64,000 bases of DNA from NCBI GenBank assembly GCA_964187785.1, contig OZ076409.1:24244001-24308000 (forward strand), given 5' to 3'. Both the position numbers and the translations under genes were made by a program. The notes under the pieces are model-generated. The model had not been told where the DNA came from. It worked only from the letters and a program-made list of their open reading frames with translations, and made no database searches. Each line of letters starts with the position of its first letter. Within the stretch, counting starts at the first letter, position 1. This document shows, piece after piece, positions 1 through 64,000 of the stretch. This stretch comes from Amphiscolops sp. MND2022 (Eukaryota).

Positions 1-3000
1 ATTTTCCCCACCTGAAATACAACCCCAGAGCACCCGGTCTGAATCATATTTAAATCAACAACCACACTACTTTAACTCTTCGAGTTGGAAACCTCATTAC
101 CCATGGTACGAAAAACCTTTTATACCTCACGCACCCACTTTTGTACGTTCAAAAACGTCCACAGCTTCTCGAATTTTACCAAATTTATCCCTACGTCGTT
201 CCAATGCGTCACAAACACCACCACCTTTACGGATAATACCTGATTACCAGGCATACATACGTAGTCTGCCTCCGTCACACTTCCGTCTGTCAACATATTC
301 CCTGACCCACCCACTCAGAATACCGCCACTGTAACTACCATCTCTGATACTGGCTCTAGTGATCGCCGTTCACGCCCCAAACCCCGAAAGACATCGTTTT
401 TCCAGTCCAAACCTTGGAAACCGAACTGAGATTTTTTTCCATTTTGTCATTTCATTTTTCTATAATTTTTTCTGCCTTACCCCTCTTTATTATTCGGCTC
501 TCCTTGCTCTTATGCTCTGAGAATCTTTTCACCCGTGATTTGTAATTGCATACGATGCCTTGTCATTTATTACTATATGACCCTTGCCTTTACTTCTTCG
601 AAAAACGCTCTGGAACTATATATGATTTTTGACGTTTTTTGCATAATTTTCATCATTTTTGCCATTAACTTGCTTTTAGACCCTAACTTTCCTATCTCTC
701 ACGTTTGTTAGACATTCCCCATTCCAAATCCAGGATTCGTGGACTACCATTTAGGGACCTTTTCTTTGGAAAATTCCGCCAAAAATTGAGTTTTCTTGTA
801 TATCACTCCTATATAGACCCCAAAATCGATCAAAAAATCCGAATTTTGGGAATTTTGCCCCAAAATTAGTTACAAACCTAGTATTTGGCCTCAAACTTCT
901 GATCTAGCCAGAAAAAACCGAAAAAAAATGAAAAAAATAAAAAAATATTTTTTTCTTGGTAACTTTTCAGCCTCAGATAGGAAATTTTCATAATTTTTTG
1001 AAAAAATTCTGTTTTTTGCCCCCACACGCCCTTGGAACGGTATCCAAACCCTACTTCTGAATTTTCCCTCATCCGAGCTACCTTTTTACTCCTTTTGCAG
1101 CTACTTTTGCAGTAGTTTTAGCCCTTCTTGTGACCTTTTTTCTTCAAAAAACTCTTGATTTTTTGACTTTTTCATGATTATGGCAATTTTTACTTACTTT
1201 TAACTTGCGAAAGTGCTTGGTCCACATGCCCCACTTTCCGCTTCTTCCTCCCACAGTACGCTAGCAGGACTCCGAACTCTCGTAGGTGTCATAAACCTAA
1301 TATAAACCCAGTTTTGACTAGCTCACAGCATTAAAACACATGGACTCTCTATGTAAAATCGTTGTTTCATTCATTCTGGCTCCGGAAAATCGGGCAAGGG
1401 CTCGCAGTGGAAGCAAGTTCTGAACCTCTCTCTACCCTGGATGGCTTGACAGAGGAAACTCACGCCATTCCTAGTACTTTCAGGACCGTATTTGTAGCAG
1501 AACCATCCGCCCACATTCCAAATTTGCCAATAAACCAGGAGGTCCGTTTTCAACACCCAGGCTGTTGGTAGAATCTGAAACCGGGATACGTACCACCCGT
1601 CGTTCGTTTGCATTACCTTATGTTCAAGCATTTTGTACCCCACCAACCGCTGCTTCTGAGATCCTTGCAGTCACTTTCCCGCACTCCTGTGCTAGGAAAT
1701 CATTTGGTGCCATCCCCAGTGATGCTCGACAGAATTCTTTGAATTCACTTGTCTGCATCACCTTAGTAGCAACTTCCCGCAGAGTCTTGCATCATTGACT
1801 ATGAACGGTGTTCTAACGCTCTGAACAAACCTATCATTGGACATGACTTTTTTCTCCACATAGGAGATGGAATACACTGGAGAAGAAACATTCTCCACAT
1901 ACTTCGGCGAGTAGGCCAAGTGGTTCCTTTTTTCCAGGCTCTCCCAGGACCACAGGAACGCCGCCACTGAGTTTGGAACCTACGGGCTCCCACAAACAAG
2001 TGTAGTCGAACTGCTTGCACAGCTCAACTCTCCGTGCTAAAGGTACAACTTTGTACCTTTGTACTTTCCGTCCCTCCTCACTCGAGAAGTAGCATTCTTG
2101 ACAGTTTCTCAAGAACATGTAACCCTCTTAGTTTTGTATGCTTCTCAGTACTTTTTTTCACACAAAAAAAGGAAAACGGAGATAAACATATTGACACATG
2201 TAAGACAAATACTCACTCTTCTGCTACCGCCTTCAGCCCTCCCATTCCAATCGGAAATGCCCACCCGGCATTGGAGACAGCTTCCACATGCAACTGTACC
2301 CCGCGGTAGTGCTTTTTACCAATTCCACTTTCCCTCTCCTTCCAGTTCTTAACGTGCACTTTGAACAGTAAGTTGTCCAATTGCTCGGGAGTTGGAATTG
2401 GCAACCAGTCGTTCCTTCGTCCCTTGTACAATATCTTCCCAACGACCATTTCCATATTGCGGTATGGAACCTTTCTGCTCGTAAGTATCCAGCACAGTCT
2501 CATCCAATGGGTGCTCAACGGGAAATCGCGTTATTGCCTCGCGTAGAAAACGTTCCATAGTGATCTGAAACAAATAACCAAATACTTGCAGCTGTTTAGC
2601 AAGAATCTCATTGGAATAAATCCGTTTCCCACACTCAATACGTATACGAAAACAGTCCACGACCGACTGAATGCTTTTTTTTTCTTATTCGGTAGTATTT
2701 TAGCAAATCAGTAAGCCAATTTCGAAACAACACACCACTAACTAGACTCGATTCCATTACGACGACTTTTACAATTCTTGACAGCACCTTATTTTCTGTA
2801 TACTGCTTTATACAATTACACAAAACTCATGTAACATTTTGTCTTCTCTTTATTTCTTTTCTCTATGTTCTCTTTTTTGTAACTTTCTTTTTTTTCTCTT
2901 TCCGTTGACCTTTTTTTCTTTTTTCTTCTTCTTATCTGTTTTTTGTTAATCTACATCTACATAGCATAATAATGTTGTCACTGTTTTCTTTTTTTTTCTC

Positions 3001-4042
3001 CACTTTTCTTTTTTCCTTTTCTCTCGCATTTTCTTGCTCACTCTTTTCTCATTCGACCCTTTGTTTGTCGCGCTTTCATTTTCGTCTCATGTTCCGTTTT
3101 GGCTCTGTGCCCAACCGATAATTGACGTTTATCTTTTTTGACTTTCATCTTCATTTTTTCTCTCTTTACCTTTTTTCTTTCTTCCTGTTTTACTTCTTCC
3201 ATTTCTTCGTTCCGATTTTTTCCATATGCCCGACAACAGAGCACAACTGCAACCGTCCCTAGGCGACACCACAAAGACTCAAAACGACTTTCACACCGAC
3301 TGTCTCATCGGTTGACTCCAGTACATCGTCCGTAACAGATGTGCCACACTCAGGCCGAGGTTCCCTTGAGAAGAAGAGGAGGCGCCCTCCAGAGCACCAC
3401 AAAATAAAATCTTTAAACCTCTTCGAGAGACAATTCATTTTATTTTACTCTAAAATGCTCGAAAACTACTAAAGACTTGACTCATTTTGTTGATACTGTA
3501 GATGTTAAATATTTAGCTCCAAATAAGAAAACCAAAAAATATTAAGCTGTTTAAAATCTGGATGCTCACACGAAGATTTTACAAACAAATGATCGGCAAA
3601 TCAACCCGAACTTGGTCTTCAATAAATATGGTATGACAAACATCCGATGTAAATAGTATAGTTCGAAGATCAACGCCTACTGAAATCACCACCCAATTTT
3701 CGTCAATTTCATTCTTGCTATCTTTCCATTTACGGATCATACACGCCTTTAATTAGCCATAAAAAGACAATTTTTGTCTTGTTTCGTGCTAGCACCTTGA
3801 ATTCCTTTCAATTTCAAAAAGTCAAATATTGTCACGCCACGACGCTTTGAACTTCAAAATTTGTACAAAGTTCAATTGGAAGTTTCCTCTCATACTGACT
3901 CCACGAGTGGAACGTTCAACAAAAACAAAAACACAACTTCATTGAATATTGAGATTTATTGATCATACACATCAAATACAAAAACAACTCAACAAAAACA
4001 AGACATCCAGTGCAATTGACGCTGCTCCCATTGCAGCTAAAC

Positions 4043-5965
4043 ATGACTTCGGTTCACCATTTTTGCTTTCGTCTTTCGGTGTTGATCATGGTACGAGCTC
4101 AGTCTCCCATCTCCGAGTTTGACGACTCTGATGGCCCCCTAAAGAAAGCAATAATTTTCCATGAAGATCGTACAATATTGATTGCTGAGAAGTTCAATAA
4201 TGTTCAATTTCTTTTACCCTTCCTTAAATTTTCCGTCAGCATTAAAGCAGAATTGGCTAACCTCGTTCAAGTCCTACAGACTATGTGGGACATGCCTACC
4301 TATACTCGGACAGCTGCGGCATCTCTGGTATCTTTGGAACTTGCCAAGGCCAAGAAAATGCAGATGCAATAAACCGCATCTTCAGCATGACCAACTGCAT
4401 CTCGGCAAATCTCCAACATCTTGCAACTGAGTCGAACAACAAACTCTTAGTTGCTGGTAGAGAGCTCCAGACCCAGATGGCCGAACTTCAGAATGCCAAC
4501 TGGCGCGTCATCACCCAGCAGCTTGAGTCCTTTCGTCATGATATACATGAAATGCGAAATTGTGACCAGCTCCTTTTTACCAGAAAACAAATCAATTTTA
4601 ATTTATGATACGATCGCATCTTTTTCGTCATTGTTCTACTCAAACGTTAAATCGTACAGAGCTGCGTTATTCGCATACCGTGTGAACTTACTCAATAGCA
4701 TACCAGCTCTTCTTAATAATTTCATCCCAATGACACTTTTGGGTCGTGCATCATTGGAAAAGGTAATTGCAGAAGTACAAGCGATCCAGAATAAAGCCCT
4801 TGATCGCCTCACCTTTGCGATTCCGGTACATTAAGTACTTTCGTACTACGAAGCCAAGCTTCTTCAGGATGTCGTTGCTCTCCCTGAAGGACTCTTATTG
4901 ACCATGTCAATTCCTTTGGCTTCCAGCCAAACTGTAATGACCTTGTACGGAGCTATTCCAATCCCCATGCCCCAAGAAGACACATCCGGCGCAATGATTT
5001 GGGATTTGGAAGCAGAGTACCTTGCAGTTTCCGAAGACGGCCGTGAAACGGCTATTGTCTCTGGCCGAGATCTCACACGTTGCATAGGCTCCGCTACCTA
5101 CAGCATTTACCATCAACGTCTTTCTGCTGAAGGACTTTGGTCTTCTTGCCTCTCTTTACTTTTCTTTGGAAATCTAGTCGTTGCCCCCCATCTGAACGTG
5201 CAGTCAATCTCAAATATGGAATTTGGCTAATCTTATCGGCATCTTCAGATTTTGAGTTACGAGAATCCTATCTCAATGATACCACTCACTTGTCGACTAA
5301 AGTCTTCCCAGGCTGTCGGATTTGCATCCTGACTTTAGCCTGTGGCCGCCAAATCACCGGTCCCAACGTCTTCATTCGATCTGACTTGCAGACGTACTCG
5401 AAGATACCACCGATCAAAATTCATGTTGATTTACATCGCCCATTGGCCAACATTTTGACTGCTCTACGACTCAGTGAACTTCCCACATACAACACAAAGT
5501 CTTCTGCCAACTTGGATTTATTGCGTGCAATGAAAAAGGAGATTCGGTATCCCGCATGTCGCATGCCGTATGCCGAGATATATCGGCACAATCACCCGAG
5601 GCTCTCCGAACTCTGGCAGAACCGATAGTAAGGAAAATGGTGGAACTGAAAGACCCATTCCAACATCGGCTTGCTCAATGAACATGACTTGAAAAGTCCA
5701 CTCTGAAACACATCTTTAACGATCTTCCCTGTAAAGATCATAAGCCCCCCTTTTGGGATTAGGAACTCTTGTGTCGCTTATATTGCTTTCATCTTGTACA
5801 ATTTGTTGTACCTGTCTACTTTCCATTTATGGAAATAGTTGCCACAAGTTCTTCTGCAAAGTTGACTGTGTTTCAGTCAACTTCTGCCAACCAATATTTA
5901 CGCTGTTACAAAATCATATTTTGCTTTTTCGCCGCTTCTGTTTATGTACATTCCGTGTTGTATAA
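4043..5965 (+). pseudogene. env: env-like class I fusion glycoprotein, frameshifted
   Basis: Consecutive ORF pieces join into a signal-peptide-like start (MTSVHHFCFRLSVLIMVRAQ), a heptad-repeat helix (NADAINRIFSMT...LQNANWRVITQQLE), a beta/Cys-rich region (IPIPMP..WDLEAEYLAVS..C..C) and a hydrophobic TM-like segment (LGTLVSLILLSSCTIC). It sits just before PPT/LTR. Confidence 0.7.
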
Positions 5966-6575
5966 TTGTTCAACATACTTCTGCTTGCACTAACTGGATA
6001 ATGTCTTCGATCACCCTTTTGAGATGTTACTCAATACTACATAAAGTCAATTTACTTTTCGCTACAATCAACATTTTGCTCTTTTCTCCGCCTTTCAGTT
6101 TAGTCACATCATGACTTCTGTTGCTTTGGCCCCGCTTTCTAGCACTTAGGTCAATAAACACTCACGCTTTGGAATACTTCAGCACGTGTCATACGTTTAC
6201 TTTAAACCACTAATTCTTGCTTATCAACTTTTGTTGTTTGCAAACTGTCCTTTTCACATCCGCACTCAGTAAATAATATTCACCTTTCGGTGATCATGCT
6301 GGCACATTTTGTAGCTCCAGCCCTTTTTCAATTTTCATGCACTCTAACTAACATCATCAAATTCATATTTTTCTTTAAGAGGCTCCCTTTATCTTTCTCT
6401 GTCATATGTATTTTTTCCTTTTAGGGCATCTGTGTTGGCTCTGCTTGGTTCACGCTGGTAGTTTCATAATCTTCTTTCTGTTTCACGCCCCCCTTGCCAT
6501 CGTCTTTCTCACCATCATGTGTTTGCTGGCATCATCTCTCTCAACGGGACATTCCAATTCCTTGAAAGTGGGGAG

Positions 6576-6988
6576 TGTCATGACTTTGTCATGGAAACAC
6601 ACTCTAATATAACAAAATTTCGTTGAGGAGATTAGACGATCAACCAATCACGATGACTGGCCAATCACAGAAGGACACATAAAACGCAATCAACCGTGAC
6701 GAGGAATGCGGACGAGAGACAGAGAGAGACTGATAAAGAGAACAGAGAACAGCTTAACTCTGTATCAAACATTTCATCAAATAACTGATGTAACTTGAAT
6801 TATTTCTTTTCAACTAATAAAACAACTTTATCATCAATAATCTTTTTCTCTTCATACTGAGCTGAGTTATAGGAAAACCGACCCAAAGCTGAAAATCCGA
6901 AATACCTGAAATTGAAATATCTAAAAATGATTGTTGTAATAAATAGTCTTTGCCGCTCGACTAGACTCGCTGACAACGAATCATGGCA
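6576..6988 (+). repeat. 3' LTR of the env-bearing element
   Basis: Starts TGTCATGA after the PPT and ends TCATGGCA (near-perfect terminal inverted repeat). Contains CCAATCA twice and AATAAA. Confidence 0.7.
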
Positions 6989-7503
6989 CGATGGTGCCTT
7001 AGATTTCTCCGTGATTTTAGCATGATCTTAGTAAGTTATTTCTGTGACTTGAATCAAAGGCCAACTCTTATTAGCCAATACAAAAGCATAGATTTAGTCA
7101 ATTTCATTTTAAAAATCAGTCTTTCGAAGCTGAGTGGTTTTCAAATTCAAAAATAACTGTTACGTCAAAATATACAGTCATGGCATCTCAAAGGTATAAT
7201 GTGAGAAAGGTCAGGAGAGTATGCTGACGAACGACCTGATGTCGTAGAAAACAGAGTATACAAACCAATGAATGCATTCTATTTAATGATGAAGAACAAG
7301 CCCCAACTGCAATTCTGAAAAAGAGGCTTAATGTCCACTGCGGGGTCCGATGAAATCAACAAAATGGATTCTCTCAAATCAAGCAACTGATTGCATTACT
7401 CATACTTCTGAGACCCCGATTAATCTCTCTGTCGCTCTACAAAGAACTTCGTCTCATCGTGAAAAATGGAGCTTTAGACTTCGACTACAGAAAGCACACA
7501 GCT

Positions 7504-7545
<42 letters not shown>
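7504..7545. repeat. (GTT)n microsatellite
   Basis: About 13 near-perfect GTT units. Confidence 0.9.
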
Positions 7546-7546
<1 letters not shown>

Positions 7547-8651
7547 GGATTCTCAGCAATCGCCTATGTGATGTCTCCCATTGTTCTTGTCACCATCGTT
7601 GTACCATGTTCCTGCATTGTCCACAGTCGCAGACCCATAACCATGTCCACGGGTTATTTTCGTCGAACTGCTCATCAAAATGCGTCCACATTTTGCAGAA
7701 GAGTCTGTCCTTTCTGACCTTTATTGACTTTATTCGTAATTTACAATTTCTGAAAAAGAATTCACTGCGACTTCTCTCGTTCCGGGGTATCTTCATTCGA
7801 TAGCTCATGGGTTGATGTGTGCTAGAAGTCATTTTGGTATGTATGTCATTTTTGGGAACCTTCCGAGAAAACGCGAGAACTTGCCAGAAGTAAATTTACA
7901 AAATAACCAACAAACATTTTCTGGTACAGAGCAGCAGCCCTGACCAACACCCTGACAAGTTTCACAAACCAATAACTCGTCAATCTTCAGTGCACTCAAC
8001 TGAAAAACTACTGATCGACACTTTTGACTCTGCTTCGAAACGAAACTTGAAACGAATTGTGATATTGGCTTCTAGAGAATAAACTCTCCGTCTAAAACTT
8101 GCTCAAGCCTAAAGAAACGAGTTCCGCTACGAATACTATAAAAGAGATCGTTTTCTGGATTCTAAACCAAAATCCTCATGTTATTGATGATATAATGTAC
8201 ATCTATCCTTTCCACATAATTTTATTGAAACAATTCTCTTTCGAAAAGTAATCTGCGAATCCAGAAATCTTGAACTACTTTTAATCTTGTTCGGTTGAAT
8301 GAAAGGGAACTGTAGTTTTAAACTATATGTTACAGTTATTCTCGTCTTTTGCGCGGCATTGCCCAAATTCACAGAAAGTGCTCGACATACCAGTAGGCAA
8401 AAAATAACTGTCCAATTCTAATGCTCATACAACTCACGGAGAAATATCAAAGGTGAACGCTTTTGATTTCAAATTTTAATTTAATATTCAAGAATAAACT
8501 TGGTATTCCTAAGTAGAAAATTTCTTTGTATTGAAGATATGCAAGTTTTGAATTGGAATTGATTATCTAATAAAATAAAATTATTATAACAGAACGAAAA
8601 TTCTGGAAGGGTTTGCAAAATTGGGCAGAAAGAAAAAGATTACAAAGAAGA

Positions 8652-8784
8652 TCATCGTAGATTGTGCCAACGGTATATCTGTTTGCTTGGATTCTGGATG
8701 CATTCGTTCCAGTGGTTGACACAACTTCTATTGATATCGGCTTTGCTCAGTTCTAAAGATCCAATCAGATCGTTTTGTTTGTAT
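8652..8784 (-). CDS. Syt: Synaptotagmin-like last coding exon
   Basis: YKQNDLIGSLELSKADINRSCVNHWNECIQNPSKQIYRWHNLR-stop; acceptor TTTCAG; carries the C-terminal WHxL motif. Confidence 0.93.
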
Positions 8785-11700
8785 CTGAAACATAAGAAAG
8801 TCCCCAATTTGACTCTTTACAGACAGCATAACACCATTAGACCATTAAAAGAATTTTTTATGAGCATGAATAGACTTTTAAATTTTTGTCATAGGTTTAC
8901 AGTATGATCGATTAAACGTCGAAAAACGTCACTTTTATGAACAAAATTAATTCAAAAACACTGTTTGTATGTCTTGAACTTTATTCTTTTTGAGCGTTTT
9001 CCCAAAACCAGCCACTGGACAAGTGTGCTTTGTCATACGGTGATATACCGCGTCCGAATTATTCGGTTCAATGAAGTGCCAATCAAACTGAAAATGAACA
9101 TATACCAACAAACTATAAATGTTCCTCTTACTGTTTATACAGATTTATATACATATGTACACTAGATTAGTTTCGTAAGGAACCATTGTTGTTAACGTAA
9201 ATTTACGATACAGTTTGGCATCAGAGAATAGAAATCAGTACTGACATTGTTTTCTTATATCTTACCAAAGCAGAAATAGAACGTGGCGCAGTCAGCTTCC
9301 TGATTTGATTTTATCGAAACAAAGAAACAATGACACAAGAAGCAACACAAATCGAGGTGTCAAACTTCGAGGCAACAACAGACGGAAAGAAGATCTTCAC
9401 ACCGAAACAATGGCTTGAGCGATTCCGGCAATACACAAACCGGAAATACAAAATGGACATTGCGGAATTGATCCGAGGAGAAGACATGACACAAACAGAC
9501 TGGGCCACAAAAGAAAACCAACTACAAGACGATTTCATATGGGGTATCGGCCCAGAAGCTCTATACAAATGACAAGAGCAGAGTACAAGACAGAACCGGA
9601 CAAAATCGCAATTAAAAAATTAATCCGGCAATTCAACGAGTATTTCTGACCGAAGAGAAATACATATCACAACCGGGGAGAATTTTTCTGGACTAAACAA
9701 ACTGAATCCGAAACACCAGAAGACTTCTGTCGAAGACTGATAGAAATCGAAAAAGAATGCAACTTCGAAAGCATAACAGCCGAAGAACTACTCATTTCCA
9801 AATTTATGACCGCAATTACGGACAAGAAACTCCGAGACAAACTAATGAAAGAAAAGAAACCCGAGATGAAAAAAGCGATAGAAATGATCAAGCAAAACAC
9901 ATACGAGAAGAAAAACAACCAAAACACAATCCCGGAAGCACTAATATCAAACCGAGAAAAAGAGATTAAAGAAGAACCGATACAGAGAATGGACAAATTT
10001 AACACACGACCGAGAAATAAATTCAACAATAACAGACCATGCAGATTCTGCAATGCACCGAACTGGAACCAATCCCACAAATGCCCAGCATTAGATCAGA
10101 CATGCAATAATTGTGGAAAAAAGGGCCACTTCGCCCGGGCATGCAGACAAAAAGATTATCACATACGCAAAATACGGAATGTAACCGAGAACGAAGTCTC
10201 AAAAACTGATGAAGAAAGCGACGAATCAGAATCGAGTATTTATAGAATTGAAAGAATAAACAGAATCGTGGACAAAAACAAATATTTAACAACGACAGTG
10301 AAATTCAACGGAACGGAGAAAGAATTTATAATAGACACCGGATCACCAATATCGATAATGCCGGCGGACAAAACAATAGTGAAAGACACCGAAATTCAAA
10401 AAGTGAGACACCGGTACCAAGATGTAAACAAGAACGAAGTAAAACTCCGGGGAAAGATACCGGTAGACATCGAATATGAGAACAACAAACAAAAGATGCA
10501 ATCATTAATTACCGAACGAAATGACATAACACCACTACTGGGAATGGACTGGCTAAAGAAATTCAAATTAACAATCGGTAACATCCGACTGGACGATAAC
10601 AACCAATCAGAAAAGAGACTGATCGTAGAGAAATTTCCGGACTTGTTCAAGAACAATACAACCATAAAAGATGCTGAAATAAATATACAATTGAAACCGG
10701 GACATTATCCGGTAAAACAAAAAGCAAGACCGATCCCTCTTCATCTACAAGAAGCAGTCGGAAAAGAAATTGAAAAACTAACGAAATCCGGACACTTGGA
10801 AAGAGTAAAACAAGTAGATGAAGATTGTTTCGTGTCACCGGTAGTGATAACTGTGAAAAACGATAAATCGGTAAAAATAGCCCTCGATTCACGAAAACTG
10901 AATGACAGTTGCATCAAAGTCCGACCTCACATGCCGAAATGGAAGAACTGCTGAATCAAATTTCGGTGGAGATAAAAAAAGACCGAACGAAAGAACTAAT
11001 GATGTCAAAGATAGATCTTGATTATGCATACGGTCAAATGATGCTATCGGAAGAAACAAGCAGACAATGTGTATTTGCAATTACCGGGGGAAATTTCAGC
11101 GGCTACTACCGGTTTAAAAAAAGATTCTACGGATTAGCCGACATACCCACAATTTTTCAGGAAAAATTGATCGAACACTGGAATATTGTACACCCGCATG
11201 GTTAGACGATATTATAGTAGTAACACGGGGAGACCGAAAAAATCATGAAAAGAAACTGTTCGATGTACTGAAGAAATTGGAAAACGCCGGTTATAGAGCA
11301 AGTGAGAAGAAATCCGAATTCTTTCAAAACAAAATGAAATGGCTCGGACATGAAATAGACAAAGAAGGATTAAAACCAATCAAAGAAAAAGTTAAAGCCA
11401 TACTGGATCTGAATCACCCGGAAAACCCGAAGAAATTAAAATCGTTTCTCGGGGCAATACAGTATCTGGCGAAATTCCTACCGAGACTGTCAGAAAGAAC
11501 CAACAAACTACGAAAATTACTGAAGAAAAATACAGAATGGAAATGGGAAACGGAACAACAAAATGATTTTGAAATGATCAAGAAAATGCTCACCGAAGAA
11601 CCGGCATTAGCACACTACGCAAAAGACAAAGACAACATTGTATCAACCGACGCAAGCAAAACCGGTCTCGGAATAACATTATGGCAAAAGCAAGCAGATG

Positions 11701-14700
11701 GAGAATTAAAGCCGATAGCGTTCGGTAGTAGATTTCTCAACGACAGCGAAAAGAATTATTCGATCGGAGAACTTTAACTATTAGCAGTTGTATGGGGATT
11801 AGAAAAATTCTGTTTTTACCTATACGGAAAAAAGGTGTTTTTATACACCGATCACCAAGCATTAGAACCCCTAATTAAACGAAATAGATACAACAAACAA
11901 TACAGCGCAAGACTAACCAAATGGTTACACCGGCTAGCACATTTCGATATCTCAATGCCACTAATAGCCGGAAGCAACCTGAAATTCACGGACTACTTAA
12001 GCCGCAATCCGGTAGAGGGCGCCACGACCGAAAACATATACGATGAACAATACGTAATAAATACTCTCACGGAACAAGTCGAAATGAATTTGAAATACGG
12101 AAGAGTTTTCACGAACCAATTAGAGCGCGCACTGAACACAAAAATTACGCACGACTGTAAATTGAGCGGCCAATCAGAAACGAATAGAACATTCGAGAAA
12201 AACCGACACGTGAACAAAACAAACGAACAAACGGAAACCAGTCCAAAGAGTGACGCGATAGAATTCAAACGCCAAGAAGCTTTACCATCACATAATCATT
12301 TGAAATCAGCAACAGCATCAATCGAAGAAGAAATGGACCGCGATTACTTTCATTGGGGCGCAACTGCCGAAATTATGCAACTTTTACAACGGAGAGAAAA
12401 GAGTCCGGAAACTCGAAGATTAGTGGAGAGAAGACTAGAGATCGCTAGACTCGGCACAATGAGAAGAAGATATGACCAGAATGCCCAACGAACAATCTTT
12501 GTCCCATCCCGACCGAATAAAAGGAGTAGGGAAGAAATTGCCGAAATAGACGGACAATTGATACAGCGGGCAAACAAGCTGGGAGGAGGATACCAACCCC
12601 TACAAGCAATTAGAGAAGAACAGGAACAAATCCCGATGGAAGAACAATTGCCGGAAGAACAATCAAATGACCCGGAGAGTGAAGGAGAGAGCCAAATTAT
12701 ACGCGGAGACAACCTACCAATTGTTGATCTAAAGAACTACAACACGGAAGGGAAAGAGGCGCACTACGTGCAAATCAACCAAATAATCGAAGTGGTCACC
12801 GAAGGAAAGAACGTCACCGAAGAAACAATTAAGAAAGCGAAAATGCACTTCATGCTGGACCTGAAAAGCCTAATTGCAAAATCGGCAACGGACGCTGAAC
12901 TAAACCGGGTAAAACTAGCACTAACGAGAGAAGACCGCAGCATGGCGCCCGAACAATATCGACAACAATTTGAAAACATCTCAACAAGATGGGGACTAAC
13001 TTTCGTAAACGTCAAAATAATTGTACCAACCGAACTCCGAAAGAAGCTATTGAACACTTTACACTTTGGACATGCGGGAACTACCAAAATGACAGCAGAA
13101 GCAAAAATCTTTTGGTGGCCAAATATTACCAAAGATATTGAACAAAAAGTCAAAATTTGTATAGCCTGCTTATCATCCGGTAAGAATTTAAAATAACAAT
13201 TACCGAAAAACGAAATTGGAAAATTAAAAACACTTACCGAACCGGGACAAGAAATTCAAATCGATTTTACCGGAAAATTACACAATAAAAAATTGAACAG
13301 AGAGAACCAGCTACTATTTGCGGTAGATAGATTTAGCAATTGGCCGACCGTAAAAATTTGCAAAACAGCCCAAACGAAAGAAGTGATTAATTTCATAAAA
13401 CAAAACTTTAATTTGTACGGAATACCGGAAAAAATTAAATCGGATAAAGGCGGAGCATTTGTTTCAAAAGATTACATTGAATTTTGTAAATCGAAAAACA
13501 TTGAAATAGAATACTGCACACCGAGAATACATACCGGTACGGGAGCAGTAGAACGCGCAATACAAACCATGAAGAACTTAATAGTGGCTAATTTAGAAGA
13601 CAATTTATGCCTGACCGAATGTGTAAATAGAGCATTGAAAGTAATGCGATTCACAGTACACACCGGATTAAAATTAACGCCATTCGAACTACACCACGGT
13701 AGAAAGCCGCGAACAGAATTAACCAATCTGGTTAAAGACGGTAAATCATTTCTCTCTGGTTGGACGGAACTATCTGTTTCAGCTGAAAGAAAACCAAAAC
13801 TCCCAATCTATGTATCGAGGGATGAAGAGGGGGATGTAACAAATTATCTGGTCATGGCAAAAAACCAAAGCCGAAGAAAAGGCGGTGGACAAACAACCGA
13901 AAAAGAATAATTCGGTTAGTGAATATCCCTTTATATTTGTAGAAAAAAACTACAATAGAAAATCACTAGAAGGAAAATTTCAAAAAAAAATTCGAATCGC
14001 GGTAAGCGGAACCGAACATACCGTAACCACCGAGAGTGGAAGAATAATTCACCGAAAACACATTTCGGGACCAATTGTATTTCAGACCGAAAAGAAGAAA
14101 GAACGGGCACCGCAAATCGGAGACAAAATTACACCGAAGAATCGACACTGTCTCCGACGCGTCGACGGGAAATACATTCAGTGGAATGAAATACTCCGCG
14201 ACATACTGAATTGAAAATTGAAAATCATGCAAAACCGGACACATAAATCCGAATCGGAGTCAGAAAGCGAGGAGGATAAAATTGACGAGGAAAGCGACTT
14301 CGAGATGGAAAATCCGGATACGTCCGAAAAAAACGGGTACAAGCCGATCAACACAAATCCCGAAGACGAATTGAGACTACCTACTGACGGTGAAATGCCT
14401 ACCGGTGAGGATGAAAATAAATTTCTAGAAACCGAAAAATCATCTGTTAGAAGGTCAAGCCGAAAATGTAGTCAACCGAATTTGTACGGGGGAGTGCGAT
14501 AAACAAAAAACTCCTGGTTATGAAAAATAAAAGGTATGCTCTGTTTCAGGAAATAACCAAAGTAGTTTAGAACCAGCACTGCCGAAACCAGCTGATTTCC
14601 AAAGAGAAATGAGCCCAATGCCGGGAACTTCCACGATGTGAAAGAGAAGCCCAGAAGGGGGGGGAATGTCATACGGTGATATACCGCGTCCGAATTATTT

Positions 14701-17700
14701 GGTTCAATGAAGTGCCAATCAAACTGAAAATGAACATATACCAACAAACTATAAATGTTCCTCTTTCTGTTTATACATATTTATATACATATGTACACTA
14801 GATTAGTTTCGTAAGGAACCATTGTTGTTAACGTAAATTTACGAAACAGTTTGGCATCAGAGAATAGAAATCAGTACTGACATTGTTTTCTTATATCTTA
14901 CCAAAGCAGAAATAGAACATGGTTGCCTTCACTCTCATCTTTAGGGTACTGTCTGTACACAATCCTTATGTAACTTAGTTGACTTGAAACCTGGGAAACT
15001 ATCACTTGGGAGAATTTCACTTAACACAGTTCGGCGATGTTGAATATGCAATCCTTGCAAGATGTTGAAAGGAAAAAATATTCTGAGAAGAATCTATCAA
15101 GGAAACTGATTCCAACCCAACAAACCCCAATTAATTCACGCAGCCCAGCCACTCCGTCCCTCAAAACTATCGTTTCCATTTTGATTGAAACAACTCTGGT
15201 CTTGAAAGTTAACACGAGCCGGAAACGCCTCAAGACGGCTCCCCGCTAAAGACTCAAGAACCGAACTCTTTCCAAAGAGCTGAGTGGCTATTTTTAAACT
15301 TTTCAGAACCTCACAGGGTCAAAACTCAAATGCGGGACCTTCTTTTTACTTCAAGTGAAAGCGACAAAAAATCAAAGGGGTTAACACCAAAAACTTGATA
15401 CTCTTCTTGCATGAATAAATTTTATGTAGTTTGTTTGCGAATGCTCCACAATACTACTTGCAATTAGGTGCGAAATCAAACACAAAAACGGGATTTAAAA
15501 AACCGACTTCGAATTTGGCAAAACAGCTGGTTTCCTGAAACAGTTAATGCAAAGGGCTTGGGAAGCAAAAATTTCATGGGATGATCACCTCCCTTCCGAA
15601 CTTGCCGACCAATATTTGAAGTGGAGAACGAAATTGATCTCTTTAAAGGATGTGGAATTGCAACGATTCGTATTACTTGATGGATTCTCGGACAAGATTG
15701 AGTTGCATCTCTTCTGTGATGCATCAGAAAGGGCTAATGCCGCTTGTATTTATATTGTTGCCACAGATTCTCATGGCAGGCGGAAGTCATCCCTGCTTGT
15801 TGCCAAAACCAAGGTAGCCCCCGTGAAAACACAATCTGTTCCGAGATTAGAATTATGTGCTGCTTTGCTAGGCACTAGGTTATATCAGTCTGTCAGAAAC
15901 CTTCGCGTGGACTGATTCAACAATAGTTCTGTGTTGGTTGTCAAAAAAACCACCTCGCTGGTCAACTTTTGTTTCAAACAGACGTAGAGAAATTCAAAGT
16001 GAAAACAAATTGAATTGGAATCATATGTGTTCCGAGGATAATCCTGCGGGTCCTGCATCTCGAGGAATTAACACTGACGAAAAAAACCAACATGACCTAT
16101 GGTGGAATGGTCGAAAGTGGTTAATAACAGGGGAATTTCCGAAATCATTGTCAATTGTTGAAACATCTGAAGAGTTGAAAAAGTCGACTCTAACAACTGG
16201 AATTACCAGTCTTCATACCTCCGTGGCTCACAGGGATACCAAAAGGGATGTTATTGATTTGTCGAGGTTTAACTCCTTATACAAAGTCCTCCGAATTCTT
16301 GCTTACGCTAGACGTTTCATTGACAAACTGAATAAGAACGTGGTTGTTTTACCAAGTTACACTACTACCCCAGAGTTAACAGAGTCAATCATAATTTTGA
16401 TTCGCCAAGAACAAAGGAAACGATATTCGGAAAACATCCGAACTCTAGAAGTTGCACAACAAGTTAAGCCCAAGAGTCAAATCTGCAAATTATAACCGTT
16501 TCTCGATAATGGCATGCTTTGTATCGGAGGAAGATCAGTCCCTTCAAAGTTGCCCTAAGAAAGCAAGTTTCAAAGACTAAATCCTCAAGACAGTCACCTC
16601 GCACGTCTAATTGTATTGAATTCTCACCAGCTGACACCCCATGGTGGGACTAGTCAAACAATTGCTCATATTAGAACTCGTTTCTGGATTCCCAGTTGTA
16701 GAAATTTGGTTCGAAAAAAGATAATGAATTGTGTCAATTGTAATCGCTTCAACTCGAAGCCAGATTTCCCCTTGATGGGAGATCTTCCAAAGACAAAAGT
16801 TGACCCTCCTATAAAAAACTTTAACGACGTGGGCCTAGACTTTGCTGGTCTTTTCCTTTGTAGGAAATCTCCGAAATCTCATGAGAAACCCTACCTAGCA
16901 CTTTTTGTGTGCTTTGCCAGTAAAGCAGTTCACCAGGAACTAGTCTCTGATCTTAGTACAGCAGCATGTATTGCAGCCATTAGAAGATTCGTTTCTCGCA
17001 GAGCTTGTCCTAAAAATCTTTATAAGGTTCGGTTTGTTAGTTCGGGGGAAAAACTAGCAGACCTGCAAAAGATATTAAGGAATGAACACTGTGACTCCTT
17101 ACAGGCTGAAGCAGCAGGCTTGCACATCAAGTGGTTCTTCATCCCTCCAAGAGCTCCTGACTTTGATGGCCTTTGGGAATCAGCAATCAAGTGTGCAAAG
17201 ATACATCTCGAACAGTTATGAAAACAAAGTTCTGTCCTTTGATGAATTATGTACTCTACTTTGTCAAATTGAGATGATTTTGAATTCAAGACCAATCTGC
17301 CCATTATCAGAAGATCCAAATGACGAGTTTTTCCTAACTCCTGCTCATTTCTGCTTGGGTGGAATGTTGGAGAATCTACCCTTGAGCCAAACTACTAATG
17401 ATTTGAAAAATCCTGACAGTACACATTCACTCACAAAAAGATGGATACAAATACAGAAAATGGTCTCTCGTTTTTGGAAAAGATGAGTCAAAGAATATGT
17501 ACTCTCCCTGCAAGAAAGAAATAAATGGAGACTAGAAACTTCTAATTTGAAAGTTGGTGATATTGTTTTTGTAATTGATGACAAGGTTCCCCCACTACAG
17601 TGGCCATTGGCTAAAATCCAACATGTCTACACCAACCCAGACAAGTTTGTGAGAGTCGTAAAAATAAAAACTGCAACAGGAATCTACAATCGACCGGTGC

Positions 17701-20700
17701 ATAAATTGAAGAAAATGTTTGATGCTAATTTCAAGGATGATTTCAAATGACTTTGTTCCCTAACCTTATATTTCTTCTACTGGGCCTTATTTTATTGCGC
17801 TTGCGTGTTCAACGCTTCTGTTAATTTCTTCCCTGCGAAATCAAGGCAGGCGGTTTTATGTTCTGAATGGAATTTTAATTGAAATCGATGAATCATTCCT
17901 TCAAATAATTGACTTCAAATTATAGTTCAAAATTGAAAAGCATACATGTATCTTGGATGAATATTTCCTTCCGCATTTTGTAAATATTTTCACATGTGTT
18001 TTTTGTTTCCCCGCAACCTGTGTGTTTTAATTGCTAGACACAAATCTTCCGGAAATAATAATTTTTCCTATTTTAATCATTTTTTGGCTGATCGAGCGGC
18101 CTTGTCCGCCATTAGAAGAGTAGGGCTATCGGTGAGACACAATTTCAAATCATTTTACTTCTTGTTCCATTTCTTTTCCAGAGATCTGTACCACCCAAGG
18201 AGCAGTTATTATATATTTTTTAATTTGAACTTGTACACAGCCTTTTATAAGGAAAGCCTTCTTTTCTCTTATATAAAGGAAATTCAGTGTTTTTTCTTAT
18301 GCACCTTGCTTTCATAATGTTGCAGGCTTTCATTGTTTTCAAGGTACTGAATGTTTACTTGCTTTCAAGTTATAATTGAAAATCATCCTTGTATTTGCCC
18401 GAGTCGACAACCCAGGGAAATCCATCGGTGGCCACCGATCTTCCACCACAGTTCTATCGGTGGCCACATCGGTGGCCGTAACAGTTTTGGCGGAGGCCAC
18501 CGATGGGCTATCGGTGGGGATCGGAGGGAAAGCCTCCACGTAATCTAATTTTCCCTCATCGGGGGCCATCGGTGGTCCACTACTGGCCAGTGGTGGGTTG
18601 CCATGGGTTGTCAGTACGGGTGATTGTGAAGTACAGCCTTGTGAAAGAACAGTAAAAAAAGTAGTGTTTTTTAAAAGATACTTAGGACAGGCTCATGTAA
18701 ATTTCTGTATTATTCGGACGAATTCAGCCCTTTTAATGTTTTGTTGAACCACTTTACAAGAATTTAATACTACAAAGTAGGAACTTGGGTCTATGTGTCG
18801 TTTCTGATTTCATAGCGATGAATCGTGAATAGATTCACAAAACATTTCTGAAACATCGCTTCTTTGAAACTTTATTCCTTTCGCTGAGTGCGTAGTTCGT
18901 AAGGGAACACTAATGTATAAGTGTATAATAACAATGTGTATTTTATTGTAAAATCTTATTTGGCAAGAAAAAAATCTGAAAGGAAGTCAACAACTATCAA
19001 CATTTTTGCAGATTTATATTGTTAGACATTAAAATTTTCTGTTACCAAGGTATAAAACTTGATTGAAGAGTCTGTATGCTGTTTATTTAGGGTTGGACAG
19101 AACAAATTGTTCTATCAATTGCAGAACGCCGCCAACAACAGCGTCAAAAAGCCTCGAGCTGAATCATTGCTCAAAAGAGGCAATGATCGCTGTTACCAGC
19201 AGTAATCAGACTGCTGAAGCATGCTCAAAGAAAGCTGGAGATATGAACTTGCAAACAATTTCCGGCTTTCTTAGCGTTCCCCGTATAACTTCCGATAGTG
19301 GCTTTGGGCGTTTGAGACCATTTTTCTCCGTCTCTGGAATCGACAGGAGTAATAAGTTACATGTTTTCAAAAGTCCTTGAAATGAGCGTTCATTTGGTAC
19401 ATTTGCATTGCTCAATCTTAAACAGGTGAGGAGTTATTAGGATTCTCGTCAGAATTTCGGAAGCCAGAACACGGTATCGTAATTTTTCGCACATTTTTGC
19501 ATGCAAATTTATTTCAGCGGGTTGAAGCATTTTGATTATGAAAACGAGTAGAAATAGTCGTTGTTCGGTGAAATGAGCCTCTAGATTGAGTCTCGGCTGC
19601 TTGTACCGAAGGTATGGTGTTTTTTATAATCTTAGATTTTTGTCCATTAAGGTGGAACCTACTTGTCGTAATCAACTACTGTAACGATGAAGGCCATTTT
19701 CTCGATTGTGACGCAGTCTACTTCGAATATGAAAGACTCGTTAAAAACAGGGAACGTCGTTCTTTTCATCACTTGGGTCTTGCGCTTCCGGTGTCTTTTT
19801 GAGTTAATCATCTGCCACACTTTGACGTAAGGGTCTGAAACATTAGAAACATAAATAGAACTTTTCGAGGGATGAACCTACCAGGTTCTACATAAAGAAT
19901 TATAAATATATGAGCACAACCCAGTAGTATAGTAAATAAGATAAATAGTAATAAAATTATAAAAGAGAGTGACGAAAGATTGCCTGCCAAAAGGAGACTT
20001 TTGTGAGCGGAAAACTCTTTTTTTTCCGTGACTGAACACACTGAGAAAAGTAAAAAGTGCAAAAATTGTATATGTACCCTTTAGAAATACTTTCGGCACT
20101 GTGCGACTTTTTGGAAATTTTTCGAAAACATTTTTTGAGTATACTCAATAAAATAACTAAACTCATGGATCACTTTTCGAAATATGATACGTGATCTTTT
20201 CATATTTCTCTACATGAACTAATTAATTGTTCTATGAATGCTTGAAATGTTTAACTGTTTAAATTAACCTTGTAAAGTTTTTACTTGTAATCAGTCCTTC
20301 CACTGAATTAGAACTAAATCGGGTTGAAAAGATTCAGTTTCAGTTACTGGGTCAAGCCATTTAGTCTGGTGCAAATTGAAACTGCTATTTCAATCTATAC
20401 TAACTTCGGCTTATTGTTCGCAATTCAGCAGAATTATTGTTTCAATAGAATAATTTTCAATAGTCCAAAGCAGTCTTTCAGTGGGCGAGTAATCATTAAC
20501 AAGCTGTGTTTGGTTACCTAATGCTCAAAACAACAAAGTCTTTTGAATATGCTCAATTGGGGTTTTTAAGTAATAAAAAAATCACATTGCGAAAATATCC
20601 AAAAGGGAGGCCTCCCATATTCTCACAGGAAGCATGTTCAGTAATTGCAGTTATCAATAGTATTTTACTTCATGATCATGTATATGAATTTTCTATTCAT

Positions 20701-23700
20701 TAGCGTAGAAGCAAAATCTTTCAGCTAAAACACAAAAACAAATTCCTTATGAAAGCAATTCAAAGAATTTTTGCAAGTAACAGAATTTTTTCTATTGTTA
20801 GGAATGAGGTATTATCCCTATGGAGAGATATGAGCGGAATTAACATGAGATTTAACAGATGAAAATCTTTTTATTACACAACTCAAGCTTTTTCATAGTT
20901 TTTTTGAAGACGAAAAAAGAAGCTTTTCCTCAATAGCTAGTAATTTGACTCACTTATTCAAGTTAATCAAACAAATGGCTTATTCACAAAATACAACAAA
21001 ATTTACTAGAGACTATAAAGCAAGAGAAATCTATCGAAAATCTTCGTTTTGATGACAGGAAAAATCCGCAAAACGTTGAAATAGTAAATAGACAGTTTGA
21101 TGTAAGATACGATGAACATATAATAGCCGCCAGTTTCACTTTTTATTGCAGCTTTTTGAAGTAAACATTCACATTAAACACAAAAGCAATTAAGACTATC
21201 CTTTTTAATCCACTTTGAAGCGCAGTAAATTGCCAAAATTAAACTTCTGATAATGAAACTAAAACTTGAAAAAAAAATTCACCGACATTTGTGCTATGTA
21301 GCAAATTTTTTTTATTATGCTTTTCCCTAGTAAAATCGAACGTTTTTGATATTATTCACTTTCTTGCAACAAAGCTGGCCGAATTCAAAAAACAATCTAT
21401 ACTTCATTTACGTCCAAATACATAAGCCAAACTAAACATGTTAAATCTAGCAACGCGTTTTTCAGGGAAACTAGTCATCTTGAAAGATCGAGAGAAGCAG
21501 GAGTTCCACACAATTTTTGAACTCCTAAACTACAAGGCGTCCGATGAGCACAGGAATATTTTCCATTGTTCCAGCAACGACATTTTTCGAAAATATTCCA
21601 GCGCTATAACCAATAATCGTATGCAAACAACAACAGGTTGAAGCTTGCATAAAAATTCAATTTTGACCTTTTGCTTATTTGGCACTTCATATTTCAAGTA
21701 ATTTGAAAAACAATTTAAAGTAGCTATTTTTTTCTCATTGAACTCTGAGGGAACTCATGACACACACACACCTTTGGTTCGAACCAGACGTTGTGAAACG
21801 GATTTTCTTCAATTAGCATGTTTTACAAAAGTTATAATACTTTTTTGTATAGCTTTCATACATTAACATCGTTCATATTTGTATTTAAAATCTAATTTAT
21901 GATCACTAGCTAGCTATGATTTCAGCTAGCTTTCCACAAAATTGGTAAATTGAAAATCATTTTTGTTAGTTTTCATGGGTTCCTGAACACAATCAGAACA
22001 TTCTGTAAAATCAGAATTGAGTCTGAAACATGGAATTTTCTCACAAAAATTCAACGTTGACACGACTCGGAACTGCGTCTTACTTTGTAGACCTCTCATG
22101 CTACAGTATAATTGTAACGGTACCCTCTAGTACACAAAAAAGAGTAACCGAGCAAGGACAAAAAACAGTCACCAACAGAGACACCCAGAGACTGTCAAAC
22201 TTCTGAGAAAATACTCTTTTACATGAGCTAATACACAGTTTTCTTAAGTAGCAAACACCGCAAAATGAGTCTTTTTGCATAATTTACGAATCTGTGTCTG
22301 TGGTGCCTCAGCTTACGAGCTGAATGTGGATGTTGTCGAACAATTATTATGGACGTGATTGTTGTACATTGTTGTGATTTTATGGCTACACTTATTCAAG
22401 TTAATCAAACAAATGGCTTATTCACAAAATACAACAAAATTTACTAGAGACTATAAAGCAAGAGAAATCTATCGAAAATCTTCGTTTTGATGACAGGAAA
22501 AATCCGCAAAACGTTGAAATAGTAAAAGACAGTTTGATGTAAGATACGATGAACATATAAAAGCCGCCAGTTTCACTTTTTATTGCAGCTTTTTGAAGTA
22601 AACATTCACATTAAACACAAAAGCAATTAAGACTATCCTTTTTAATCCACTTTGAAGCGCAGTAAATTGCCAAAATTAAACTTCTGATAATGAAACTAAA
22701 ACTTGAAAAAGAAATTCACCGACATTTGTGCTATGTAGCAAATTTTTTTTATTATGCTTTTCCCTAGTAAAATCGAACGTTTTTGATATTATTCACTTTC
22801 TTGCAACAAAGCTGGCCGAATTCAAAAAACAATCTATACTTCATTTACGTCCAAATACATAAGCCAAACTAAACATGTTAAATCTAGCAACGCGTTTTTC
22901 AGGGAAACTAGTCATCTTGAAAGATCGAGAGAAGCAGGAGTTCCACACAATTTTTGAACTCCTAAACTACAAGGCGTCCGATGAGCACAGGAATATTTTC
23001 CATTGTTCCAGCAACGACATTTTTCGAAAATATTCCAGCGCTATAACCAATAATCGTATGCAAACAACAACAGGTTGAAGCTTGCATAAAAATTCAATTT
23101 TGACCTTTTGCTTATTTGGCACTTCATATTTCAAGTAATTTGAAAAACAATTTAAAGTAGCTATTTTTTTCTCATTGAACTCTGAGGGAACTCATGACAC
23201 ACACACACCTTTGGTTCGAACCAGACGTTGTGAAACGGATTTTCTTCAATTAGCATGTTTTACAAAAGTTATAATACTTTTTTGTATAGCTTTCATACAT
23301 TAACATCGTTCATATTTGTATTTAAAATCTAATTTATGATCACTAGCTAGCTATGATTTCAGCTAGCTTTCCACAAAATTGGTAAATTGAAAATCATTTT
23401 TGTTAGTTTTCATGGGTTCCTGAACACAATCAGAACATTCTGTAAAATCAGAATTGAGTCTGAAACATGGAATTTTCTCACAAAAATTCAACGTTGACAC
23501 GACTCGGAACTGCGTCTTACTTTGTAGACCTCTCATGCTACAGTATAATTGTAACGGTACCCTCTAGTACACAAAAAAGAGTAACCAAGCAAGGACAAAA
23601 AACAGTCACCAACAGAGACACCCAGAGACTGTCAAACTTCTGAGAAAATACTCTTTTACATGAGCTAATACACAGTTTTCTTAAGTAGCAAACACCGCAA

Positions 23701-26700
23701 AATGAGTCTTTTTGCATAATTTACGAATCTGTGTCTGTGGTGCCTCAGCTTACGAGCTGAATGTGGATGTTGTCGAACAATTATTATGGACGTGATTGTT
23801 GTACATTGTTGTGATTTTATGGCTACACTTATTCAAGTTAATCAAACAAATGGCTTATTCACAAAATACAACAAAATTTACTAGAGACTATAAAGCAAGA
23901 GAAATCTATCGAAAATCTTCGTTTTGATGACAGGAAAAATCCGCAAAACGTTGAAATAGTAAATAGACAGTTTGATGTAAGATACGATGAACATATAAAA
24001 GCCGCCAGTTTCACTTTTTATTGCAGCTTTTTGAAGTAAACATTCACATTAAACACAAAAGCAATTAAGACTATCCTTTTTAATCCACTTTGAAGCGCAG
24101 TAAATTGCCAAAATTAAACTTCTGATAATGAAACTAAAACTTGAAAAAAAAATTCACCGACATTTGTGCTATGTAGCAAATTTTTTTTATTATGCTTTTC
24201 CCTAGTAAAATCGAACGTTTTTGATATTATTCACTTTCTTGCAACAAAGCTGGCCGAATTCAAAAAACAATCTATACTTCATTTACGTCCAAATACATAA
24301 GCCAAACTAAACATGTTAAATCTAGCAACGCGTTTTTCAGGGAAACTAGTCATCTTGAAAGATCGAGAGAAGCAGGAGTTCCACACAATTTTTGAACTCC
24401 TAAACTACAAGGCGTCCGATGAGCACAGGAATATTTTCCATTGTTCCAGCAACGACATTTTTCGAAAATATTCCAGCGCTATAACCAATATTCGTATGCA
24501 AACAACAACAGGTTGAAGCTTGCATAAAAATTCAATTTTGACCTTTTGCTTATTTGGCACTTCATCTTTCAAGTAATTTGAAAAACAATTTAAAGTAGCT
24601 ATTTTTTTCTAATTGAACTCTGAGGGAACTCATGACACACACACACCTTTGGTTCGAACCAGACGTTGTGAAACGGATTTTCTTCAATTAGCATGTTTTA
24701 CAAAAGTTATAATACTTTTTTGTATAGCTTTCATACATTAACATCGTTCATATTTGTATTTAAAATCTAATTTATGATCACTAGCTAGCTATGATTTCAG
24801 CTAGCTTTCCACAAAATTGGTAAATTGAATATCATTTTTGTTAGTTTTCATGGGTTCCTGAACACAATCAGAACATTCTGTAAAATCAGAATTGAGTCTG
24901 AAACATGGAATTTTCTCACGAAAATTCAAAGTTGACACGACTCGGAACTGCGTCTTACTTTGTAGACCTCTCATGCTACAGTATAATTGTAACGGTACCC
25001 TCTAGTACACAAAAAAGAGTAACCGAGCAAGGACAAAAAACAGTCACCAACAGAGACACCCAGAGACTGTCAAACTTCTGAGAAAATACTCTTTTACATG
25101 AGCTAATACACAGTTTTCTTAAGTAGCAAACACCGCAAAATGAGTCTTTTTGCATAATTTACGAATCTGTGCCTGTGGTGCCTCAGCTTACGAGCTGAAT
25201 GTGGATGTTGTCGAACAATTATTATGGACGTGATTGTTGTACATTGTTGTGATTTTATGGCTACTTTGGCCATTTTAGACGTTATTCCCATGTCATCCTG
25301 TATGGCGTAATTTACACTATTTCTTCTTGGGATGTTTTTAAAGGCTATATAAGCGGTGGTCCTGAAAAAGAAAACGCAAGATGACCGTTACTGGTAGCAG
25401 TTACAGATTGGGATAGGTCGCCAAATGCTCCTTAGAAGCTCCGTAGAAGCGCCTGTCCCTGGCAAATACCCATGCCATACGTTCCTCCATATTCAGAGAC
25501 GGAGAAGCGACGGTGACTGCTTGTCGTTACAAACTGAGACATCGTGGTAGATTTTGAGCGTTTCTCAATTGGTAATATCCCAAACACCCCATCCGGAAGG
25601 AAAAAAAAGGTAATACCGTCTAATACGGCGAATACAAATTAAGCCGGGTAGGTTTTTTCAGACTATTGCGACTTACCGAAGAATTTAATTTACTTTTAAA
25701 GAGAAATTTCCGAAAAAAAACAATTTGAAGACGTATTTTACCTCACAATATTTTTTAGGTTTTCTGTAAAGAAAACCCTTCTCCAATTCCTAAGGGTAAC
25801 CTCTTTGATAATTTTTGGGTCCTCCGGAACTAATGAATTTTCGATAATTGTGGAAAACAATCGTTTTTCGGCATTGTGCGAAAATGTTTTGTGTTAGCAA
25901 AGGGTAGCCCCTTCACTTTCAAAATTATTTGCAGCTTGAAAAAAGCTCCTTTTTCAGCACTTTGAGACTTTTTTCGAAAGAAATGTTTTTTGATGTTTGG
26001 GAAAAAAGCGGCGGTTTTCGAGTTTTATGTGTATCTTTCCGGGTATTTTGGCACTGTCAATTTGATAACGTTTTCACAATTGTATCACTTTACAAGATAA
26101 AAAAACATTGGATGTTTTAACCTTGAACCGGCGCCGACTTGGGCCATTCCCGGGTTGTTCACTATTGTAATGAGCAATTATATCCATTATGGGATAGGTT
26201 GCCACTTACCTTGATAACAATTCCACAGCTTGTGCCTATGGTGCTGCTTTGCACATCTAATTTTCGGCTTTCCTTTGCAACCCCCTGAGATAACCGTCTC
26301 ATCTACATGAACGTTAACGAGAGTTGTGCCTGTCATTTTGAAGTTGAACAACATAATTTACATGTTTTCTGGTCGTTTATACAATGTATTTCATACAGTC
26401 ATGAAAAAAGTTTTCGTAGAGAATGGACAAACGTTTCACGGTTTCTTTCAGTTTCTTTCCGCTATATTTTCCGTACGAATATTTTTTATAACTTTGTAAA
26501 ACACCATTTGATTCAAAAATTTAGATGCACTATGTTCAATCTGAAATCAATTTATTCAACTTGTGATAAATCTCAAATCGCTCAAGCAATTCGAGACCTA
26601 GCGACCAGAATGTACAGATCCAACAAAAAATGGCACAACATTTTGGGACTCCTGGGTATTTCAAACGGTGGATTACACCATGGAATCCAAAAAATGAAAA

Positions 26701-29700
26701 CTGGCTTCTCGTCGTAGGATATGCATCAATCAGGACGTCCTAGGAAAGTGACAAAACGAAGTGAAAGGTGAATTATCGTTGAAAGCAAGGCAAACCCCTT
26801 TCTCACCTTCTCTGAACTGTGTGATCAACTTTATGAAATAAATTTAAGGACCACAAGGAATGTTCTCATCGAAAATGCGCTGCACGGCAGAATTGCAGCC
26901 CCTAAGCCTAAGGTTATGCCAAAACATGTTGTGGCAAGATTGATGTTTTGCAAGTCAAAAAGTGACTGAAATATTTCAGACTGGGTAAAAGTTATTTTCA
27001 CTCCAAGAGTCCTGATTTATCGAATTTTGAGAACGTATAGAAGTGGTTGAAAGATCGCATATACAATAGACACCCAACAACAATACAAGAATTGCCGTGG
27101 CGAAAAAAGAGTAGGATCGAATTGATGGCCAATTTATAAAGAGGCTTTTTGTCTCGTTGCCGAAACGTATAGAGTCTGTCACTATGGCTGGTGGTAGAAC
27201 CAGCTTATATTAGTCTCTGTTTCAATTTTCATTTTATTTCATTTACCCAATAAAAAGATATAACGACTTTTATTGATGTCATTTGCAAATTCACTTTTCA
27301 CTACGAAAACTTTTTCCACGACTGTACGCTTAGAAGTCGTTCTGCACAAGACTCACGATGAGCCAATGTTCCTGAAGAACAAGAAATAATGGATTTGACT
27401 ACACAACTTGATTAAAATTGCGCAATTCAACTGAAATGGACGCAATGCTTTGGTGGAAAAAGCGAAGGAAACGAAACTAAAATCGATTTGTCAGTGAAGA
27501 AGTTGGAATTTGCGTCATGCTGAGTTCTGATAAAATGTTGGGAGGCCACCCTGGTGAACCTGGCGCATATGCCATGAATTTACAGAGATATTCATGCTAT
27601 AATTTTATAATGATAATTTCATAATTTATAAGGAGTCATTATCAGTCAGAGATACATTATGAACCAGAGCTGTATAAAACATTGAAAAACAAATTACCTA
27701 CTTTATTGTCATTTGGTCAATTTTTGGACTAATTTTGGCTGTGTTTCCTAAATCCCAATCATATGATTTTGATGTCATTGCACACATTGGATCCTAATAG
27801 GGTGTCGAATGACTGTAAAATATTTCGTTCGAATGGTATGGACAGTTTTTGAGAAAATCGAAAAAATAATCCAAGAATGGTAGGTTTTCGGTCATTTTTG
27901 GTCAAATTTTGACTGTTTCTCAGATTCCAGACATACCATTTTGATGCCATTGCGCACGCAGGAGCACCTTTGTGTGTAAAATGACTGTGCCAAATTTTAT
28001 AAAAATCGTATGCACAGTTTATGAGAATTTTGAAATTTTCATTGAAAGGTTGGGAGAAAAAAGGTACGATTGCATAAGGAGTCTCCTAGAAACAACTGCC
28101 AAAAAGACTTCCGAAAAGTATTGTAGGTGGTAGTTTTCTAACCTGATGATCCGCTGATATCCATGGCTTTCAGTTGAATGGCTTTGTGTATGGTGACAGA
28201 CATGCGCTTGGCACCCGGCATGTAGCACAGTGATATTGATAACTTCCCCTTGTTGCCCTCGCTCTCCTAAACACGTCACATCTTCACCTTGGATTACTTT
28301 CACATTCAACCCTCATATACCCTCACTTCCCTAGCTATCACGGGTACTCTAGGCCTGAATTTTTTTCGATTCCTTAAAGCACGTTCAACTTTTTCATCAT
28401 GTTTTGATGATCTGCACTGTTCCAAAATCACCCAACCAATTTCTCTTCCAATATAAAAAGTTTTTCAACTGCAGAGAGCCCTCAGAAGTTTGTGTCCTTT
28501 TCGGAAATGCTTTTTTAGATTTTTACCGCCAAAATCAAAAGTTACCAATTCTAACGGAATTCATTCAAAATTTTACTTTTTCTACCATTTCGTTATCAAA
28601 CATTTACGATAACAAAAACATCTCGAGGCCACTTAAAAATCATCAATGCAACTCGTATAGCCTATCTTAATCCTTGTGACCGCAATTCCGACTTGGAATT
28701 TGAAAAACCTTGGAAATCGTCTTCTCACAGTAAAATCTAAATTTGCAAAGCGGTGTGAAAAAGCTCAGAAAAGTTTGAAAGCGATTATTATTTTCAGAAA
28801 GATTTAGAACGAAAAGGTAGAGTTTATTGAATCTTCTGTTAGAGCATGTTAATTTTTTGTTCAAAAATCTAGGGTAAAAATTATGAGTTCTAGATATGGT
28901 CCTTATTGAAATAGGGCTCTATGTCAGAAAAATCTTTACAACCATTAGAATAAGCTCAAAAACCAGTGAAACAATTTCTAAATATCACTAGAATAGGATC
29001 TAACTAAAACGGAATAACATCTAGAAACCACTAAATTTATCTAAAAATCAGAGGAATAAGATCGAAAACCGAAAACTGAAATGAGAACTGCAGTTCTCAA
29101 TCTTTTTCCGCTTCTACTCAATTTCCTGTAAAAATTCAATTTTTCTTGAAAAAGATCGAAGAAATCATCGTCTATCTGGGGAATTTTAGACCTAAATTCC
29201 AGAGACTTCAGTCCTTATTCCAATGGCTTTAGATCTTGTTCCAGTGAAATGAAAACCGACGTACAACCCCGGGTTGACCCTCTTACTAGCATCTTGACTG
29301 TCTTGGCAAGATCTTGCCAAATGCTTACTACATCTTGGCAACCATGGATCCCATGGCAAGATTCTTATTAAGATCTTACTAAGATAATACTTATTCCAAG
29401 ATCGTATCTAATCACGATGGACAAAATTTCAAAATTATAAAAAAACACTATGCCTTCGGTACAAGCAGCCCAGGCCCTATCTAAAGGCTCATTTCACCCA
29501 ACAACGACTATTTCTACTCGTTTTCATAATCAAAATGCCTAAAGCTGCTGGAAAAATTTTGCATGCAAAAATGAGTAAGAAATTACGATAACGTAGTCTG
29601 ACTTCCAAAATTTTGACGAGAATCCTAATAACTGCTCACCTGTTTAGGACTGAGAAATGCTAATGTACCAAATGAAAGGTCATTTCAAGGGCTTTCGAAA

Positions 29701-32700
29701 ACTTGTAATTTATCACTCCTGTCGATTCCAGAGGCGGAGAAATATGCTCTCAAACGTCCAGACCCACTATCGGAAAATTACAAAGGAAAGACCTTAAAAT
29801 CCTGAAATTTTTGTAAAAATCATATTTCCAGCTTTCTTTGAGCCTGTTTCAGCAGCCTTATTACTGCTAGAAACGGCGGTCATTGCTCTAATTTGTGTAA
29901 TGATTCAGTTCAAGGCTTTTCTGACGCCGTTGTTGGCGACATTTTGCAAGTGAAAGAACAATATCGATATCGAAATGGTTGTAAAAATCATTCAATAATA
30001 TTGTTTTGAGTGATGTCTAGATTATTTTTCCATAACTCTTAATTTAATGGTTTTGTGATTCTACTTTTTCTCGATATCGAGCAGTTCGTAGCAATTTTTT
30101 CTTGCCATATTGGGCTTCTTAGTAAGATTTTTCTTGCCATATTGGGCTTCTTAGTAAGATTTTTCTTGGAAACATGGCTCTCTTGATAAGATCTTACCAT
30201 GGCATCTTGCAATTCTTGGCAATATCTTATCACGATCTTAGCTAAGATTTTTCCAAGATCTTGGCAAGATCTTGCCAAGATCTTACTAAGATATCCATGG
30301 AGCGTCGACCCGGGACGTCTTTTCAGGGATTTTCACTATGAAATTTCATAGGTTTCAAGCTTTTCATGAAACGCTTGAAACCTATGAAATTTCATAGTGA
30401 AAATCCCTGAAAAGACGTTGTACGTCGGTTTTCATTTCACTGGAACAAGATCTAAAGCCACTGGAATAAGGACTGAAATCTCTGGAATAAGGTCTAAAAT
30501 TCCCCAGATAGACGATGATTTCTTCGATCTTATTCAAGAAAAATTGATTTTTTACAGCAAATCAAGTAGAAGCGGAAAAAGATTTAGTGATTTTAGATCT
30601 TATTCCCATTAGATACATCTTATTACATAAGTCAAAAAAGGGAATAAGATCTAAAATTTCAGGACGGGAATAAGATCAAAAATCACTAAATTTTAGATCG
30701 TATTGGCCCTTATTAAGAATAAGATTCAAAGATCTTAAGATACCCTTTGAAAGCTTGTCAATTTTTAGACCTTATTCTTTTAGATCGTATTATTTAGACT
30801 TTATCCCCCCTCCTGAAATCAAAGTCCAGGCTGAGAAATCGCCTAAAAGCCCGGCAAAACAATTATCATACGAGTGTGACAATTTTTGAAACTCTTAGTA
30901 AGATGCGATCTTGGGATAATGATTCATCTTGGTAAGATCTTAGTGAGAATCTTGCCATGGGATCCATGGTTGCCAAAATGCTAGTAAGAGGGTCAACCCG
31001 GCTCGTGACAAGAATTCAGCAATTCCCAACTTTATTTTCCTACCCAATATTGATAATTGTATCAAGTACTTTTTGGCTACGGTGTAGAAAACTAAATTGA
31101 CAACCATTAAGGAGTACAATTTGGACGAGTTAACCGGGTAATCGATTAACCGGTTAATTGATTCTTAATCGATTAATAAAATTTGACCGAAAAGACACTG
31201 ACAGTTAGACCCGAGCCTAACTGATGAACGGATGCTCTCTACAGTGGTGTAAAAACAAACTGAAGTGCAAATGAAGGCTACCACTGCTAATTCAGAAAAA
31301 AAATTGTACATGTCCAAGCATACTGTTGTTCAAGTAAAAAACTCGTGCGTGGAAAATTCGATTGATCTTGTGTAGCGATTCATTTTCTGTTTAAAATCAT
31401 TTTTCTTTGGTGAACGAATGTTAAAAGGTTAACCGATTAACAGGTTATTTTTTTAATTCATCGGTTGAGCTAAAATCATAGCTGTTCCACTATTGAGGTA
31501 TTCTCGAAAGAAGATTTGGTTGGGGATTAGAATCTTGGAAAAAGGGAAAAGAAATATTGAAGCAGGGTTTGAAACTAAAACTGATCCAGTTTGTTAGCAC
31601 AAATCAAAATGGAGACTTGGTACATGTAATTTTGTAACTCGCAACCATCTGTATTTTTGGTCGCTGCAATTTTCAGTCAACTCAAATTAATTTATATTCA
31701 ATTTGTGAGAAACTTCTGTTCTAATCACATTGAAAGAAACAGAGTGATTTTTTTCATGCAAAACTTGGTTCACCCGAAACATTCATCACAAATAGATCTG
31801 CAACTCTGTTTCTTTCAATATATATTTATCACTTCAATGTATTCTTGTATAGAGCGAAGACTCTGACAAACAGTGAAGAATCTATCAAAGAATCTATCAA
31901 AGAATAATTTAAAACACTCTTTCCTTGATAATGGCAAGTGAGGAGTAGGGTTGTGCAATTATCATTTTTTCGAGTTCGGTCGGTTATCGGTCGGTTATTC
32001 AAAAACTCGGTCGGTTATCGGTTATGGGTCGGTTAGTAATTAAAAAAATGTGAACAAAACAATTTACTTATTGCAACTTCCCAAAAAACAAGTTCGCGTA
32101 AACGTTTCTTATCGTGGTGATGTTGCCTGAATCGGACCAATGTCGTTCACTAAGAACTGCTGTAGCTGGTATTCCAAGCAAAAACTGGGCCTTTACACTT
32201 AAAACAAGAAATACTTGTCTTTATTCTTTCCAGTAAACCAGTTTTTCTTTCCAGCTTCAATCAAATTGGTTGAACGAATTAACCGAAGTCGGTTATAAAA
32301 TAAGTCGGTCGATTTCGGTTATTGACAACCTCGGTCGGTTAATCGAGTTCGGTCGGTTAATTGCACAGCCCTAGTGAGGAGTAGCGAAATGTTTCTACAT
32401 AGATATAAAAGCAAAAGTAAACAAGATCTTACCAAGGCTCTCAAGAATGAAATGAATATAAAAGAAAATTCAAGGTCTAAAGAAGACTATTCATTAGGTT
32501 CAGCAGGTTCCGAATACTCTCAGAGTTTCCAAAACTGTTGATTTCTGAACTGTGAAAATTTTTGTAACGCGGATGGTGAAAACGTAAATGTGCGTTACTA
32601 ATTTTCTACAATTTCGTAGATTTTTGCATGCATCAAACAGACAATGGTTTCCTCAAATATTCGCATTTGAATTTCATCTACTCCTTGAAAGTGCAAACGC

Positions 32701-35700
32701 TGGTTATTGTCATTGTCGCCTTAACGTGTCTTTGTTGCCTTTAATCTCGCTAATTATCAAAGACTTGTTTTGATTTTCATCTCATTAGCGGTGTCTGCGT
32801 CTGTTAATTAATCAACTTCAAATGGCTTCTAAACGTTATCTAAGGTATTCGAAGTATGGATTTGTAATCCCAAATTTCTGCAAAATTTCCGTCGGTGATA
32901 CAAATTCAGTTCAGCATGGGTGTTAATTTCGAAAATTCACCATCACTTAAGCTCTACCAGCCGACAACGCAAATGTGACATATCTACTTTCAACTAGGGT
33001 AGTGTTTAAAAACTGTTGAATCCCCCAATTGTTTAATCTGCTTTTTCTGGTATTGAATTACCTGAAGAAGTCAGAATGTCTGAAGAATATCAGGACGTAT
33101 CCCCTTGTCAAACTCCTTCATTATTTCCGTAAGACTTTCGCGGAAACCAAAAATGTAAGACTTTTTTAAATAATAGCTCTATTACCAAGCTATACAATCA
33201 TTTCTACAAGTAAATAAAAAAATCTAGACTGCAGTCGTAATGCTGAAGTTCTTGCTTTAGAATAAAGCCAGGTTTGTTGAACTTTTGAATATTTAAAAAG
33301 TTCGAAGTATTTGAACACTTCAAATTGTTCATGAACTATTCCTAACATTACCTCAGTGAACTTTTCTTTTTCCAGATGATGTTGTTTAGAGCTGCCCATT
33401 GAACTGGTAGGTCAAAATTGGCTATTTACAACTCATGGCAAACCCAACAAAAGTGATTATTCCCAAACCCACCAAAAGCTGGCAGAGATAACCTAAATAT
33501 GATAACAAGACGCCCGCGGACCAGCGGGATATTTTCCGCCCCAAATCATTTGAGCAACAAAACCGTTTTAAGTCCAAAATCTTTACAAATATATATCGCA
33601 TGGAACTAAATTTATGTCAGTTGAATTCTGTGAATGTACTTCTTCACATTACGTGAACAATAATTCTTGGCAAATTTTGTAAAAAAAACCGTTTGATTTA
33701 AATATTTTCCTTTCCCATATGAAATATGGGCGGAAAATTATAACGCGAAACTTGGTAAAGGTGGTGCTTCGGAATTATTGATTTTATTCATCGAATAAAT
33801 CACTGAATAATTCATGAGGCTGGAATTATTCCGTTACAACCTTGAAAAAAACACACGAAAAAAACTCGGCAACGATGAACTGAGTACTTTATGATGATTA
33901 AAACCTATGATTCTGAGCCGACACATTTTGGACAATCGTTTGTTTTCAACGTTCAATGCAAAACATCGGCTCGGAAACTAAGCCCTCCCTGGTTGAAACT
34001 CCTTGAATTTTTTACAAATTTTTGTAGGTTACCAAGCTAATTTTTCATGATTTTATAAAATTTTCAAGGAGACATCCATGCATCAAAATTTCACTGATTC
34101 AATTTAATTTTATCAAGCTGCCTATAAAATGCATCCTAAGTTTGGCGGCAATTCTGAGCCGCGAAGTTGTGCAGGTTTCATTAGGACGCCGTTCTAATTT
34201 TGAAAGCATCTGAGACCATCATCGCTTTTACCGCGCTTTCAATGCAAATAAACTTCAGCCACATTATAATTTTCAAGGTAGCGTCATATTCAGCGTGCTA
34301 TTCGACTAACGGTGAATACATAAGGTACTTACTTTGAGAAACTTACGCGTGAAAACAAAGTGATCGCGGGAGTGAAGAAGTGAAAACATTTTCAGTTTTA
34401 TTTGAAATAGTGGAAGCTGCATTGTAATCCCACAAAATTTCTCCATAAGTGCTTTCAGTATTTTCTATGTTTATCAAAAGTTTAGAATGCATGCATGGAT
34501 GCAACATGGAAAACTTTCCGGCAGGTTCGACTAGGGCTGGAACTGATCGAACTTGAATCTTTTCATCTCCTGACAAACCGTAGACATCATCATTAGCTAT
34601 AGATATGTAGAGGAGAGAAAGTCAGCTACGGCTAGACACTGTTTACATGCTACCTGCCACATAGACCATAACCTTATTGATGTCATTATGAAAGTGTGCT
34701 AGAGTGAGTTTAGATAGTGATACTACATTGCAATACGCTTATGCTATTTACAGTTGTACTTTGTTTTAATTGAACCTTACAAACCTCTCCGTTAGTCTAT
34801 TACAAGATAATGATTGACAAGATAATGATTGACAGTTCTGGATAAAATGGGATTGTTTTACTCGAAACTACTACGGTAAAAAGAAATGAACTAAAAGCAG
34901 AGTTTTTTCCAGCATCTGATATAGAGCTCGCGGTCCAAGAATTACTAGAAATGAGTTTTAGTTCTAGACGGTCATCTGATACCGGATACGGTCGCTTGTT
35001 TCTAATTAGTATAGACTGACTATACCACAAGAATGCATAGGTTGACACGACACATAGGAAAACACGACAAGATCACAATACGTTGCTTGGTTTCTGAACA
35101 TAATGTGTCAGACGGCCATACATGAACTTAGTTAGTCTCGATGTAGCCATCTCATGGGGTTGTTTCCAATATTTTTTCTCTCGGATGCTTGCGACAATTT
35201 TGGAAAATACAGGAAAGGAAAATATTCAAATCAAAGTGTTTTCTTTACAAAATTTGCCATGTTCCAAAATTATATTCATATTGAAGGGTGTCACCCATAG
35301 AATTCAACTCCTGTATATTTGGTTTCGAGCGAAATGTATTTGTAGAGATTTTTGGGCTTTTTTGGTTGTTGACCCCGAGGACCCCAGAATGACCGGAAAA
35401 TGAACCCAAAAATGTAAAAATTTTCAAAAGTTTCCAATTTTAAACAAATTTTCGATGGACTTAGTGGCTTAGAATGTTAAAAACGTTCAACGCGAAAAAA
35501 TTAGTAGAAAAGAAGACTTTTATTATAAAAAGCCTCACATTGAGACCGAAATTGACAAAAGTACCAAAAACTTCATATTTTTTTATATATTTTTATGCAA
35601 TTTTTGCCCTGTTTTCGATAGTCTTCGTGGATTAGAATGTTTAAAACGTTCAACCAGGAAACCAGGAAACCAGGAAAAAATTCCTTGTCTAGTACGGTTT

Positions 35701-38700
35701 CTAGAGGAGATGAATGCGTTTAGTTAATAGAAAACTGCTTTGAATCGGCACAGAAAATGACAAAGTTCTGAAAATGTCCGACCTCCAAGATTTTAATGTA
35801 TTTCTTGGTCGAATTTGACATAGTCATTAAAGATTAGAGGGATAAAAGCAGTCAACAAGGCAAGCATTCATTGTCCAGTAGGCTAAGTGAAGAGATAATT
35901 GAAGTTTTTTAAATGGAAAAAAATTCGAACTTGAAGTGACACCGGAAAGAACAAAACTTCTAAAATTTTCCGATTTCCAATATTTTTACACCATTTTTGT
36001 CAATTTATCAAAAAAGTTCGTGGATTAGCAAGTTGAAACCGTTGAACAAGGGAAGAAATCGTTGTCCAGTGGGAAACACTCAGGAGACAAATACAGCTTG
36101 TGATAGAAAAATGCTTCGAATTGACCCAGAAAATGTCGAATAATCCAAAACTTTCAAGTTTTTGTCTTTTTTTAATGCAATTTATGTACAATTTCCGAAA
36201 ACTTTCATTGGTCAGAAGTTCCCAAATGTTGCAAAATGAAAACAAAACTAGCGGTACAGTATGTTTGCTTCAAAACTTCAGAATGCCTCCAATTGAGTCC
36301 AAAATTGAAATAAATTCGAACAATTCTTGTTTTGATGCAACTTAACTGTCTTTTTGCAATGTTTTGGAATCAAAATGTTCAAAACGTTCAACAACGATTG
36401 AACACGTGATCCAGTGGGCCTTTTTCAAAACATAAATGCAGATTTGTGTTGCAAACTGCCCCACAATTGACAGCAGAAGTCGAAAATATCAAACTTTTTG
36501 TCAACTTTTGACATTTTCAGTTATCTTTTGTTTGAAAAATAGAAACTTTTGGTCCAGATAAAAATTTCTAGACAGAAGAAATAATAATAACTAGGTTTGT
36601 AGCACGCTTTTGGAAGAGAAGTTTGGACAATTTTTTATAGAAAGTTAGGTCAAAAGGACCCAATTTATGCAAAAAACTAAGAACTTTTAGGATTTTGAAC
36701 AACTTTGTGCTGTTTTTTGTTGAATGTGTGAGCATTTTCCTTGCATATGATGATTTCCAAAACCCAGCAAGGACTAATACCGGTATGCAATAGGAATTTT
36801 AAGTCGGCGCTTTTCGTAGAAAAACGCAGACTATAGTAGTGACTTTTCTTTTTTTGAGACAACGAAGTGACACATTTTATAAGCCTTACAAGCTAACTTA
36901 AACTAACACTAAATGCCACACTACGTCTACTGGCACTTAAGATTAATTAGGCTTTTTTGAGGTCCCCTTCTACATTTTTCGGCACTATGTGTCTTCCCGG
37001 GGAACAAAAAAACTTGAAAAAATATTCGTTTTTTCAATTTTTTTCCTCATGCGGGTACTGTAGAAGAGAATACCTGACACTTGGAAGTCCTTTTGCTTAG
37101 ATTTAAGCCTTAGATATGGCGCCGAGTTGGGCCGTTCCTGGTTCGTTATCTTATATATTACAACATAATATTGTTAGAAGTGGCATCAAAACACCCCAAA
37201 AAACAAAAGCACAAAAACACGTTTTCTGGCTAATTAATCCCAATTGTTGTTCAATGCACGAACATTTCTGTAGATTAGAACGTCCATTGACCTGAAAGTT
37301 GATACAAATTCAAAACACAATTTGGGAAAGAAAGTGAGCTGAAATTCCACGGATTTGACAACAAAAGTGTGAAAACTTCCGATTTTCTCAATTTTCGACA
37401 ATATAGTCTCAATTTTCGAATCTTTCGGAATCTTTCCGTCAACTAGAAAATCCTTAGGCTCAAAAATGAAACCTGTAGCTACCGGTATTGATTCAAATAA
37501 ACATCGGACAAATTCGTTTTTGAAACGTGCTTAAAAAACTCACTCGAAAACAAACTTTTTTCGACATCTTTTGTCAAATATTTAGTATCCAGTAAGCTCC
37601 AAGAGAAATCGCTAGCAATGCAGTATACATTCCAAAGGAAGATACTTTGCAGTTTCCCTTATATGAAGAAATCCTCAGAATGGCCCAAAATTGTTTTTAA
37701 AAAAATCGACGTTTTTATGCCTTTTGTAAAAGTTTTTGAGCTTTTCGTAGATAAGAATAAGGCAACATTCAACAAGAGACAAATGTAGTGTATTGTTCCC
37801 TATATGACCCCAAAGTTGTGGAAGGGGTAAAAAATTTATTAATTCTTGACATTTTGGGTGACATTTGGTTCAAAAAAATAAATAACAAGACGCCCGCTAA
37901 GCACCGGGATATTTTCCGCCCTGTCACTGAGCCATAGCTATTTTGGGAGAAGGAATAGGATCTTGAGAATAAGATCTAAAACTTAGTGATTTTAGATCTC
38001 ATTCCCTTTAGATATTATTCCCGTCCTGAAAAATTAGATCTTTTTCCTTTTAGATCTTATTCCCATTTTTACTTTGAGAGAGAGAGAGAGAGAGAGAGAA
38101 GACTTGAATTATGTTCATCAAGTCAAGTAATCAAAAGGTGGATATTGTGGAGATTTGGCAAAATTTGGAAAAAAACGCATCACAGATCATGATTTTCCTC
38201 ACCCATTTGTAAAATGTGGGGTCGGAAAATAACAACCTGGGACCGGCACAATCGGCGCCAAGCTCAAGTTTGTTAAACTTCTTTCCTTCGAACTTCTTTT
38301 GCATTTTCATAGTGCATTGGCTACTCTTGAGCCTCAAATTCATGCCGTTGTAGAACAGTTTTGGTTGGAAAATGTCTCGCTGATCAGCCGGCGTTTTGTT
38401 TAAGAAGCATCCAAATGTTCCCCGTTCAACTGAAATCACATCTAATTGATTCACGAAACCAACAGCGCCTAAAGGGTGTCTTTTCAGCCACAATGAGGTT
38501 GATCAGAAATTTGTTTAAAAAACCGTCATTGAGCGTTTTTGAGACACAAGCGGGGCGCAGGAATGGGTCATATTAACAGCTTTCACAAGCTTTTGAAAAA
38601 ACCATACCGTTAATCACAACGTTTTCTTCTCCTAGTGCATTAAAAGTAAATCTATTTCTAGCAGAAGGCCTTACATATCAACAATAATAAGTGAGCCTGG

Positions 38701-41700
38701 AGTCTGTAAATTATTTAAGATAAAAGGCGGTTTACAAAATTTTAGTAAACATCGGATAGTTTCGTTAAAAATTAGTGATCAAAAAACCAGAAATGTTTAT
38801 TGACCGTAAAATTGTTCATTTCCGAAACCAGTAAAATAGACTTTAGCTGGGTTGCAGAGTCGAACTGGGCCCGGCCTGTGTTTCGATAGGTGTAAAACAC
38901 AAAGGGTCCGAATTAAACTCATTTCACAAAAATTTTAGAAGGAGTTTCAAAACCATTGGTCGGGCCAGGCCGAGACGGGCTTGAATGTGCTTGGCTATTT
39001 TGACCCAGCTCCAACTATGCCGGGTTGGAACACTCGAAACTTTGCGTACAATCCTGAAGCTATGATAACAGGGCCAACCTGAAACATTTCAACATTGGTC
39101 AGAACTGAAGCCTTGATTTTCTGACTTTGAGATACATCTGTAGATTTCATTCAATTTTGACCTTTTTCAACTATTTAAAACGTTAAGTGTCAAGAACTAT
39201 TCAAACGGAACTTTTTTGGGATTTAGAAGACTTCTCACTGAAACCTTCAGAACAAAAACCAAGGAGAAATCACTTAAAGATCACCTCTCTATGGTTTTGT
39301 AGTTTGTGTACTGTTCGCGTAAAAACGTCTGTGTCAAAGCATCTTGTGATGGTTAAGTTAAATAACCATTTGAGGACTATGGTTTATATACAGTTCATCT
39401 GACAGCAAAAAATTCACCTTTTCAAATGTCAAAAATGTTCTTGTAGCACAAATTCTTTTCAAAACTGAATTTTGTTTTTTTTTGTTTCATCATGTTGACA
39501 GGTCATTCGGCATAGCAAAATTTACAACGTTTATCAAGATGAATAAATCAGTGTATTTTCATGCGAAAGAAATCAATTGTTCTCGGAAATCCGATAGTCA
39601 CGTTTGTTAAATTTTTCAAGTGTGAACTTTTATATTCTCCTAGCGTGCGATAGGTACATTTTTTAAATTCTTTTGTTTCAGAAACTTCAACAATGTTTGT
39701 CAAAAGCTTTTTTGGGAAATCTGTCACCTCCAGGCTTTTGTATTCTTCAATATTTGGAGGAGCTTTCTCAATAAAATGAAGAGAGTTGGTCTCTCATCTT
39801 CATACATTTTTGCTGACACCACTGACAATTTACATTGATTTTTGCATTTTGTGAATTAATGTTGCCAATTTTGAGAACATGTTTTTCAATACACTCTCGA
39901 CGGAAACTATGTCATGAAAAATCGATAGTTTTGTGCAAAGGTTACAGCAATCCATTCACTCTGATGTTTCCAAAGGGACGCAACATGATCTCACTCCGAA
40001 AATTATCCGGATCTATGAGGCTTGCAATAAAAATATTTATTAGAAGTCTTAAGCACGAAATTCATAAGGTTCCATTGGACTGGAGAAAGTTCCAAAATTT
40101 TGAAAGAAATCTATTTGTCAGGGGACATTCAGCGTTTTTCTTTCGAGGCTGTTTTTCTAGGTACTTTAAAATCTTGGAGATTAAAAAAGGTACGGAGATT
40201 AAAATCTTGAATTAAACTCAAAGTACGCCCTGAGAACCTGTGATAAGAGGGTTTTGAGATGATATTACAGCTCATTTTTCCAAATACATTATATACTCCA
40301 CCTTCAAAAGTAGTTACCCAATAATCTCCAAAAATACTAAAATTACGGCGTCTACCTGTTTTTAACCGTATGCCATTACACAGTTTGAAATTAGAAAAAA
40401 CTTTGTTTCAGGTAAATTAAGTATCTTCGGATGTCATGTGAGTTCAAAGTGCACAATCATTATTTGTCTTATCGTACGCAGCAGTGAATGTTTTCTGTAA
40501 TTGCAAGATTAACCTGTCATTATCCGCGCTTATTATAGCCCCGAGGATCTATGAAAAATCGGATTCATCCGTCCATCAATATCCTTGTCATCTTGTGATT
40601 AAACTTCTCTGTTCAAAATTCTTACCTATTCGCAGATCTTCCTCTGGGAGCTTTCTGTTACTAAATTCAGTTTTTCTGCTTTCACTTTCTGGAAAGAAAC
40701 TGTTTTTAGTAGCAGACAAAGGATCTTGAAAGTTATAGTCAAGTCGCTTCGACCTATCTGTCGTATTTAACATAATTTCGTTCTATCCGGACTAAAATGA
40801 TATCTATTATCAAGACGACCACATTTTCAAAGTCTGCCGTGGTATCTAGCACCTGGCAGGCATGCTTTTTAATGCTCCTACTTCGTATCCAATCATACCG
40901 CTTCGTATGAAAATTTATGCAGTCCATAAATTGCATCCATGGTAATGAGGTTGAAAATGTTACCAACTCTGGTTATTCATCAAAATTAGCTTCGATATAA
41001 TCAACGTAACTTTTTAAGGCACGAACAAACCGTGATTTACATGTGCCTTCTTCGACTGGAAGTTTTAGTATTTGGAACCGGTTCAGAAATGAAATCATGC
41101 TTGAAGCGTCCAAATTTTAATTTTAAAGCGTGCCATTGAATATTTTCATTGAATGGTACTAACATTCGATGGAGGTGAAAGGCGCTCACAGAAGGTTGAT
41201 ATGACACTCAGATTGTATAGCTCAATGTCTCGCAATATAAAGTGGCCAATTAAAAGAGGTTTCTTGGTTTCTTGAAAATTGAATATGTTGATGAGTAAAA
41301 CTTTATCTGCTAAGTCATGATATCGAACAGGGAAAACAAAAAATTCGTCGAAAATTGGATTGGCTGTCTTTTTCTGCACTTTAGTCGCATTCCGGGTTTT
41401 CTTTTCGCCCTCCGTCGAAGGAATCAGAGAAACTTCTGCCTGGGGGTCTAAACTGCAACTGGGGTCTTTGTTCAGCAAGCCCGAGGCCCTCTCTATGAAC
41501 ACTTTGAGTTGATTCCGTTGAAAGCAGTATTCCAACGAAAAGTAAAGTTTACCTGCCAGGGATTATCAAGGTGACATTTCGTCAAAATTACTCGGATATT
41601 AATTTATGCATTTCGCAGTTAAAATTTCATGAATTATGGAAATGTGATCAACAATTAATGAGAAATTCTATGGTATTAGAAAGCCCACATTAAAAATGCA

Positions 41701-42157
41701 TAACACAATTATGGAATGTTTTAGATTCGTTTGACAAAATCCCAACATTCGAATAGTTCAATAACACTTTCGTTAAAGAGCAAAACACAATGAGCAAAAA
41801 ATACCTGATTGAGCAAGATTTCAAGAAAACGGACATTTTAAAATGAAAGCTAGAGGTTGGAGCATTGAAAAACGAGTGAAAATATCCAAAATGTAAGCCT
41901 AAAACCTAACCAATTATCTTAACCAAATGATTAATATTGAGGTTAAAATGCTCTGTGATAATCCCTTTACCTAGCGGAGCCTTTTTTTCAGACGAGCCTC
42001 CTTCAGGGTTGCGGTAAATCTCGGGGGTAAGTTGTCCAAGGGAGCGACTGGGGGATGCAGCCCTGGAAGACCGATTAGAGCTGGGGAGAGATAGTTCTAT
42101 AGGGCCATTCATTGAAGAACCCATTTTTCCAAAGGCGTTGTGAGCTGGAATTGTCAT
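8652..42157 (-). CDS. Syt: Synaptotagmin-like tandem C2A-C2B protein, spliced: 42157-41971, 41552-41164, 28266-28143, 19834-19663, 8784-8652
   Basis: All four introns are GT-AG with matching phases (1,0,1,2). The joined frame is open and gives the LGQLTPEIY linker, C2A, C2B (SLCY...AMDISGSSDPYVKV...VVDYDK...DLIG) and terminal WHNL motif. Subtype not assignable; the N-terminus may be incomplete. Confidence 0.92.
9031..9283 (+). repeat. Gypsy 5' LTR
   Basis: Direct repeat of 14667-14919 with 5 substitutions; terminal CA changed to CG. Confidence 0.97.
9330..14502 (+). pseudogene. pol: Gypsy gag-pol polyprotein, about 8 frameshifts/stops
   Basis: Zinc knuckles CRFC...HKC and CNNCGKKGHFARAC; protease IDTGS; RT KIDLDYAYGQ...YGL...WLDD; RNase H TDAS...YSIGEL...TDHQAL; integrase HFGH...CIAC, IDF, SDKG, VER. 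Confidence 0.95.
14667..14919 (+). repeat. Gypsy 3' LTR
   Basis: TGTCA...GAACA immediately after the G-rich PPT. Confidence 0.97.
15535..17750 (+). pseudogene. pol: BEL/Pao pol 3' half (RNase H, integrase, C-terminal domain), disrupted
   Basis: SWDD.LP, LHLFCDAS, AKTKVAP...PRLELCAA, NPA.PASRG, HGG...WIP...C..C, GLDFAG, LNSRP, LTPAHF, KVGDIV...WPLAKI motifs. Confidence 0.93.
17859..18651 (+). repeat. Putative 3' LTR of the BEL/Pao fragment (interrupted by a MITE)
   Basis: TGTTCT...AGAACA termini, preceded by G-rich AAGGCAGGCGG about 100 bp after the pol stop. No second LTR to confirm. Confidence 0.55.
18398..18620. mobile_element. Short non-autonomous DNA element with CCCG...CGGG ends and 2-bp TSD (CMC/EnSpm-like)
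   Basis: Imperfect TIR CCCGAGTCGACAACCCAGGG / CCCGTACTGACAACCCATGG, TG on both flanks, internal ATCGGTGGCC repeats. Confidence 0.7.
19106..19647. repeat. Dispersed repeat, inverted copy of 29417-29961
   Basis: Colinear reverse-complement similarity over about 540 bp, e.g. shared CTCTGGAATCGACAGGAG and TTATTAGGATTCTCGTCA. Confidence 0.9.
19663..19834 (-). CDS. Syt: Synaptotagmin-like C2B exon (middle)
   Basis: DPYVKVWQMINSKRHRKRKTQVMKRTTFPVFNESFIFEVDCVTIEKMAFIVTVVDYDK; acceptor TTTCAG, donor AA/GTAGGT; 172 nt. Confidence 0.95.
20951..25264. repeat. Tandem triplication of a 1437-1438 bp unit
   Basis: Unit starts CACTTATTCAAG at 20951, 22389 and 23826; copies differ at only a few positions. 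Confidence 0.98.
26396..27324 (+). mobile_element. Tc1-family transposon, internally deleted
   Basis: TA-flanked TIRs CAGTCATGAAAAAAGTTTTCGTAG / CAGTCGTGGAAAAAGTTTTCGTAG. Remnant SGRPRKVT..ER, AAPKP, WVKVIF and C-terminal SLPKRIESV..AGG; DDE core missing. Confidence 0.92.
28143..28266 (-). CDS. Syt: Synaptotagmin-like C2B exon (N-terminal part)
   Basis: ESEGNKGKLSISLCYMPGAKRMSVTIHKAIQLKAMDISGSS, in a different frame from the ORF track. Acceptor TTTAG, donor CAG/GTTAGA; 124 nt. Confidence 0.93.
29099..30584. repeat. Spacer-less palindrome (arms about 220 bp, centre CATG 30365-30368) with left arm interrupted by an insertion
   Basis: 29099-29267 plus 30317-30366 is the reverse complement of 30367-30584; flanked by AATAAGATCT-type motif arrays. 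Confidence 0.9.
29268..30314. mobile_element. Non-autonomous CCCGGG-ended element with 2-bp TSD (CMC/EnSpm-like)
   Basis: Ends CCCGGGTTGACCC / GCGTCGACCCGGG. AC is duplicated relative to the intact palindrome arm. Subterminal AAGATCTT repeats; a reversed end copy lies at about 30895-31001. Confidence 0.85.
31946..32373. mobile_element. hAT-type MITE
   Basis: TIR TAGGGTTGTGCAATTA / TAATTGCACAGCCCTA, perfect 8-bp TSD GTGAGGAG, subterminal TCGGTT repeats. Confidence 0.93.
32600..40990 (-). pseudogene. Decayed nested gene fragments in the large Syt intron, including a RING-like remnant
   Basis: About 39800-39990 reads *HSFRRECIEKH...VNCQWCQQK, followed in another frame by DFPKKLLTNIVE. Phase-compatible exon-like pieces at 34596-34347 and 33403-33352. 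Many stops elsewhere. Confidence 0.4.
38076..38099. repeat. (GA)n microsatellite
   Basis: About 12 GA units. Confidence 0.9.
41164..41552 (-). CDS. Syt: Synaptotagmin-like C2A exon
   Basis: GKLYFSLEYCFQRNQLKVFIERASGL...DPQAEVSL...TKVQKKTANPIFDEFFVF...LIGHF; acceptor CAG, donor AAT/GTTAGT. Confidence 0.93.
41971..42157 (-). CDS. Syt: Synaptotagmin-like first visible coding exon (linker before C2A)
   Basis: MTIPAHNAFGK...SLGQLTPEIYRNPEGGSSEKKAPLG; donor CTAG/GTAAAG, phase 1. The 5' boundary is uncertain. Confidence 0.8.
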
Positions 42158-43266
42158 CTTTTTGCCTCTCAGAGCAAACAGAGCGCTTAAACAACAAAGT
42201 ATTGGTTATATGCCTTCTGATCAGTTTTTATAATGAAAAACCGGAGAAATTTGCAGAAAATTGGCAAATGAGCAAACAGACACGCTTGGTTTCCATAGGG
42301 CGCGAGAAACAGGGAGTCAATGATGTAAAGAGCGGCTAGTAGATAAACAATAGCTTCTGAGTGCATGAAATTGCACTTGAGAAATTTATACAACAATTAT
42401 ATAAAATTCACTGAGAAGGCTTTTCCCGACACAGATAAAAACACAGTGCTTTGAGCTGCAGCAGTTGAAGAATCATCGTGGCTTTAGCTGCTTGACAAAA
42501 TGTGAAGCTAAGAGGTGTGAAAAGCTTAAGAAAGGTGTGAAAAATCTCTTCGCGCTTATTTATATCTTGTTTATCAACCAATTCCTGATTTCATCCGTTC
42601 ATCTGCATTCATTCCTTGCAAATTATTTTCTAGTATGAAACGCTCTCGTGTCAATTTATGAAGCGCGTACCAACTACCTACCAGCTCCCGAAGTGAAAAT
42701 GTACGGTATCTCACGTCTGAACCACTGTCGTCGCCGCCGCTACACACACCAAATTAACTTCCCATTGCATGGAACATTTTCTAACAGAGATCCCTTGCGC
42801 CTTATTAGCATCAAAAATGTAGCTCAAAGGAAACAAGCTTTCGTCAAGTTTCTTGGCATATGCTCATTACTAGCTGCGAACTTTGTCAAAAAATTGCCAT
42901 TAAAATTCAACAACCATAGTCATGGGTTTAAAATGTCACTAAAATGTAAAAAACATGTTTTTGATTCAAGGATAGAAAAAAGATTTAAAACAAAACAGTT
43001 GCATGAAATATTCAATTCTCTAGCATTCATCATCCTAGGGTAACTTAATATTTTTAAATATTTCAATCGAAAAGAAAACTCCACATTTCGAATATTGAAG
43101 ATTGTGAGGCACTTTTCAGCGGAACAAAGTTGAATTTTGGGTTTAGGCGTCCCTGGCTCACGCTTATGAATTTGAAAGCCAAGATACTCCCGTTTGTGAA
43201 AAAATCTGCTGAGCTAATTTTGACTTTCAAATACTTTCATCAGTTTTTCATTTTGAAATAATTCAA

Positions 43267-43502
43267 TTGAAATATACCTAGATGACAACTCTAGACTTAG
43301 ACTATTTATGTTATGCTTATTTATAATTAGTCTGTAGTGTGTCTGAAGTACCTGCCACTTCATATTGCACTTATTATGCAAGTTACACTTAGTAACTTGA
43401 GTTTAGTGCGAAGAATGTGCGAAAACAGTTTATGTCAATAATCTTTCTTACTTGGAATAAGTATACAACATGGCGCAGTCAGATTAACCCTGAGCTGGAA
43501 CC
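43267..43502 (+). mobile_element. Gypsy-type LTR end plus PBS fragment
   Basis: ...AATAAGTATACAACA followed by TGGCGCAGTCAG at 43471, identical to the first 12 nt after the 5' LTR at 9284. Confidence 0.65.
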
Positions 43503-43571
43503 TTCAGCGGAACAAAGTTGAATTTTGGGTTTAGGCGTCCCTGGCTCACGCTTATGAATTTGAAAGCCAAG

Positions 43572-44502
43572 TAGGGTTTGACATATACTAGTATCGAAAA
43601 TCTTGCTACTAGTATCTACTAGTAGATACTAGTATCGGTACTAGTATCGATACTAGTATCAGCTTTGAAGACAAGAAAATGGGAATCACAAGAAATAAAG
43701 TTCCAAATAAAAAACCGTCACGGTATTAAAGGTGTATTAAATTGGAGATTATTCAAAATGAAACATGGTATTTTCAGAGTCACCGCGAAAAGCACGATTC
43801 ATGTAAACAAACACCAGCTTATTGACTCGCAAGTTAACTAATCGGTTTCGTCTCTTCGAATGAATCAAGTCGAAGACACTCCAGGCGCGCTCGGAATCTG
43901 CCGATGAAGTAGGACACGAAAACACTCGAAGGGCAATACGGGCTAATGCAGGGTACTCTGTGCGGCCGTAAACGGACCAGTACGTTAGTGGGTTAACTTC
44001 TGCTCCATTGGGTGACGACTCCAATACAAATTTAGCAAGAAAGCGCTCCAACTCTTCCGTAGCCTGGTTTTGTTCATCCTCACTGGTAAAGTAGACTTTT
44101 AAAGTAGTCCAATACAGTTTCCGGAGCGCTTGTGGTTGCCCAGTTTTTGTTTGTTCCAAATAATTGCCTTTGAACAAACCCTGCATTTGCCATTTTTTCC
44201 ATTTCTGTCAGTTAAATAATCGGATATGTTAATTGAATCCATGTCTGAAATGATTCAACCGAGCAAGGCTGTGCACTGAGTCGATTGAGCTTTGCGCTTA
44301 CACAAACAAATCACGCAGCACTGACATTTCTGAGAAATACGGGACCTAAATCAGCCGTACAGCTTCTCCGCTGCACTGACATTTCTGAGAAATACAGTGA
44401 CCAAATCAGCTGCGATACTAGTATCAAAAATTTTGTTACTAGTATATACTAGTACTGATACTAGTAGAAAATTATACTAGTACTGGTACCGGTCAAACCC
44501 TA
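43572..44502 (-). mobile_element. Internally deleted hAT transposon
   Basis: TIR TAGGGTTTGAC / GTCAAACCCTA, perfect 8-bp TSD AAGCCAAG, subterminal ACTAGT repeats. Confidence 0.96.
43749..44186 (-). CDS. 145-aa ORF with hAT C-terminal dimerisation domain
   Basis: PLTYW...EYPALARIALRVFSCPTSSADSERAWS...SKRRNRL motif; uninterrupted from ATG to stop. Confidence 0.75.
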   Translation of the reverse strand: MQGLFKGNYLEQTKTGQPQALRKLYWTTLKVYFTSEDEQNQATEELERFLAKFVLESSPNGAEVNPLTYWSVYGRTEYPALARIALRVFSCPTSSADSERAWSVFDLIHSKRRNRLVNLRVNKLVFVYMNRAFRGDSENTMFHFE

Positions 44503-45629
44503 AAGCCAAGATACTCCTGTTCGTGAAAAAATCTGCTGAGCTAATTTTGATTTTCAAAAGTTTTCATTAGTTTTTCATTTTGAAATAATTCAAAGATTGG
44601 AATTATTTATTTTTGAGGCTCAAGCGGAGCGTATCTTGAACTACACTTTTGAATTTTTTTTTTTAAAAAAAACATGTTTTCTAATTAGAAGCGTTTTTTT
44701 AAAAAGTGTATCTCAAAATACGCTCCGCTTGAGCCTCAAAAACAAATATTTCAAATCATTGAAATATTTCAAAATGGAAGGTTAATGAAAAAATTTGAAA
44801 ATCGAAATTAGCTCAGCAGATTTTTTCATAAACATGAGTATTTTGGCTTTCAAATACATAAGTGTGAGCCAGGGACGCCCACACCCAAAATTCAACATCG
44901 TTCGACTAAAAAGTGTCTCACAAACTTCAATATTCAAAATTTGGAACTTTCTTTTCAATTGAAAAATTAACAATATTAAATTACTCTAGGATGATGAGTG
45001 CTAGAGAAGTCAATAATTCATGGTAACTGTTTGTTTCAAATGGCAACTGTTTGTCTTAAGAGACATCCGTGACATCTGCAACATTTTTCTCTTCGAAGGA
45101 ATAGTTCTCCAGAACTATTCTAGGTCGCGATTTGGTTTGGTTTTTGCGTTGATAACTCCACAAGACCCTGGGCAACACTTTAGCCAAAAAAAAATATAAA
45201 AAATGACTTCATAGGTTTTTGACCAAAACATTCCGGTGTTGGCAACCAATCGCTCGGGTTTTTCATAGTATTCACTGAATCCTCGGAACTACATGTGATG
45301 AAACGGTTCCACTCAAGGTTTTTGTCTTGTTTCGAACTTTTGATTTTTCACAAAAAATTTCCTCTTTGTTTTTTTTAAGTTTTCAGTTAGGCAATACGTT
45401 TCAAGAGCGTAAAGAATCACACTTTCCTGTTTTTCGGCGAAGGAATTTTCTCGAAAGAAACACGTCAGTTTAGCTTTCTTTGATCTTTTCAGTTTGAGAC
45501 GGTTTTCCGAAAACGAAGTGCTGTTTTGGGGTCTTTTCGGTACCTTCATTTTCGTGAGATTTTCCTTTCAAAAACACTGAGCCTGTCGAAGATTTTTGTT
45601 TTCTGACACTTAAGCAGAGCCCCAATTTG

Positions 45630-45797
45630 GCGTACAGCGACAACTCATATCAAGCGACAACTCATATCAGGCGACAACTCATATTAGGCGACAACTCATT
45701 TCAGGCGACAACTCATATCAGGCGACAACTCATATCAATTTGAAATAGCGACAACTCATTACAAGCGATAACTCGTATCAATCGAAACTCATATCAA
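45630..45797. repeat. 17-bp tandem repeat (GCGACAACTCATATCAG, about 9 copies), probable end of another DNA transposon
   Basis: Head-to-tail units with no unique spacers, starting after GGCGTACA. Confidence 0.85.
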
Positions 45798-45803
45798 TCT
45801 AAT

Positions 45804-48487
45804 GGTTACATGACAAAATCTCCTAAGTCAAAATCTCCTAAGTTAAAATCTCCTAAGTTAAAATCTCCTTAGTCTAAATCTCCTAAGTTAAAATCTCGTA
45901 AGTTAAAATCTCCTAAGTTAAAATCTCCTAGACCTAATTCTCCTAGGTCAAAATCTCCTAAAATTAGAATAGAAGAAACTCATCGAAAGACAACTCGCCA
46001 ACCTAATTGAAGCGGAAAGCTGTTCGATTAAGAACAAAGGCTAACCTCGTTATATGTGGAGCGTGAGAATAATAGGCGTCCCAATAAAACTGAACGCGTA
46101 TTGAAACATTGATTTAGCGTTAGCAATAATATTTGTCAACATGTCTGAGATTCACTTTCAAATTTAAAAGGTCACACTGTCAATCATCAAAACAATATTA
46201 TATCGAACTTGCTCAATTCCAATATTTTGCATTGCCGAACTGTCAACCATCACAATAGATCTCAATGACCGCAATTGAGTTAGAAACCTCAATGTGTTCA
46301 AGTACAGATTCTTTTCAGGTCAAATGCAGCCAAAACCTTAAAGTACCAAACAAAATGTATACTGTTTGTCGTTCGATTTTAGAAGTTTTCAGACATATAC
46401 CTGACGAAAGTGTGAACCTTTCTTAGCTTCATTTGTTCCTTCAGATGCTGCGTAGCATCTCAAAAAAAGAAATACCTTAAGAGCAAACTTTCAATGTTTC
46501 TGACGATGGCTAAACGGTGTATTTGCTAAAAGGGAGCCAACCTTTAGTCCGAACTTGTCATCTCGTCACAAGTGTTAACGCACTGAGATTAAATTGCCTT
46601 GTTAGTCACGTAAATACACTTAGACTGTTCCGGGAGGCTGTAAGGAACATCAGATCAGAGACATTAAAAGTTGAATTGCAAATTTTTGCATTAAAATAAA
46701 TGCACAAAAAAAGTTTTATTGTAAATGCCCCATTGCCCTCGGAAAAATCACTTTATCGTCGGAGTTGTAGTTTGAGCAAATTTTCTGAACGCGTTCATTC
46801 AAAAGTCGGTATCTTTTCCTTGTTGGATTTTCTGCTCCAGCCAGTCCTTGTAGGGTGTTGAACTTGTGTACTAAGGAGTCTTTTTTATTCTGGCGCATAA
46901 AAGTCCACAAATTGGGATGAGTTCCTTGAAACAGCGATTGCAAGCCAAAATGCCAGCCTTCCGTAGCATTGTTTGTTCGTGCCAAACCTTCTAGGGCTGA
47001 TGTCGATTGATTCCATATTGAAGCGGGGAAACTTGGAGGGCGATAAACATTTCCAATTTTATGGCCGATGTACGTTTTTTGGAAGTACCCGGCAACAGCA
47101 TCAATTTTTTTGTCAAGTCATCGCTGAGAGATAATTTTTCCACTTCAGCTATGACTTCTTCCACGGCAAGGTCAAAACCTTCCTCAACTTCGTTAGTTGG
47201 AAGGAATGATAGCGCGGGAATCATGCGGAGGCTCAGAGCAAGCTCTGCATGTTGTTCGTAAATTGATTTCAAACCCACTGAATTTATTTTCCTCATAAAT
47301 GACTGGCAAAGATGAAAAAAGCAGCCCGATAAGTTGGATGCTGGAAATTGTTTCTGGAATGCGTTCATTGCTGCCTTTTCGAAATCAAGCAATATTCTAG
47401 TGAGTTGCGCTCGAGGTATTAGGTCTTTTGTTGCAGCTAGCATCCGGTCATATGTTCTCTCTGTTTTGTTTGGGAGAAGAATATATACACAGGGTGGATT
47501 ATATCCATTGGTTGTAATATGGATAGTAAAAAGTTGGAAAAAAATCTCAGGGCAAATTTTGAATGTACCATCTGCTAACCACAATAAATCTAATGATTCC
47601 ATCAACTCTAGTAAAGAACGCTGCCCAAAAACAAGAGTTCGCTCTTTATCATCTTTGCCAGTGTCGTGAAGAAGGAAGTCTGCGAATTCCGAGGGCACGT
47701 CAAAATGTCTTGTATTGGGCACTGAACCTTGCGTTTCAAGATTTTTGCGGCGATGTCTGTTGAGCGTTCTTGTAATGAGATCTTTTTTTGGGATGGAAAG
47801 CTGTACCGGAATATTATCAGTAACATTTACCAAGCTAGTCGCAATTGCATCTACATTTCCTGTATATAAGGCAGTTTCTTTCATGGCATTGACAAGTTTT
47901 CTTGCTTCGGTTTCCCCAGGCACGAAACGGCAACAGTGTTCTTGTGGGTATTTGGTGATCAAATCACCGCAAGTGATGACTGTCGATCGGCATTTGAACT
48001 GCCTGTTGTAGCGTCAAATCCAATGGATGGTTGTTTTTGTTTGTTGTTTCTTAGTAAATTCGTACCCATTGTAGATCAGGGTATCTTTACTTTTGTTGGA
48101 GCGACCGATTTCAAAATTCATTTTGCACACAAATGTTTATGGAAATAACAAGATTGTTGGTAATTTCGGTATTTTCACACCTTTTGGTGAATCCAGTCGA
48201 CCATCTTTAATAGTCAATTACGTTTTCGTCACGTTACTTTATTCGCGTAAATGAAAACGGTGTGGTGGTCGTTTTAATTACCTTCAGTCATTTGTCAATT
48301 ATGTAATAGTCTTTCAATGACTGTCTCAGCTATTATTGCTTAATCAAAGTTACTTTCACACTATGAAATTCAATTTAGGAGATTATGACCTAGGAGATTT
48401 AGGTCTAGGAGATTTTAGCTTAGGAGATTTAGGTCTAGGAGATTTTAACTTAGGAGATTTTAACTTAGGGGATTTTGACCTGATACC
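45804..48487 (-). mobile_element. Mutator-like (MULE) transposon
   Basis: 9-bp TSD CAATCTAAT at 45795-45803 and 48488-48496. TIRs are built from the 15-mer AAAATCTCCTAAGTT. Transposase inside. Confidence 0.95.
46716..48121 (-). pseudogene. MULE transposase with FLYWCH-like N-terminus (one stop, one frameshift)
   Basis: MNFEIGRSNKSKDTLIYNGYEF...HWI*; ADGTFK..P..F.QLFTIH; DFEKAAMNAF...FP....GCFFHLCQ; RTNNATEGWH. Confidence 0.92.
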
Positions 48488-51400
48488 CAATCTAATTCAT
48501 TAGATCATTACGGGAAATTAGTTAATTGGTGAGTATTTATCAAAAAACAATTTTATTTGAAAACATTTTTTTCTAATATTTTGCAACAAACCGGAGGTTC
48601 ACAAAGCCCAAAGGGCCCAAAGGCTTACAACTTGAAAACTTTGCGCTTTTTGAGCTTTAGGTATAGCACTGACTTTGGCTGCTCCCGGCTTGTTTACTTG
48701 TACAGTAACAAGACGCTTTTCGTTTTTGGTACGTAGGGCTCCAGCTCGGAAGCTGCCTGGCGAACGCTGCTGTGGACTTCTTGGGACTGTTCTGTGTTGA
48801 GACGTTAACTGTTGAGATCGTGAACTATCCATTGTTGCAGTTTACTGTCACCTTGGAAGAATTGCCATTTATCTACGATTTTAAAAATGCCGTTTTATTG
48901 ACCTTTCTTCAGAAGTTTTAGGAAGGGTGGTTCTAGTCTGGCATAATGTCTGTTACCTCAGGCAGTCACCGAATGCTGACACTTGCGACATGCTGACAAA
49001 CCGTCTGATATATGGACAAAATATTACATTGTTGAATGGAACGCATTCCGTTTTGTAACGTGACGCAATCTGGTGATGAAAAAAATATTCGAAACAAAAA
49101 GTTACTAATAAGTTAGGCACGTACACATGACTCTTTCAGGATGAATCTGCACGGAACACGAAAAAGTATGAAACATTTCGACATAATTATACAGAAGTTA
49201 TTTGCTTTTTTTCAAGACATTGTTCAAACTGAATCGCTTATCCAGGCATATCAAGTATTTGGTGCTATTTTGGGTTATTTTAGATGAAAATGAGTGCGTC
49301 AGCTAGTTCGTTCTCAAAAAAAATTTAAACACTTTTGCCTTTTAGCTAGATCGTCTTTCTAGACCTCAAAAATATGTAGGAACACCCATTAGGGTTAAGA
49401 AATGTTTTCACGTGGTTAAAGGACGTGTCCAGGCTTACACTACACCGGTGCATCTATCCAGAGCACTAAAAGGAGGATCCTCCTCGCAAATGAAAACTAC
49501 TTCCAGGAGGCTTTTTTATGTTGAAAAGTGGTTTTTGGGATTTGGTAGGACGTAGGTCTCCTGTCTTGACCTTCTAAGTTTTTTCCCACCTCTAGATCGT
49601 GCTCATTCCTCTGGACGCGACATTTTTGACTACAAGAGACAGACTTGCTTTGCTGCTCTTCCTTCTTTCTTCCTAGTGAACTTGGCCCAATAAAATGATG
49701 AAATTTTTCACCATGAAAATTCGACTCCCATGGTACCTATCTTTCATTATTTACGCCGATGTTAGACGCCGAAAAATGCTCTCTGTGGTGGGTCGTCGAT
49801 GTTTTTCCAAAAATACCGGCTTTTTAAGAGTGAAGTTCGGGCTTTCTTTAAATAGAGAAACCCTGTTTCGGAGTATTTTTGACAAAAAAACAACGAATGA
49901 AACTTTTATAGTCGCTAGTGGTTAGATATACTTCTACTGATATGTTGACAGACACCAGTAGCAATCATGTAAAAATATCAAACAACTACAGAAACGATAG
50001 TGCCAAAAAGTAGTAGGATATATCTTTATGGATATTTTAACCTTCATGTTTAATACTTATGTACTCATAGGGATTTTCAATTGAATTAAAAGAAAGCATC
50101 TGTTGCAATGGGTTACTTCTTGAGAAAAAGTTACAGCGAAATTGAGCAGCATTTTTGAACCAGAAAAGGCGAACCAAAAAAGGCTTCTACCTGAAAAAAA
50201 ATTTGCAGATGTTAGTCTGAATATTTTAGCTTGTTAAACTGTTAGACGTGTCATTTGTACACCTTCTCGAAAATCAATTTTTCAGAACGACTGCAACGGA
50301 AAAGTAACCATACGACTGAAAAACTTTGGATAACTTCGAAACAGGTAAAAACAGACAGATTAAAACAGCTATGTTAAAAATGAGTTCACAACATACCTAA
50401 CAGAAACTGAAAAGCTGATAACTTGATATCATTTTTTAACATGACAGGAGCAAGGGTAATAATGTACAGGGGAATGATCCCCCACAATACACAATCAGAT
50501 TTTTGTCACAGATGCAGAATTTTTGAGTTCAGATTTGAAATGTAGGCTTCACATAATGCATCGAGATTGTGCCCATACAAGAAGCCGAAAACAAAAAATT
50601 CCTTTTCAGGATGTTACAATGCCCTTAACAGGAAGACGAAGGATTGTAAAAGGAAATTAGGAAATTCTACAAATTATCCCAAATTATCTGAAATAATGCA
50701 GTCACAAATTTGTCTAGTCTTCGTCCGTTTTAAAAACTGCTTCTTCACTGCAAATTCGCCATAAAAAGAGCAACTCATCTAAAGCAGCTCATATTTAAAA
50801 AGAGCAACTCTTCTTCTTTAAATTGTACAATGATGCTTCAGTGAACGAAGTATCCGATACGCTCTGAAATCGGAAACTTGACTAACTTCAACCGTATAAA
50901 TGAACTTTCAATATTTAACGCGCGAGCAATTTTTCCAGAGTGCCCAGAAAACTTAATCATGCTTGGCCTTAGAGCAGGAAGAGCGTAAAGCAATTTTCAA
51001 AAAAGGTTGAATATGGCTAAAGGATCGTAAATGTTCTGACTTTATTACGAGGAAATATTGTCAATCATTGCCCTCGAAATATTACAAAGGAACGATTTTT
51101 ACGAAGTCTGATTTTCTTACAGTGATAATTAAACCGTAAAAATATCAAACGCGACCACCGGTGGAAATACTGTTGGTCTAAAAGGGATCACTCTGGTGAT
51201 CAATGTTAGCATGGGCAGACGGTTTTCGTTGCCTAAGTCAATCAAGAAAGACAATTGTCTGTGATTGTCCGCATTTCCTTTTTAAAACGTGTTGCCTCAA
51301 GAAAAATGCATGCTTCGTCGTTCTACTTCTTAAAAAACTGAACCGTATCCACAGATGTGCAGTACAGGTTTCATATTCAAACGTTTTATCACAAAAATTT

Positions 51401-51700
51401 GAAAATCACCAAATTCTCCAAGCGGAAATTTAAAATTACATGTGAAAAGATACCAATTTTAGGTTTGAATTGCTGAAAACCGTCACCATTATCAGCATTC
51501 TTATTGTTTTTGAGAAAAATGATATCAGCAAGTTTGAGAGATTTCAAGGTAAATTTCTACTTTTAATTTGAGTAAAAATGTTCACTATTAGCAAAATTGT
51601 AGTTTCTGAACTATTTGAGATTTTGACAACGGAAACTGATTTTTTAATATATATAAAGATGTACGATTTTGCCAAGAGTTTTACGAGGTAAACCTCACAA

Positions 51701-52184
51701 AGTTGAAGGAAAAAAGACGGTCGCCAACTGCGGCTTGAACAGCGTATCAGTTATGCCTCAGCTGTTCACTTTCCAACTACGCTATGTGTAAAAGTCTAAG
51801 GTTTCTAGACTTTGGTTTTTGAAAAGAGAGAGAGAGAGAGACCAATAATGTATTAAAGGCCAAGTGTTCGGTCACAAAATGGAGGCAAAAATGAATATGT
51901 AAAACGTTCAGAATAATGCGTTCGGCAGACACAAGAACTATCATGTTTACAAACAATTACAAACAATAGTTAGCAAGACCTTTTATGCAGTGTTTCAAGG
52001 TTATTTGAAATATAAGTTGGCAAAATTGGAGATATTTTGGACATTTCAAATATTTTTCCCAAATATTTGCCGGTCCCGGGAATCGAACCTCCGATCTTAT
52101 GATTGGAAAGCTACGATGCTACCGCTACTCTAAATTGGCTTATTATTTGTTTTAACTTCGTCATATTTGTATTGCACTGCAATA
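51701..52184 (-). repeat. Putative 3' LTR of the minus-strand BEL/Pao element
   Basis: Follows GGGCCCGGAGGA about 135 bp after the pol stop. Termini TATTG...CAACT are each one mismatch from TGTTG...CAACA. Contains (CT)n. No second LTR in the window. Confidence 0.55.
52068..52139 (-). pseudogene. tRNA-Gly(TCC)-derived sequence
   Basis: 72 nt with tRNA spacing: A box TAGAGTAGCGG, loop TT-TCC-AA, B box GGTTCGATTCC. Acceptor, anticodon and T stems are mismatched. Confidence 0.8.
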
Positions 52185-52330
52185 TCCTCCGGGCCCAAGA
52201 AGATGATCGGTCGGAACAAAAAAATCAAAAGAAACTTTTTTTCATGATCGGATTGATACAAAAATACATGATACATGTTTTATGTTTCGAAGATACATGT
52301 GATTAATATGTTGAGTATAAAAGTTACGGG

Positions 52331-55300
52331 TTACGATAAATCAGGTAAATCGGGGGGAGGAAGGACTGGGGCTAGTTTTACGACTGAACGGACGAGGTGT
52401 CCGGGCGTGGTCTTAATTTCGACAGGGCGGGCGACGGCATCGCTGCCAAAGTTGAGTTTGACGACGCGCGCGAGAGGGTAGTAACCTCTCGGGCTTGTGG
52501 GTTCCACGATCCAGACGGGATCTCCGGTTTTCAATTGCCTGGTGGACTGTGTAGACCACTTTGAGCGACGATTCAAAGTCGGCATGTATTCTCTCAGCCA
52601 TCTGTTCCAAATAGCGTCAGAATAGGCTTGGGCGCGTGCATATCGCTTGCGGTGGTCGAAATCACACTTAGAATGGGACAGTAGAGACGAGCCAGCTGTT
52701 CCGAGCAAGAAGTGGTTGGGCGTTAACGCATCCAAGTCAGTTGCATCTGCGCTTGCTGGAACCAGCGGACGAGCGTTGAGGCTCTGCTCCACAAGACAAA
52801 ACACAGTTGTTAGTATTTCATCAGTCAAGCGTCTGTTGCCGAGTATCGCGTAGAAAGTATGCTTGAAACTTCTCACTAGTCTTTCCCAGACACCGCCATG
52901 GTGTGGAGCACTAGGGTCATTAAACTTCCAGTTGACACCTTTCTATACCATGGATTCGGCAATTGATTGATGATTCCACTCGAGAACGTTCTGGAGTAAT
53001 TCTTTCTCTGTTGCAACAAAATTTGTACCATTGTCTGACCAGATAACGGAGGGGGTACCCCGACGGGAAACAAATCTTTCAATTCCCATGACACAGCTGC
53101 TGGTGTCCATTGATGGCACAACTTCGAAATGGACAGCGCGTGTTGTTAGGCATGTGAAGAGAAATCCCCACCGCTTCTCTGAGGGGCGTTTAACAGAGAC
53201 GTAGAAAGGGCCAAAGTAGACTAAACCAGTGTTTGTGAAAGGTCGCGATGCAAACGCCAGGCGTTCATTTGGCAGATCGGCCATTATCGGGGTAATCATC
53301 TCGGCTCTGCGTTTGCGACATGTTACGCATCTGGTTTGGATAGTCCTCAGTGTTGTTCTCAATTTTACAATGGCAAACTTCTGCCGTATCAAGGCTCTCA
53401 AGTATTCGACGCCCTGATGGCAATGTTTCCATGGAGATGTTCCAGAAATAGTCGAACTGCAGGGTGTCGGCTGTCAAGCAAGATAGGGTGCTTGATATCG
53501 AAGTTGGCAACTTCCAGATGTTTTGTTCGACCTTGAGCACGGAGAAAGCCGTTTGGACCGATGAAAGGGGAGAAATCTTTTATGATTGAAGGCTTGCTCC
53601 ATGGACAATACTTGGGCAGATTTTTTGTTTCGTTCGGGAACGATTCGGAATGTACCAAGCGGAACAGTTTCTGCTCAGCGCTTTCAAGCTCGACAGGATC
53701 AGTAATGGCTCTTGTTTTAGTTCTGTTACAAGAAAATTTCGGTAAAATACGCAAAATGTAGGCTACAATGAGCAAAAGTTTCTCGTACGAGCTGTACTTT
53801 TACCACTCGAGAGTTAGGACGTTGGAGGATACACTTGCAGTATTTGCTGTGATCTCTTGGTAGACTGGCTCGGTGTTGACTTCAATGGAATCAAAGTTGT
53901 TCAATGTGGTTTTCAAGATTTCTTCTGACGGCTGGAAAGGCCAATCAGAAGTCATCAAGAATTTGGGGCCTTTGAGCCAAGGACTGTTCGAAAGGGAGTT
54001 TGCCGGCAGGCCGCGAGTGCCCGCGTCTGCCGGGTTGTCGGCTGTTGGCACGTGGTTCCATTCATCGACCGTCGTCAACTCAAGAGTTTCGGCGACTCTG
54101 TTGGCGACGAGTACGGGTTTCTTGTCGATGGAATGGAGCCATTGAAGGACAGTCGTACTATCGGTCCACATGAATGTTCTTTCAACCGGTACTGTTAGCG
54201 CTTGTTGGATTTCGTCTTTAAGTCGGGCTGCTAAGACGGCAGCTTGTAGTTCCAATTTCGGGATTGGTAGCGCTTTCGTGGGAGCGACACGAGCTTTCCC
54301 AAAGACAAAGGCTAACTGAGTTTCAGTCCCTTCGTTGCTGTCCACTCTCGCACGGAGGAAAGCAACGGCGAAAAAGACATCTTGGGAGCTGTCTCCGAAT
54401 ACGTGTAACTCGACACTTTCAATAATTCCGCGAAAGTAGGATCTCGGAATTTTTTTATCACTCAACTTGGGAAGTTCTGCGGCCCATTCGAGAAAGTTTT
54501 CGCTAACGTCGTCAGGCAGGTTGTTGTCCCATTGTTGCCCGCTCAGGCGCCAAACGTCTTTCAACAAAAGGCGGGCAGTTACAGTGTATGACGCGACAAG
54601 ACCAATGGGATCGTACACTGCGGACACTAAGCTAAGAACAATACGCTGTGTAATTGGTCGATTCAGGTCAGGCGTGGTGCCTCTGCTGACAACCAAAGTG
54701 TCACGACTCTGGTTCCATTTCAAGCCCAATACGTGAGAAGTCTCTTCGTCTGTTACTAAGACTTTCTCGGTCGAGTCGGTAGGCAGTTGAGATTTCGGGT
54801 CGACGTTGTTGACCAAACTTGGTACATTGCTGACAAACTTGGTTAGTTTCAAACCACCTTTCGCTAACATTTCAACAAGATCTTGAGCTTTCTTGGTTGC
54901 TTCGTTGACAGTTGGGCTTGACTCGAGACAATCGTCCATGTAAAAAAGGTTTTCCACACTGTTGGCAGCTTCAAGGAATCGGATTCGGTTGTCACGAGCA
55001 GTCTGTTGCAAAGCGTAGTTGGCGCACGTTGGTGAATCCTTCGAACCGAAAAGGTGACGTAAGTTTTTTCTGACGTAATGTTTGACATCAAAAGTAGAGC
55101 AAGAGCCAACCGAATGAACAGGCGTCAACTTAAGCTCAACTATTTGAGTGTCAACAACTTGTTGCGAATTGATGCCATGAACAGTTAGTTTGGTCGGTAA
55201 GCCTTCTACGTTCAACTTAGTTGCGAGATCTTCGGAGATCCAAGAGTGACTGCAGGCAGAGTCGCACAGGGCTAAAGCTTTGACGGAGGTAATTGGTGTA

Positions 55301-57376
55301 TGAACTTCAACTTCAGTTATTTCAAGAAGTCCTTTCACATCGCTCACGGAACAAACTCCGGAGGTTTCGCCTGCTTTGTTCACAGTTATTTTGGGGCTAC
55401 GCGATCCAGTTGCTTGGTTAGTGGACGACTTCGGTGTTGTTCTTGGTTGAAAAACTCTCTCTGCGCCATGTAGCAGGGTGTTGTGAGAGCTGTTGCAACC
55501 GTCTTTGTTTGGTTGCACCGATATAGTTTGGTTGCACTCGGTTAGGCTTGGTTCCGGTTCCGTTTGAAGTTGCGCTAGAGCTTGCAGCGGCAAAAACTTT
55601 TGCACCAGTTTTCGTTCGAGTTATGGGTTGCGCATTTTCTTCGCTCTTGGGTTTTGTCGTTGAAATTTTCATCCTCTCATGCGCTTCAGCTTTACCCTTC
55701 AACTATTCGTTAAAATCCAAGAGGGTTGGTCGGCTCCAATCTTTCTTGACAAGGTGCATAGAACAAGCTTGCTTCATGTTCGGGGGAAGTTTCTGTACTG
55801 CTTGGCCCAAAAGTGCCGCACTCGACAAGTCGTGATCGTATTTCAAGGAGCGAAAAACTCCTACCAACGCCGAAATCGTTGCAGAGAAAACAATCACGTT
55901 CTCACTGTAGTGCATTTTCAATGGTGGGAAGCCACTCAATTTGTCCAAGTGGAACCTTCACTGGGGCTGTTGTAGACGGTGGAATAGGAAAAGTCGTGGT
56001 TGGGGTTGTTGCCGCGAGAGGATTACAATAGAAAGTTGTTCCTCCACTTTGGATTGGTACTTTTGGTGCAAAAATCCCCGTTGTTGTCACGATCGGTGAT
56101 GCAGTTGTGCTCGGTATCGTAACATGTCCTCTTACAGGCTGCGGAACTGTAGCATGGACTGTGGGGAATCTGCTCGGAGCCGGAAATGTCCAAGCAGACA
56201 AGTTTGGTATGACATGGCTCGTTGGAATGTTGACATGAGTCATTGTCGTAGCCGGAGCGACAGACGGTTTTATTTGCGAGAACATAGTTAGAGGTTGCTG
56301 ATTAACCACTGGCACTATCACGGAAGAAACAGTGTTCGATGCGGTGTTCACGGTTGGTATTTGGAAATTGGGCAGCGGGTTAACCGCAGCAAGTGAAGGT
56401 GGAGTACTGTTTGGCCATGGAATTGTAGAGAAGGACGAAATTCCGATCGGGAAATCTGGTTTTGTACCAGCCCAATGTTAACATCAGTTAATGATCTCAT
56501 TTCTAGCGTTGCTTGTCTCATTTGAACACCATCGTTTGATTCAGGAATGACTGCGGTGTTGGACGATCCAGCTACATTGTTTAAATTAACTGTATTGGTC
56601 TGCGGTTGATTTGAAACACTATCAGGTTCATTGACTTCGTTAACCCAGTCAGACACTCTCTGGGACGTGGTTTGCTTCGAGTGTTTACTAATCCGAGACA
56701 GAGTTTCATGAAACTCGTCGGTCGCTTGAGATAAGTCGTCAGTTAATTCCAACTCAGTGAGCTTGGCTTCGGCAAGTTATCGTCTGTCTTCTTCTTCTAG
56801 TTCTTCCAATTGGAGAGGTTGTTCTTCTTCCAACCGCTCTTTTTCGCGTTCTATTTTTTTTCGAGCGACCTCTTGCTTCTGTTTAGCCAGACGAATGGCG
56901 TTCGCATTTTGTCGTTCTAATTCTTCTCGTCGGTGCGTTGCTAGAAGAAGGTCTTTCTGTCGTTGACTCGATGTTTTCGTTTTACCAGAAGTTGATGATC
57001 TTTTGGATGCGCTTTTGTTGACTGTGCCGACTGATGAGTGGGACTTTACATCGGATCCGATGCAACTGTCGATGTATTTACGAGCTTTTCTCAAAATTTC
57101 GTCATTTTGCTTAGTGACTTCTCTCAACCACTCTCCTAAGTCGGCTTGAACTGTTTCCGAGTCAGAAGTTTCAGATGCAAGCGTATTCAGCTGTTCGTTT
57201 CTGGTAAAAGCTTTCGTCATTGCATTTTCGGTTTCTTTGACAAGACGTTCGACTCGAACCCTTCGCTTCATTTGTAATGGAATCGAGTATCTTTTGTTGG
57301 AGGGTGTTCAATTCAGTCTGCGCCTTCAAACAATTTTCGTGGAGTTTTTGAACTTTTAGTGTTGGGAATCTGTCAT
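52331..57376 (-). mobile_element. BEL/Pao retrotransposon gag-pol, disrupted and internally deleted
   Basis: Coiled-coil gag, protease ALCDSACSHSWI, RT FG..DSP..A...FYMDD, YDPIG, LHVFGDSS, KARVAP...PKLEL, NPADAGTRG, integrase C..C, SDNGTNF, LNARP, LTPNHF, C-terminal YPLARV. Confidence 0.95.
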
Positions 57377-57384
57377 CTTGCCTG

Positions 57385-60300
57385 TTTGGGGCACGAGCGG
57401 AGCGAAATTGCCCATAAGGTGACGTTTTTGGGGCACGAGCGGAGCGAGATTGCCCATATGGTGACGTTTTTTTTTCTTCGCAGATTTCGTGACATGTGCC
57501 AACTTTTCAAACTTGTGCGGCAAATTTCTCAAAACCCATAACAGATACGGACACCATGTTTCCGCTAAAAGTTGCGCAGGTTCTTGGGGTACATTTTCGT
57601 TGAAAAAAAATTTCGAAAAAAAATCGGCTTCATGGTTTTTTTTCAAAAAGAAGTTTTGAAAAACGCCTTTTTTGACTATTTTTTATGTTTGAACCCCTAT
57701 TTCTCAGAACCAGGATCAAATACAGGGTCCATGGTTTCGTGTAATTTACAAGCGTTTCATCGGCTACATTTTCGCTTAAAATTGGCGTCAAAATTTTTTT
57801 TCAGACTTCGTTTTTTGGGCAAAAAAATGGATGAAAAAAATGTCGAAAAATTTTTTCTCATTTGTAGCTCATATTTCTCAAAACTGACGAAAGATACAGA
57901 AACCATTCTCCCTCAAGATAAACAGCAAGGATGTAAGCTAGGTTTTGTACCAACATAGTTTCCGTCATCACGTATGACGCGTTCGTTTTTCTGCTAAAAA
58001 TACTTGTTTTTTTTGAAAAATTTTCCTATTTATTTTATACTTGAGCCCCTATATCTCAAGACCGAGAACAAATACGCAGTCCATGGTTTCGTAATTTGTA
58101 CTAGGGCTCAGTAGGCTGCGTTTAAAACCAATAATGACGTCGAATTTTTTTTGCTCCGGTTTTTTGGGCAAATAAAGGGATGAAGAAAAAATTCGAAAAA
58201 TTTCCCTTTTTTCATAACTTGTAATGGATTTTCCTCAGAACTGAAAAGGATACGAAAAACCTTTGTCCTAGCCAAAAGTTGGGTAGAATCCTTGGCTACC
58301 TTTTCGTTGAAAAAATTTTTCAAAAAGAATTCGGCTTCCTGGTTTTTTTTGAAAAAAGTTATGAAAAAACGCAAATTTTTTAGAGTGTTTCATCTTTCTT
58401 CCCTTATTTCTCAAAACCGAGACCAGATACAGAAACCATTCTTCCTCAAGACAAATAGCAAGGATGTGGGCTTTTTTGTACTAATCAAGTTTTCGTCATC
58501 AAGTATGACGCCTTCGTTTTTCTGCTAAAAATACTTGATTTTTTTGAAAAAACTTCTCATTTCTTTTTTACTCGAGCTTGTATATCTGTATCCTGTATAT
58601 CAGGACCGAGAACGAATACGGAGTCCATGGTTTCGTAATTTGTACGAGGGTTCGGTAGGCTATGTGTAAAGGTAAAAATGACGTCGACTTTTTTTCGCTC
58701 TGGTATTATTGGGCAAATAAATGGATGAAGAAAAAATTCGAAAAATTTCCATTTTTTCCCAAATTGTAACTGATTTTTCTCAGAAGTGAAAGTAGATACA
58801 AAAACCATTCTCCCTCACAGAGTTATGCAAAGATGTAGGCTAGTTCTTGTACTATCAAAGTTTCCGTCATCAAGTATGACGCCTACGTTTTTCTGCTAAA
58901 ATTACAATTTTCGTTTTTCTCAAACTTCAATTTCTCACCTTTCTTTTTAGTTCTTTCATCTAAATTTTCTTGATCTGAGACTAGATAAGTTCACTAGGTT
59001 TTGGAATCTGGGATATACACATTTTCTAGCACCTTCTGCAGACCATTGAACGTTTCTGCTCGTGCCCAAGCGCGACATGCCGTCGCGCCTATGTTTTTGG
59101 GGCACGAGCGGAGCGAGATTGCCCATATGGTGACGTTTTTTTTTCGCAGATTTCGTGACATGTGCCAACTTTTCAAACTTGTGCGGCAAATTTCTCAAAA
59201 CCCATAACAGATACGGACACCATCTTTCCGCTAAAAGTTGCGCAGGTTCCTGGGCTACTTTTTCGTCGAAAAAAAAATTCGAAAAAAATTCGGTTCATGG
59301 TTTTTTTAAAAAGAAGTTTTGAAAAAACGCTATTTTTGACTATTTTTTATGTTTGAACCCCTTTTTCTCAGAACCAGGATCAAATACAGGGTCCATGGTT
59401 TCGTGTAATTTACAAGCGTTTCATAGGCTACATTTTCGCTCAAAATTGGCGTCAAAATTTTTTTTCAGACTTCGTTTTTTGGGCAAAAAAATGGATGAAA
59501 AAAAATGTCGAAAAATTTTTTCTCATTCGTAGCTCATATTTCTCAAAACTGACGAAAGATACAGAAACCATTCTCCCTCAAGATAAACAGCAAGGATGTA
59601 AGCTAGGTTTTGTACCAACATAGTTTCCGTCATCACGTATGACGCGTTCGTTTTTCTGCTAAAAATACTTGTTTTTTTTTGAAAAATTTTCCTATTTATT
59701 TTGGGGCTCATTCTAGGGCTCATTAGGCTGCGTTTAAAACCAACAATGACGTCGAATTTTTTTTGCTCCGGTTTTTTGGGCAAATAAAGGGATGAAGAAA
59801 AAATTCGAAAATTTTCCCATTTTTTCATAACTTGGAATGGATTTTCTTCAGAACTGAAAAGAGATACGAAAAACCTTTGTCCTAGCCAAAAGTTGGGTAG
59901 AATCCTTGGCTACCTTTTCGTTGAAAAAATTTTTCAAAAAGAATTCGGCTTCCTGGTTTTTTTTGAAAAAAGTTTTGAAAAAACGCAAATTTTTTAGAGT
60001 GTTTCATCTTTCTTCCCTTATTTCTCAAAACCGAGACCAGATACATGGTCCATGGTTTCGTATAATATACAAGCGTTTCATAGGCTACATTGTTGCTACA
60101 AAATGACGTCAATCTTTTTTCCGACTGCGCTTTTTGGGCAAAAAAAGGGATGAAAAAATTTCGAAAATTTTTTTCCCATTTGTAGCTCATATTTCTCAAC
60201 ACTGACGAAAGATACAGAAATCATTCTTCCTCAAGACAAATAGCAAGGATGTGGGCTTTTTTGTACTAATCACGTTTTCGTCATCAAGTATGACGCCTTC

Positions 60301-62353
60301 GTTTTTCTGCTAAAAATACTTGATTTTTTTGAAAAAAATTCTCAGTTCTTTTTTACTCGAGCTTGTATATCTGTATCCTGTATATCAGGACCGAGAACGA
60401 ATACGGAGTCCATGGTTTCGTAATTTGTACGAGGGTTCAGTAGGCTATGTGTAAAGGTAAAAATGACGTCGACTTTTTTTCGCTCTGGTATTATTGGGCA
60501 AATAAATGGATGAAGAAAAAATTCGAAAAATTTCCATTTTTTCCCAAATTGTAACTGATTTTTCTCAGAAGTGAAAGTAGATACGAAAACCATTCTCCCT
60601 CACAGAGTTATGCAAAGATGTAGGCTAGTTTTTGTACTATCAAAGTTTCCGTCATCAAGTATGACGCCTACGTTTTTCTGCTAAAATTACAATTTGCGAG
60701 ATTGCCCATATGGTGACGTTTTTTTTTTCGCAGATTTCGTGACATGTGCCAACTTTTCAAACTTGGGCGGCAAATTTCTCAAAACCCATAACAGATACAG
60801 ACACCATGTTTCCGCTAAAAGTTGCGCAGGTTCTTGGGCTACACTTTCGTTGAAAAAAAATTTCGAAAAAAATTCGGCTTCATGGTTTTTTTTAAAAAGT
60901 AGTTTTGAAAAAACGCTATTTTTGAATAATTTTTATGTTTGAACCCCTATTTCTCAGAACCAGGATCAAATACAGGGTCCATGATTTCGTGTAATTTACA
61001 AGCGTTTCATAGGCTACATTTTCGCTCAAAATTGGCGTCAAAATTTTTTTCAGACTTTGTTTTTTGGGCAAAAAAATGGATGAAAAAAAATGTCGAAGAA
61101 TTTTTTCTCATTTGTAGCTCATATTTCTCAAAACTGACGAAAGATACAGAAACCATTCTCCCTCAAGATAAACAGCAAGGATGTAAGCTAGGTTTTGTAC
61201 CAACATAGTTTCCGTCATCACGTATGACGCGTTCGTTTTTCTGCTAAAAATACTTGTTTTTTTTTGAAAAATTTTCCTATTTACTTTATACTTGAGCCCC
61301 TATATCTCAAGACCGAGAACAAATACGCAGTCCGTGGTTTCGTAATTTGTACTAGGGCTCAGTAGGCTGCGTTTAAAACCAATAATGACGTCGAATTTTT
61401 TGCTCCGGTTTTTTTTAGGCAAATAAAGGGATGAAGAAAAAATTCGAAAAATTTCCCATTTTTTTATAACTTGTAATGGATTTTCCTCAGAACTGAAAAG
61501 AGATACGAAAAACCTTTGTCCTAGCCAAAAGTTGGGTAGAATCTTTGGCTACTTTTTCGTTGAAAAAATTTTTCAAAAAGAATTCGGCTTCCTGGTTTTT
61601 TTGAAAAAAGTTTTGAAAAAACGCAAATTTTTTAGAGTGTTTCATCTTTCTTCCCTTATTTCTCAAAACCGAGACCAGATACAGAAACCATTCTTCCTCA
61701 AGACAAATAGCAAGGATGTGGGCTTTTTTGTACTAATAAAGTTTTCGTCATCAAGTATGACGCCTTCGTTTTTCTGCTAAAAATACTTGATTTTTTTGAA
61801 AAAATTTCTCATTTCTTTTTTACTCGAGCTTGTATATCTGTATCCTGTATATCAGGACCGAGAACGAATACGGAGTCCATGGTTTCGTAATTTGTACGAG
61901 GGTTCAGTAGGCTATGTGTAAAGGTAAAAATGACATCGACTTTTTTTCGCTCTGGTTTTATTGGGCAAATAAATGGATGAAGGAAAAATTCGAAAAATTT
62001 CCATTTTTTCCGAAATTGTAACTGATTTTTCTCAGAAGTGAAAGTAGATACGAAAACCATTCTCCCTCACAGAGTTATGCAAAGATGTAGGCTAGTTCTT
62101 GTACTATCAAAGTTTCCGTCATCAAGTATGACGCCTACGTTTTTCTGCTAAAATTACAATTTTCGTTTTTCTCAAACTTCAATTTCTCACTTTTCTTTTT
62201 AGTTCTTTCATCTAAATTTTCTTGATCTGAGACTAGATAAGTTCACTAGGTTTTGGAATCTGGGATATACACATTTTCTAGCACCTTCTGCAGACCATTG
62301 AACGTTTCTGCTCGTGCCCAAGCGCGACATGCCGTCGCGCCTATGTTTTTTTT
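57385..62353 (+). mobile_element. Head-to-tail array of three ~1.6-kb non-autonomous Helentron (Helitron2/HINE)-like units with internal tandem repeats
   Basis: Unit start TTGGGGCACGAGC is inverted to GCTCGTGCCCAA near the unit end, which is followed by hairpin GCGCGAC-N5-GTCGCGC and a T run (59058-59098, 62310-62353). Units at about 57427, 59094 and 60696. Confidence 0.8.
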
Positions 62354-62562
62354 GTTTAGGCTAAAAGAAGACAGTCACAATGGGTCGCACGGTGTACGAC
62401 AGATTAAACGGAACACGCTGCTGTTTAGGGTGGGATTTCCTTCTGAACATCAACCGAGCAGTTAAGCTCGGACACAGCACATAAAGGAAAGGAGGAAGCG
62501 GGTTGCAGCGTCAACCAGTCAGTTAACTCCGGACACAGCTACAACTCGAGGGACGGGGTTGT

Positions 62563-63166
62563 TTACTCGTTAGCAGCAGACAACGTGTTTTTTATCGCCT
62601 TGCGGGCGCGTTTAGAGGGGCGTTTGGGGCGACTACGGGCAGTAATTTGTGATAAATCATTTTCATTCTTCAAAACAAGCTTCAGATGTTTCAATTCTAT
62701 ATCAGGACTCTGGTGCAACGCCTTCAAATTTTGCAAATAATCGAGATCCTTGTGCTTACGCAGCGAGATAAAATCTTTTTCAACGTTCAGTACAAGAATG
62801 TTTGTCTCTTCCAATTGCAAGAAAATGTCAGGAGTTCGATTCCGTTGGTAGTACACAAGAGCCCTGATTCTGTGTTGATAGGATTTTAGAACATTTACTA
62901 AGTCAATTACTGACAAGGCACGATAAAAGTTGCTTTTATGTTTACAGATGCTGGTATTAATGACGTCGTGCCAAATTATCATTTCTTTTTCGTCTTTGAA
63001 ATCCTTTTCAATCAGGTTTTGTACTATTTTTTTTAGGATTTTTTGCGTGAATGTTTAAACTCAGGCCCGGAATAGAATAAACTTTTTCGTTAAGAGCTTT
63101 TTGATCATCGGGATTTATTGTTTCAATTGCGTGGTGCAAAGAACTTGCGGCCAAAATTCGTACCAT
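62563..63166 (-). pseudogene. SGNH/GDSL-fold-like ORF of about 200 aa with indels in short homopolymers
   Basis: Reconstructed MVRILAASSLHHAIE...SIPGLSLN...IIWHDVIN...ALHQS plus a basic tail; motif order resembles SGNH blocks I, II, III and V. Confidence 0.5.
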
Positions 63167-63394
63167 CCAGTTTTTTTTCGACAATTTTTACTCGCTTTTT
63201 CCGTTTGGGGGGTGATTGGCCTTTTTTTGCTCAATAAATGCCTTTTTCAATGATGTTAGTGTTTTTTTTTAGGTCTTGCTACCCAATCGAAGCACACATT
63301 TTAAAAGATCAATACAAATGAGTTTCGAAGAGTTTTACTCGTATAAGTACCTTCCGAGGGTCGAAGTTAAGCTTCAGGGTTCCTGGGTCTACTT

Positions 63395-63630
63395 GCGTGG
63401 GTCGCAGGGCAACTTCCAGGGGTCAGGGGGTGACTTCCAGGGGTCAGGGTTCAGCCAAGAGTGAGTCGCGGATCACATCCGGTGGGCTAAGTGTCACGGG
63501 TCACCTTCGATGGGCTAAGGGTCACGAGTCACCTTCTTCGGTGGGCTACGGGTCACCTTCGGTGGAATACAGGTCACGGGATACGGAATTCGCCCAGTTT
63601 TCAAGGTGACGAGTCACTTTCAGGAGTCAC
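63395..63630. repeat. GC-rich degenerate short tandem repeats
   Basis: ACTTCCAGGGGTCAGGG twice, then several GGGTCACC(TTC)GGTGGGCTA-like units. Confidence 0.7.
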
Positions 63631-64000
63631 TAGCCAACCTCTGGTGTGTACGGATTCTCCTCGTGCGGGGTTCCAGCAATCTTCGTCGTCGAATATGATA
63701 TGCAAGAGAAGGAACAGCGATCCTCCAGAAATATGAGCTAAGAAAAATCGGTAAATTTGGAATACCGGACAATTTCAAATATTTGCTTCCGCCAAGGCCC
63801 ACTTCCTGCCCAGGGGAATTGCGTCTTCTATTGACCTCTCAGCTTGAGTAGTCCTCTTGTTAACAGAAGAATGAGAAGATGAAGGCTCTGCGCTCACACA
63901 ACTTGCCACTGTTTCCGTGTTTTCTGATTTTGTGGTCCATGAAACGTCTCTGGTGTAGCGCTGCTGTTATGTTTCAGCTTCGATCACATCATCCACAAAA

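Follow-up and report, generated by a model that had tools for sequence, protein, structure and literature searches.

Promoters of RNA polymerase III (Pol III) in long terminal repeats (LTRs) have been explained so far, in the portions of Kojima (2024; PMC10886601) used here, as the RNA source of tiny non-coding elements and not of autonomous ones. A 64,000-nucleotide stretch of DNA from Amphiscolops sp., hereafter the window, raises the question of what such a promoter might do in the LTR of a protein-coding BEL/Pao element. A preliminary description of this DNA had claimed a tRNA-like unit with intact A and B boxes and broken stems, in sense orientation and 45 nt inside a 3' LTR, and this was borne out when the unit was scored position by position (19/19) and pair by pair (11/21). 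Its attribution to a coding BEL/Pao lineage was upheld as well, by Pao, reverse transcriptase (RT) and integrase domains and by similar units in related coding families.

The minus strand of the window carries a decayed BEL/Pao element with the features expected of the group, a Pao peptidase domain, an RT and an integrase with DUF5641 at the 3' end, all within 52331-55620. Its gag-pol is collinear with protein P0138 (2138 aa) from about 57376 downwards at 68-90% identity, and the segments at about aa 436-575 and 921-1224 of P0138 are absent from it. Relatives of the integrase reach 95% identity, with that of the acoel Convolutriloba macropyga at 59%; the host is probably an acoel, and the related protein records fall in clusters of 32 and 214 members. 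The integrase stop is followed by about 130 nt, a polypurine tract and the LTR (Table 1). The LTR adjoins the polypurine tract. Its bounds were revised to 52184-51704, and a second unit at 51791-51719 had been overlooked. The right end, near 51704, is set by the terminal motif alone, without a partner LTR, and the first LTR dinucleotide is decayed in this copy. At the LTR starts of this element and of two relatives (window 52170-52184; locus L015, 2284-2300; locus L043, 3029-3045), about 15 bases form a short inverted repeat, the fold of which is not significant alone (z -0.45).

A 5' LTR just beyond the window, as had been supposed, was not established. A gap of 8 nt separates the tandem insertion from the gag start, which lies downstream of it, the leader and the 5' LTR are displaced or lost, and no second LTR copy was found in the window, including 62351-64000. 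With their short inverted ends and a GC-rich hairpin, we take the inserted units to resemble a non-autonomous Helitron-type element. Upstream of this array, a 163-aa open frame (62563-63054, minus strand) without a Pfam match or a usable Atlas lead is probably part of another repeat rather than of the BEL leader. Other repeats in the window include a second, distant BEL/Pao pol fragment (15577-17708, plus strand, about 30% identity), followed by no tRNA-like unit scoring at least 17/19; a Gypsy-type element (9031-14922) with 256-bp LTRs at 98% identity, in which no A+B box pair was found; and three tandem 1438-bp units (20951-25264) of about 99.5% identity, which point to a very recent duplication or an assembly artefact.

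Table 1. Features of the BEL/Pao element and of its 3' LTR, in window positions.
Feature	Positions	Strand	Remarks
Candidate Pol III terminator, T6 run	51710..51715	-	directly after unit 2
Unit 2, weaker tRNA-like A/B-box pair	51719..51791	-	A box 51784-51773, B box 51740-51732; seen in window copy only
3' LTR, 481 bp	51704..52184	-	adjoins polypurine tract as in related loci; head and body together again in P0173
Candidate Pol III terminator, first T4 run after unit 1	52022..52025	-	42 nt beyond unit; RNA predicted ~115 nt
Unit 1, tRNA-derived, Gly(TCC)-like, 73 nt, broken stems	52067..52139	-	19/19 conserved positions; 11/21 stem pairs
B box of unit 1	52079..52089	-	sole strict B box in window
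Anticodon-loop-shaped heptamer	52103..52109	-	TCC at positions 34-36
A box of unit 1	52122..52132	-	
Polypurine tract region	52185..52198	-	resembles those of L003, L015, L043 and further BEL loci in form and location
Decayed gag-pol (stops, frameshifts, two internal deletions)	52331..57376	-	domains and alignment to P0138
Tandem non-coding insertion, three ~1.65-kb units, 97% identical	57385..62350	.	adjoins gag start

Units were scored on 19 conserved tRNA positions, as given in textbooks and with variable loop lengths allowed; in a control, 119 of 122 viral tRNA loci scored at least 17, these loci having been picked by a pattern that itself fixes many of the scored positions. Unit 1, which begins at LTR position 46 and lies on the same strand as the BEL/Pao ORFs, has all 19 in register, a result that none of 20 shuffled windows approached to within one position (0/20 reached 18). 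With G-U pairs counted, its stems retain 5/7 pairs in the acceptor, 3/4 in the D, 1/5 in the anticodon and 2/5 in the T arm, and the cloverleaf with paired stems of a functional tRNA is lacking. ARAGORN (default and 85% threshold) and Rfam made no tRNA call at unit 1 because so few pairs remain; neither called any of the units a tRNA. On both strands of the 64 kb the only strict B box is that of unit 1 (0.1 expected, and 0.025 for an A+B pair), and a loose test yielded two A+B pairs, both inside the 481-bp LTR. Another 17/19 site in the window occurs in three copies within a tandem repeat. A 6-nt direct repeat flanking unit 1 was considered as a target-site duplication and rejected, its probability by chance being 12%. 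Since the conserved positions are complete while 10/21 stem pairs have been lost, the boxes appear to be kept as a DNA signal, although intact boxes with broken stems are also what an unselected SINE head would bring.

The loop of unit 1 fits the canonical shape and holds TCC. A profile of its antisense translation had four matches in 1.84 billion proteins, three of them LTR copies; the fourth is a tandem array of Haemonchus contortus, and its translation points to both a TCC loop and a B box and fits 19/19 positions. In a comparison with 117 viral tRNAs, Gly(TCC) again came first, by a narrow margin and in a set chosen with a window-derived pattern. Because of the loop, the array match and this rank, descent of unit 1 from a tRNA-Gly(TCC), directly or through a SINE head, is plausible. 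The Haemonchus contortus record itself (P0171), annotated as a 'hypothetical protein', seems to be a tandem tRNA(TCC) array translated in antisense, and hence a false gene call; P0174 and P0175, in the same cluster, are also annotated 'hypothetical proteins' of this species.

Other copies of the LTR were sought through the antisense frames that cover it, since gene callers sometimes annotate such frames. Spurious ORFs on four other contigs were found to translate the window LTR (P0169, P0170, P0172 and P0173). A word search with frame 51903-52130 returned two proteins from two candidates. These are P0169 and P0170, and the contigs that carry them measure 410 and 550 kb. In both, the unit is joined to the downstream LTR body, 15 consecutive residues across the unit equal those of the window, and all 18 available tRNA positions are compatible, whereas none of 40 shuffles of either exceeded 17. 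A word-free search added P0172, in which the LTR body runs into the B box and ends there, and P0173, in which LTR body, head and polypurine tract follow one another with nearly the spacing of the window. P0173 keeps a B-box-compatible triplet, its middle differs (0/8 codons compatible) and no unit in register was detectable in it. The expectation that other copies carry the tRNA part is thus confirmed by P0169 and P0170, and by the B-box end of P0172, but not by P0173.

That the window copy alone received a tRNA pseudogene or SINE by a one-off insertion would agree with two observations: no relative came up when proteins were searched with the junction frame 52103-52303, and no other record on its own contains an intact unit together with the adjoining polypurine tract of the window family. 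Such an origin is highly improbable, however, given that unit and LTR body recur together on three other contigs, that body, head and tract recur with the same spacing on a fourth, and that no second copy of unit 1 was found anywhere in the 64 kb. Because of this recurrence, unit 1 is, as far as sequence can tell, a trait of the family and not private to the window copy, some subfamilies having changed it.

In P0169 and P0170 the minimum change was 4/126 nt in the unit versus 29/228 in the LTR body (p = 0.002), in a sample biased towards conserved units by the word search and with both comparisons sharing the window sequence. The anticodon-arm region is conserved like the boxes (9/9 codons), which is unexpected if boxes alone are maintained, and would favour a selected RNA over a model limited to the boxes.

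Related families were collected with an integrase profile, which gave 82 loci, namely the best 80 of 198 in metagenomes and one distant locus each from a viral and a prokaryote collection; when single proteins served as queries against viral sequences, no relative was found. One locus, L082, is a BEL/Pao element with paired LTRs in a record titled as a Wolbachia genome, and may be either assembled host DNA or a genuine insertion. In a quick tree the window, 12 loci and 19 proteins formed one clade (SH-aLRT 93; enclosing clade 97). A tree-based count of gains and losses was set aside, the 19 clade protein rows being without LTR data.

A sense tRNA-like unit that differs from unit 1 is present in the LTR head at three of the 12 clade loci. 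That of L015 matches 14/14 available positions before the contig ends. Of 867,760 positions only one other has this score, and it belongs to a real tRNA. The unit of L043 scores 17/19 and has its A box at LTR position 52, versus 53 in the window. L003, weak alone at 12/14, has a clean A box and an anticodon-loop shape and stands behind an unbroken 865-aa pol frame. Contig ends cut two of these three units. No unit was found in L001 (whole LTR) or L007 (169 nt), so the unit appears dispensable in close relatives. The seven remaining loci were unscorable or only partly scorable: L004 offers 88 nt, the LTR head of L002 is gone, that of L009 is seemingly interrupted (by eye), and in L005, L006, L008 and L047 the LTR is not readable. 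Even among such close relatives the trait is patchy, with L003, L015 and L043 carrying a unit and L001 and L007 lacking one.

In the outgroup, 33 loci have a tract and 200 nt or more of LTR, and in no case did the first 300 nt score above 15/19. When the 49 outgroup loci that offer 400 nt or more beyond the integrase were scored, one reached 17 and two reached 16; the 17/19 site, in L045, lies about 270 nt into the LTR without a B-box core and was treated as chance. Fisher's test of 3/5 clade against 0/33 outgroup loci gave p = 0.001 (0.014 without L003), with rows that are not independent. A half-tRNA pattern, loosened after L003 had been seen, occurred in 3/47 LTR heads (window, L003 and L015), against 0.019 expected per head. 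In L027, an intact tRNA-Thr(GGT) (1109-1180, minus strand) lies about 8 kb upstream of an outgroup BEL 3' LTR, apparently in flanking DNA.

Compared between families, the A boxes are alike at 7-8/11 positions and the middles at 7-14/31, and the canonical-looking loops hold TCC, TGG and CGT; an anticodon-loop shape is present in three of the four family units. As the units have their boxes in common and little else, we infer that those of different families go back to separate captures or to exchange of a cassette. In all four families the A box lies at LTR positions 52-104 in the same orientation, and the boxes are intact in all readable units.

These figures bear on whether the units are simply neutral passengers, SINE heads or co-packaged tRNAs that the U3 of this clade repeatedly picks up during reverse transcription and that then decay without a role. 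The patchy distribution (three positive, two negative and seven unscorable or partial loci), the diverged middle of P0173, the different unit sequences of the families and the biased route by which P0169 and P0170 were discovered would all suit such a history. It fits less well with one orientation and a similar position in four families as against none in 33 outgroup LTRs, with boxes intact in every readable unit, and with the want of a convincing target-site duplication, and we regard it as rather unlikely, if the strongest of the rival accounts.

The surroundings of the units bear on which RNA, if any, would be made from them. Unit 2 scores 17/19, for which 0.45 sites are expected per 64 kb and about 0.002 within 481 nt of one strand. 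T runs lie 3' of unit 1, of unit 2 and of the L043 unit, the last with a T9 shortly downstream. The LTR contains seven runs of at least T4, including that after unit 1, and the 5.2-kb internal region contains 25, eight of them at least T5. A TATA-like word at 51987 was rejected as a promoter element, other copies carrying a different residue at the matching codon. Because such runs occupy the LTR and the internal region and follow the L043 unit, Pol III is unlikely to make the genomic RNA. In favour of a genomic RNA that starts at the unit, which is reported for Cassandra and has been proposed for Helenus, the unit position matches that in some Helenus LTRs (position 45 in four bivalve families, in the part of PMC10886601 cited). 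Such a start is nevertheless very improbable here, as a coding element needs a long translated RNA; the suggestion that the unit is a Pol III promoter in the Cassandra sense is accordingly disfavoured by the T4 run beyond unit 1 and by those that follow it.

Selection might instead act on a short Pol III transcript, of about 115 nt for unit 1 and about 80 nt for unit 2, that serves as a decoy or as a small-RNA precursor against host silencing. Such a transcript would account for the T run after each unit, for the conservation of the whole unit beyond its boxes in P0169 and P0170 and for the anticodon-loop shape of most family units, and has a precedent in the Pol III miRNA cassettes described in foamy virus U3 (PMC3993851, in part). 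Yet the sequences are wholly different between families, no shared RNA fold was evident among the units (z -2.1, -0.1 and -0.1), and the predicted 120-nt RNA has no significant fold (z -0.87). This role is therefore unlikely, more so than neutral carriage.

The recurrent feature is a type-2 promoter close to the beginning of U3, followed by a terminator and lacking a shared fold, which favours a role at the DNA level. We consider, with a probability of about one half, that a captured type-2 promoter has been retained, next to the Pol II promoter, as a site for TFIIIC and Pol III. An ancestor of the BEL/Pao family would have captured a tRNA-Gly-like sequence or SINE head, in sense orientation, into the U3 of its LTR; LTR copying would then have passed the unit on, and related families may have taken up other tRNA-like sequences. 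What is retained would be the DNA signal of A box, B box and spacing, and not a tRNA. In each integrated LTR the unit may be bound by TFIIIC, and probably also by TFIIIB and Pol III; any RNA made from it would be short, of secondary importance, and would end at the nearby T run. Genomic and messenger RNA would still come from Pol II. The benefit would most likely be a chromatin anchor or barrier upstream of the Pol II start, lessening silencing and blocking read-in. In yeast, TFIIIC-bound sites block or alter neighbouring Pol II transcription, according to the part of PMC4228148 drawn on.

The loss of pairing may itself be advantageous. Since the genomic RNA includes the U3 of the 3' LTR, a true cloverleaf there would be exposed to cleavage by tRNA-processing nucleases, so that broken stems could be favoured. 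The same feature bears on the notion of self-priming, in which the element would obtain its reverse-transcription primer by processing of an RNA encoded in the LTR: there is no cloverleaf on which such processing could act, the four other copies differ in the region 3' of the B box, and outgroup BEL loci have ordinary-looking primer sites. For Helenus, Kojima likewise reports no such pairing in the text cited (PMC10886601). A self-made primer is the least credible of the explanations considered.

A wider form of the TFIIIC-site reading, which we put forward tentatively and think may well prove wrong, is that the LTR head of this clade is an exchangeable Pol III cassette, filled by independent captures at the same place under selection, and that in the window family a second unit brackets the Pol II promoter. 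If so, each LTR would carry its own TFIIIC-based insulation, TFIIIC sites would be scattered through the host genome, and internal deletion of such LTR elements could yield TRIMp3 elements by an origin other than insertion of a SINE into a TRIM.

More generally, a coding family with such units and T-run terminators would separate the promoter from the role of RNA source, and makes it testable whether LTR-borne A and B boxes are chromatin barriers or sources of small RNA. It would offer a direct route from autonomous elements to TRIMp3s, and, with protein clusters of the size given above (32 and 214), the family could be a source of numerous TFIIIC sites, and of spurious tRNA calls, in the host. 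A search of mainly openly accessible literature found no tRNA-derived units in LTRs of coding BEL/Pao elements. Kojima mentions, in the portion cited, 'not a few' Repbase LTRs with tRNA-like parts and followed up only the TRIMs (PMC10886601), so coding examples may already sit undescribed in Repbase.

The closest known system is Helenus (TRIMp3), a group of TRIMs with tRNA-derived LTR units (Kojima, 2024; PMC10886601, as far as cited here). As in the window, its units lie in the LTR in sense orientation, have conserved A and B boxes and are mostly non-functional as tRNAs; the type of tRNA differs by family, and position 45 in four bivalve families compares with 46 in the window. By eye, a T4-T6 run stands just after the unit in 9 of the 11 Helenus LTRs shown whole in the supplement to that paper, an arrangement difficult to reconcile with Pol III transcription that begins in the 5' LTR and continues through the element, and autonomous partners must, according to Kojima, use Pol II. 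Helenus elements are, however, non-coding, 311-1263 bp long, with LTRs up to 323 bp and Gypsy or Copia partners, and the supplement as cited includes no acoel host, whereas the window LTR measures 481 bp behind 5 kb of BEL/Pao gag-pol and L003 retains its unbroken frame. The window element is neither short (about 1 kb or less) nor non-coding; in anatomy, read from the DNA, its LTR is TRIMp3-like, but it is not a Helenus.

The Cassandra and Ajax TRIMs likewise have a small-RNA-derived Pol III promoter in their LTRs, but theirs is a 5S-derived type-1 promoter in non-coding elements, and Cassandra RNA is reported to start in the 5S part (PMC10886601, same portion). In the Gypsy-group family cqgypsy_1 of Culex quinquefasciatus, tRNA-like sequence also occurs at the LTR, there as a pair of well-folded tRNA copies bearing CCA ends, together with a 26-nt duplication, where the 5' LTR meets the primer site (PMC3286476, in part), whereas the window unit is decayed and lies in U3. 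Foamy virus is autonomous and has several A/B-box Pol III units with terminators in U3 beside the Pol II promoter (PMC3993851, in the part cited); its units are hairpin miRNA precursors with shown expression, while those of the window are tRNA-spaced, have no significant fold and are known as DNA sequence.
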